Below are positions 1 through 64,000 of a stretch of 64,000 nucleotides of DNA, piece after piece. The stretch's first letter is position 1. Every line of letters starts with the position of its first letter. The notes below the pieces were generated by a model. It saw nothing but the letters and a program-made list of their open reading frames with translations. It ran no database searches and was not told where the DNA came from. Both the position numbers and the translations under genes were made by a program. This DNA is from Octopus bimaculoides (lineage: Eukaryota), in NCBI RefSeq assembly GCF_001194135.2, contig NC_068981.1, forward strand, positions 5,699,998 through 5,763,997. The letters are read 5' to 3'.

Positions 1-67
1 TTCTGTTTAAGTGCAGATGTGGCTTGCTTTGGAACTGAGATTTTGAGTTCAATCCCCACTACATGAC

Positions 68-601
68 ATGCATGGTGTAGTGGTTAAGAGCGCAGGCTAC
101 TAACCCATAAGATTCCAAGTTCGATCCCAGGCAGTGACCTGAATAATAATGATAATAATTAACAGTTGCCGGCGTCACCTTACCGGTACGTGTGCCAGTG
201 GCACATGAAAAACAACATTCGAGCATTGCCAGTGCTGCCGAACTGGACCTCATGCCAGTGTCACGTAAAAGCACCCACTACACTCTCGGAGTGGTTGGTG
301 TTAGGAAGGGCATCCAGCTGTAGAAACTTTGCCAGATCAGATTGGAGCCTGGTGCAGCCTTCTGGCTCACCAGTCGTCAGTCAATTCATCCAACCCATGC
401 CAGCATGGAAAGTGGACATTAAATGATGACAACGATGATGAATAAAAACAACATTGAAAAATAGTTTAGAAATGAGAACCCAGGTTTGAAAGTTCCCAAG
501 ACACCCGATGAAGGCTGGAGGGTATATCAGCTGAAATGTTGTGTTATCAACAAACAAGATGAGGACAAATATCCGTTAAATGCAAATAATGTAAATAATG
601 T
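68..601 (+). mobile_element. tRNA-head/Penelope-terminal-repeat unit, interrupted by an RTE-tailed SINE (about 160-440)
   Basis: A/B-box head at about 70-145 and (AAT)n; the unit resumes at about 455 with GAGAACCCAGG...GACACCCGATGAAGGCTGG...GAAATGTTGTG, matching copies at 2525, 17625 and 51955. Confidence 0.75.
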
Positions 602-667
602 AAGAGTCTTCTATTATAACTCACTTTGTGAGTGAATTTGGTTGACAGAAACTGTGTGAAAGCCCAT

Positions 668-1135
668 GGGTGTGGGTAAGAAGTTCACTTCCCAACCACA
701 TGGTTGTGAGTTCAGTCCCACTGCATGGCACCTTGGGTAAGTGTCTTCTACTGTAGCCTCGGGCAGACCAAAGCCTTGTGAGTGGATTTAGTAGATGGAA
801 ACTGAAAGAAGCCCGTCGTATATATGTGTGTGTTCTCCACCGATACTGCTTCATAACTGGTGTTGGTTTGTTTACATCCCTGTAAGTTAGTGATTTGGCA
901 AAAGAGACTGTTGGAATGTGTACCAGGCTTTACACGCAAACTAAGTCCTGGTGTTAATTCATTTGACTGAAATTCTTCAAGACTGCGCTCCCGCATGGCC
1001 GCAGTCTGATGACCGAAATAAGTAAACGATAAAAGATGAGTGTGGGTGTTTTTGTCTCTTCATTGCTTGACAACCAGTGGTGGCCTGTTTACATCCCTGT
1101 AACTTAGTGGTTCAGCAAAAGAGACAAAAAAATTA
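668..1135 (+). mobile_element. tRNA-derived SINE (family with CTTCCCAACCACATGG...CCAAAGCCTTGTGAGTGGATTTGGTAG core); representative of many copies
   Basis: Same core recurs at about 4140, 16660(-), 17230(-), 18860, 26030, 27740, 41930(-), 52690 and elsewhere. Confidence 0.8.
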
Positions 1136-2049
1136 AGTAATTGTCATTAGGAAAAACAATTCAAAGACCTCCATCCAGTTTCAGCTGATTGTTTAGCATT
1201 CCCCCACTACACACATTTCCCTAGTTCCCTAGTATCACTATAATTCCTCTCTGTAAAGTAGCTGATGACACAACAAGGGGTCAAGAAGACCCTTTAGTAT
1301 TGTCAAGAACATAACAATCCTCTCTAGTGATGGGGCCATCATAAAATACTCCCAGTACACTTTATTATGTGTGGGGTTGAACAGAGACTTTAGTTTTGTT
1401 GAAGTGCTGGATGTGGGATGGAAACTGTGAAAAATGTGGTGGTGGTGGGGGGTCTGTTGTAGTAAACACTGTTGGAAGTGATGTTATCTAAGCATGAATA
1501 GCTAACTTTGACATTATTGGTATTAAAAACTTTATAATACAAACATCATGCTCTTTGTTAAATCCTACAAACTTCCAGCGACTTGAAGCCAATATACTGC
1601 CTGCTCTACCACATGGAGTATCTAATGGAATCAACTAGCATTGCCAGTTAGCCAAAGTATCCACATGACCTGTACTGACAAATGGAAGCCCAAATATTCT
1701 CATTTTGAAATCATTTTAAAATTTGTTTTAAATTCTCTTCACTCTAACTCCACACATCTGAGGATGTGGACATAGTCAGCATCTATGAAACTTTAAATTG
1801 TGCTGAGTCAAACTGTTGTGAAGTACTAACAATTCCAAGCAAATGCACCAAGTACTACTGCCTTTCTTTGTTTTACCTACTTGTGTGTGTGTGTGTGTGT
1901 GTGTAATAGCAGTAGTAGTAGTAGTAGTAGTAGAATATTTTCATTACAATTTGTTATAGTTAATTCTTTAAAATATGCATGGGTTTTAAGTGAAAATATT
2001 GGTGTAAGTAACTTTTGTAATTATGTTTATTCAATAGTCACAGGTATAT

Positions 2050-2676
2050 TTTGTATTGTTTCCAAGTCATAGACACTTAATGCCTTATGGTTGATGAGTT
2101 ATGCAGTTTGGTTGTTTTGCCTTGCTTGTTGTTAATAATTTGTTGTTTGTTATGGCTTTCAAGTTTTTATTTTATCATTTTATATCACTTATGGGGTTCT
2201 TCTATGCTAGTTTATTCCCATGTGACATGGTTTGGGAACATTAGTTAGAAGGTATATTGTTCTGCTAGTTTACATTCAATTCATTTTTGGAGTGTGTTAT
2301 AGAGTTTGAAGCCACGTTTCTGTGTTTGTTAATTTATTTGTTTGAAGTATGAAGTCAGTTATTTCTTTGGTTGCTATTTCCCATGTTACGTATCTGTGGT
2401 TCAGTAAATTTTGCCCAAGACATTTTAGTTCACTGGTTCAGTTTTGTTCTGTAGTTTTTGAGGTTGCATTGTTGTTTTTTTTTAGATATTTATTTGCTTT
2501 ATAGATACTAAGGTTCTATATTTAAGAGATGAGGAATTATTTACATTTGATGGATATTTGTCCTCATCTTGTTTGTTGCTAACACAACGTTTTGGCTGAT
2601 ATATCCTCCAGCCTTCATCAGGTGTCTTGGGGAAATTTCAAACCTGAGTTCTCATTCCTAAGGTATTTTTCAATGC

Positions 2677-2708
<32 letters not shown>

Positions 2709-3130
2709 TCGCTGCCTGGAATTGAACTCAGAATCTCTAGGTTAGTAGCCTGCACTCTTAACCACTTGCCCAAGGTGGTTTTTTTTGTTCCTGCTGATTG
2801 TCTTGATTCCCAGGCAGCATTTGTGTTTTTAATTCTGTGGATTCTGCCAGATTGAATGTTACAGCTCAGGTGTTGAAACCATAATGATATCTTGTAGGCA
2901 GTTGATGATGGGAATACACACATGATAGGCTTTGTTGCCCGTGAATCGTTATAATCTTAGGATGTCGTTATTCTGAGTTGTCCCCTCATTGTCTTAATGA
3001 TGAACATGTTTAGGGATTCAGAGTTTCCCATGTTTTTTTTTTGTTATTGCATTCATTGATATTGCATGAGTGCCTCCATGGGGCATTCTTATTTGGAGAG
3101 GTTAATAATTGTTTTTTTAGTGTTGAGAGG
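2050..3130 (-). mobile_element. Highly decayed R4-like (RLE) non-LTR retrotransposon fragment, interrupted at 2525-2770
   Basis: Minus-strand translation with many stops resembles the RT C-terminal/zinc-knuckle region (ETL..TCSSLRQ...RHPKII). Weak similarity only. Confidence 0.35.
2525..2770 (-). mobile_element. tRNA-head/Penelope-terminal-repeat unit with a defective hammerhead (GAAA to AAAA)
   Basis: Near-identical to 17625-17857; minus-strand core reads GACAC CTGATGA AGGCTG..CAGCC AAAACGTTGTGTT. Confidence 0.8.
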
Positions 3131-4863
3131 TTGTCTGGCCTATGTTTTTGGGATTTAACTGACCACCACCACCACCACCACCCAAATTGCTGGCCTTGAC
3201 CTGAAATTAAAGGGATCAGCTGGCAGACCCATTAGCACATTACTTTAAATGTTGAGCAGCACTTTGTTTATCATCATGTCATGAGTTCAAATTCGACTGA
3301 GGTCAGCTTTTGTTCATTCTTTTGGGGCCAGTTAGATAAATACCATTATTGCTAATAGGGTTGTCGTGTAGCAGAATCATTAGGCTGTCAGCTAAAATGC
3401 ATTTTGTGCTGAGAAAAGGGGTTTGATAGGTTTAAAATTTTACCTGGTTTAGCTACACTTTCTGGTTTTTCAGTGGAATTTGTTTTGGCACAAGGATTAC
3501 AAGGAGGATCAACACAGCCCCACCCCCATTCCTTTCAACCAGAAGTGTCATACTTGGAACCAATCTTTCGTTCTCCATTCCCAAACATTGTTGCTGTTGT
3601 TATTGTCATCATCTTTTACTTTCTCCATTCTGGCATTGGTTGGATGGTTTTAACAGGATCTGACAGGTCCAGAGACAGTATTATGTTCCAATGTCCATTT
3701 TGAATAGAATTCTTTGGCCGGATGCCCTTCTCTACCAAGTGCTTTAATCAACCTTTATTTCCCAGACCTGTTGTTGGAACCATGTGCAGCATTATTGGTT
3801 GGTGCAGTTATTGCTGTTTTCACAGAGACAGTCAGGTTAGCGATTGTTGTTTTTTTTTAATGTTGAATAGTATTTTGGATATGACTGGTGCCATTTGTCA
3901 AATGTCTTCTGCTAATATTGCTGTTACTACACTGACAGAAAAGTCTGAAGCATTATTATCTATAAAAGCTTGATAGAGAAATTCAAAAGCCACATCAAGC
4001 GACAGAGGTGCACTCTTTGTTAATAATCATCAGACACTGTTTTAATAGTTTGACAGATTGTTTTAATGTGTGTGATTTTTCAATGTTACATTTTGGAGGC
4101 ATGCACACTGCACATGGATTACACGATTAAAAATATATAGGTGCAGGTGTGGCAGTATGGTAAGAATCTTGCTTCCCAACCACATGATTCTGGGTTCAGT
4201 CCCACAGCATGGCACTTTGGGTAAGAGTCTTCTGCTATAGCCTCAAGCTGACCAAAGCTTTGTGAGTGGATTTGGTAGATGGAAACTGAAAGAAGTCTGT
4301 CATGTATATCTCTACCATTTTATATATCTATACAGATCGATTTGATATGGGTGATTCTTTCTCGCCTCAGGATTCATGGTCAAATGGCTGGGTGGAATTG
4401 CCTGAAAAATTACACAGATGTGTAGAATGATCCGGTGGTGATGCTGGGCTTTGTATTTTTTCATAGCTCCCATGGTTACCGAGATAATCTACTATAATGA
4501 TACTCTTGTGTTTATGAATGAGAAAAGAAGGGGTGATAGATGGATAAGGAAGGAAGAGGTGATGTCATATTTGGTAGTAGGATGATGAAAATTGTACGCT
4601 GATAAAATAAATCAAACAGCATTTCAACTTTGTATGTAAAAGTGGGGGTATGTGAATGTGTGCGTGCGCAATGGAAGTGGGATGCTTCATCTTTGTTCGC
4701 TTAGTATTTGGGTTTATTTCTTGATTTGGTTGAATTTTGTTGGTTATTTTGACAGAAAAAAGTCACCCTAAAATTGTTTAACATAAGCGTGCTCACACAA
4801 GTTGAATCTTTACACAGAGCAGGGTTTACAGCCACATTACGCAAACCAACCGGGTGGAACCGG

Positions 4864-4866
<3 letters not shown>

Positions 4867-4953
<87 letters not shown>

Positions 4954-5071
4954 NNNNNNNNNNNNNNNNNNNNNNNNNNNNNNNNNNNNNNNNNNNNNNN
5001 NNNNNNNNNNNNNNNNNNNNNNNNNNNNNNNNNNNNNNNNNAAAGAGAGAGAGAGAAAGAGAGAGAGAGAA

Positions 5072-5102
<31 letters not shown>

Positions 5103-5105
5103 AAG

Positions 5106-5147
<42 letters not shown>

Positions 5148-5153
5148 TGTGTG

Positions 5154-5189
<36 letters not shown>

Positions 5190-5190
5190 T
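4867..5190. repeat. (GA)n/(GAAA) microsatellite with assembly gap, then (TG)(TA)(CA) runs
   Basis: Direct inspection; accounts for the RE/SL-repeat ORFs 4701-5292. Confidence 0.95.
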
Positions 5191-7252
5191 ATAACAGATA
5201 AAATACATTACAGAAAAATGAAAACAATAGCTTTAAGATGCCACTTGTATTTATTTCATAAGAATGATAACAATATACAGTTGAAAATATAGCTACTATC
5301 TTTGTAACAGAAACAGAAAATCATGATAACAATAAACAGTTGAAAATATAGCTACTATGTTTATAATAGAAAACAAATAAAAAAAGATTCACTATTGAGA
5401 TTCAATTTCTTTTCCATTAACAATTCAAAATTTAAGAAATCCAAATTTTTTTTTTTTTTACTGACATAGCTGGGAGGTTTATCAAAAATTGTAAGCCCTT
5501 ATACACAGTCAGAGCCATGTGTGACTTGGGGCCAGACTTAGAAGAGATAAAACTGAAAAACAACAAAAATATATAAAATTATTAAAATAGCTATTTCCAT
5601 ATCATGCTTTTAATGTATACACAATATTGACTGGAAAGATGCTGTGGCTTTCATCTAAGGCAAAATCTCTTAAGGATGTGACGTTAAAAACATATATTGA
5701 AGGGAAACAGAAAAATGCTCCAGCAGGGGTTAATGTGAACACCAGATACATTTTAGCATTTTGGGCCTTGTCAATGGTGTTCTGGTCATGCACCCAGATG
5801 GAATTGTGCTTTGTTTTTATACAACCCAGCAGCTCTTCACAAATCTGTGGCTGCAATTTTCATTGCTTTCTATATCAGAGGTAACAAATCTTGTCTAGAG
5901 ATGTGGCTGCAAGTACATATTGTTGATGAGTCTCAAGAATGCTGAAATGCATCTTTGGTTCTCTAGCTGCTGCCAGAACAATTTTTCATCACCCTCCAGT
6001 ATATACTGTGCTTCTAACACAGAACTATCTTGGATGAGAACTGCAGCACCTTGCCTACCAACTGTGTATATAAGTTGAGTATGATACGTAGATGGCTGTT
6101 TTATACTGCTCCATTTGTGCACAACAAGAGATATAAAAGATTACTTTTTTTTGCACTAGAGAAAGAGGATAATCAGAGAACATGTGTTCACTTTGTCTTC
6201 TAGTTTCCTTTCAAAATTTCAGTTTGTTATGGTATAAATACTGAAGTGGGGAGAGAAAAAAAAATTAACCTTTTACCATTTTAAAGGATAAGAGTAATAA
6301 AAACCTTTTTAAAATTTCTGGAATGTGAAAATAAAGAAATTTAAAAGTTAATTTGGTCTTTTCCAAATAACGAAAAAGAAAAAGAAGAAAACAAAAATAT
6401 TCAAGAGAACGATAAATTATAATTATGATTAGCCAAAGTCCCTAAGTTTGCAAAAATAAAATCTGAGGCATTTTCATTAATCTAAGATCAAATATCAAGG
6501 ATTATATAATTCTAAATTAGAAATAAATTGAAAATTAGATTCAGATTCTCTCACACATACAAACGTTTTGATAAAACTTTTACAAGGAAAAAGATTCTCA
6601 GTGACTTCAAAGCTTCATCTTGTTTGCCTTCATCAGTTTGTCAAAGGCAAGCAAGTTGAAATTTCGAAGTTACTGTCAACCTTTTTTCTTGTGAAAGTTA
6701 AACATGTACTCTACTAAAAAGTATTGAGTAATTTTTCAGCTTAGAATTAAACTGTTTTTATACATTCCTTGACACAAGAACAAACATCAATATCACACAC
6801 AGACATACATATATCACACACATGAAGGATATTTAATATATATTCATAAAATTGAACCATTCAATAACCGCTGAACCTACAAAACCAACAATAATTTAAA
6901 AGAAGAAGCTAAAAGACATTGAAACAACAATTACATTAAGTCTTCATATTTTTCGCAGTAGTTAATTCAAATTCTCATTAAATTAATTAGTAATTCAAAT
7001 TTTAAAGAATACATTTAGGAAGATGGTGGTAACTGAAACAAAATAATTTATCTAAGAAGCAACTAAAATATACGAGAGGCAGCTACATGTATACTCTTTG
7101 GAAAATGAAATTGAAGATTCTTATGGAATGTTTTTTCTTTTAGCTTATTTTAATGGCTAACAAAATACATTGGTATTTTTACCAGCAGAAGAGCATCAAT
7201 ATTTTAGATACTGAAATGATTAAAACTATTCCAATTTAAAGAATAATTAAAG

Positions 7253-7534
7253 CAGGGGTTCTCAACCAGGGCCCGTAAAAGATTTTTCGGGGTCCACAGA
7301 AGTATTTTATGAATCCATGAAAAAATTTTTTATTTCAGATGTATCTATTGTAAGGAATGGATTTCTTTCACTGATGTTTTACATTATTTAACCAACACAA
7401 GTGAATGTGTAGATAAACGAAATAGGAATTTGGAAAGAAGTATCTGTGAAACTAGTCTTTAAACATGGAATGGTTATGGGGGTCAACTAAAATAAAATAG
7501 GTCCATAGGTAAAAAGAATGGTTGAGAACCACTG
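7253..7534. mobile_element. hAT/Charlie-type MITE
   Basis: TIRs CAGGGGTTCTCAACC / GGTTGAGAACCACTG; 8-bp flanks AATTAAAG / ATCTAAAG (6/8 match). Confidence 0.8.
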
Positions 7535-7734
7535 ATCTAAAGGAACCAATTGAGGAAGGAATACCAGAACATGAATTTTGATCTCAAGTTACACTTTAAT
7601 ATTTCACACAATATTTAGAATACAATATTTCAAGTTATGTTACCAAAAATAAATAAATATAAACAGACATGACAGAAACACCAATCAGTTGAACACTTCA
7701 AAAAAAGACTTTTTTCATGTTTTTAATGATTTAA

Positions 7735-7898
7735 CCCTTTCGCATTTAAACTAGTCAGATCCAGCTTTTCACACCTATCCCACAATGCTATTCTAAAAAT
7801 AAACAATCACATCGTTAAAATCTGTAATGCACAATTACTTCAAAATAATGTGAATAAATAAGCATTACATTTGGCAGAATAATCTGAGTGTTAAAGGG
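7735..7898. mobile_element. piggyBac-like MITE (TTAA|CCCTTT...AAAGGG|TTAA); related pieces at about 30420, 51500-51660 and 62890-63080
   Basis: TTAA on both sides (7731-7734, 7899-7902) and short CCCTTT TIRs; interior shared with other copies. Confidence 0.75.
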
Positions 7899-10800
7899 TT
7901 AAATAAGTTTTTTTTAAAAATGGCTACACGTTTCTGGAATGTATTTATGAGCAAAACTATGCCAGCTTATGTCAAATCTTGTAAACTACATCACAAAAAT
8001 ACTGCTAAGACAAGTAGTTTTATTTTGCAAACAATATGCAACAAGTCATAAGCCAAGGCTTAACAGATTTCAGACAAATTTTAACAAATTTCATATTCAT
8101 TTATATTTCAAATTTCTAAATCTAAAAATCTGGCTAATCATACAGAAAGCAATAAATTGAATATTTAAATATTGATGAAATATAATTTGAATATATAAAT
8201 AAAGAAAAATGTTGGTTTCAGATTTTGACACAAAATCATAAATAAAATAAAATAAATATTGATTATCTAAATAAATGTTATTGAATATTTAAACATTAAT
8301 TATTTAAATAACTTAACTATTTAAATATTATTTGAATATTTAAATATATATTCACAATTACTTAAATATTACAGCATATTTAAATATTTGTAAAAAATAA
8401 TTAAATGTAAATAATTCCTGCTTTTATCCTCCTTAGCTGTATTCACTATTGTAGTTCTGAAATTCAATTCATCAATATATGTGAAAAATAACATTAGTTT
8501 TATGAGATCATTGAATATGAGATCAATAACACTTTCAATCAATCTTCAAAAAGTCAAACAATAAGAAATTTATCAAGAACTGATAAAAGTTCAAGAATTA
8601 TTTTAATTCACCAATAAAAACAAGAATATTAATAAAAGAAAATTTTTAAATTGTTTATGAAAAATACCAAATATTTTTTTAGATTCTCAATAATTTAATA
8701 AAATTATTTGCTTCATATTTCTAAATTTGAGAAGAAAAAAAAAAAGAATTTTAGGTCATAAAAAAAAAATAAATGTAAAAAGAATGTTTGTAAAACTAAA
8801 ATATTTTGGTAAAAATAATAGATGCAAAGATTCTAGAAACTTCTGAAGAATTTATAGAAAATTAAAAAATCTTTAAAGAAAGCCTTGCTTTTTTTTTTTC
8901 TTTTTGTTCTTTCACAAAATATTCCCACTTTTAAATAAAACAAAATTAAATAATTAGAGTTTCTTAATTCAAAGTGTTTTTAATTCAAAAATATCAATTT
9001 ATAAAAATTATATCAATTCCAATTTGAATATATTTCATTTTTGGCAACAATTTTCATTTTATTGAAGAGAATTTTTTTTTATTAAGAAATTTAATCTTCT
9101 GCCTTGCACTATTTCATTTTTTTTTTTAAAAAGGCAACTAGAAACACCATTCAGTTAAACACAAATACCAGGCCATTCTTTAGGGGGAAAAAAAAAAAAA
9201 TAAATATAAGATTTTAAANNNNNNNNNNNNNNNNNNNNNNNNNNNNNNNNNNNNNNNNNNNNNNNNNNNNNNNNNNNNNNNNNNNNNNNNNNNNNNNNNN
9301 NNNNNNNNNNNNNNNNNNNNNNNNNNNNNNNNNNNNNNNNNNNNNNNNNNNNNNNNNNNNNNNNNNNNNNNNNNNNNNNNNNNNNNNNNNNNNNNNNNNN
9401 NNNNNNNNNNNNNNNNNNNNNNNNNNNNNNNNNNNNNNNNNNNNNNNNNNNNNNNNNNNNNNNNNNNNNNNNNNNNNNNNNNNNNNNNNNTGGTACATGT
9501 GTGTGTAATAACTCAGTTAAATATAATTGTCACCATATTCGTTTCATTTATCAAATTTCCAAACAGTCCATTGTGGAAATATTCAATTCAGCAATGAACT
9601 GAACTCAGCCAAAAATCCTTAACAAGATGAGACACATTGAAACCAACAAGTTGTTGTCTATGAAGAATCTGGTTACTATTTTTAAAATAACTTAATACTA
9701 TCAGAACATCTTCATCAGTTCTTTATTTCTTTCATTACTGTAGCTGATAAAATACACTGTCTTTGTTTCAATCAATTTTGAAAATAATGAAGAATTTAGT
9801 AAAATAATTTAGTCATTATTAAGCTGGTGTTTGAAACAAATTAACATGAAATTTTGACAGAAAGCTTTAATTCAGATCCATTCAAAACAGGAAGTGTATC
9901 ACAGTTCCAAAGGTGATCTCAGGCAGGTTGGTATTAAAAGCATTAAACCATTAAATATTTATCTGTCTGAGTCCACCTTGGCTTCTATCATTTAAAATCC
10001 CATTTTGAAGTGTCCATAAATTACAAACCTTCTTAATCTTATGCCACAGAACCTCCCAAACCTAGACACCAATATTTAAGCATTGTCTAAGCCTAATTAG
10101 GTTACATATGAAGAAAACCCAACAATACCAAAGAGTAAGAAATCATAAACTATGAATCTACAAACATTTTCCACTTTACAAGAAGGAAGGACAACTCAGG
10201 ATAACGAAACTGAGATATAAGAAATTCACATTCAAGCATAACATATGTGCATTCCCATCATCAGCTGCCTAACAGATATCACTATGTTTTTGACACCTGG
10301 GCAGTATCAGTCAATCTTATGTAAGAACTTTTGTGAAGTTTAGTCTTAAAAAACCCAGCTTAATTACAAACAAAATTCTTGATTACTTTCAAAATTCATT
10401 AAAAATAAAAGCAGTGTATTTCATTAGGAATATGTTCAACAAAAAGGTTAATATCAAGTGATAGAAACAATTCTAGGGTTTCTTTAAATAAATGATTTTT
10501 GTGCTTGGTTTATCAGCTTGCCCTGCTTTTCACTCTGGAATGGTAACAGATTGTCTTTGAATAGAAAAGAAAATATACCAGTAAAACTGATGACTAAAAG
10601 TGTCTTGTCACAGTATTTCTTTGTTAATACTAACTAATTAACTAAAATAAAGAATAAACTAGTTAATAAAGAGTGTGCTAATTGATTTTAACCCAAAATT
10701 GTGCCGTCAACTGCTGTAGGGGAAGGATATATGCTTCATATTGACTATTTCAAAATCAGTTAAAATTCCAGTCGCAGTTTTTTGATTACATCTTCAATTA

Positions 10801-11265
10801 AGAAAAAAAAAAAGTAAAAGAATGACCAATTCTTAGATACTTTCTATCATTTCAAAAATATGCAATTTTATAAACAAAAACTAATTTGGAACTAAATCAA
10901 AACCGATTTGTAATACCCAGTAATTATTCTAAATACCGATATATCTTAAAAAGATATATTAAATCTATTTAAAGTTCTTTGAAGCTTTATTCAAAATTAG
11001 TTTTAAATTTGGGAAAAATATTGGGAGATAAAGGAATGAAAATATTTGAGAATATTTTATGAATCCAAAAGAATTGATGGCAAAATCTAAATTTAATCTA
11101 CTGAAATGCAATCTATTGAACTAACAACTTGTGGTTCTTTCAGACAGCGTTCACATTATTACAAGAATCTTGGTAGGACTGATTCCAAGATTTTTAAAGA
11201 GGGAAAAAAAAATACAATAACCAGATAAAAATAATGAAACAATATGATACCATTGGACAAAAACC

Positions 11266-11299
<34 letters not shown>

Positions 11300-11305
<6 letters not shown>

Positions 11306-11740
11306 GTTTCAAATTTTGGCAAAAGGCCAGCAATTTTTAGGGAAGTGAGGTGGGAAAGTCGATTACATCAACTCCAGTATTTGACTGGTACTTGATTTTA
11401 TCAACTCTGAAAGGCTAAGTTGACTTTGGTGGAATTTGAACTCAGAACTGGAAGAAATGCCACTAAGCATTTTTACCAACACTAAAGACTCTGCAAGTTC
11501 CCCACCTTAACAATAATAATAATTATTATTTCTATTCTAGGCACAAGGCCTGAAATTTGGGGGGAGGGGACTAGTCGATCGCATCGACCCCAGTGTTTTA
11601 CTGGTGCTTAATTTATCGACCATGAAAGGCAAAGTCAACCTTGGTGGAATTTGAACCCAAAGAGTAGCAATGGGCGAAATACTGCTACGCATTTCGTCCA
11701 GCGTGCTAACGATTCTGCCAGCTCACTACCTTAATAATAA
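11300..11740 (+). mobile_element. Tandem SINEs of the GGCACAAGGCC...GACCCCGAAAGGATGAAAGGCAAAGTCGACC family; representative of many copies
   Basis: Same body recurs at about 15220-15680, 22380, 26745, 42650-43060, 44470-44900 and 53735-54300. Confidence 0.8.
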
Positions 11741-14054
11741 TAAGAAGAATAAGAATCTAATACTGAAGTAGCATTAAATGAAATGAACAATTAATGAAAA
11801 TAACCCAAATAATTTTTTTTCAAAAGAGTTAATAAAAAAATAAAAAACAAACAAAAAATCCCCAAAAAATAAAGAAATTAGTTTCAATCTAGAACTTTCT
11901 TTTTTCTTCTATTAGCTGTTCAAGTCGATAGAAATAATTAATTCAAGTGAATATTTGACTAAACTAAACCAGAAAAGTTGTTACAAATACATCAAAAGAC
12001 AACTTGGACCAGCATCGAGACAACAACAATAACAAAAACAACAGCCCAGTAATACCAAAAGGAAGTGTATGGGGAGTGGTGGCTGTGGGAGTGGTGGTGG
12101 TGGTCATGGCATTCTTCTGTTTTATTATGGAACAGCAGTAGCAACAGTATTTAGGTGTTTGGAAAACAAGCTGGAAATAAGGTGGCTTAAAATGGTAAAC
12201 TGGAAAACACCTTTGTCTCTGCATGATGGTTCTTGTGTCTTTGGCCTGCAAAAGAAGACAGAATGTAATTTAACGTGTTCTGTTTAGTAACAAGACGTTA
12301 TATGATAAGTTCTGTTTAGTTATTATATTTGGAAAGAGTCATAATAGAAATGTTGCATACCATATGAAATATATGGAGAGAGTGTAGAAATGGAACCACA
12401 ACCCATACAGGAGAGACATAGTGTAGCCTATGTGAAGGAATTGCAGAACATAAGAGTGAGTACAATAAAAGGAAACAAACATGCCATACAGAAACACAAT
12501 GGTTCGACAAAAAAGTGTTGAAGTAAAGATTCAACACCCAAAAGACCAATTTATATTTTTCCAGTTGTTTTTCTACTGGTCCCCATTGTGATGCTCTTTC
12601 CTTTTCTTTTTACCCTCAACAAGTTATGCTCTTTTCAGCATGATCCATCAATAAATCAAAGAAGGATAAAGATTCCATAACCTTCGGACAGTACCTGGAA
12701 AAATTCCTCTAAGAAATACAAGATAAGTCACCAACACCTGAATTCAGCCAACAACTCCCTGCTTAAGTTGCCGATAATAACTAAATATTGTTTGAAAGAC
12801 TTCAACCAGGTGTTGCTATTAAGTTAAACATTGCCAGGGCCAAGGCTGACTGAGATTTAAGTCTAATGTAGTTGAGAGTTCTTATTCAATAATCACCCAC
12901 TTTCGTTCTACTAACCTACTTGGTTGTAGCTCATAGCAGTAGAGTAAGGCCATTGGTAGATTCAGATATTATAACTGAAATTAAATAATTTATTTTGACA
13001 GAAGACAATATTTTGTGTCAAAACATTTAAATTGAGATTACTGTTTACATGAATATTCCTTATTTGGTCATATTAAAAAGTTTTCAAGTAAGCGTCACCT
13101 TCAATTTAGATAAAATGCTTTTGACATGAAATATCAAAGCAAGTGTACATTTGAAATTGCTAAAATGACAAACTTTCAAATATGAAAACAAATGTCAAAT
13201 GTCAGACAGTGTTTTCCACTGTTACGCAAAAATAGAAAACTTTTATGACATTACATAAGCGGTTCATGCTACACTGGTCATTGAGGTGATGCATAAATAA
13301 GACATTCACAAAACTTTCATAAATTACTAAAAAAGATAAAAACAACAAAACCTAACAAAAAGTACAACAACAATGTATTGAATAAATAAATCCAAATGTT
13401 GAGGATCAGTCGTTTTGCATTTTCTTTTTTAACATTCTATCTGGTCCCCCCCCCCACCAACTTCACAAATATATGTGATTTCAATGAGTTATTCAGCAGC
13501 TAAATCTGAAATCTTCAGTTTTATCAGGAGTGTTAGAGAATAGAAAGTTCCAAGTTATTAAATGGAAAACCCAGCAAACCCAATTTGACGTAGAGTTAAA
13601 AATGCTGTCACAATACTTTGTAGACAAGTGTATTTGGTGTGTGTAATAGTTACACACATACACACCAAACTATATACATACACACCACACCTAACAACAT
13701 ACACACACAACACCTAACAACAGATATGGCACACACAGGCATTCCTTCAGAAATGGTATCACAAAACTGAAATGAAAATTTCTGTAAAAATTTATTATTT
13801 CTTTAATCTCACATATACATAAACCCATATGTGCATACATACATACATACATACACAAACACATACACAAAAAAAAACATAAGCGGTTCATGAAAACAGA
13901 AGATGTACATTTGTGTGTGTGTGTGTGTGTGTGTGCATGTAAGCGTGTTTCACTCTTCACACATGCTCACCACACCCACATTACACCTCCCTCCAAATTG
14001 CTCACAGATGAAGACAACAGCAATGTTCTTACCATTGATTTTCAAATCTTTTAT

Positions 14055-14120
14055 TCATTCTGCATTTTCTGCAGCTTCTTCAGTTTTCTCAGCTGCTTCT
14101 TCAGGTTTGGCTTCTTTTGA
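14055..14120 (-). CDS. VAT1L: Terminal coding exon: SKEAKPEEAAEKTEEAAENAE*
   Basis: Acceptor gaaattttAG with a CTAAT branch-point-like motif just upstream; phase 0; TGA at 14055-14057. Glu/Ala/Lys-rich tail typical of VAT1L-like C-termini. Confidence 0.8.
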   Translation of the reverse strand, partial: SKEAKPEEAAEKTEEAAENAE

Positions 14121-14159
14121 CTAAAATTTCAAATAAATTAGAAAACTTAATTATATACA

Positions 14160-14583
14160 GACCATAAATAATGGTAGGACAAGAAACGATAAATCATATT
14201 ATCTCTGGCTGCCCAATCCTGGCTAAGAAGGAATATATTCACAGACACGACAGAGCTGGGATCTATATACACTGGAAGCTATGCCAACACTATGGAATAA
14301 CAACAGAAAAAAGATGGTATAAACACACACCAGAAAACGAGAAAGCAACCATACTCTGGGATATGCCAATACACACAGATAGAGAATATAAGGCCAATAG
14401 ACCAGATATAGTTGTCAGAGATCATGAAGAAAGAAAATGCTTTCTAATTGATGTATCAATACCAGCAGATGACAATGTTTCTCTAAAAGAAATGGAGAAA
14501 CTTTCAAAATACAAAGACCTAGAAATAGAGGTAACTCGAATGTGGAATCTAAAAACAGAAACAATTCCTATCATAGTAGGTGC
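14160..14583 (+). mobile_element. R4/Dong/Rex6-like non-LTR retrotransposon fragment: zinc-knuckle end plus restriction-like endonuclease
   Basis: ORF 14171: ETINHIISGC...RHDR...LWD...NRPDIVV...FLIDVSIP...EKLSKYKDL, the PD..D RLE motif set. Runs into the N-gap at 14584. Confidence 0.88.
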
Positions 14584-16865
14584 NNNNNNNNNNNNNNNNN
14601 NNNNNNNNNNNNNNNNNNNNNNNNNNNNNNNNNNNNNNNNNNNNNNNNNNNNNNNNNNNNNNNNNNNNNNNNNNNNNNNNNNNNNNNNNNNNNNNNNNNN
14701 NNNNNNNNNNNNNNNNNNNNNNNNNNNNNNNNNNNNNNNNNNNNNNNNNNNNNNNNNNNNNNNNNNNNNNNNNNNNNNNNNNNNNNNNNNNNNNNNNNNN
14801 NNNNNNNNNNNNNNNNNNNNNNNNNNNNNNNNNNNNNNNNNNNNNNNNNNNNNNNNNNNNNNNNNNNNNNNNNNNNNNNNNNNNNNNNNNNNNNNNNNNN
14901 NNNNNNNNNNNNNNNNNNNNNNNNNNNNNNNNNNNNNNNNNNNNNNNNNNNNNNNNNNNNNNNNNNNNNNNNNNNNNNNNNNNNNNNNNNNNNNNNNNNN
15001 NNNNNNNNNNNNNNNNNNNNNNNNNNNNNNNNNNNNNATCGATCCCAAAATCTAATCAGTTTGTGCCAGTCACGAGGCCAAACATCTCTGAAAGTTTCAT
15101 CTGAATCCATCCAGCAGTTCTTGAGATATCTTGTCCATGGACAAACAAACAAATACAACTGAGAACAATACCTCTGCCTTTGCTAAAGCAGAGGTAATAA
15201 TAATAATAATAATAATAAGGGTTTCAAATTTTGCTCCACAAGGACAGTCATTTTGGAGGAGGGGAGGAGTTGATTACATCGACCCCAGTGTTCAACTGGT
15301 ACTTAATTTATTGACCCCAGAAGGATGAAAGGCAAAGTTGACCTCAGTGGAATTTGAACTCAGAACATAGCGATGGGTGAAATACCACTAAGCATTCTGT
15401 TCAGCATGCTAACAATTCTGCCAACTCATTGCCTTAATGATGATAATAATAATAATAATAATAACAAACCTTTCTATTGTAGGCACAAGGCCTGAAATTT
15501 GGGTGAAGGGATTAAGTTGATTATATCAACCCCAGTGCATAACTGGTACTTATTTTATCAACCCCAAAAGGATGAAAGGCAAAGTCGACTTCGGTGGAAT
15601 TTGAACTCAGAAAGTAACGACATGTGAAATACCACTAAGCGTTTTCTCCAGCATGCTAACGATTCTGCCAGCTCACCACATCATCATCATCATCATCGTT
15701 TAATATCTATTTTCCATGCTACCATGGGTTGGACGGTTTGACTGAGGTCTGAAGAGCCAGCGGTTGTGCCAAGCGCCAACCACTCGGAGAGGGTAGTGGG
15801 TGCTTTTTACGTGCCACCAGCATGGGGGGGGGGGGCAGTCAGGCAGTTCTGGCATTGGCAACATTTGGACAATACTTTTTATGTGCCACTGGCATGGGAG
15901 CCAGTCAGGGGACACCATTATAATAATAATGAGAGTTTCACATCTTGGCACGAAGTCTGAAATTTGAGGGGAGGGGGTAAGTCAATTATATTGACCCCCC
16001 AGTGATCAGCTGGTACTTATTTCATTGAAAGGACGATAGAAGTCAACAGTAAAGTCAATGAAAAGATGGATGAAATGATGCTCAGCATTTGGTCTGCTGC
16101 AGTAATAATTCTGTGTTTTAGCCGTCTGCTGTGTATTTGTGAATATTAATGAGGTGTATATTTCTGCATATTAACGTAGCCTATATTAGTTTAGTTGCAT
16201 TAGTAATTATAACTTTGCATAATTAAATACTGCTACTAGAAAAAGAAAAAAACAAAACAGGTCGTGATTGCAGACAGAGAGTGTTGCAGTCGTCGATCGG
16301 TTGAGCTGAAAGAAAGAAAATACTGACGTCTCACTTGATTGGTTACGAGAAGAAGAAATATGCATTCAAGTGTAAAAAAAAAAATATTTGTTCCAATAAT
16401 TCAGGTGTGAATCTGAAATATGTTAAACCATTCATGTAAACAAATGTTTTTGGTCCCTTTTTCCATACTTGATGGGTCAAATGGTGCTTTATTTGGGGCA
16501 GATTTTCTAGGACTGCATGGCCCTTCCTGTCATCAATCATCACTTATTTCCAAACAAAATTCTATGGCTAGATATGTCGTCATAGCACACCGGAAATTAA
16601 CGACACAGCTTGTATGACAGTGACAGCCATTTACAACTATAGAGTGATGTTAAGACAATGAGGCACACACGACAGGCTTCTTTCAGTTTCCAACTACCAA
16701 ATCCATTTACAAAGCTTTGGTTGGCCCAAGGCTATAGTAGAAGACATTTGCCCAAAGTGCCATGCATAGGAACAAAACCTAGAACTATGTGGTTGGGAAG
16801 CAAGTTACTTACCACACAGTCAAAATATTTCAGTGCAAAGAAAATTCATAACATTTCAATTAAAC

Positions 16866-17048
16866 CAGTGGTCCCCAGCCTGGGGTCTGTGAACCCTTGG
16901 TGGTTCACAAAGGTAGTACTGGGGGTCCGTGAACTAAATTCAAAATTTCATATATACATACATACATAAGTATATTAAAAGGGGTCTGTGGGAAAACTCA
17001 TTTAAATAAAAGGGTTGGGAACCCCTGTGAAAAGGTTGGAAACCCCTG
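16866..17048. mobile_element. hAT/Charlie-type MITE with duplicated right end
   Basis: TIRs CAGTGGTCCCCAGCC / GGTTGGAAACCCCTG; flanks AATTAAAC / AATTAAAG (7/8 match). Confidence 0.8.
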
Positions 17049-17624
17049 AATTAAAGCTTGTTTGTAGCTGAATGACTGAAGAGAACCAGAAAGATATATC
17101 CTGGGGCAGTTCATTTAATTTTACTCTTATTTGTTTCAGTCATCTGACTGCGGCCATGCTGGAGCACCGCCATTAGTCGAGCAAATCGACTCCAGGACTT
17201 ATTCTTTGTACGCCTAGTACTTATTCTATTGATCTCTTTTGCTGAACTGCTAATTTACAGGGGATTTAAACACACCAGCATCGGTTGTCAAGCGATGGTT
17301 GGGGGAGGGGAGGGACAAACACACGCACATATATACGACAGGCTTCTTTCAGTTTCCATCTACCAAATCCACTCACAAGGCTTTGGTCAGCCTGAGGCTA
17401 TAGCAGAAGGCACTTGCCCAAGGTGCCATGCAGTGGGACTGAACCCAGAACCATGTGGTTGGTAAGCAAGCTACTTACCACACAGCCACTCTTGCATAAG
17501 AAAGAATGTTTATCTGTAGAACTGTACCTCCAATTAAAAGTTAACCAAATATGTGACCAGTTACCTGTCCAGAGTTAAATTAACAAATTGATAAGAATTA
17601 AATGGGATTAAAACTAAAATTAAA

Positions 17625-18524
17625 TCTACATTATTTACATTCGTCCTCATCTTGTTTGTTGTTAACACAACGTTTCGGTTGATATACCCTCCAGCCTTCA
17701 TCAGGTGTCTTGGGGAAATTTCGAACCTGGGTTCTCATTCCTAAGGTATTTTTCGATGTTATTATTATTATTATTCAGGTCACTGTCTAGAATCGAACTC
17801 GGAATCTTGGGGTTAGTAGCCCGCACTCTTAACCACTATGCCATATGCCCGTGGGCAATTATGGGGTGAATTTTAGGGCTTATAAATCTAATATTTTCCT
17901 ATCCTTCCTTAAAACCGGTTCCCATATGCTGCTCATATCTGCACTCAGTCTGCTTAGGACGTTGTTGTGTCCTAACATATGTGCTGCTTCTTTTAGTTTT
18001 CGTATTTTCCAGTGGTGTTCTCTGGCTATTATTTTGACTTCATCCCACAGGGGAGGTGGTCTCCATTTTCCCATACATGACCAGCTATACCCGATTTATC
18101 AATATCTCTCCGTGTCACAGCTTTGCGATGTTCGTCTACCCTTATTTTGAGGGGGAAGGCATGTTTCGCCTTTGTATAACCTACCACAGTTGCATGGGAT
18201 GGAGGACACGCAGTCTTTGGTCATATTCTCTTCTATTGGTGGTTTTACCTGAAGGAGATATTTGTGAAGTGTTGTATTACTTTTGAATACTGTCCTGATG
18301 TCATATGGGCCGCATATCTTTTCAGAGAGGCTTTTCACACAGGATAGACAGACTGTGGACAGTTTATCGGTTTCATCCCCTCTTTTCTTCATAATTGGAG
18401 TGGATAGTATATTTTTGGGGTAGTTGTTGCTTAATAGATTGTTACTGAGCTTGATCATTTCTTCGTGGTGGGTATCACAATCGCTGCTTAGGACAAATAT
18501 CTGTTGAATGTAAATAATGTACAT
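17625..18524 (-). mobile_element. Penelope-like element 3' part: decayed GIY-YIG endonuclease region (about 17880-18524) plus terminal repeat unit (17625-17857)
   Basis: Minus ORFs read VSSIPCNCGRLYKGET (GIY-YIG-like) and WDEVKIIAREHHWKIRKLKEAAHM, typical of PLE endonuclease C-termini; frameshifted. Confidence 0.82.
17664..17709 (-). ncRNA. Minimal type I hammerhead ribozyme motif (Penelope-type)
   Basis: GACAC CUGAUGA A GGCUG gaggguauau CAACC GAAAC GUU GUGUU: stem I GACAC/GUGUU, complete core, stem II with one mismatch, palindromic AACGUU stem III. Activity untested. Confidence 0.72.
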
Positions 18525-19439
18525 AATTTCTCATCTCTTAAATATAGAACTGTAAAATTAAATCGTACGTTTCATTATTTTCATCCCTTTGTCTTAAAGG
18601 TACACACAGGAATCAGTGGCCATGAATCTCTCTACTAAAATCTGATGGTTCTTGATTTTCTCAAGGAAGACACGGCAATCTAGCCAGAGTTTAGAACTGT
18701 TGGTTCCTCCCTGGCTTCATAATGGTCACCCTGCCTGTTGTGATTATATTGCTTCTGGTCAGTTTAAACATGTTGGTCAGGTTTTGTAGTCAGAGCCACT
18801 TTCATCAATCAGATTTCATTAGCAAAAACATTGGCACAAACATAACTGTGATAGGTGCAGCTATGGCTTGTGTGGTCAAGGATTTTGCATTCCAGCCTTG
18901 TGGTTGTGGGTTCAGTCCCACTGCAGGGCACCTTGGGAAGGTGCCTTCTATTTTAGTTCGTTAACAAAGTTTTGTGAGTGGATTTGGGAAGCACAAACTG
19001 AAAGAAGCCCTCTGTGTGTGTGTGTGTGTTGTGATTGTGTGTGTGTGTGTGTTGTGATTGTGTGTGTGTGTGTGTGTGTGCTGCGATTGTGTGTGTGTGT
19101 GTACGTGCGTGCGTGCATGGTGTTAAACCTAATCGCATTGTTTATGCAGGATCGGTTAGTTTAGTTGTCTCATCGTAAAGTGAAATGTTACTGAAAAAAT
19201 ATTGAGGGGTTGAGAAATATTCAGCCCAAAGTAAAAATATTAAAAAAATAGAGAAAGGTTTAATTAGTGGAAGGAGATTAATTGGATCGCTTAATTAAGA
19301 CTGTGCTTGTAAAAGGGGAAGTAAACAGTGAAGAAAATGGCGGACCAAATAAAGGTAAGGGAGATAACCCACAACATGCTGAAACGAATTGGTGCACCAG
19401 AATGCCGGATTAGAGGAATAGATTGTGGAGGGGGAGGAG

Positions 19440-19645
19440 ATGAGATGAAGGGTGAAAAAGAGTGAGGAGAGAGGGGGAATGGGAAGGGGAGAGGGAAGAG
19501 AAGGAAAAGGATAGGGGAGAGAGAGAAGGGAGAGAGAGAGAGAAGGGAGAGAGAGAGAAGGGAGAGAGAGGGGGAGAGGAGGGAAAGGGTGAAGGATGGA
19601 GAGAGGAGAGAGAGGGCAGAGATAAGTTGAGAGGGGGGGAAGGAA
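19440..19645. repeat. GA-rich low-complexity (polypurine) tract
   Basis: Direct inspection; accounts for ORFs 19295-19740. Confidence 0.9.
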
Positions 19646-19712
19646 TAGATGATGCTGTGAAACAGACAAGCAAAACAAAAAACAAAATCAAAAGTGAAAA
19701 GAAAAAACTTAC

Positions 19713-19736
19713 TTCATCAGAGCCAGTGTCTGGTGG
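19713..19736 (-). CDS. VAT1L: Candidate microexon m4: PPDTGSDE
   Basis: 24 nt, no stop; acceptor ctctgtatttctAG, donor GTAAGT; phase 0/0; shares GACACTGG (DTG) with m3. Confidence 0.7.
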
Positions 19737-20082
19737 CTAGAAATACAGAGACAAGTGGCATCTATCAATACATACATAGAGAGAGAGATCTGCCCCACCT
19801 TTCTTTACAGTCAGCCATCCCCTACTCTCTTCTGCCAACCCCTCACTCCCTATCCACCCCAGTCTCTAGTCATCACCTACTCTTTCCAGCTTCCCCTTCA
19901 ACATATATTTAGCATTCTACCAAATTCCGCCGAGGTTGACTTTGCTTTCATCTTTTTGGGGTTGATAAATTAAGTACCAGTTGCGTACTGCAGTTGATCT
20001 AATCAACAGGCCCCCACCTCTCCAAAACTTTTGGGCCTTGTGCCTAGAGTAGAAAAAAATTTATTTATCATTCTGTCAGTGT

Positions 20083-20783
20083 GCATACACGGCAGAGTGA
20101 GAGTGCCCTGAGAGAAAAGTTGGGTATAAGAAGCATCAGTTCTGGTGTGCAAGAGAGATGACTGTGCTGGCATGGTCATGTGTTGCAAATGGATGAGGAC
20201 AGCTGTGTGAGGAAGTGTCACACTCTAGCAGTTAAGGGAACCTGCGGAAGCGGTAGACCCAGGAAAACCTGGGATGAGGTGGTGAAGCATGACCTTCCAA
20301 CATTGGGCCTCACCGAGGCAATGACAAGTGACCGAGACCTTTGGAGATATGCCGTGCTTGAGAAGACCTGGAAAACCAAGTGAGGCCATAACCGTGGCCT
20401 ATGCCAGTGCTGTGTAACCAGCCCATTTAAGAGTACCCTTCAATCATTGGACAAACTATGCTTGTGAAGACCTGTTGAGGTGAGTGAAACCACTGTCGTG
20501 GCCGATGACAGTACTGCCCGATTGGCACCTGTGCCAGTGGAATGTTAAAAACACCATTTTGGGCATGGTCATTGCAAGTGCCGCCAGACGGGCTCCCATG
20601 CCGGTGACACGTAAAAGCACTCACTACACTCTCAGAGTGGTTGGCGTTAGGAAGGGCATCCAGCTGTAGAAACACTGCCAGATCAGATTGGAGCCTGGTG
20701 CAACCTTCTGGCTCGCCAGCCCTTACTCAAACCGTCCAATCCATGCCAGCATGGAAAGCAGACGTTAAACGATGATGATGATT
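20083..20783 (+). mobile_element. 5'-truncated RTE-clade LINE 3' end with (GAT)n tail
   Basis: GHVLQMDEDSCVRKCHTLAVKGTCGSGRPRKTWDEVVKHDL, then a 3' UTR ending CCATGCCAGCATGGAAAGCAGACGTTAAACGATGATG, the tail shared with many SINEs here. Confidence 0.85.
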
Positions 20784-21478
20784 CCTAAGATGACAAGCTG
20801 GCAGAATTGTTAGCACATCATGCAAAATGCTCAGCAGCATTTTTCAGTTCAGCCAGTCTTTAGGTTCTGAGTTCAAATTCCACCAAGGTCGACTTTACCA
20901 ATCATCGTTTCAAGGTTGATAAAAAGAAGTACCGGTTACGTATTGGGGTTGATGTAATTGCCTCAATCCTTCCCTTGAAAGTGCTAGCCTTGTGTCAAAA
21001 CTTGAAACCTCATCCTACTCCTCACCCATTCTTGATCCCTAACTATACCTGACCCATCCCCTAGCCTCTATCATCCCACACTTTATTCTCTTTTCCTCTA
21101 CTCCCCTCATAACTTAAGGGTCCACCCTGTTACCTCGTCCCCACTATTTTCATTCTCTTCCCAACTCTGTCCTCGTCACCTCCGTCCTCTTCTAAAATGA
21201 AGGTAACCTTGTAGGTAGCTCTTTAACAGCAAGCAACATGGTCTGCTCTGGGCCCCTTTTCTTATATTCTAACCCCTTATCCCTTAAGGTACAGCTGCCT
21301 CTGTTGGTTTCTAATTTTAATGAAACCTAGAGAAGAACATTTGTTGAAAAATTGTTTAAACAGAATTTTCAAATGAGTGTCTGGACATTAATGGACATTG
21401 GGTGGGATGCCAATGACATTCGGGCTGAGCATTAATGGTCAAATGATTTATGTTGTATATAATGGAAATTGTTAGTGA

Positions 21479-21806
21479 CAAACCTGGGCACCAAACCATT
21501 AATCAACAAAGTTAACATTTTTGTTAACGATTTAACTGTGAAAATCATTATTGGACTAATTAACTGCTGTTAACTCAAGTCAACTTCCGTAACAGATTTG
21601 ATAGTTTTGGCTCTTTTTAAAGGTGGTTTTAGAGCAAAAACCCGATTGTTTTTTTTTCTATAATAAAAATTAATGTTAATGGTTTATCAATAACTTTTAT
21701 CACACTTTTAAAGAATTAACTGATTAACAGTTATCAAAGTTAATTTTTTGGTTAATGGATCAACAGTTAACGAAGTTAACTTTTCAATTGACAGTGCCCA
21801 CCTTTG
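21479..21806. mobile_element. hAT-type MITE
   Basis: TIRs CAAACCTGGGCAC / GTGCCCACCTTTG with subterminal GTTAAC repeats; 8-bp flanks GTTAGTGA / GTTAGTTA (7/8 match). Confidence 0.75.
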
Positions 21807-22073
21807 GTTAGTTAATGGTACTTGCAGTAAGTGAAGGAAAACTGAAGAATATAAGGAAATCTAGAAAAAGCTGGTTGTTACAAAAAGGAACACAGAAACA
21901 ATTCACATGGAGGATTATATTGCAGTCTTCACATGGAAGCCTTATGCTGCAGTTGCTCTATGGAGCATTATGCTACAGTTTTCACATGGAATGTCACATG
22001 CCAGCATCAACAATGCTAAAGTAATGATAGATTAGATCTTACGTCTTTGAAGTTTGGAGAAAATTTTTCTTAC

Positions 22074-22103
22074 CTCAGCACCAGTGTCTTCTTCACTCTT
22101 GGC
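22074..22103 (-). CDS. VAT1L: Candidate microexon m3: AKSEEDTGAE
   Basis: 30 nt, no stop; acceptor tttaattatttctAG, donor GAG|GTAAGA; phase 0/0; acidic like the terminal exon. Confidence 0.72.
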
Positions 22104-23131
22104 CTAGAAATAATTAAATATACAAAAAAATAAGATGAAACATTTTAAAATTTAATTTCAAAATTGGTGAAAAATGTAAATGTTTTTAAATGAAAATTAG
22201 AATATTTCTTCTGGAATTGAATTTAGTTATTTAGAATCTGAATAAAGTTGTTACACAAAGAATCTTCTTTGGTTAGTTATGGGGTTTTAATCATAACCAT
22301 CTAATTAATAGGTGTAAGACAATCATTGTAAAATATTAATTAATAAATGTGAGACAACCATGTTAAAATATAGGTTTCAAATTTTGGTACAAGGCCAGCA
22401 ATTTCAAGGGAGGCAGTAAGTTGATTACATCAACCTCCAGTACATGACTGGTACTTCTTTTGTCAACACCAAAAGGATGCAAAGTCCACCTTGACAGAAT
22501 TTGATCTCAGAATGTAAATACGGATGAAATGATGGTAAACATTTTGCCCAGCATGCTAACGATTCTGCCGGGTTTTTAACTATCTCATTTAGACTCCTCA
22601 GTTTAGGACTGCAGCCCATCTATATCGCAACAAAATGCAAAGGGCAGCTATAAAATTTTAACTGTGTCACCAGAAAAGCCATTAATTCCTATGAGAACAT
22701 GGTTCTATCAATTAGGTCAGCTATAGTGTAACCAAATAATAGCAGACTTGAATGCAAGTTTTGTGAATTTTCCTGTTAAAGGTTCTAGAAGTTTTGACTA
22801 AATGTTATAAAAGCTGAGAGATAGAACTCCCAAGTAGAACATCTGATGCTACAAAGAACCAGCCTGAAACTACGCTTAGTTCTGTGATATAAATTCCTTA
22901 TTTCAAAATGATTTAAATTGAAACCCATCAAAATTTCATATTTACATTCTAAGTGCCAGCTTAATAACAAAGTTATTTTACTAAATTCTTAGTTATTTTC
23001 AAAATTAAATGGAAAAAAAAAGACAGTGTATTCCGACAAAAATATGGTAGCAAAAGGGTTCATTTGTATATCTCTTCATTATTGATGACATTTTTAAAAA
23101 CCACTGTTTTGTATTTTTCTTCTGAACTTAC

Positions 23132-23161
23132 CACTGTTGTGGCACTGCTCTCAGATGGGGC
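23132..23161 (-). CDS. VAT1L: Candidate microexon m2: APSESSATTV
   Basis: 30 nt, no stop; acceptor ttttattgttgttccAG, donor GTAAGT; phase 0/0. Confidence 0.65.
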
Positions 23162-23501
23162 CTGGAACAACAATAAAATTCATTGTTATGAGAAGCAACA
23201 TAACCAAAAATACAAATGGAATTTGATACTATAACACATCTTAAAGACAATTTGATGGAATTTAATTCTAGAAAAACATCAAGATTTACAAAAGACAAAC
23301 TTTACACCCAATAAAATATTAAATTATCAATATTCTTGTCTAATAAAAGGAGAAAAGGTTAAGTCAAACCATGGCAGAATGTGAACTTAGAACATGAAGA
23401 TAGACAAAAAAACTGCTAAGTATTTTATCTAGAATGGTAACGATTTTGCCAGCTTAACACCTTAATAACAGTAATGAAAATAATAATAATAATCATAATA
23501 T

Positions 23502-23797
23502 GAAGGTTGTGGTCAATGAGGAGAGTAGACATGATACGAATAGTAATTGGTGTACTTGGAAGTATCAGCACTCAACGACTAAAATGGCTGAAAAAGATTG
23601 GTGCCAGTGTGAAGGTAGAACAGCTGCAAAAATCAGAATTGCTTGGAACTGCAAGAATTCTTGGCAGGGTTCTTGAAGCATGACCAGTAAAACAAGTGTC
23701 ACCTTAGTCTGCTGGCTGTGGACAGCTGACATTTTCCATCATACTCAGCAAAATAAGTTATGAGGTTTCACCACATAACAACAACAACAACAACAAC
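23502..23797 (+). mobile_element. R4-like LINE extreme 3' end with (AAC)n tail
   Basis: RLWSMRRVDMIRIVIGVLGS...QLQKSELLGTARILGRVLEA* (stop 23681-23683), the usual RLE-LINE C-terminus; (AAC)n at 23777-23797. Confidence 0.75.
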
Positions 23798-26700
23798 GAG
23801 CTTATTCTTTACAGTACTCGGGTACACTACAACTTGTCAGAAAAGGGTAAAAGAAGGGGACAGAAAGCAGCAGTGAGTGAAAGGAAGACAGTAAGGATAA
23901 CCAAAAGTGCATGCATGGTATAGAGAACACTGTGGTCAGGATGGGGTACTACATTCTGAGGGTACTATATTCTAAGGTACTATGGTCAAGGGTACTACAT
24001 TCATTGTATCCACCTCAGAACTTATCGACTGGCAGAAAGGCAAAGTGGGACTTGGGCTGGATTTGAACCAAGAACTTAAAGGTACTTAAACAAATATCAC
24101 AAGGTATTTTGTTCAGTGCTCTCTAACGACATCGTCCTTCACTAATTAATCCTGATGACCCAAATTGGCCAAGAGTCCACAGCATTCACATCAGCATGAC
24201 AGTAATCAACTCTGTTAACAAACCTCCATTAAATTTTTCTTTTTGAAATGACACAGAAATCATTCTTTCGAATAGATTTTAATCGCTCTTCGAGTTCATT
24301 GCAGGAAGTTTAATCATCATTATTCAATGTTCTTGTTCTCCATACTGGCATGGGTTGGACAGAATCTAACAAACCAGAGAACTGTGTTGAGCTCCAGTAC
24401 CTGCTTTGGCTTGGTTTCTATAGCTGGATGCCATTCCTAACATCAACCACTTTACAGAGTGTGGACTGGGTACTTTTTATGTGGCACCAGCACCAGTGAG
24501 GTCACCAAGTAACTTGCAAGGCAAGACCCCTTCCCTCAGCTAAGAGTAGCTTTGAAAGATGTGGCTTTGAGCCAGATGATGAGAGACTAACTCATTGGCT
24601 TTTAGACTGGTCATACTTGGCTCAAATATTCTACCCATTTTATGTTCAATGTGGCCAGATCTGGCCTCTCCTACCTACTCTACAATGTCATTCTAAAAAT
24701 ATACTAATACCTGCCCACGTCAGCGAAAATGAGTTCAAGAAGTGCTGCGTGTCCCACCCAGACTTAAAAAAATTTCTCACATCTCTTCTCTTCCCCACAT
24801 TTCCACTTCATGCACTACGCTTACCTCTCACTCCCCAATTCTGTCTTCTTGGCCCTGTGCCACTGTATCATTGTTATCTACTAGCTTCCAACCTGCATAA
24901 TCCACCCATGCCCTGTCTCACTGTATCACTGAACATGCCCAGTATTTTGCCATCATCTTTATCCTGCTGTCCCCCATTCTCTCTCCTTCTCCTGCACTTC
25001 CCTCATGTTGGATAACCATGTTTTTCCTTTCTGGCAGAGCACTTGCTTCTGTCTTCATTCCTGATCTCTCTTTCTCTCCTGCCAGGTAACCTTGTACCTC
25101 CTCTACAGCAACACACCTGTTTCTCTCCTCCTCATTCTTGATCACTCTATCTCTGTCTCTGTCTGTCTCTCTCTGTCACTTTGTCTCTCTCTCCCTCTCC
25201 CTCTCGCCAACCAGGTAATTATGTACTTCCTCTACACCAAGACACCTGTTTCTGTCTCTCTATCTCACTATAACTGTTCATCATCTGACACAAGATTACC
25301 TCCTCCAATGCCTCCCCTCCCCTCCCAAAAGAGTTTTTTCTTGTCTTGTTAGTTACTTGGTTACCCTGCCAGTGCTTGTGCCACATTAAAAGAACCCAGT
25401 CCACACTCATGGAATGGTTGGCATTTGGAACGGCATCCAGTTGTAATAACCTTACCAAAACTGACCTTGCCTGTGCTTGTCACATAAAAAGCACTAAGTC
25501 CACTCTGTTGAGTGGTTGGTGTTGGGAAGGGCATCCAGCTGTAAAAATCCTGTCAAAACAGTCACAGAAGTCTGGTGCAGGCTTCTGCCTGACCAGTTCT
25601 TGTCAAACCATCCCACCCATGCCAGCATGGAAGGTGGACGTTAAACGATGATGAAGATAATCATCATCATCAAAATCTCAAAGCTACAAGATAATGCAGG
25701 ATTAATTGAAAACAATAGGAATGAGTATTACATTTGATAAACTAATCTGAATGGTAAGGGATTAAAATCTGACATGGGAAGAGGAACCATTCAGGAATGG
25801 GAAAGAAAGTGTCAGGGTCCACCCTCAAGGCACAACAAGATGGAGAAAAAGAGGGACAAAGAAATGAGGATGGCTGGGTTTGCAGGAGTGTGAAAGGAGA
25901 GTGGTGGCCTGTTAGATTATAGGGGCAGAAAGTGAATGCAGTGAATGGTGGACATTGGTGGAGAGATGGTCAGTGGAGTATTTGAGAGAAGGTTAGAGGG
26001 GATGGGGGTGGAGAGCAGCCATAGGCACAGACATGGCTCTGTGGTAAGAAGTTTGCTTCCCAACCACATGGTTTTGGGTTCAGTCCCACTGTATGGCATC
26101 TTGGGGAAGTGTCTTTTACTATACCCTCAGGCTTACCAAAACCTTTTGAGTGGATTTGGTAGACAGAAACTGAAAGAGGTCCATTGTGTGCGTGTGTTTT
26201 TAAGTCCCTGTAACTTAGCAGTTCGGCAAAAGTGACTGATAGAATAAGAACCAGGCTTTAAAAATATATATATAAGCACTGGAGTCTATTTATTTGACTA
26301 GAATTCTTCAAGGCAGTGCTCTAGCATGGCCACAGTCTAATGATTGAAACAAGTAAAAGATAAGAAACAAGGAAATGATGTGAAGTAGGAGGAAATATGT
26401 AAATTTAGAACTTGCTCTTCCATACTTTTGTAACGACATAAAACCATTCTTCTTAGTCATTCGGAATAGTTTTAAAATCAATTTCCAATACATTTATTTG
26501 CTCAGAACTGGGATGTTGCTGTGATCAAGACCAGCTCAAGGTTCCGGTAACTTGGGTACCATGTGCCTGGTACCATCTGCTTTTTAGTCTACATTCTCAG
26601 TTTTCCTCCTTGTGAAAGTTTAAAAAAAAATATTCTTGTAAGGGCACCAAAGTCCAGTTTGCCCCGCCGGGCACCAGCAACTCTAGGGCCGGCCCTGGCT

Positions 26701-26969
26701 GTGCTGTTAGCTCATTGATAAAAAAAAATATTCTTTTCAACTGTAGGCACAAGGTCCGAAATTTTTTGGGGGAAGGAGACAGTCAATTAGATCAACCCCA
26801 GTATGCAACTGGTACTTAATTTATCAACCCCAAAAGGATGAAAAGCAAAGTCGACCTCAGCGGAATTTGAACTCGGAATGTAAAGACAAACGAAATACCA
26901 CCAAGCATTTCGCCTGGCACGCTAACGCTTCTGCCAACTTGCCAGCTGTTTTTGTTTTTTTTTAGAGCT

Positions 26970-27290
26970 ATACCAGCCCCTACACTGGATGTTACCATGT
27001 ACTGCCATAGCTTGGGATTCAAGGGACCATGGTTATTTAATACCTTGCCAAAACATCTGAAAGATTTGCATGGAATTGGGGTAGATGTTTTCAAGGAACA
27101 ATTTTCACCCGTTGTTGTCCAATGTCCTCAATAAAGAAACTCAAAAGAGGGCAGCAATGCTGAACTCCCTCTTTTACCAAAAGACAATCCCATAAGAATG
27201 GCCATTGAAAAGGTGATAACACTGGTGGTGTTCCAGCATGGCCACAGCCTTTGGGCTGAAATGCATAAAAGAATATTAATAAGTGAATAG
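26970..27290 (+). mobile_element. CR1/L2-group LINE 3' fragment
   Basis: YCHSLGFKGPWLFNTLPKHLKDLHGIGVDVFK resembles the conserved ORF2 C-terminus of CR1/L2-type LINEs. Confidence 0.55.
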
Positions 27291-29137
27291 ATAGATGAAT
27301 AAACAAAGAAATGCCATCTGTTAGAAATTTATTTCTTATGGATTGGATGCGGAGAGAGATTAGTCAAAGAGAAGACAAGCGTTAGGGGAGGTTGGTGACA
27401 AGATCTGAGGGTTGTGTGTGTTGGAGCAGGTGCTGATAGAGTCCATATTGATATAAGGTCACTTGGGATTGGAGGAAACCATCTTGAGAGAAAAGAAAAC
27501 CAACTTGTATTTGTAAAGGATTAAAACGATTAAGACAGAGAGAGAGGGAGAGAGGGAGGAGAGAGAGGGAGGGAGAGAGGGAGAGAAAGAGAGAGGTCGT
27601 TTGTTGAAGGAGAGCAAAAAATATGAAGTTGATCGGTTTGGGTGATATTGATTCTTTACGTATTGATTTAGGGAGAAAGAAAAGTAAGTCTATGGTCATA
27701 GAACTTAAAACCTCAGTCAAATATTCTATAGACACAAGTTTGGTTGTGTGGTAAGAAGCTTGCTTCCCAACCACATAGTCCCAGGTTCAGTCCCACAGCA
27801 TGGCACCTTGGGCAAGTGTCTTCTACTACATCCTCAGGACAACCAAAGCTTTGTGAGTGGATTTGGTAGACAGAAACTGAAAGAAACTCGTCGTATATAT
27901 GTGTGCGTGCGTGTGTGTGTTTGTCCCCCCACCATCACCTGACAATTGATGCTGGTGTATTTGCGTCTCTGTAACTTAGTGGTTTCAGCGAAAGAGACTG
28001 ATAGAATAAGTACCAGGCTCACAAAGAATGAGTCCTGGGGGCGATTTGTTCGACTAAAGGCAGTGCTCCAGCATGGTCACAGTCAAGTGACTGAAACAAG
28101 TAAATGAATAAAAAAATACTTGAGGAATTGTAAACCGAAAGCCAGGAATCATCATGGAATGTCTGGTGTCAATGTCTGGTCATGGAGAGTAATATGACTT
28201 AGAAACAGGAAGGGCATCCAGCAGCAGAAAAATTGCCTCAACAAATTCTGTCCGACCCATGCAACCATAGAAAAATGTAAGTTAAAATGACGATTATGAT
28301 GATAATGTTCCATGCTGGAATGGGTGAAACAGTTTGACCGAATCCAACAGATTCAAGGACTACATTGTTCTCCCAAGTCTGCTTTGGCGAGGGTTTTACA
28401 ACTGGATGCTCTTCCTAATACCAACCACTTTACAGTATGGGCTGGGTGCTTTTTGTTTTTTATTATTACATGGCACCAACATTAGTGAGGTTGTCAAGTA
28501 ACCCACAAGACTAAGACCCCTTTTGAGTAAGGCTATAGTAGGGAGAGAGGCAGCTTTATGCTGTGGAATGAGAGAAGGGGTCAGAACCGAACAGGTTTGT
28601 TGCTGTGAAGTAATAAGGATGAGGGCTGGAAAGAGAGATAAAAATTGTAGTGATGAGGTGCCAGGGTGGATACTGAAAGTCAGTAGAAGTGATTAGGGAT
28701 GGGGAGAACAAGGAATGTGGGTAAGTAGAGGTTGGAAGTGTGTAAAGGAGATGGTTAGAGAAAAGGAGTGAGTGAGAGGTGAATATAATGAACAAGTGTT
28801 TCAGGATGGTTGGGGAAGAGTAGGTGACAACTGTAAAAATTGGGCAGAAGACATTGTACATTGTTTTAGCAACATCAGGTCACATTGGAATGATAGTGTC
28901 ATACTGACATTTTTGGACAGCCGCTGATTACATGCATGTGTGTATGTGTCTACATATGAGTGGATCTATGCACAAGTGCAGATGCACATATGTTCCTGTG
29001 CATGTGTGTGTGCATGTATAGCATATCTGCATTTGTGCATGGGCAACTGTATGTCTGCATGTATGTGTTTGTGGGTATGTTAGTGCAAATACATATGCAG
29101 GCATATATGTATGTGCAAATATATATATATGTATATA

Positions 29138-29630
29138 TAAGTATATGATTTAAGTTATAACACAAAGTTCAACAAATTCAATCATATTTTACATAAATGG
29201 ATGAGATTAGATGTTAATGTGGATTGAATTATTTCTTATTCAATTCGGTAGACGATCGTTTTGTACGGAAGGACAATAAATTTGTTTTAAGAATCCGAGT
29301 TGTCAAAGAGTACTCAGTAGCACAATAAGAAAAAAATAATAAAAACTTAAAGAAAAAAGGTAGACTTAAGAATTACATTGGTATTGTGTTCTTACTAATT
29401 TTTACTGTGTAATTGTTCTAGGAGTCATGTCTGTTTAGTCAAGTTTTAAATAGATATGACTCCGAGAACAATACCCATGTAGTTCTTAAGTCTAGCTTTT
29501 TCTTTATTAAGTTCTTGTTTTTTCTTATTGTACTCAGATTCTGAAAATGAATTTATTGTCTTCCTGTACATTTATGTAAAATATGATTGAATTTGTTGAA
29601 CTTTGTCTTATAACTTATATCATATACTTA
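29138..29630. mobile_element. Fold-back element / TA-flanked MITE, about 490 bp
   Basis: Outer arms TAAGTATATG...ACATAAATG match the reverse complement of 29567-29630; nested paired segments continue inward; about 60-nt insertion in the left arm only. Confidence 0.8.
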
Positions 29631-29761
29631 ACATACTTATATAACCTTTCATATCTACACCATTTTACACCAGTAAATCCAAAGTAAAGTATGAAGAATC
29701 AACATTAGCAATCTTTTGGAAATTACTCCAATTAAAGGACGAATCCTCATTCAACCCTTGT

Positions 29762-29794
<33 letters not shown>

Positions 29795-30224
29795 NNNNNN
29801 NNNNNNNNNNNNNNNNNNNNNNNNNNNNNNNNNNNNNNNNNNNNNNNNNNNNNNNNNNNNNNNNNNNNNNNNNNNNNNNNNNNNNNNNNNNNNNNNNNNN
29901 NNNNNNNNNNNNNNNNNNNNNNNNNNNNNNNNNNNNNNNNNNNNNNNNNNNNNNNNNNNNNNNNNNNNNNNNNNNNNNNNNNNNNNNNNNNNNNNNNNNN
30001 NNNNNNNNNNNNNNNNNNNNNNNNNNNNNNNNNNNNNNNNNNNNNNNNNNNNNNNNNNNNNNNNNNNNNNNNNNNNNNNNNNNNNNNNNATATATATCTA
30101 TGTATAAATGTATTTATGTATGACCAATGTATGCAATACATATATAAGTGTGTGTGTGTGTGTGTGTATGTGTGTGTGTGTGTGTGTGCGTGTCCAGCTA
30201 TGTATTGCAGCAAGAAAAACTTAC

Positions 30225-30254
30225 TTTCACTTCATCAGCGGCCTGGGATTTTCC
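30225..30254 (-). CDS. VAT1L: Candidate microexon m1 of the VAT1L-like tail: GKSQAADEVK
   Basis: 30 nt, no stop; acceptor ttttcttttttaatAG, donor GTAAGT; phase 0/0. No transcript evidence available here. Confidence 0.7.
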
Positions 30255-31979
30255 CTATTAAAAAAGAAAAATAAGCAACAAAGGCACAGATAAAGCAAAC
30301 AAACAAAAAAGTTTATGTTGGAATTTATTTTTTGAGTAACTCAAAAATTAAAAATATCCGAACCAATAAAGTAATTAAAGAACGTTGCTAATTACGTTAT
30401 TTTGAAGAATATATTCCTTTAACCCTTTAACATTGAAACTGGCCATTCCTGGCCAAAATATTCTACCTGTTTTATGTTCAAACCAACCAGATATGGCCTC
30501 TCATACCTATCCTGTAATGTCATTCAAAAAATGACTCAGTAGTTAGAGCGTCGGGCTCACAATCATGAGTTAGCGGGTTCGATTCTTGGACCAGGCTATG
30601 TATTGTGTCCTTGAGCAAGACCCTATTTCACGTTGCTCCAGTTCTCTGAGCTGTAGAAACGAGTTGTGACATCACTGGTGCCAAGCTGTATCAGCCCCTT
30701 TGCCTTTCCCTTGGATAACATCAGTGGCATGGTTCCAAGCCAACCATAGCTTTATGAGTGGATCTGGTAGATCATCATCATCATTTAACATCCTTTTTTT
30801 CCATGCTGGCATGGGTGGGATGGTTTGACAAGAGCAAACATGCTAGAGGGCTCCACCAGGCTCCAATGCCAACCATTTCTACAGAATGTATTGGCTGCTT
30901 TTTACATGAATACATAAAAGGAAGTGAAACAGAAATGAAAACAAACACGAATGCGATGAGCTTTTCAGCCTCCACTTACCGAATCCTTTCACAAGGCTTT
31001 GGTCAGTTTAGGGTCAAAGTAAAAAACAGATGACCAAGCTGTTGCATTGTGGGAATGAACCCAAAACCATGTGGTTGGGAAGCAAACTTCTTAGCTATAC
31101 TTGCTTTTAAAACATGGGTTAGAGACTATTTTTGAAAAGATCTTAGAAAGTTTTTCTTTAAATCTTCAGTAATTATACGTATTTTGCTATTTTGCAGAAC
31201 TATCAACAAAAAAGACTTAAATAACAGCATTAAAAAAATTGTTTTGTAAGATAATGAGGTTATAATTAATTAAACAATTTTAAAATAACGAAAACAAAAC
31301 AAAACCGAACCAAAAACAAAAATTTTTTTAAAAAACCTTAAGTGAATCCAAACAATTTAAATAAAAATATTCCAACAGATTTTTTAAAACTCTTTTACAA
31401 ATTTAGACATTACTGTCTTGGAGATTCTATGCCATGTCTGTTCTGTTTAGCAATTTCTTTATATCAAGGAATCTGATTCTATTTTCATTATCATCATTTA
31501 ATGTCTGCTTTCCATACTGGTATGAGTTGGATGGTTTGACTGAAAACTGGTAAGCCAGGGGGCTGCACCAGGTTCCAATCTGATCTGGCAAGGTTTCTAC
31601 AGCTGGATGCCCTTCTTAATGCCAACCCCTTTGAGAGTGTAGTGCGTGCTTTTTACGTGCCACCCGCACAGGTATCATTGACCCCACACCAGCATTGGCC
31701 ACGACTATGGTCTCACTTGGCTTGACAGGTCTACACAAGCATAGTATATCACCAAAGGTCCTGGTCACCTGTCACTGCCTCCATGAGGCCCAACGCTTGA
31801 ATGGTGCCTTTTATGTGTCCCCAGCACATGTGCCAGTCAGACAGCACCGGCATCAGCTATGACTATTCAAAAAAAGCTTTGAACACATGGAACCAAAAGA
31901 CTAGCCTTTGAAATGCCATGGAATATGGATAGGGGCTTTTTTTTAACCCCTCTTTATTTTGTTCTTACAGAATTCTTAC

Positions 31980-32057
31980 CTTTGGCTCAACAGTCGGGTC
32001 TAAAATAATTTTACCAATATTTTTGCGGTCATGAAGTCGTTGCATGGCTTCTGCAAT
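31980..32057 (-). CDS. VAT1L: VAT-1 homolog-like exon: IAEAMQRLHDRKNIGKIILDPTVEPK (end of MDR domain)
   Basis: 78 nt; acceptor aaacAG, donor GTAAGA; phase 0/0. MDR C-terminal motif xNIGKxxL. Confidence 0.92.
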
Positions 32058-32347
32058 CTGTTTCGGAATAAAAAAGAAAAAAAAACACTTTGGTAAAAAC
32101 TGAATGAGAAAAATCCAAGAAAATAAAGGAGTGGGAAAAAAACAAGTAAAACATACATTGGAAATGAAGAATTTGTTTAGATTCTATAATTCCATCTTTA
32201 TCTTTTACTTGTTTCATGTGGCAATGCTGGAGCATCATCTCGAATTTTTATCCAAATGTATTGACCTCAAAACTTATTTCATTTTGTTAAGCCTGGTACT
32301 TATTCTGTTGGTCTCTTTTGCAGGACAAACACAGACACACATGCATG

Positions 32348-32381
<34 letters not shown>

Positions 32382-33184
32382 AAAGAAAATGGAGGTTGGG
32401 AAGTTAATAATTGTTTATTATTAACAGCAAATTAATCATCAGCCCTTACAGCTGTTTCAATTGATACTCAGTAAATATTAAATTTATGACACAAACATAT
32501 ACAGATATATATATATACACACACACACAAATCTTTGGTCGGCCCGAGGCTATAGCAGAAGACACTTGCCTAAGATGCTATGCAGTGGGACTGAACCCAG
32601 GACCATGTGGTTGGGAAGTAAGCTTCTTACCATACAGCCACGCCTCTTTGTTCTCTCTTTTATGTTTTTTGAAAATCTGTAGTTTTACTTGGATTAAGAA
32701 ACTGTGTAAATTCTTCAAAATTTGTGAGGTACCCACAGGCTTTTAGCATTCCAGGCTATTACCTGATTTGCCTTGGGTTTATTACCATTCATGAAAATGG
32801 TGCTTCATTGGAGATTACAGGTTATAAGTTAAACTCCTTGATTCCAAAGTGAGTTCACAGCTGTAACCTACACCAGTGTCACATAACCAGCCCCAGCCCA
32901 CTCAAAAGTACCTTGGATTGTAGGGCGACATGCTGTGCTTGAGGAGACCTATTGAGCCAAGCACATCAAAATCAAATGGAAATTGTAGCTGTGATCCCTG
33001 TGCTGGAGGGTTGAATGCATTTGATTAAAAATCCTTCAAGGTGGTGCTCCAGCATGGTCACAGCCTCACGACTGAAAGAAGTAAAAGATAATTTCTTTTT
33101 TGTTAATATTAATTGAAAAAAAAGGCAGCAAGTTTCAGCAGAAATATGGTGGGAAAAGGGATTCAAATAGTGAAGAGAACTTAC

Positions 33185-33379
33185 GTCTTCAAAACAAGCA
33201 ACTTGGTCGATGACTGGTTTAATGATTCCATCAGTGTACAACTTGAACAGTTTGTCCATTTGGCTTTGAATATAAGCATGTTGGTTGTCACGGAACAATA
33301 ACTGACGCAGCTGGAACCCTGCAAGGAACTTGTTGTCGTCGTACAACTTCAGGGGACTAATTTTATCAACTTGCCACCA
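33185..33379 (-). CDS. VAT1L: VAT-1 homolog-like exon: WWQVDKISPLKLYDDNKFLAGFQLRQLLFRDNQHAYIQSQMDKLFKLYTDGIIKPVIDQVACFED
   Basis: 195 nt (65 codons); acceptor ctatttcAG, donor GTAAGT; phase 0/0. Lies within ORF 32972..33427. Confidence 0.94.
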
Positions 33380-33521
33380 CTGAAATAGGGGAAGAAATAG
33401 AAAAAATAGGGGACAAAAACACATCAAAACTTGTTTAAGAAGCTATCAACATATATTTTTATGTATTATCATTATCAGCTATGTGCCACATGCACGCACA
33501 CACACACACACACACACACTC

Positions 33522-33599
<78 letters not shown>

Positions 33600-34019
33600 A
33601 AATGGAGATTGGGATGTTAATAAGTATTTATTATTAACAGCAAATTAATCATCATCCCTTACAGCTGTTTCAGTTAATACTCAGTAGATTAATTAAATAT
33701 TAAATTTATATGATCATTCATCACATCGTTTAACGTCCGTTTTCCATGCTGGATGGGTTGGATGGTTTGACGGGGGCCTGGGAAGCCAAGAGGCTGCACC
33801 AGGCTCCAATCTGAAATGGCAGAGTTTCTACAGCTGGATGCCCTTCCTAATGCCAACCACTCCGAGAGTGTAGTGGGTGCTTTTATGTGCCACCAGCACG
33901 AGGGCCAGTCGGGTGGTCAGAAGCCCAATATACCCATCATGTCTACCTAACTGATAAGGATACACCAGGTACGTGCAACACAACCATATGTGCAGGACAT
34001 ACTGGCCTCACATCAAGAT

Positions 34020-35492
34020 AAACAAAAGCCCCACGGTTATATTTTCTGATTATTTTTTTGTTTTTTCTTACCTTTTACTTGTTTTAGTCATTAGACTGCG
34101 GCCATGCTGGGGCACCTTAAAGAATTTTTAGTTCAACGTATCGACCCCAGAATTCTTTTTTTTCCTTTTTAATTGCAGTTATTAGACTGCAGCCATACTA
34201 AGGCACCATCTTGAAGAATTTTTAGTCGAATGTAGCGACCCCCAGAATTTTTTTTAATGATTTTCAACCAGAGGGTATATCCACATGCTAGAAACAACAG
34301 CCAAATCTCTTGAAATTTTTTTGTAACCCCTTGGTTTTTTTTCTTCACTAAAAATCTTTTTGTTTGTTTCAGTCATTGGACTGTGGTCATTCTGGGGCAC
34401 TAACTTAAATTTTTAGTTGCAGAAAAAAAAAAAATCAGCATTTTAAAATATATATTTAAAGTCTTTTGTTTTCTTCTCTCAGTGCTTACAGATCAATGAA
34501 AATAAGTTGACCTTTTGAACTTTCTCCAGCAGTTGAAGGTCTAACAGAAGGCTAGTCATTCAAACGTACTTCTTATCGTTTGCCTAAATAGGGAAATGGG
34601 TGTTTCTCCATAAAAATGACAAATTCTGGTTTTTGTGAAGAAAAAACATGCCAGAGACATGTGTAATATTGACTTTCATTGTCTGTGTGTATATGTGGTC
34701 AGTCAAACGTGGTCAGTCAAACGTGGTCAGTCAAACATACTTCTTATTGTTTTTATGTTTCTACACATTTCATGAAGTAAATGCTTTCCCTTTTGTTAGA
34801 ATTCGGACAATATGTACATTGAGTAGTAAAGAGTCTTGTGTTCTGTTATTCTATTATTGATGTTGATTTATTTTCAAACTTTAAAATTATTCTAAAAACG
34901 AGGAAACACACAAAACATACCATTGTGAGGGACATAGATGTTTTGACACCGTTCTTCGATTGAATATATTTTGTTTACTTAAAAATTGGAATTTTGGAAA
35001 ATAATTTTTGTTTTTTTTTTACAACCACAATTTCCGTTTGTGTTTACATGAAATTATAAAAAAAAAATTTGTAAGATTTAGCTGTTATTTCTAGCATGTG
35101 GAGAGACCTAAAAAGTTTCAAGAGATTAAACCTTCTAGGTTTAATTTCATGCACTGGTTGAAAATCATCTGAAAAAAATTCTGGGGTTGATACAATTGAC
35201 TAAAAGTTCTTCAAAGTGGTGCCCCAGCATGGCTGCAGTCCATTGACTGCAACAAGTAAAAAGAAAAACCAAAATGAATTATGTCACAAAAGTGGTTTTG
35301 ATCAAGCTTAAAAAAATTTCTGGGTTCCATTCAGCCATCTAAAAATTCTTCAAGGTGGTGCCCTTGCATGGCTGGACGCACTCTAATAACTGTAACAAGG
35401 AATTAAAAAAAATTCTGGGATCGGTACATTCAACTAAAAATTCTAAAAAAAAAAAAAATTACTGCAAAATATAACCGTGGAGCTTTTGTCCG
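34020..35492. mobile_element. Composite inverted-repeat element, about 1.47 kb, with SINE-derived units in both arms
   Basis: ACAAAAGCCCCACGGTTATATTTT at left pairs with AAAATATAACCGTGGAGCTTTTGT at right; about 300 bp of left arm (34020-34325) matches the reverse complement of 35060-35490. Confidence 0.7.
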
Positions 35493-35774
35493 AGGGGGCT
35501 TTTGTCTAGACCCCAAACTGCACATGACTTTGCAAGGCAAGGCTCGGAATTTTCTTCAGGTTGACCATCCTGCTTAAAAGATCCCTGAATAAGGTTCGTT
35601 TAAGGATGTTGAATGAAACACCCATGTTTGCAGAGATGAATTATCCAAACCCCAAAGAATTCTTCTCAACATATGGCTATGATGCTCCCCCACTACTTCT
35701 GCTCTTGATCAGAGATGCACATATCGTCAGCCACCAAAGGACATGCTCAACTGGTTAAGGTCAAATAACTGACA

Positions 35775-36046
35775 AGCAAATCTGTGGTATTAAGCAGAAA
35801 TATTTGCTGTAGATCATCTTTTTATACCAAGACAAAACAATGTACATGATAACACTTCCAATCAGTTAAGATCAGAAACCATGAGAGCCACTGCTTGGTA
35901 CTGCATCAGGGCATTAGCAAATCTGTGGTATTGAGCAGAATATTTGCTGTGGCCCATCTTTTTTATACCAAGACAAAACATGTACATGATAACACTTCCA
36001 GTCAGTTAAGATCAGAAGCCATGAGAACCACTGCCTGGTCCTGCAT
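35775..36046. repeat. Tandem duplication of about 140 bp inside a dispersed repeat
   Basis: AGCAAATCTGTGGTATT...CTGCAT at 35775-35906 and 35916-36046. Confidence 0.9.
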
Positions 36047-37191
36047 AATCATTTTATGTCTTTTCAATACCCTACAAATCTGAAGTATTCTATGAACATT
36101 CACAAGTTTAGATATAAGGGAGAGAACTGCGTAATTCTCTTCTTTGAGGTGAAATAAAATTCTGTTTCATGTCTGCAAGATGAGTCTCTAATATGTTTAC
36201 CAATTGGATTTCTGTGAGAGATACTCAACAAGAGTAATGAGTAATTGTTGGCCTGGCTGTTGCATTTCAACCTGGACATTCCACAAATTGTTTGTTTCTT
36301 TTCTTAGATTAATTACAGCCAACACAAACTGTATGGAGCCTAAACTTAACCGTTATGATAAAATGGTTATATAATAAACAAAACAAAACGGCTGAGGCCG
36401 TACGTTTTCAAACCAAAGCACAATCCTGCAGAAACCAAAGATGGCCAACTGAAAGTGATTATTTTATGACATGATATTCAAATATCTTATCGTCAGATCT
36501 AGCTTTGATTCATTTCTAAATATATCGTTATTAATATCACCTTCTATTTCATTATTTTAAAAAGGTCATATCTTCGGGGCCAGGTAGAGATTCTTAATAG
36601 ACAACCTCACAATTTATGAAATATTTCATCATCATCATTTAACGTCCGTTTTCCATGCCGGCATGGGTTGGACGGCTTGACTGGAGCTGGCAAGGCCAGG
36701 TGCCACACCAGGTACCATTGTCTGTTTTGGCACGATTCCTACGACTGAATGCCCTTTCTGATGCCAACCACTTTACAGAATGCACTGGGTGCTTTTTATG
36801 TGGCACCAACAGGGTCACCAAATACTTTGCAAAAGAAAAAAAAAAAAAAGCAAAGTTCCCTTAATTAGGGGTGGGAAGTAGTATTGGGGGTTGGCTTTGT
36901 GCCATTTGAAAGATTAAAGGTATAGAGGGGACAGATGTAGAGGTCCTGTTGTAGATACAGATTCTATAGAACCAAAACAACTAACATTACATAAATATTA
37001 ATATGACAAAACACTAACAGATGACTAGACTTCAACTGTTTGGACCGAGACCTGCTGTCATTATTTAACAGTAACGACATTCATTTATTGTCCCGTGGGT
37101 CAAATTTAATATTATGCTGTTTTTGCTCTGTGCAGGATGTCAAGAACGTTTTGGAAATGTCCAAATTTAGTTAGATTACCCAAAAGGATTA

Positions 37192-37372
37192 CCAGATATA
37201 CTCAGCTATAAGTCACACTTTTTCCCCTGAAACGTTTACCTAAAGTTGGGGATGTCACTTATAAGTGCATCCTATAACTTCTAGTCAGATCAATGCTAAA
37301 ATTCCTGATTTGAACCTTTAATTCGGGGGTGCGTCTTATAGGTGGGGGCGTTTTATAGTCAAGTATATACGG
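37192..37372. mobile_element. Tc1/pogo(Tigger)-like MITE
   Basis: TA|CCAGATATACTCAGCTATAAG ... TTATAGTCAAGTATATACGG|TA; TA on both sides. Confidence 0.72.
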
Positions 37373-37766
37373 TATACTAAATTAGAAATTATACAACACA
37401 AAAAAAACTACTGGGGTACATTTAGTATTTTTTTCAACATCTCTGGTTTAGCAAGAATATACCATATAGAAAGAATATATTACACATCCACACACATACA
37501 ATCAAGATAGTAATAAGACAAAGAAATCGTTTAACACATCTTTAACGATCAGTTAAAGTTGTTTCTGTACCAACTCTGCTTGCAATACCAATTTACACGA
37601 AAGTTCAAAGGGAAAATTTTACATAATGCTTGCAGTTTTAGACATTAGAGTGGCACTTCATCAGAGGCACCAAATCCATAACCAGCATGCACCTCATGTA
37701 ATCCATGGAGGTGCTGCCCAACATGTCCGTTAAAGTCATCAGCCACAAGAACCAAGTGTCTGTCTA

Positions 37767-38197
37767 TTAGAAAATTACTATTTTTAAATCTCACAACGTG
37801 AGATATTCAGTAACAGTACTTTGGAGTAAAGATTGTTTGCCAACATAACCTGGCAGTCCTGGTTTAGGACGAATGTTGCTGTAATTTAGCCCCAGGAGAC
37901 ATCGTCTCCAGCTGGCTATACAACACAATCTGTCCTTATATTTTTGAACAAGTGAATCTAGCACCCCCACTCAGCCCAAAACAATATCTGTGTATCACAA
38001 TTTCCAGGTTATTCCCCCTCATCAGCACAGAATAATTGCTCGGCTAGAGGTGGTGCTGCCAAATTCCCGTTTGAAAATGTAAGGACACAGATTGTGTCAT
38101 ATAGCCAGCTGGAGACGATGTCTCCTGGGGCTAAATTACAGCAACATTCATCCTAAACCAGGACTGCCATGTTATGTTGGCAAACAATCTTTACTAC
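37767..38197. mobile_element. Long-TIR MITE family copy 1 (also 40800-41047 and 63501-63809)
   Basis: About 120-bp arm GTAAAGATTGTTTGCCAAC...CTGGCTATA inverted at 38080-38197; shared terminus TTAGAAAATTACTATTTTT. Confidence 0.82.
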
Positions 38198-38761
38198 AAG
38201 TGCCTGTCATTTGTTGTTGGGGTAATCTCCAGAAGGACCTCGTAAAAATGGCCCTTGTGCTACGGCCATATATAGTTTAGAATCGATTCTCATTGCATGA
38301 ATGTTTATATAATGAATATGTTGATTAAAATGTACATGTATATGAATGTAATATTAATCATCATCGTTTAACGCCCGTTTTTCATGCTGGTATGGGTGGG
38401 ACAGTTTGACTGAGGTCTGGAGAGCTCCAATCTGATCTGGCAAGGTTTCTACAGCTGGATGCCCTTCCTAATGCCAACCACTCCGAGAGTGTAGTGGGTG
38501 CTTTTTATGTCACCTGCATATTAATAATAATTAAATATTACAATATATATATATATATATATGGACACATGTAAGCCATGTTAATAACTAATTACGAGAC
38601 CTTAGATTCAACTAACTCTCTCCCCATCTATCATACAACGGGTTTATTGAACTTTGAACCTAACTAAAATGTAAGACTATCAAATTATTGAACTTTTTCT
38701 TCTTCCTGTTTTTTTCCAAACACTTTCCTTCTCTCTATTCCCTTTTAACTTTGCTTTCTCC

Positions 38762-38838
38762 GTTCTGATGATGTCTATCAACTGCAACGAGGTAAATACA
38801 TATTTACCCCAGCCTGATATACGGAAACAGCTGTAAAC
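38762..38838 (+). ncRNA. Candidate hammerhead ribozyme with extended stem II (decayed Penelope terminal repeat)
   Basis: GTT CTGATGA ... (TATCA/TGATA, GGTAAATA/TATTTACC) ... GAAAC AGCT GTA AAC; palindromic ACAGCTGT stem III and GUA triplet; stem I only 3 bp and stem II base weak. Confidence 0.5.
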
Positions 38839-38959
38839 TTACTCTAACATATTCCCATCTTAAGTAATTAATGGCTTTATAACAACACCAAAGACCCACT
38901 TCTCATTGTTATTTATTTATTTCTCCATTTTGTTATCGTCTTTATATATATATTTATTT

Positions 38960-39575
38960 GTGAATACCCGTCAGAGTGTAAGTATCTTGAGAGAAAAGCT
39001 GAACATTAGAAGCATCAGTTGTGGTGTGCAAGAGAGACGATTGCGCTGGTATGGACATGTGGTGACAATGGATGAGGATAGCTGCTTGAAAAAGTGCCAC
39101 ACCCTAACAGTTGAGGGAACCCGTGGAAGAGGTAGGCCCAGGAAGACCTGGGCTGAGGTGGTGAGGCAAGACCTTCGTACATTGGGCCTCACCGAGGCGA
39201 TGACTACTGACCGAGACCTTTGGAAATGTGCTGTGCGTGAGAAGNNNNNNNNNNNNNNNNNNNNNNNNNNNNNNNNNNNNNNNNNNNNNNNNNNNNNNNN
39301 NNNNNNNNNNNNNNNNNNNNNNNNNNNNNNNNNNNNNNNNNNNNNNNNNNNNNNNNNGAGCGTGGCCGCTTTCGTGCGGGTGACACGTAAAAGCACCCAC
39401 TACACTCTCTGAGTGGTTGGCGTTAGGAAGGGCATCCAGCTGTAGAAACTCTGCCAAATCAGACTGGAGCCTGGTGTAGCCATCCGGTTTCACCAGTCCT
39501 CAGTCAAATCGTCCAACCCATGCTAGCATGGAAAGCGGACGTTAAACGATGATGATGATGATGATGATGATGATT
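38960..39575 (+). mobile_element. RTE-clade LINE 3' end, young copy, with internal gap and (GAT)n tail
   Basis: ILREKLNIRSISCGVQERRLRWYGHVVTMDEDSCLKKCHTLTVEGTRGRGRPRKTW; tail near-identical to 48137-48365. Confidence 0.88.
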
Positions 39576-39626
39576 TATTCTACTGTAGAAGAAGTCTATA
39601 TGGAGGTATCAAGTTTAGAAACTCAC

Positions 39627-39682
39627 TGATTTTGCGAAACTGAAGAAACTTTTAGTTTCTCCAGTAACCACACTGGAAGTTC
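39627..39682 (-). CDS. VAT1L: VAT-1 homolog-like exon: (G)TSSVVTGETKSFFSFAKS
   Basis: 56 nt; acceptor tcttttgcAG, donor GTGAGT; phase 1 to 0. VTGETKSFFSFAKS is a VAT1L-type signature segment. Confidence 0.9.
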
Positions 39683-39947
39683 CTGCAAAAGACAGAAATT
39701 GGTTTTAGATTCAAAACCATTCATTGCAACAAAATCAAACAATAATAATTGTGGATCTAAAATAGTTAATGTTTTTAAATTAACCAATGAAACAAGGGAA
39801 ACATTTCAAAGAAAGGAAGAACAAGAGTGAATAAACATCAGAATTCATACAACTTATGTTTGCGGTGGTGCCAAAAAAGTCCACCCTTTTGATACCAACC
39901 CACCCGAAACTGTCCCCTGATTCTACGATAAGAACTTGCTGTTTTAA

Positions 39948-40026
39948 CACATAAAGCATGATGGGCCACGATCGTGGTTATCAGGCACAGGTTGACAGGC
40001 CACGATCGTGGCCCAGATAGATGCTT
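39948..40026. mobile_element. Possible miniature piggyBac-like element with 16-bp inverted repeat
   Basis: TGGGCCACGATCGTGG (39962-39977) and CCACGATCGTGGCCCA (40000-40015); TTAA at 39944-39947 and 40027-40030. Confidence 0.45.
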
Positions 40027-40799
40027 TTAATTTATGGTCAGTTGTTGGGGGTCCAATGTCACTCAAACGTTCCAATACCCCCCCAGAATGCAAGAGGACT
40101 AATAGTTCAACTACTGACTTTTCAGATGATGTAAAACTTGCCACCATTATATATGTAACAGATGATTTCCGATTTATAACTGTTGAAATTAATTTTTAAA
40201 TAATATGATAGATGTAATCTGTTTGTAAGGACTGGTTCTTCGCTGATAGCCATTATGTAAAGATGAAAGAACAGTGATTGAAGTTGTGAAGAAAATATTT
40301 ATTTACTGATACATCGAATATACTTGGCCTTGATGGGCTTGTGATAAAATCCTAGAATGTGCAAAGTAAAAAAGTTAATTTCGGCCTGTGTGTTCTTATT
40401 GTAGTAGTAAACCATAGAGAGAGATATGGTAATATGCAGAGAAGAGAAAGTGAGTTAGCGAGAGAGTGTGAGACGAAACAACTGCTCCATTGGTAAGTTA
40501 CCATAGTTGTTCTCTTTGTGCCCTTTTCTTTAGAAATGGTGTTTTGTTTAGCCTGTCAGCCAGACTTTGTTCTCACCGAAGTGACTAACTGATTTTTGCT
40601 TGGGGGTTCTTGCTTTTATAATGATCCAGAACGATAGACATATCATTGAGAGCAATAGATTTAGTTGGTGGTCTTGTTATCTTAATTCTAGCTTTTGGTG
40701 AAATAGAAGAGGTTAGAAAGGTCAAGTGGTGAAGACATTATTTCAGCCTAGCTAAAGCATCTGGAAAATGTAAAACTGCTGTCACTAAAAAAATGATAT

Positions 40800-41047
40800 G
40801 TGTGTATCAGTGATTTCCAGGTTATAGTGATTTGAGCTGAGTGGGGGTCTTAAAGTCCTTTGTTCAAAAATATAAGGTCACAGATCATGTCGTATAGCCA
40901 GCTGGAGACTATGTCTCCTGGGGCTAAATTACAGCAACATTCATCCTAAGCCAGGACTGCCATGTTATGTTGGCAAACAATCTTTACTACAAAATACTGT
41001 TGCTGAATATCTCTCGTTGTGAGATTTTAAAAATAGTAATTTTCTAA
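40800..41047. mobile_element. Long-TIR MITE family copy 2 (single arm plus part of spacer)
   Basis: Reverse complement of 37767-37980; ends AAATAGTAATTTTCTAA. Confidence 0.8.
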
Positions 41048-41464
41048 CAAACAAAAAATGCTCAAACAAATTGAATTGTCAGAATGTTAATTAGCCTATA
41101 ATCGTTAGTGGAATTTATCTTTAAGTTGCAGATAAATATAATTTTAGCAATTTCCATATCTGTGGCGCCACCAGTTTCCAGTTTCAAATTACTATTTTAA
41201 CATTTCATTAACCCAATTTGTCTTTTAGCTGATCAAATAAAATACCAGTCATACACCAGAGTCCATTTAGTATGCCTATAAAGCATCCTTGAAATGAGAA
41301 TGGTAAGAAAGTTGGCAGCAAACAGAAATGGCCATTACAACCAGAAACTCATTTGAAATTCTTAACGGCAGCAATCTACTTAAAAGGTAACTAAACTAGA
41401 TTTCTGTTCCCCTTTTTTCTGTCAAATTACATTTGAATTAATAGAAAACCCTTCAAATACTCAC

Positions 41465-41568
41465 CAAACAGTATGTACCGTCCCATGGGCTTCAACAAAC
41501 TGATCCCTTTGTTAGTATCGTCCCCACATAGACAGTCCATGACAATATCAACACCCTCAGGAGAAATC
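41465..41568 (-). CDS. VAT1L: VAT-1 homolog-like exon: ISPEGVDIVMDCLCGDDTNKGISLLKPMGRYILF(G)
   Basis: 104 nt; acceptor ctttttaaAG, donor GTGAGT; phase 2 to 1, matching both neighbours. GVDIVxD and LLKPMGRY motifs. Confidence 0.93.
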
Positions 41569-41884
41569 CTTTAAAAAGATAGGATTTTAGAAAGAATTAC
41601 AATGAAAAAAAAACCCCCTGAATATAGACTTTCTTATGGATGTTAAATGATGATGACAATGATGATGATGTTTGCATGGATTGGAGAGCATTTACTGAGG
41701 GAGATTTTCTACATCAAATGCCCTGCCTGCTGTCAACCCTCACCTGTTTCCACATGGTCAGATGCTTTTGCAGAAATATTGGAAACAAACAACACTGCTT
41801 GTATGATGGTGACACTTATTTACAACTACCATGCGAGTATGAAAAACACAGTAAAACATGATGATGATACACAAACACACGTGT

Positions 41885-41916
<32 letters not shown>

Positions 41917-42430
41917 GATGAGTTTCTTTTAGTTTCAGTCAACCAAATCCACTGATAAGGTTTTGGCCCAAGGCTGTAGTAGAAAACACTTGCCGAAGGT
42001 GCCATGCAGTAGGACTGAACCTGGAACCATCTGGTTGGGAAGCTTGGGAAGTATATTTCTTATAAATCAGACCAAATCTAATTCTTGTTGACTGGCCCTC
42101 ATGTCGGTGGCATGTAAAAGCACCCACTACACTCTCGGAGTTGTTGGCGTTAGGAAGGGCATCCAGCTGTAGAAACTCTGCAAGATCAGATTGGAGCCTG
42201 ATGCAGCCTTCTGGCTTACCAGTCCTCAGTCAAACCGTCCAACCCATGCCAGCATGGAAAGCAGACGTCAAACGACAACAATGATGATGATGATGATCCA
42301 CAAACAATATTCTCTCTGATTCAATCAATGAGCTTCAAACATTAAGAGTAATCCTAGCAAATCTTTGAATGTTTCTTTAGAAAATGGTAATGTCAGGATA
42401 AGAAGCAAAAGAACCTAAGAAACTACTTAC

Positions 42431-42573
42431 TTCCTTATTTCTTGTGTATAGTCCAAACTGTGGTCATAGACGTGAGTAACTTTATCCTTCAGCGATTCGT
42501 GTTTATGGGCAGACGCCGTTCCATACAAAGTGACATTGTCAACAGTTTTAGATAACTGGATTATAGCCTGACC
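42431..42573 (-). CDS. VAT1L: VAT-1 homolog-like exon: GQAIIQLSKTVDNVTLYGTASAHKHESLKDKVTHVYDHSLDYTQEIR(K)
   Basis: 143 nt; acceptor gtgtttttAG, donor GTAAGT; phase 0 to 2. Completes GGVG and carries the GTAS motif. Confidence 0.93.
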
Positions 42574-44211
42574 CTAAAAACACAAAGCGCCAACATGGAA
42601 TATTATTTCAACTTTAAACATCTTCCTGAAATTGTGTACAGGAAACAATGGTTTCAAATTTTGGCACAAGGCCAGCAATTTTGAAGGGAAGGGATTGGTT
42701 GATTACATTGACCGCCCCAGTACGCTACAGGTATTTTATTTGATCACTCCCACCTCCAAGAGGACAACAGACAATGTCGAACTCAGTAGTATTTGAACTC
42801 AGAACATAAAGGGCCAAAAGAAAGGCTGCTAATCATGGTTTCCAACATTCTAAGGATTCTGTCAACTTGCAGCCTTAATGATTGTTCCAAATTTTGGCAC
42901 AAGGCCAGAAATTTCCAAGGGAAGGGGAAGTGTCAGTTACATTGACCCCAGTACTTGACTGGTACCTTATTTTAATGACCCTGAAATGACGAAAGGCAAA
43001 GTTAACCTTGATGCAGTTTGAACTCAGAATCTAATAAGCTGGAAGAAGTGCTGCCCAGCATTTTGTTCTTGGTATATTATGGGATGATCATGGCTGGAAC
43101 TTCTTTGATCAAAGTTTGGTTTCATTAAGGCTGACCTAAACAACACCATCTTCTTCAGTCAGCAAGAGTAATTCATTTTAAAAGTTATTTTAGTTTTGGA
43201 TTTGGTCTGCAAGGTTCTTGAGGTGAACTTGTATGCTGAAACAGATTTTGTTATATCTTGGGAGGGTCATTATGCCAACAACAAACACATGCACTGGTTA
43301 TATTTTCCTTTTATATTTTACTTAGTCATTAGACTGTGGCCATGCTGGGGCACTTATTCTTTTGTTCTCTCCTGCCAAGCTGCTAACTTAAGGGGATGTA
43401 AACACACCAACACCAGTTGTCAGTTTCTGTCCGCCAAAACCACTCACAAGGCTTTGGTTGGCAAGAGGCTAAGGTAGAAGACACTTGCCCAAGGTATCAT
43501 GTAGTGGGACCGAACTTGGAACCATGTGGTTGGCAAATTTCTTACTGACACACCCGCACCACTTCTTTATGTTTATTAGTCATTTCGTTAACTAATTTAG
43601 CCAATTAACTAATTAATCGTTTGCAATCTCACCAATGACATGCTCTCTATCCCAGGCCCTTTTAACCATTTATTTCCCCTAATTAACGTCTGAGTAAGTC
43701 CCTCTTGTTGTAAATAATTATGGAAATAAAATATTTTAAAATATATTTATAGACTTTTTGAAAATGGTTTCTCAATTAGAATCACTTTTTGCCGACTTCC
43801 ACAATTTGAAGTATTTTTGGTACTGGCACTCCATTGGTTACGATGACGAGGATTCCAGTTCATTCGATTGACGGAACAGCTTGTTGATAAAATTAACATG
43901 CAAGTGGCTGAGTACTCCACAGACATATGGACCCTTAACATAGTTCATAGGGAGATTCAGCAGGTCACAAAATGTGACTTGTCTGGCCCTTTGACATACA
44001 GGACAACTCATTGATGCCAGCTGAGTGGACAGGACCAACGTGAAATGAAGTGTCTTGCTCAAGGATACAATGCATCACTGGGGATTGAACTCCTGATCTT
44101 ATGACCATGAGCCATATACCCTAACCACTAAGCTACTCGCCTTTTGGTAAATCCCTTATTAAGGATTCCTAATTGGCAGGGGTTTAAGAAATATCAGAGA
44201 ACTATACTCAC

Positions 44212-44427
44212 CACTCCCCCGGCTATGCAGTGTGCAAGAACAGATTGTCCAGCACGCAAGTTACCGATGTCGAAGAGAAGGATGTAAGCGGTCAGATAGT
44301 TCATGGCAATAGCAGCAGCATCATGGAAGCTCATTCCTTCTGGCATTTTGTAGACATATTTCACAGGAACACTGGCAAATTCAGCCCAACATTGGCCTTC
44401 ACTCAGAGCAATCACATTGTCACCAAC
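44212..44427 (-). CDS. VAT1L: VAT-1 homolog-like exon: VGDNVIALSEGQCWAEFASVPVKYVYKMPEGMSFHDAAAIAMNYLTAYILLFDIGNLRAGQSVLAHCIAGGV
   Basis: 216 nt (72 codons); acceptor cattacAG, donor GTGAGT; phase 0/0. Runs into the AGGVG NAD(P)H-binding motif. Lies within ORF 44194..44439. Confidence 0.95.
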
Positions 44428-45346
44428 CTGTAATGACAAATAAGAAACATTTAAAACATGCCATAAAGGAGGGGAATAAGGATTTCATATTTTGCTACAA
44501 GGGCAGCATGGGGGAGGGGATTAAGTCGATTAGATCGACCCCAGTGTGTAACTGGTACCGATTTAATTGACCCTGAAAAGGTGAAAGGCAAAGTCGACCT
44601 TGGCAGAATTTGAACTCAGAACATAAAGACAGATGGAATACTGCAAAGCATTTCGCCCGGCGTGCTAACGTTTCTTATTTCTTTATTGCCCACAAGGGGC
44701 TAAACATAGAGGGGACAAACAAGGACAGACAAAGGGATTAAGTCGATTACATCGACCCCAGTGCGTAACTGGTACTTAATTTATCGACCCCAAAAGGATG
44801 AAAGGCAAAGTCAACCTCGATGGAATTTGAACTCAGAACGTAACGGCCGACGAAACACCGATAAGCATTTCACCCGACAGGGCAACGTCTCTGCCAGCTC
44901 NNNNNNNNNNNNNNNNNNNNNNNNNNNNNNNNNNNNNNNNNNNNNNNNNNNNNNNNNNNNNNNNNNNNNNNNNNNNNNNNNNNNNNNNNNNNNNNNNNNN
45001 NNNNNNNNNNNNNNNNNNNNNNNNNNNNNNNNNNNNNNNNNNNNNNNNNNNNNNNNNNNNNNNNNNNNNNNNNNNNNNNNNNNNNNNNNNNNNNNNNNNN
45101 NNNNNNNNNNNNNNNNNNNNNNNNNNNNNNNNNNNNNNNNNNNNNNNNNNNNNNNNNNNNNNNNNNNNNNNNNNNNNNNNNNNNNNNNNNNNNNNNNNNN
45201 NNNNNNNNNNNNNNNNNNNNNNNNNNNNNNNNNNNNNNNNNNNNNNNNNNNNNNNNNNNNNNNNNNNNNNNNNNNNNNNNNNNNNNNNNNNNNNNNNNNN
45301 NNNNNNNNNNNNNNNNNNNNNNNNNNNNNNNNNNNNNNNNNNNNNN

Positions 45347-45397
<51 letters not shown>

Positions 45398-46114
45398 GTA
45401 TGTATGTATGTATGTCTCCCCACCATCGCTTGACATCCGGTGTTGGTGTGTTTATGTCTGTCACTTAGCAGTTCAGCAAAAGAGACTGATAGAATAAGTA
45501 CTAGGCTTACAAAGAATAAGTCTTTGGGTCGATTTATTTGACTAAAGGTGGTACTCCAGCATGGCCACAGTCAAATGGCTGAAACAAGTAAAAGAATTGA
45601 AATCTCAAGGCTAAGACATAATGCAAGATTATAATAAGCATTATGTTTAATGGAGTAATCTGATTGCTAACGAGTTAAGGGATTTTATGAAAGCAAAACA
45701 AAAATAAAAAAACAATATGGTGTCATTATGAGTAAAATCTTGCATAAGGGCCACTCATAAATGTGTTCTGTTAGCATGTATCATACTTCTTGTTTTAGGG
45801 GTCTGTGACGCCATAGATACTCTCCCATTTTTTTTGCCCAGTGGAACTTCCAGGATGTGACACCTTGGGGAAGAAACGGCTTCACCCCTACTAGGTTGCA
45901 ACACCTTTTCAGCTGAGTTGGCAAACATGAAATGAAGTACGTTGCTCAAGGACACAATGTGCTGCATAGTCTTGGAATTGGACCCGCAACTTTATGATTC
46001 TAACCACTAGGACATATGCTTTTGAATATATGTAAACAGAGGTTTCAGCTGTTCCAATCTTACCCTTTTCTAAAAATTCCTGTGGTAGGTCTTAACTATT
46101 TATTTGTGAAACTG

Positions 46115-46295
46115 GTTAGCTATTTGCCGGCAAGTGATTGTCAATTATTTGCCCGTCAACCATTTTACCTATCAACTTGGAATCAACTATTTGCCTATCA
46201 AGCCTTTGTCAGCTATTTGCTTGTTAAACCATTGTCAACCGTTTGCCCATTAGCCCATTGTCAACTATTTGCCCGTCAACCCATTGTTATCAACA
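46115..46295. repeat. Degenerate minisatellite, unit about 25 bp (TGTCAACTATTTGCCCGTCAACCAT)
   Basis: About six imperfect units visible. Confidence 0.8.
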
Positions 46296-46399
46296 AGTCC
46301 TGTTTCTCTCGTTAGTTAATTAATGCTGAAGTTAGAACCGGTTTGGCAAGAATGAAAGATGCCTGACTGCAACCCAATCTCCACTGATGAAAGATTTCT

Positions 46400-46960
46400 T
46401 CTTCCTTCTCATATGAAATAGATTGTATACAGGAGGGAGGGGGGGGCGAGGGGAAGGAGGTGTACCACTGTTACAATATCACCAACAGGAGCTGGGGGCT
46501 AGTAGAACCGGTTTAGTCTGGAATCTGAGGCAATTGGTGAGGGCCTGTGATGGCAACAGCCCAAGAGAGTTTCTGGAGACCGAAAGGGTGAGAAGCAAAA
46601 ATGCTTTGGGTTCTTTTTACCGTTTCTGCTTCCATAATCTGACCCTTTCTCCATTCTCTCTGTGCTCCTTCATCTTCACTCCACCCATTAACCCCACCAC
46701 CTCTCACCATACAAATAACTCCGTCCTGGTTTATTCTCTCTTGAACACTGTTCTACTTCTGGCAATCAAAATTATTGATATTCCACAAACACTTCTCCAG
46801 AATTGGTTGCGTAAACATCAATATATTGAAAAAACAAGGAGGAGGAGGAAATGAGATTGTTAGCCGTGAGATACTGTGTATGGATATCACAGCAGTACAG
46901 ACATAACTAATGCAGAGATGATATCCTAATGATATAGCTATGTTGAGAAGATACAACAGT
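46400..46960 (-). mobile_element. Decayed Penelope-like GIY-YIG C-terminal fragment
   Basis: Minus translation ...TVKRTQSIFASHPFGLQ resembles the I..L.T..P.GLN end of PLE endonucleases; weak. Confidence 0.4.
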
Positions 46961-47851
46961 GATATAGATCATCATTGTTTAATGTCTGTTTTCCATGCTG
47001 GCATGGGTTGGACGGTTTGACTGAGGTCTGGAGAGCCAGCGGTTGCATCAGGCACCAATGTGATCTGGCAATGTTTCTACAGCTGGATACCTTTCCTAAT
47101 GGCAACCACTTCGAGAGTGTAGTGGGTGCTTTTTACATGGCAGTTAGGCGGACCTGGCATCAATCACGTTTGGATAGTGCTTTTTAGTGCTTATATATAA
47201 ATGAGTTTGGATGGATATATTATCTAGGCGAATACTACGATGGCTCTCAGTTATGTTCCAGGTTATGGCTCACCACATCAATTAGTATTTGGGGTCTATG
47301 ACTACTATTAGCTGCAGTGAAAATCATGCCAAGCTGCATCTGCAACTGCATGTAATCTGTGTAGTGGAAATGTGTAGATCATAAAGACCATAAGAGTAAT
47401 GTGCATAAAATTGTAAAAGAAGAAATAAATTGTGAGGATGAACAAGTCTCCATGTTCTATATTGTTATAAGTATTGCTTCTATATATATCATCATCTATC
47501 TTTTAACATCTGCTTTCCATGCTGGCATGGGTTTGATGGTTTGACTGAGGACTGGTAAGCCGGGAGACTGCACCAGGCTCCAATCTGATTTGGCAATATA
47601 ATATATATAAACACAGGATTCTTTCAGTTTCTGTTTACCAAATCCACTTACAAAGCTTTGGTCAGCCTGGAGCAATAGTAGAAAGTACCAAGCAGTGGAA
47701 CTGAACTCAACACCATAGGGTTGCGAAGCAAACTCCTTATTCACATAACTATGCTTGTGTCTATAAATTCAAAGAGAAATTCTAAGTTTTCCAATGAGAA
47801 GTAATTAATTAGTTGTTATCTTTCCTTCTTTTTCTCTCCCTCTCTCCATAT

Positions 47852-47882
<31 letters not shown>

Positions 47883-48364
47883 CACAGTTGAAATTTATAG
47901 AAAAACAAAAGACGAAGACAGGTGTATGAACAAGCAGGTGTGTTAGTTTAATGATCAGGAAAATGAGAAAGTATNNNNNNNNNNNNNNNNNNNNNNNNNN
48001 NNNNNNNNNNNNNNNNNNNNNNNNNNNNNNNNNNNNNNNNNNNNNNNNNNNNNNNNNNNNNNNNNNNNNNNNNNNNNNNNNNNNNNNNNNNNNNNNNNNN
48101 NNNNNNNNNNNNNNNNNNNNNNNNNNNNNNNNNNNNGGCACATAAAAGACACCATTTCGAGCGTGGCCGTTTTCGTGCGGGTGACACGTAAAAGCACCCA
48201 CTACACTCTCTGAGTGGTTGGCGTTAGGAAGGGCATCCAGCTGTAGAAACTCTGCCAAATTAGACTGGAGCCTGGTGTTGCCATCCGGTTTCACCAGTCC
48301 TCAGTCAAATCGTCCAACCCATGCTAGCATGGAAAGCGGATGTTAAACGATGATGATGATGATG

Positions 48365-48407
<43 letters not shown>

Positions 48408-48729
48408 TGAGTGTAGACAAATTTTAGGCATTGAAACATTTTGAAATCTTTACATTACTCCAACATCTCAAATGTTGTGGAATATTGAAATATCGTAATA
48501 TTCCATAAAAGGAAAGATTATGGCTTTTGGGAATTATTTATTCATTCCATGGAATACAACTGGGAGAAATGGTAAAGTTGTGTACAAAGCATCACACAAT
48601 AAGGATATTGGTAATTGCATAACACAACGCATTGCAGCATTATCGCTAATCTCCAGAAAAAAACTGTCAAAATGTTTTAGTTACAGGAGCTAAATACAAG
48701 TAAATTCAATGGTAAAGTTATTATATAGA

Positions 48730-49235
48730 CACATTCATTCATACACACACACACACATATATATATACATACATGCACACACTTGTAAACAGACACGTAT
48801 AGATATGTGCCTGCATACACATACGTATACATGCACACACACACACACACACTTGTACACACATGTATACATGCACACGTATACACACACATGTATACAT
48901 GCACACGTATACACACACATGTATACATGCACACGTATACACACACATGTATACATGCACACGTATACACACACACGTATACATGCACACGTATACACGC
49001 ACACGTATACACACACGTATACACACACGTATACACACACGTATACACACACATGTATATATGCACACGTATACACACACATGTATATATGCACACACAT
49101 GTATATATGCACACGTATACACACACATGTATACATGCACACATGTACACACATGTATACATACTCATATCCAGAAACAAACATATACACACACAGACAG
49201 ACACATGTAACTCTACACAAGCACACACACACACC
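48730..49235. repeat. Alternating purine-pyrimidine minisatellite, unit about 28 bp ACACGTATACACACACATGTATACATGC
   Basis: Direct inspection; accounts for the His/Thr/Cys/Val ORFs 48677-49368 on both strands. Confidence 0.92.
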
Positions 49236-51954
49236 CACACAACACCAGAGGATATTGGAATATCATATTTCATACATGATATACTTCCAGAATAATTCCA
49301 AATATCTGAATCTGTTTAGTTTCTTTCAGTTTTTCTCTAGAAATCCCCACAAAAATATTGGAAATTAGCCAATTATATTATTTTTTTCATGCTATCCAAT
49401 TATTGGTTTACCTTCATTACCAATGGAATCATTACCATTTCAACAGGAGCAGCACCTCATTAGTAAAGGAGCTCAAACAACATTGCAATGAGGCATTCAA
49501 AAATCTGGAGACTAATTAATGACGGCACGGAAGAAGACAAGGCTGAAGATCAGAGCTAAAGATGTCTGGAATTACCAATTTAAGCCAAAATTACAATCTG
49601 TGTATCATACTAAATGTATATCTTATCTTTTTCTTGTTTCACTCGTTAGACTTTGGCTATGTTGGAGCACCACCTTAAGGGATTTTAGTCAAAAGAGTCG
49701 ACCCCAGTATTTATTTTTTTGTAAAGTGTTTATTTTATTGGTCTCTTTTGCTGAACTGCCAAGTTATAGGGACATAAACACACCAGCACCGGTTGTTAAG
49801 TGGTGGTGGTGGAGGCAAACATTTTTTTTCTCTCTCTCTATATATATATACACACATATAGATGCATACATACAAGGGCAACCAGCTATAGAAACCATAC
49901 CAAAGCAGACAGTTGGAGTTCTCTGGCATTGTCCAGCTCCGGTCAAATTGTCCAACCCATACCAGCATAGAAAATGGATATTAAATGATGATCAACTCCT
50001 CCTCTCGTATCTGGAGAGAAGCTTCCATCTCAGTTGGTTTCTAGTCTTTCACCACTCAAGATACTGTGAAATGGTGCACACAAAAGTTTCTGTTGGCATT
50101 GGGTTTTTTTTCTTTTTTTTTTTTTTCTGTTGGTCAGGTAAGAAAATCAAACACTCCCTACGTATCACTGCCATGGTAGCCTTAGAAATCATTTAATGTC
50201 TACTTTCCATGCTGGCATGGGTTGGACAGCTTGACAAGAACTGGCAAGGACAGGAGCTGCACCAGGTTTCATAATCTGTTTTGTCATGGTTTCTATGGCT
50301 GGATGCCTTTCCTAATGCCAACCACTTTACAGAGCGTACTGGGTGCTTGTTACATGGCACCAGCAGCAGTCTTCAATATTCCGTTGTCTCTAAATCTTCC
50401 GGATGGTCTTCTATTAAACACCCAACCTATATATTTGTGAATCAAAATGACCATCATTCCAATAGTGGCCTTGTTCCACCTCACAACCACAAAACCTTTG
50501 ACTGTCCTGTGGGGTAGAGGCAGTAGTGGGTGCTCCTCCTACTCTTTCTGGTCATTATCTGTTGGTGTTTGTTCTTCAGTTTTGCTTTGACCCTATGTCC
50601 AGTTTTTACCCTTCAAGTTCTCATCTCATCTGCCTCATCACAAAACAATAGAAGTAGCACTGTCGGTAACGATCAAGCAAAGGGGTGCCTGGTCATTGTC
50701 AACCTCTTCTCTCCTCTCTGAAACTATGACCTATGGTACTTTGGACACTGATGCCTCTGTCATTTCTCATACTTTTCCTTCCTTTTTAGCTCTTTTCCAG
50801 TTCTTCAAGTGACTTTTGCTTCCACATGTGTAGCAACAAAGCCTTCTTGCATCACAAGCTTCATGCTCTTTGCTTCTTCACTGGTGATGGGGTACATGTC
50901 CAGTATAGTCCAGTGGCTTTGTATAAGTCCATCTTGACCACCCCCTCCTGGTCACCTATCACTTCTCGTCCCCCTCTGTGGTGACCACCTGCTCACACCA
51001 TGGAGCAAACTTTTCCAAGTCAGAGGTCAATATCTTTGTCAATGCCTATGACTATTACCCAAGTCTCATCAGTTCAATAATCAATAATAAATGTGTCTCT
51101 TACAGGTATAAAGGCAGGACACTCAATGGTGTGTGTGTGTGTGTGGTGGTGGTGGGGGAAGGTTAGTTAGCCCGACACTAGCATGTGATTGTTTTATTGA
51201 CCCCTAGAGGAATGAAAGGTAAATATGGTCCCTGTGGGATTTGAACTCAAATTATAAAGAGCTGGAACAAATACCACAAGGCATTTAATCCTTTAGTATT
51301 TAAACTGGAGCAGTTCAGCAAATGAGACTGATAAAATAAGTTCTAGGTTTAATAAAGGGGGGGAAGGACCGGAATCAATTAATTCAACTAAAAAGTCTTT
51401 AAGGTTGTGCCCCAGCATGGCCACAGTTTTATGGTTGAAACAAGTAAAAGATAAAGAGATATCAATCAAGTCCAAACATTCTATCTGTTTTATCTTCAAA
51501 CTGGCCAGATCTGGCCTCTCACACTTACTTTACAATATTATTCTAAAAATAAACAATCACATCATTGAAATCTCAAAGCTACAATGTATTGTAGGACTGA
51601 AAATCAATGTGAACAAAAACATTTTATATTTGACAGAGAAATCTGAATGCTAAACGATTAAATGGGAAATAGCTTGTATCCATACTACTACTACTACTAC
51701 TATTACTACTACTACTACATCACATGATATCAGTGACAGGACTTCAAGACAATAAGATAAGGCAGCTGCTGAATTGAAAAGGTTTCAAGCAACCAAATTC
51801 TGTTGTAATATTAATTATTCCTCCTCAAGTGGTTTGTGACTATTTTCAAAAGAAAATATCAAAATTGGATCTGAAAGACTAAAAAACGTTCGTTTCGATT
51901 TTCAAATTATGAATGAATGGAAGAATTTAGCAATGTTAGCAATGACTCAACTAT

Positions 51955-52383
51955 TTACATTTGACGGATATTTGTCCTCCTCTTGTTTGTTGTTAACACA
52001 ACGCTTCGGCTGATATACCCTCCAACCTTCATCAGGTGCCTGGGGGGAATTTCGAACATGGGTTCTCATTCCTAAGGTATTTTTCTGACATTATTATTAT
52101 TATTATTATTATTCAGGTCACTGCCTGGAATTGAACTCGGAATCTTGGGGTTAGTAGCCTGCAATCTTAACCACTGCGCCATATGCCTGTGGGACTGAAT
52201 ATGACCTGAATAATAATAATAATACCAGAAAAATACCCAAGGAATGAGAACCCAGGCTCGAAATTCCCCCAGGTCATCTGATGATGGCTGGAGAGTACAC
52301 CAGCTAAAAATTTACGTTAACAACAAACAGGAGGAGGACAAATATCTGTCAAATGTAAATAATGTAAATAATTCCTCATCTCT
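51955..52383. mobile_element. Inverted pair of Penelope terminal-repeat units, both with defective hammerhead cores
   Basis: 51955-52191 (minus, with tRNA head; GAAA to GAAG) and 52201-52383 (plus, no head; GAAA to AAAA). Confidence 0.82.
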
Positions 52384-53894
52384 CAAAGGACAACTATTTT
52401 AGGCACCAATCTTCTCTTCCTCCTCATTATCATCTTCTTGCTCACCATCTCCATCGTCTTCCTCTTCTCATCCACAGACCAGAGACACAAATCAAACACT
52501 TGTGGAGTTAAGTCTGTCAAAGGCACCCAGGGACCCAATGGTAGGGCAAAACTGAGCAACAGATTGAACCTTGGTTTCAGCATTTTGGTTCGCAAGATTC
52601 TTGATGTGAAATCTTGTGATTGGGACTTGGAAAAAAATTTTGTTCTATCCTGGGAGGGTCATTAAACAAATAGTAATACTCTCCAACTCCCTTGGTCAAG
52701 TGTCTTGGACTGGCCAAAGCCTTGCAAGTGGGTTTGGTAGACAGAGACAGAAAGAAGTCCAAGTGTGTGGGTGTGTGTGTGTGTTTATGTATGTAAGCTT
52801 GTGTACATATGTGAGTATGTGTGTGTGCCTGTTGCCATGTGTGTGTATGTATGTATGTGTATATGTCTATGTGTGAATGCATGTATTTATGTGTGTGCAC
52901 GTGCACGTGTATGTATGTGCGTGTGGGTGTTCCTCATCACCACTTGACAACTGGTGTTGGTGTGTTTACATCCCCATAACTTAGTGGTTTGGCAAAAGTG
53001 ACTGAAAGAATAAGATCTAGGTCTTAAAAAAAAATATCCTGAGGTTGATTCATTTGACTAAAAATTTAAGGTGGCGCCCAAGCAGGGTCACAGACTAAGG
53101 AGTGAAAAATTGAAACAAGTAAAAGACAAAAGCTACAAACACACACACACACACGTGCATGCATGTGTGTGTGCATGCGCCCTTATGAGTAAGTGAAACG
53201 AAATGGCAGTAGCACTTGACATATTTGATAGGAGTTATATTTCTTAATAACAATTTGGCTCAGCTCCATGAAGAATTCCGGGGGATCATAAAACATGTCC
53301 CTCTCGTCAGGGGTTAGGAGCAGGGTCAGAGTTTTGAGAGACATTCAAAATGGCTTCAAAGTGTTATTTCAATTTTCAAAATGACTTCCCCAACATCAAA
53401 TGGGGTATCATTGACAGGATCCCTTCCTTACTCACCTGGAGTTCATAGTTGCCAACCCCTCTGCAAGGGACTACACATGCTCCACCAACAAAAAGAATGA
53501 ACTAATTGTTACCACCAAAGATACTCCTGTTAATAAACTGCAAGTCACTAGCAGCTAACAAACCATATAAAACAGCCAGGGTTTATCTGACCCACACATA
53601 CAGACAGGGTTTTTAATCCCTGCTGCCCATATAGACTACAGCCGACCCATGTTGGTAATTAGCCTCAGTTCTTACCCAACACCATCAAATTTGATTGCTC
53701 CCACGTAAAAACTGCTATCACTAACAATCCTTTCTACTGTAGGCACAAGGCCTGAAATTTGTGGGGAGGGGACTAATTGATTACATTGACCCCCAGTGTT
53801 TCACTGGTACTTAATGTATCGACCCCGAAAGGATGAAAGACAAAGTCAACCTCTGCAGAATTTGAACCCAGAACATAGCGGCAAGCAAAATACC

Positions 53895-54119
53895 TATTTC
53901 TGTATTGCCCACAAGAGGCTAAACATAGAGGGGACAAACAAGGACAGACAAAGGGATTAAGTCGATTACATCGACCCCAGTGCGTAACTGGTACTTAATT
54001 TATCGACCCCGAAAGGATGAAAGGCAAAGTCAACCTCGGCGGAATTTGAACTCAGAACTTAACGGCAGACGAAATACCGCTAAGCATTTCGCCCGGCGTG
54101 CTAACGTTTCTGTCAGCTC
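53895..54119 (+). mobile_element. Young SINE inserted into an older copy of the same family, 17-bp TSD
   Basis: GCGGCAAGCAAAATACC at 53878-53894 and 54120-54136; body nearly identical to 44685-44900. Confidence 0.85.
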
Positions 54120-54629
54120 GCGGCAAGCAAAATACCACTAAGCATTTCATTCAGCCAGCTTGTTGCCTTAATAATGACCCTTTCTGAAAAGCAAAGTTGA
54201 CCTTGGCAGAATTTGAACTCAGAACGTAAAGACTGATGAAATACTGCTAAGCATTTTGCCTGGTGTGCTAACGATTCTGCCAGCTCACCGCTTTCTTGCT
54301 AAGCTGCTGACCCCTACCATGATCTGAACCCAATACAAAGAACTGATGTCACTGACTACACCATACTGCAGCCTGCTGCCAAAACGACACCAGAACCCCC
54401 ATCAACATCCTTTCTACACATGTAGCCTTGAAAATAGGCAAAACAGCCAGAGATCTCTTTTATAGCATTAATACCACATGAGCTGACCAATAAAAGCCTA
54501 GCACCCAGAAGCCATCTTGACTTTCTCTCAAAACACTGTAGCATCTGATGAGATGAACGTGCTCTATGTGCCCACAAAACTAAGCCTTGTGGAGCTGAGT
54601 TAAAATGTTATTAAAAAATCACATGAATA

Positions 54630-55094
54630 CAGACTTGTTACCAGTTCAAATATGTTTTGTGGCATATTTGGACCTGTAAGAAAGTCATTCACTGTAATTT
54701 ATCTTGGAGAATATCTCTTGTTGTAGACAAAGAGGTGTAGATACACTGAGCCAGCTTACAGCACCCTCTGACCAGTCTGTTGGATGGATGCATTTCAGAG
54801 TGGTTATCTCCTCTTCAGCAACAGAGACCAGACAGAGACAGGAATATCAAAAGAGAGACCTGTCTCGTGTCAGTTTGCAGTGTCTGCTTTTCCAGTCTCT
54901 GGTGCTGAAGAGGAGATAACCATTCTGAAATACATTCATCCAGTAGTATGGTTAGGGGATGCTGTGAACTGACTTGGTGTTTTCTACATCTATCTTGTCT
55001 ACCGGGAGAAATTTCCTCCATGACAAAATATAGCGAATAGCTTTCTTACAGGTTCGAATATACCTCAGACATATTTTAGTAGGTAATAAGTCTG
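54630..55094. mobile_element. Fold-back Tc1/mariner-type MITE, 465 bp
   Basis: TA|CAGACTTGTTACC ... GGTAATAAGTCTG|TA; arms of about 200 bp pair along their whole length, best-conserved near the loop. Confidence 0.82.
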
Positions 55095-58000
55095 TATCTA
55101 TACACATCACAGCTTTGTGCTATCAACCTGGATAAAAATTACCAAACACACAATTGAATCTAAAAAAACTTCCATAATAAATATTCTCAATTAGGAATTT
55201 AGATTTACAATTTAGAAAATCTTTCATTAAATAATAAACGAGGAATGTAATTATTTTTAATGACTGCTCTGATCTAATAACATTTAAAACAGTTGGTTGT
55301 CAATATGACAAGTCACGAACAAGTTTAAGAATGTTAATGCAAAAAAATTAGAATTTAAATATTGCTGCTGTAACTGGCAAATAAACAATTGTTTATCAGT
55401 TAAAATTGTATAATCTTCTGCAGATTCTCATGTCTAAGCAAGACAATTGATGAAATTAAGAGATAAATAAATAAATCACATAGTAATGAAACTGTTAAGT
55501 ATGACAATTAACAAAATGTTTTAACAAAAAGAAGAAAAAAAGTTTGGATTGAATTTTTTTTTAAATCCCAGTGAAACAGCTGGAATATTCTGGAATAATT
55601 TTATGTAAGCAGAGAAACAAAATATGTTGCCAAAGAACTTGGAACAGGTGTTGGTGGACATGGAAGATTGTGTGTTTGTGTTTTAGAGAAATTAAATATT
55701 GAATTGTATGAGAAACAATCAATAGCCATGATGACTAAGAATGGTACTGGGACACAAAATAAACAACAAAACAAAACAATTCAACAATGGCACTTGAGCT
55801 GCCAGAAATAGCAACCAAACTTTCCTCAAATTGTACATTACCTTATAAAACAAAGGTTGTATATAATTTAGTCCTTTAAATAACATGTTTGAAAAGAAAA
55901 TTTTAATATGAGACAGTCATAGATGGAACATCGAGTCTGTTGACTTAGGGATGACCTGGGGTTGTACAACAATAAGAAACAACAAAAATACTGATAAAAT
56001 GCCTTCCCCACCATCACCAAATACCATTTTTTTTTGTAATTTCAAGGCAAATAATATCTTATGCAAATGGAATCGTCATCATCATTTAATATCCATTTTC
56101 TCATGCTTGTGCTGGAAACAGAATTTGGTTAAGCAGAGTTTTTACAGCTGGATGCCCTTCCTGTCACCAACCTACTCCTGTTTCCAAGCAGGGTAATAGT
56201 TTCCCTGTGGACAGACATGTTTTCCAGGGAAGACAGGAAATGAACACCATCACTTCTATGATGGTGATGCACATATACAACCATCAAGACAAAGAAATGC
56301 TAACACACACACACACAAATCTGTAGTAAGACATAAATTTATTTTTTTACTGCAGCAGGGTTTAGTTGTTTGGGGCAAACGCTGACCACTTAAGGTTGGC
56401 GTTGTGCAAATTTAAACAACTTCTGCCCAAGTTGAAAACGCTTTTAAAAACAGTTGAGTTAGTTAGCATGAAGGCGTTGAACTTTTAACAATGTACTCCC
56501 AAGCTTCTCATTCTGTCAGCTTCACCTAGAACCTGGAAGATTGTTCAATTTCTTAGTTACTATGACTACTGAGCCAAGTTGTTTTTAGCAAGTCAAAATC
56601 ATTACGTTCACTTTTTCACTTGGCATTTGTCTTCTTTTTTAAGCCATTATGAAGCTTATTATATCATTTTACTATGTTTGCTGAAATTGACTGCTTCAGC
56701 AAGACTAGTTGTCTGGCTTTGTACTATGGGATTAATATCCAGTACCAAACTAAAGAACCTGTAAAAATTACTAAGTGCAATCAAATATATTCACGTCTTG
56801 CTATGTTATTCCTGTCTGGCTGAAGGTTTAAATTTTGATCGTTTACACACACAGGGAATATTCCTGTAATACATGTTTGTTCAGCATTGTTTTGAAAAAA
56901 AACTAAATAAAAGTGTCACATTTTGAACTTGAATACAACTCATTGTTTTCTGATTCTTTCTGTGTAGAATTTGTCAAACATCTATTTTTGCTAAACATCT
57001 TTATAAGCAGCAGGTTTCTTTCACTTTCAGTCTACCAAATCTACTCAAAGATCTGGTCACGCCAAGAAAATACTTGTTGCGTCATGCAGTAGGACTGAAC
57101 CTGAGACCAGATGGTTTGGAAGCAAGCTTCTCAACTGCAGCCACACCTGTAGCAATGACAAACCATTGGTAGAAAAGCATGCTGTGAGCAACGGTTTACA
57201 TTGAACAAAGACTTCAGCCTGAAAGTAAGATAAGTCTTCTGTAAAGGGGATCAACCAGTTAACAAATCAGATAAACCATAAATAAATCTCTAAGGGATTA
57301 GGACACATGTCACAAATCATAATCCTTGAGTCAACAAATCTAAAACAGGCAAAATGACTTTGGTTAAAAACATGTCCAATAGTCAATAATATACAAAAGG
57401 AAAAAAGTGGTCCCTGGGGCAGGATGTGCTCACTAACCTTGGCAGCCCTTGGGGAACAATGAGTTCACTTTTGGTGGCCCCTGAGGGACAATCACTTCAC
57501 TGACCCTTTGTAACCCCCTAAACCATAATTACATCTTTGACATTTTCCTATTTTGCTTTTTGAAAATTTAGGCTGATTTTGTGGGTTTTTTTTTTTTGTT
57601 TTTCTCTCTTCAATGATTATTATTCAGTCCCGGGTCATAAAGACATTCCAACCATGATCTTTCCTGCTTGTCCAAGTAGGAAATGCAGGTACTACTTTTT
57701 TTTTTTATAAAGAATTGTCAAAAACTAGAATATATAACTGTGATTACCCTATTCATGTTCAAATCTACTGGACTGTATTAAAACTGGCACACTCTGTCGG
57801 TTACCAGGACAAGGGTTCCAATTGATCCGATCAACAGAACAGCCTGCTGAGGAAATTAAACAAGCAAGTGGCTGAGTACTCCACAGACATGCATACCCTT
57901 AATGTAGTTCTCGGGGTGATTCAGCGTGACACAGAGTGTGACAAGGCTGGCCTTTTGAAATACAGGTACAAATTTTTTCCAGCTGGGTTGACATGGAGCA

Positions 58001-58199
58001 ACATGAAGTAAGGCCTCTTGCTCAAGGATGCAATGCACAACTGGGAATAGAACTCACAACCTTATGAACAGGAGCTGAACACACTAACCACTGAGCCACA
58101 CGACTGGAATCTATTAAGAATGACTATGTAGGTTACTGTTTTGACTTTTGTTGTTCACCATGCACAAGACAATTTATTATTGGTCGGCTGACATCAGCA

Positions 58200-59330
58200 G
58201 GCATCAGAAAATAATTTGTTTACTGAATTCTATAAAGAAGACCCTTGGATAGATTCATTGGTCTGGAGTAGTTTTGACTGAAGAAATCATTAAGGTTGAA
58301 ACACTGGTGTCTCAAAGTTTCCTCACATCAATGAACCAAATGTGCTGTGAACACGGATTCATCTGAAAGGAGTTGTTCTCCAATAACAAAATACAACAGA
58401 GCACTCGACATATTCACGTCATAATCTACTAAAATGTATTGAGATTGAATAGATGCGCTACCATTTTAATTCTTACTGTTCTGCATGTATCTGTAAATGA
58501 TCTTGGCAGACATCAAAATATTTTCAACAAATTACATGTTCATGGATTTCTATAAACAGGCACTAATAATCTGGTTAAATTCATTGATCTGGGGTAACTT
58601 TGTCTGAGGAGACAGAATAAAATCAAAACACCATGATGTCTCAAAGTCCCCATACATCAATGAATCACATGTCTTCTGAAAACACATCATGTAAAGGGCT
58701 GAAGTGTTCTCCAAAGATGAAACACAACAACAATCAGCATATTCAATGTTCAAATCTGAACACATTAAGAATGAATAGATAAGTTACTGTTGCATAAAAT
58801 ATATTAGTTTACCATCTTCCTAAAATTAGGCAGGATTACAGTAGATGCTTCAACCACAATTGGGATAGTGCCATTACTGCACTAGCAGACATCCCAAACA
58901 GCACCATCTGCCAATATTCAGTGAATGTCAGTGGCATCAGAAGAAGTACAAGAGCCAGGAGGATTTGTGCTCAGTGAAGTCAGGGAAAATGAATACTTCA
59001 GAGTGAGGTGGAGTGATGTTAATGGAAAACTTGAAAAAGATGTCAAATAATTGCTGGTTGTTGGAGGAGTTCAGAGAGTGGCAGCGAGAATAGATTAATA
59101 TAAAGAAATGAAAAAGAGAGCACAAGAGAGTAACATGGAAGTCTTTGTAAAATCCAGGAATGTGAGAGAAGTGAATGGTAAAGAGGCTGGATCCTAAATG
59201 TTTGCAGATATATCCTTTCAAGGTGACATTGGAATAAAGTGGACAATCTATGGTTAGTGAATGAATAGATTTGTCTATCAAGGTTTCCAAGCAATCCTGC
59301 AGCAGAAATAGAGGTTCTGAGTTTAAATTC
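58200..59330 (-). mobile_element. Old decayed LINE RT C-terminal region with an internal duplication
   Basis: Minus translation KHLGSSLFTIHFSHI... loosely resembles the KYLG-containing RT thumb region; many stops. Confidence 0.35.
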
Positions 59331-60367
59331 TGCCTGGGTATTAAATATACAAATACTTTTCTATTAGGAAACATGAATGTAATCAGGAAACAAGATCAAT
59401 TGAAATAAATCTGTAATTGCTTCCTAAGTTTGGTCAGTCTTTTAAGGAGCATTGCATTGATTAGGTTTTATGATGTCAAAGGAATATAATATTTGAGTAG
59501 GACACCATTCTTCAAAGAAAATATTTCCTGGTGATCTGATATTTATCTTTAACAATGGAGTGAACCAAGGAAATTTAGGGCAGTATATTGTCAGAACCCA
59601 CAACTATGCTCATAAAAATTCTAATAGTGCAGGTCCTCCAATATCTTTATATTTCAGGTGATCTTATTTCTCGAATTGAAACGGCGCAGAACATAACAAA
59701 ACAGTAGGTTAACACGGTTATGGTTGAATAACATCGAACGTTTAAATGCTTAATGTTAGGAGTCATCAATATAAAGAAATATTGAATAATAATAAGAAAA
59801 ATAAAAGCTGTGACTGTTTGAAAGTAAGATCCGAATTAGTTTGTGTTAGGAGACAATACTGATCTATGCTGACAAAGCGCAGAATCAAGTGTGTGTTGAG
59901 GGGGCGCAGGGAACTACAGCAACAGAACAACACAACAGTAACATCAATAAAAGATGACAATACAAGAGTTAGAAATAATTGAAGCATTTACTGAACATTA
60001 GTCTTTAGTTCTTCAATTCCTGTTCTAGACATGGTTTTACATTTCAAAGAATAGCAAAGAATACCTCTAACTTATTCAAACAAATTCTTACTAGTGTAAC
60101 ATTAAGAATATGATAAAAACATCAATTTGGGAAAGGTAAAAAGCAACAGACAGAACTCATACCAGATCACAATTTATTGGGAGACTTACATTTTTTAAAT
60201 GCACCACAGAACACCCGCTGTTTATAACATAACTTACTAATTGTGCTGCAGAGAATTTACCATTTTCAGTTTAATTCTATCCATTATTCTTACAAATATA
60301 GTTTGGTACAAGTCAGAAAACCAGAAAATAATAAAAGTGAAGAGGTTTAGAATTTCTAATTACTTAC

Positions 60368-60497
60368 ATTTATTCCTTCAACTTTTTCTCCAATTGCTTC
60401 AATGACTCCGGCACATTCGTAACCCATGATTACAGGAGTCTTAGGGGGATTGTCGATTACACCTTGGCGCAGCACCAAATCCAGAAAGTTGACACCA
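60368..60497 (-). CDS. VAT1L: VAT-1 homolog-like protein, first coding exon visible in window (probably exon 2): (C)GVNFLDLVLRQGVIDNPPKTPVIMGYECAGVIEAIGEKVEGIN
   Basis: 130 nt; acceptor ttttctAG, donor GTAAGT; phase 2 to 0. MDR GroES-like domain motifs GVNFxDL and GYECAG typical of the VAT-1/QOR family. Not in the supplied ORF track. Confidence 0.92.
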
Positions 60498-60779
60498 CTA
60501 GAAAAGAAAAAAAGAGCTGAAGATGAACTAAATAAACAGAAAGATTAAACAGCCTTAAACAAACAAACTAAAGAGTCTTGGTATTATTGCTATGGCAGAG
60601 TCAGCATTATTGTGATGGTGGGCCCAGCACCAGCCATTGTGATGGAAGACCAGTGTTATTGCAATGACAAGCCAGCATTATAATGACAGTCCACCTGACA
60701 TTATGTGCTCCATAAAGCCTTCTGGAATTACTATTTTTAATGCTGTTTATAAGATTATCCTAGAGTCCTCCAGGCTGTA

Positions 60780-61849
60780 ACAAAGGAATTCAAAACTGGC
60801 TGTCCCTAGGAGGTCCTCTAAGCTGATGACCTTGTTCTTATAGGTGAATCCCTACCTGACCTAGAAAAGAAATTTCCGGTGTGGAAACAAGGCCTGGAAT
60901 CTAAGGACCTTAGAGACAATGTAGCAAAAAACAAAGTCCAAGTAAATAGGAAAACAAATAACAAGACCATTCTGGGCTCTGCTCAATAGAGTTGGTAGAA
61001 ACTCCATACATTGTACAAAGTTCAAGCTTTAGACACATAAGAGGTGTAGTGGTATCACAGGAAGGTTAATTGAGAAAATAGTCTTTGTGTGTGGCAAATG
61101 CGCAGGTAGAATAAGCACTAAAAATGTACAGACAACAGAATCCCTCAAATGCTTGGTGGAAATCATTAGAAGCAGTAGACGGCTTCTGTTACGTAGGAGA
61201 CCAAGTTATCAGTGGTGCAGGAAGTTTGGAAAGTATAGTTGCTAGAATAAGAACAGGCTGGGCAAAGTTCAGAGATCTAACTTTGTTGGTAACTAAGAGC
61301 TTCTTCCTCAGAATGAAAGGCAGATTGTATGATGTTTGTGTATGAACAGCTATGCTACATGGCAGTGAAACATGGGATTTTACTACAGAGGAAATGCAAA
61401 GGCTTGAAAGAAATGAACCTAGCATATTCTGCTGGTTGGGTAACGTCAGTGTGCATACATGGCCGAGTGTAAGTGATTTAAGAGGAAACCTGGGTACGAG
61501 AGGCATTAGATGTGCGCAAGAGAGATGACTGCACTGGTTTGGTCATGTGATGCATATGGATGAGGACAGCTGCATAAAGGAGTACCAAACTCTAATTGTG
61601 GAGGGTACCTGTGGAAGGGGTAGACCTAGGAAGACATGGGACAAAATGAGAAAGAAACTTCAGATGTTGGGCCTCACCAAGGAAATGACGAGACTGGGAG
61701 ATGAGGCAACTTGCTGTACTTGATAAGATACGTCAAGCTAAGTAAAAATTACTGTTTTCCACACAGAGAGGCTTGTCATTTCAGGTGCCAGTGACACACA
61801 AAAAGCACCGATGCTGGTGCTGCATAAACGCACCTGTGCCAGTGACTTG
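60780..61849 (+). mobile_element. RTE-clade LINE, RT C-half pseudogene
   Basis: L*ADDLVLI (YADD with stop) at about 60817; FCYVGDQ...ARIRTGWAKFRDL...KGRLYDVCV; GHVMHMDEDSC...GRGRPRKTW; frameshifted; ends at N-gap. Confidence 0.88.
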
Positions 61850-62711
61850 NNNNNNNNNNNNNNNNNNNNNNNNNNNNNNNNNNNNNNNNNNNNNNNNNNN
61901 NNNNNNNNNNNNNNNNNNNNNNNNNNNNNNNNNNNNNNNNNNNNNNNNNNNNNNNNNNNNNNNNNNNNNNNNNNNNNNNNNNNNNNNNNNNNNNNNNNNN
62001 NNNNNNNNNNNNNNNNNNNNNNNNNNNNNNNNNNNNNNNNNNNNNNNNNNNNNNNNNNNNNNNNNNNNNNNNNNNNNNNNNNNNNNNNNNNNNNNNNNNN
62101 NNNNNNNNNNNNNNNNNNNNNNNNNNNNNNNNNNNNNNNNNNNNNNNNNNNNNNNNNNNNNNNNNNNNNNNNNNNNNNNNNNNNNNNNNNNNNNNNNNNN
62201 NNNNNNNNNNNNNNNNNNNNNNNNNNNNNNNNNNNNNNNNNNNNNNNNNNNNNNNNNNNNNNNNNNNNNNNNNNNNNNNNNNNNNNNNNNNNNNNNNNNN
62301 NNNNNNNNNNNNNNNNNNNNNNNNNNNNNNNNNNNNNNNNNNNNNNNNNNNNNNNNNNNNNNNNNNNNNNNNNNNNNNNNNNNNNNNNNNNNNNNNNNNN
62401 NNNNNNNNNNNNNNNNNNNNNNNNNNNNNNNNNNNNNNNNNNNNNNNNNNNNNNNNNNNNNNNNNNNNNNNNNNNNNNNNNNNNNNNNNNNNNNNNNNNN
62501 NNNNNNNNNNNNNNNNNNNNNNNNNNNNNNNNNNNNNNNNNNNNNNNNNNNNNNNNNNNNNNNNNNNNNNNNNNNNNNNNNNNNNNNNNNNNNNNNNNNN
62601 NNNNNNNNNNNNNNNNNNNNNNNNNNNNNNNNNNNNNNNNNNNNNNNNNNNNNNNNNNNNNNNNNNNNNNNNNNNNNNNNNNNNNNNNNNNNNNNNNNNN
62701 NNNNNNNNNNN

Positions 62712-62773
<62 letters not shown>

Positions 62774-63500
62774 TGTGCGAGAGTGAGTGTATGCAAGCCT
62801 TGTGGAATAACAGATCCCATATTTAAAAAATGGTTAACGGTTAGTGTCAGGAAGAGCATTCAGCTGTAAAAAACATGTTTCAAATAACATTAACCCTTCA
62901 CCAGTTAAAGAGGCCATATCTGGCCTGAGTATTCTATGTGTTTTATGTACAAAGTGGCCCAGATCTGGCCTCTCACACCTACCATACATTGTTGTTCCAA
63001 AAACAATCACATTATTGGAATCTCAAAGCCACAAGACAATGAATGTTTAGTACAAAACGGACATAAAATTATCAAAAATCTTCTCTTGTTAATTCGTCAA
63101 GGTTTTGATAACCGGCAGGTCAGAGAAAGAAAAAATGGTGGCAGTAGGTCAGTGTAGGGAGAAGAAGAAAACAAACAAAACGTAAGTTTAAATAGTTGCA
63201 TCATCAGAGAGATAAGAAGTTGTCTTTGTAGGTCACTGACTGGAAGGAGAAAGAATACTGACAATGATAGATCACTTACTAAAGAGATAAGATGTGATGT
63301 TAGTAGGTCACTTTGGTCTGAAGGACAGAGAAAGTTGCATTATTGCCAACTCTGATCTGAATAGTAGAGTTAATGTCAGCTTTAGGGATTTAAAAGGTAA
63401 ACTTCAAGAGTTGAAGGTTAATTTTAAAATGCTTAGAAAAAGGAGTTTTATAGGGCAAGAGTTTCAGAACACACGATCTCATGAACAACTTTACTGTAAA

Positions 63501-63809
63501 TTAGAAAATTACTATTTTTTAACTCTCACAACAGACTTAAATCTCAGCAACAGTACCTTGTAGTAAAGACTGTTTGCCAACATAACATGGCAGTCCTGGT
63601 TTAGGACGAATGTTGCTGTAATTTAGCTCCAGGAGACATCGTCTCCTGCTGGCTATACGACATGATGTGTCCTCATAAAAAATAAATACATATAAGGACA
63701 CAGATCATGTTGTATAGCCAGCTGGAGACGATGTCTCCTGGGGCTAAATTAAAGCAAAATTCGTCCTAAACCAGGACTGCCATGTTATGTTGGCAAACAA
63801 TCTTTACTA
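63501..63809. mobile_element. Long-TIR MITE family copy 3, near-perfect hairpin with about 13-nt loop
   Basis: Arms 63561-63677 and 63691-63809 are reverse complements. Confidence 0.85.
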
Positions 63810-64000
63810 AGTTTACAGTAGCCAACTGGTTTTGGTTGGGTTAAGTAAAAATGAAAAAAAATAAAGAAGAAAAAGATACTGTCAAGTTGTTATGAAGGAG
63901 AGGACAAAAGTCCTGCCCATGAAAACTTAATGTAGATTTGTGTTTATATTTTTATGCATAATTCTCTGAAGATTGTATTCAGGTAAATGCTTCTTGGGAC

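What the first reader, a model, noticed from the sequence alone, without database searches (positions are those of the whole stretch)
19713..30254. Array of four frame-preserving microexons building the acidic tail of a VAT-1-like protein
Seen: between the last MDR-domain exon and the stop exon lie four stop-free, phase-0 exons of 30, 30, 30 and 24 nt (GKSQAADEVK, APSESSATTV, AKSEEDTGAE, PPDTGSDE). Each has a pyrimidine-rich AG acceptor and a GTAAG donor, and their composition matches the terminal exon. None is in the ORF track. Established: symmetric microexons often encode disordered, neurally regulated segments, and VAT-1 was first found on electric-organ synaptic vesicles. Inference: independent skipping could give up to 16 tail isoforms differing in charge and Ser/Thr sites. 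The N-gaps at 14584-15037 and 29795-30089 could hide further microexons.
Basis: partly seen in the sequence, partly recalled or inferred. Interest (0 to 1): 0.78.

Follow-up and report, generated by a model that had tools for sequence, protein, structure and literature searches.

The report
Annotated short tail exons of octopus VAT-1
The four tiny exons are real, conserved coding exons that build the acidic, disordered tail of the Octopus bimaculoides VAT-1 (VAT1L-like) protein, but they and four of their splice combinations are already in the public RefSeq annotation, so the finding is correct and ordinary.

Summary
On the minus strand, four phase-0 exons of 30, 30, 30 and 24 nt lie at exactly the stated coordinates. 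Each has a YAG acceptor and a GTAAG donor. They sit between the last MDR-domain exon (32057-31980) and the stop exon (14120-14055).

Splicing the 12 exons in the window reproduces residues 72-437 of RefSeq XP_014779831.1, O. bimaculoides VAT-1 homolog-like isoform X1, without a mismatch. RefSeq also holds X2 (lacks PPDTGSDE), X3 (lacks GKSQAADEVK) and X4 (lacks both). The same four isoforms are annotated in O. sinensis.

In a gapless Argonauta hians locus the four exons have the same lengths and order. They are the only colinear conserved islands in the 18-kb interval.

The N gap at 29795-30089 is intronic and flanked by microsatellites. It is still unread in the newer O. bimaculoides assembly. 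Exon order across it matches Argonauta, and the protein joins match two other Octopus annotations.

The claim of 16 isoforms is only partly supported: four combinations are annotated, from exons 1 and 4. Neural regulation was not tested.

By-product: cuttlefish transcripts show six tail isoforms that differ by whole 30-nt tandem units. Lottia encodes its tail in a single exon.

The parts
31980..32057 (-). Last MDR-domain exon (IAEAMQRLHDRKNIGKIILDPTVEPK), 78 nt, phase 0 at both ends, donor gtaaga
   Evidence: 91% nt identity to Argonauta L002 40607-40684
31965..31979 (-). Read-through of that donor: VRIL then stop. This would give a tail-less isoform if the intron is retained or an early polyA site is used
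   Evidence: O. vulgaris CAI9715720.1 (P0129) ends EPKVRIP
30225..30254 (-). ME1, 30-nt phase-0 cassette exon GKSQAADEVK; skipped in RefSeq isoforms X3 and X4
   Evidence: Argonauta orthologue L002 42496-42525, same length; 79.5% identity over an 83-nt colinear block
29795..30089 (.). Assembly gap inside the ME1-ME2 intron, flanked by (CA)n and (TA)n; content unread
23132..23161 (-). ME2, 30-nt phase-0 exon APSESSATTV; present in all RefSeq isoforms
   Evidence: Argonauta L002 45242-45271
23105..23131 (-). 27-nt extension of ME2 through an alternative downstream donor (gtggtt), encoding VSSEEKYKT
   Evidence: identical peptide in O. vulgaris CAI9715718.1 (P0126)
22074..22103 (-). ME3, 30-nt phase-0 exon AKSEEDTGAE; present in all RefSeq isoforms
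   Evidence: Argonauta L002 46371-46400, 24 of 30 nt identical
19713..19736 (-). ME4, 24-nt phase-0 cassette microexon PPDTGSDE; skipped in RefSeq isoforms X2 and X4
   Evidence: Argonauta L002 59155-59178, same length
14584..15037 (.). Assembly gap inside the last intron, 464 nt upstream of the stop exon; content unread
14055..14120 (-). Coding part of the terminal exon, SKEAKPEEAAEKTEEAAENAE plus TGA
   Evidence: 84% identity to Argonauta L002 60458-60545
33185..60497 (-). Upstream MDR-body exons of the same gene: 60497-60368, 44427-44212, 42573-42431, 41568-41465, 39682-39627, 33379-33185. The exon(s) for residues 1-71 lie outside the window

Best explanation
The window holds most of the Octopus bimaculoides gene for 'synaptic vesicle membrane protein VAT-1 homolog-like', a VAT1L-type MDR oxidoreductase-fold protein, on the minus strand.

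After the last exon of the folded domain, four very short phase-0 exons (30, 30, 30 and 24 nt) and a 63-nt terminal coding segment encode a 59-residue acidic tail. The tail is rich in Ser, Thr and Ala and is intrinsically disordered.

All the junctions are phase 0, so any exon can be left out without changing the frame. The first exon (GKSQAADEVK) and the fourth (PPDTGSDE) are used as independent cassette exons, giving four tail lengths (437, 429, 427 and 419 aa). The two middle exons are essentially constitutive. Leaving out ME4 removes three net negative charges and two Ser/Thr. Leaving out ME1 removes ten residues with no net charge.

Shown here: the exons, their phases, their conservation and the annotated isoforms.

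Inferred: that the isoform choice tunes the length, charge and phosphorylation capacity of a flexible tail, and that it is tissue-regulated.
For: - Exact coordinates, splice sites and phases.
- The spliced window equals residues 72-437 of XP_014779831.1.
- The window is 100% identical to GCA_001194135.2 CM046601.1.
- Isoforms X1-X4 in O. bimaculoides, and the same four in O. sinensis, differ exactly by ME1 and/or ME4.
- Argonauta hians has all four exons as separate AG...GT exons of identical length and order.
- These exons are the only colinear conserved blocks between the last MDR exon and the stop exon.
- The motif count exceeds chance.
- Pfam ADH_N and ADH_zinc_N_2 match.
- The best PDB hits, VAT1L and VAT1, cover query residues 34-375 (VAT1L) and 31-376 (VAT1), so the tail lies outside the solved fold.
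- The AF2 model has pLDDT about 31-33 and no secondary structure for residues 380-429.
- Tail composition and per-exon charge.
- Cuttlefish transcripts show the same principle with more units.
Against: - The octopus isoforms are predicted (Gnomon) or pipeline models. I could not inspect junction reads.
- No octopus transcript contigs turned up in the Logan-derived proteins (cluster members come only from NCBI and UniProt; one search returned nothing).
- The two assembly gaps remain unread.
- Tissue specificity and any functional effect of the tail variants are untested.
- Peptide conservation between Octopus and Argonauta is modest for ME1 and ME2 (5 of 10 residues each). The constraint may be on length and composition rather than on sequence.
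Confidence: 0.9

Rival explanations
1. One reading: all four microexons are skipped independently, giving up to 16 tail isoforms, under neural-specific (SRRM3/4-type) microexon control.
For: - All junctions are phase 0.
- ME1 and ME4 are independent cassettes.
- O. vulgaris models omit ME3, or ME3 and ME4 (P0131, P0126).
- Sepia esculenta transcripts show six combinations of 30-nt units.
- TGC lies 23-24 nt upstream of ME1 and ME4, the two skipped exons, but not within 25 nt upstream of ME2 or ME3. The ME1 TGC is also present in Argonauta.
Against: - No annotated isoform in three Octopus species skips ME2, and none skips ME3 cleanly.
- The two O. vulgaris models lacking ME3 use alternative splice sites, and one of them shifts the frame.
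- The TGC upstream of ME4 is not conserved in Argonauta.
- Three of the four exons are 30 nt, above the 27-nt limit used for the classical neural microexon programme (my own knowledge).
- No tissue data were available.
Confidence: 0.15
2. All four exons are constitutive. The X2-X4 isoforms are gene-prediction artefacts caused by failure to align reads to very short exons.
For: Short-read aligners often miss exons of 30 nt or less, which can create apparent skipping. The RefSeq records are labelled PREDICTED.
Against: - The same four combinations were produced independently for O. bimaculoides and O. sinensis.
- Only ME1 and ME4 are affected, although ME2 and ME3 are just as short.
- De novo assembled cuttlefish transcripts, which do not depend on alignment to a genome, show analogous clean 30-nt differences.
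Confidence: 0.07
3. The four segments are chance splice-like motifs in an intron, and the true tail comes from the terminal exon alone.
For: Short open AG...GT segments do occur by chance. Repeat-derived decoys exist in the same interval, for example 26169-26137 and 20663-20625.
Against: - The count is enriched over expectation.
- Length and order are conserved in Argonauta, where these are the only conserved islands in the interval.
- The segments are included in protein models from four octopod species.
Confidence: 0.01

Closest known systems
RefSeq gene models XP_014779831.1 to XP_014779834.1 (O. bimaculoides VAT-1 homolog-like isoforms X1-X4), with the equivalent O. sinensis XP_029644056/65/74/82 and O. 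vulgaris CAI97157xx models
   Same: Identical. The window's 12 exons give residues 72-437 of X1. X2, X3 and X4 differ by omission of ME4, ME1 or both.
   Different: Nothing differs at the sequence level.
Human VAT1L (PDB 4A27) and VAT1 (PDB 6K9Y, 6LHR)
   Same: The same two-domain MDR fold aligns over query residues 34-375 (VAT1L, E 1e-140) and 31-376 (VAT1, E 3e-100). The GGVG nucleotide-binding loop is conserved, with IAGGVGQA aligned to SAGGVGQA.
   Different: The solved chains end where the octopus tail begins. The exon structure of the vertebrate tails was not examined here.
Other invertebrate VAT-1 homologues, for example Lottia gigantea LOTGIDRAFT_219806
   Same: The intron positions in the MDR body are the same. 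An acidic, low-complexity tail follows the ILDP..PK motif.
   Different: In Lottia the whole tail after the last MDR exon is a single terminal exon (L014 6386-6454), with no intervening short exons. The subdivided tail was seen here only in cephalopods.
Cuttlefish (Sepia esculenta) VAT-1 homologue transcripts from Logan assemblies
   Same: The tail is built from 10-residue (30-nt) units. Isoforms differ by whole units.
   Different: There are six tandemly repeated, clearly paralogous units (GAA...GAACCTGAA) plus larger blocks. In octopus the four exons show no detectable similarity to one another. Without a Sepia genome locus, splicing cannot be separated from repeat-number alleles.
Neural microexon programme (SRRM3/SRRM4 eMIC-dependent exons of 3-27 nt)
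   Same: The exons are short, symmetric and frame-preserving, and lie in a gene named after a synaptic vesicle protein. TGC lies upstream of the two alternative exons.
   Different: Three of the four exons are 30 nt. Neural specificity was not tested. The TGC is conserved for only one of the two exons.

Membership tests
VAT-1 / VAT1L subfamily of medium-chain dehydrogenase/reductase (MDR) proteins | N-terminal GroES-like ADH_N domain plus a Rossmann-type ADH_zinc_N(_2) domain | tested here: met
   PF08240 scores 61.5 bits (cut-off 23.5) and PF13602 scores 60.9 bits (cut-off 27).
VAT-1 / VAT1L subfamily of medium-chain dehydrogenase/reductase (MDR) proteins | Closest characterised relatives are VAT1L/VAT1 rather than other quinone oxidoreductases | tested here: met
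   4A27 VAT1L scores E 1e-140 and 6K9Y VAT1 scores E 3e-100. The next hit, quinone oxidoreductase 4DUP, scores E 7e-39.
VAT-1 / VAT1L subfamily of medium-chain dehydrogenase/reductase (MDR) proteins | Glycine-rich dinucleotide-binding loop (A/S-x-G-G-V-G) | tested here: met
   IAGGVGQA aligns to SAGGVGQA of VAT1L. G184, G185, V186 and G187 are invariant in 25 homologues.
VAT-1 / VAT1L subfamily of medium-chain dehydrogenase/reductase (MDR) proteins | Association with synaptic vesicles or membranes, and enzymatic or ATPase activity | not testable with these tools
   This needs biochemistry or localisation experiments.
Microexon (3-27 nt in the strict definition; up to 30 or 51 nt in looser ones, from my own knowledge of the literature) | Exon length at or below the limit | tested here: inconclusive
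   ME4 is 24 nt and meets every definition. ME1-ME3 are 30 nt and meet only the looser definitions.
Alternatively spliced cassette exon | Transcripts both with and without the exon, with the frame preserved | tested here: met
   Met for ME1 and ME4 at the level of annotated isoforms in two species. All exons are phase 0. Junction reads were not inspected. For ME2 there is no model that skips it. For ME3 only two irregular O. vulgaris models do.
Neural SRRM3/4 (eMIC)-dependent microexon | Neural-specific inclusion | not testable with these tools
   No tissue-resolved read data were available.
Neural SRRM3/4 (eMIC)-dependent microexon | UGC motif close upstream of the 3' splice site | tested here: inconclusive
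   TGC lies at -23 (ME1) and -24 (ME4), and there is none within 25 nt of ME2 or ME3. It is conserved in Argonauta for ME1 only.

The most novel reading that the evidence does not exclude
The C-terminal tail of the cephalopod VAT1L-type protein is a lineage-specific array of short symmetric cassette exons that keeps expanding. It is absent in the limpet Lottia, has four exons in octopods, and has at least six tandemly duplicated 30-nt units plus larger blocks in cuttlefish. On this reading the exons are combined in a tissue-dependent (possibly neural) way to set the length and charge of a disordered tail on a synaptic-vesicle-associated protein.
Probability: 0.3. Interest if true: 0.45.

Novelty: already known. 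Interest (0 to 1): 0.22.

Why it matters
It matters little as a discovery. The exons and four isoforms are already in RefSeq, and alternative short exons that encode disordered tails are a familiar pattern.

The check does show that the first-stage reader can recover exons of 24-30 nt, correctly and to the base, from raw sequence.

The comparative by-product is a modest but concrete example of how a disordered tail can be diversified by adding short symmetric exons. The series runs from a single-exon tail in Lottia, to four exons in octopods, to a tandem array of 30-nt units with many isoforms in cuttlefish. It could be followed up with public RNA-seq data.

Tried and rejected
- A 44-residue single-exon query found only one unrelated fragment.
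- A tail-only protein search returned nothing, because no candidate shared enough 5-residue words. No partial octopus transcripts could be recovered that way.
- The newer O. bimaculoides assembly carries the same N gaps, so the gaps were not resolved.
- The O. vulgaris and O. sinensis loci were not delivered because the genes exceed 100 kb. The shorter O. vulgaris product P0129 is not on record.
- A test for similarity among the four octopus exons and their flanks found nothing above shuffled controls. Recent tandem duplication in octopus is therefore not supported.
- A scan for further tail-like (acidic, non-hydrophobic) open AG...GT segments in the 18-kb interval, and in the Argonauta interval, found none beyond the known exons and sub-fragments of them, apart from a trivial 12-nt hit (KRTE, 21191-21180).
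- Literature searches for VAT-1/VAT1 with microexons in octopus found no paper on this locus.
- The first coding exon was not found in 60.5-64 kb. It lies outside the window.
Full report
**What is in the sequence**

- ME1: 30254-30225, GKSQAADEVK.
- ME2: 23161-23132, APSESSATTV.
- ME3: 22103-22074, AKSEEDTGAE.
- ME4: 19736-19713, PPDTGSDE.

Each follows a pyrimidine-rich YAG acceptor and precedes GTAAG.

A tblastn run with a human VAT1 sequence recalled from memory was used only as a lead. Inspection of splice sites then placed the rest of the gene on the same strand. The exons are:
- 60497-60368
- 44427-44212
- 42573-42431
- 41568-41465
- 39682-39627
- 33379-33185
- 32057-31980, the last MDR exon, ending ...EPK|gtaaga
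- 14120-14055, the terminal coding segment, SKEAKPEEAAEKTEEAAENAE*

All junctions from 31980 onward are phase 0. The exon or exons for the first 71 residues are not in the window.

**Is it more than chance?**

- The filter finds only six hits on both strands of the whole window. Three of them are ME1, ME3 and ME4.
- Relaxing it to at least 12 of 20 pyrimidines and to GT[AG]AG donors adds ME2 and a few candidates that derive from a dispersed repeat.
- Against the rest of the window and against Markov-simulated sequence, the 17.9-kb interval holds 3 strict hits where 0.3-0.5 are expected. With the GTAAG donor kept and only the pyrimidine threshold relaxed, it holds 5 where 0.8-0.9 are expected (P about 0.01 and 0.002-0.003).

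On motifs alone the case is moderate.

**What it is**

A search with the spliced product returned 'synaptic vesicle membrane protein VAT-1 homolog-like isoform X2 [Octopus bimaculoides]' at 98% identity. It also returned an Argonauta hians orthologue and transcript-sized Logan contigs from other cephalopods.

The cluster listing shows four RefSeq isoforms for O. bimaculoides:

| Isoform | Accession | Length | Tail exons |
|---|---|---|---|
| X1 | XP_014779831.1 | 437 aa | all four |
| X2 | XP_014779832.1 | 429 aa | lacks PPDTGSDE (ME4) |
| X3 | XP_014779833.1 | 427 aa | lacks GKSQAADEVK (ME1) |
| X4 | XP_014779834.1 | 419 aa | lacks both |

The same four forms exist for O. sinensis, and the corresponding models exist for O. 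vulgaris.

The 12 exons I defined in the window translate to residues 72-437 of X1 without a mismatch. The window is 100% identical to GCA_001194135.2 chromosome CM046601.1. The finding is therefore correct, and it is already annotated.

**Conservation**

In the gapless Argonauta hians locus (L002) the four exons are separate AG...GT exons of 30, 30, 30 and 24 nt in the same order.

A sensitive blastn of the 18.5-kb tail region against that locus finds exactly six colinear blocks: the last MDR exon, ME1, ME2, ME3, ME4 and the stop exon. Every other match is microsatellite or dispersed repeat.

Exon identity is 70-80% at the nucleotide level. Similarity fades to background within about 30 nt of flanking intron. 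Peptide identity is 5/10 for ME1, 5/10 for ME2, 8/10 for ME3 and 6/8 for ME4. Length is strictly kept.

**The assembly gap**

The gap at 29795-30089 lies in the ME1-ME2 intron, 130 nt after the ME1 donor, between (CA)n and (TA)n runs. The gap at 14584-15037 lies in the last intron. Both persist unchanged in the chromosome-scale O. bimaculoides assembly, so their content could not be read.

The O. vulgaris and O. sinensis loci were not delivered, and a shorter model was not on record.

Because both gaps are intronic, frame is not at issue. Order and orientation across them match Argonauta. The X1-type proteins of O. sinensis and O. vulgaris, and the Argonauta protein, carry no extra residues at these joins. 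A constitutive hidden exon is therefore unlikely, but a rarely used one cannot be excluded.

A scan of the readable intron for further acidic, non-hydrophobic open AG...GT segments found nothing beyond the known exons and sub-fragments of them, apart from a trivial 12-nt hit (KRTE, 21191-21180).

**How it most likely works**

The protein has the ADH_N and ADH_zinc_N_2 domains. It aligns over residues 34-375 to human VAT1L (4A27, E 1e-140) and over 31-376 to VAT1 (6K9Y, E 3e-100), with the GGVG nucleotide loop conserved.

The tail starts where the solved chains end. Its properties are:
- 18 acidic and 6 basic residues out of 59
- 12 Ser/Thr
- only 2 hydrophobic residues
- pLDDT about 31-33 and no secondary structure in an AlphaFold2 model

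The exon phases allow any exon to be dropped without changing the frame. The annotated isoforms use ME1 (net charge 0) and ME4 (net charge -3, two Ser/Thr) as independent switches.

It is inference, not a shown result, that these switches tune the length, charge or phosphorylation of a flexible tail, or that they are neural.

One weak lead: TGC sits 23-24 nt upstream of ME1 and ME4 and is absent upstream of ME2 and ME3. Only the ME1 motif is conserved in Argonauta.

**Other isoform signals in the window**

- Reading through the 31980 donor gives VRIL-stop. This matches an O. vulgaris model that ends EPKVRIP.
- A 27-nt extension of ME2 to a gtggtt donor (23131-23105) encodes VSSEEKYKT, as in O. 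vulgaris CAI9715718.1.
- An acceptor 22 nt upstream of ME4 gives the frame-shifted end of CAI9715719.1.

**Comparative by-product**

Logan transcript contigs come from one run documented as Sepia esculenta larvae (SRR19578112; PMC10141105) and from other runs that are 99.5-100% identical to it in the shared CDS. They carry six different tails. These differ by whole 30-nt units of a six-unit tandem repeat (EKAKSDSEPE, ESTKSETEPE, ESVETDSEPE, EISPPDTEPE and so on), or lack the whole 180-nt block.

The units share no 31-mers by eye (visual inspection), so assembly collapse is unlikely. Without a Sepia genome locus, however, exon skipping cannot be formally separated from repeat-number alleles.

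A second decapodiform species shows four tail forms.

In the limpet Lottia gigantea the MDR-body introns are in the same positions, but the tail is a single terminal exon. Other invertebrate homologues also have acidic tails of varying length. The acidic tail is therefore old. Its subdivision into short cassette exons was seen here only in cephalopods.

In octopus the four exons show no detectable similarity to each other.

**Verdict**

It is partly right about combinatorial use: four annotated combinations, not sixteen. It is untested on neural regulation.

The locus is already annotated, and no paper on it was found. Interest is low. The cephalopod-wide expansion of the tail array is the only part that might merit follow-up.

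Noticed in passing
window 31965-31979 (minus strand): If the donor after the last MDR exon is not used, the frame runs VRIL and stops. This would give a protein with no acidic tail. An O. vulgaris model (CAI9715720.1) ends EPKVRIP at the same place.
   Followed up: partly
window 23105-23131 (minus strand): An open 27-nt extension of ME2 runs to a second donor (gtggtt) and encodes VSSEEKYKT. The peptide is identical to the one in O. vulgaris CAI9715718.1, which then skips ME3 and ME4.
   Followed up: partly
window 19737-19758 (minus strand): An alternative acceptor 22 nt upstream of ME4 is used in O. vulgaris CAI9715719.1. It shifts the frame. In O. bimaculoides the reading would be PLVSVFLATRHWL-stop.
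   Followed up: partly
window 30255-30279 and 19737-19761 (minus strand): TGC lies 23-24 nt upstream of ME1 and ME4, the two exons skipped in RefSeq isoforms. None lies within 25 nt upstream of ME2 or ME3. Only the ME1 motif is also present in Argonauta.
   Followed up: partly
L003 (1778-1957), L004, L006-L013 (Sepia esculenta transcript contigs): Six tandem 30-nt units (GAA...GAACCTGAA) lie in the tail-coding region. Six transcript forms differ by whole units or lack the whole 180-nt block.
   Followed up: partly
L014 5915-6454 (Lottia gigantea): The intron positions in the MDR body match those of octopus. The tail is one terminal exon after a 390-nt intron, with no short exons.
   Followed up: yes
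window 625-651, 17377-17391, 20625-20663, 26137-26169, 47652-47666 (minus strand); 24424-24495, 27838-27852 (plus strand): Copies of a dispersed SINE-like repeat carry splice-site-like borders and short open segments (ADQSF/ADQSL, FLSTK.T.K, LDA.PN.NH). They act as decoy exon candidates in motif scans.
   Followed up: no
window 61033-61720 (plus strand): Open reading frames with a retrotransposon-like end (…GRGRPRKTWDK…) lie inside the large intron upstream of the 60.4-kb exon. This is probably a LINE fragment.
   Followed up: no
whole gene: The closest solved relative is human VAT1L (4A27, E 1e-140), not VAT1 (6K9Y, E 3e-100). The octopus gene is better described as VAT1L-like.
   Followed up: yes
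window, all eight N runs: All the N gaps present in this window reappear at identical lengths in the locus fetched from the chromosome-scale assembly GCA_001194135.2. Within this locus that assembly carries the same contigs and closes none of the gaps.
   Followed up: yes
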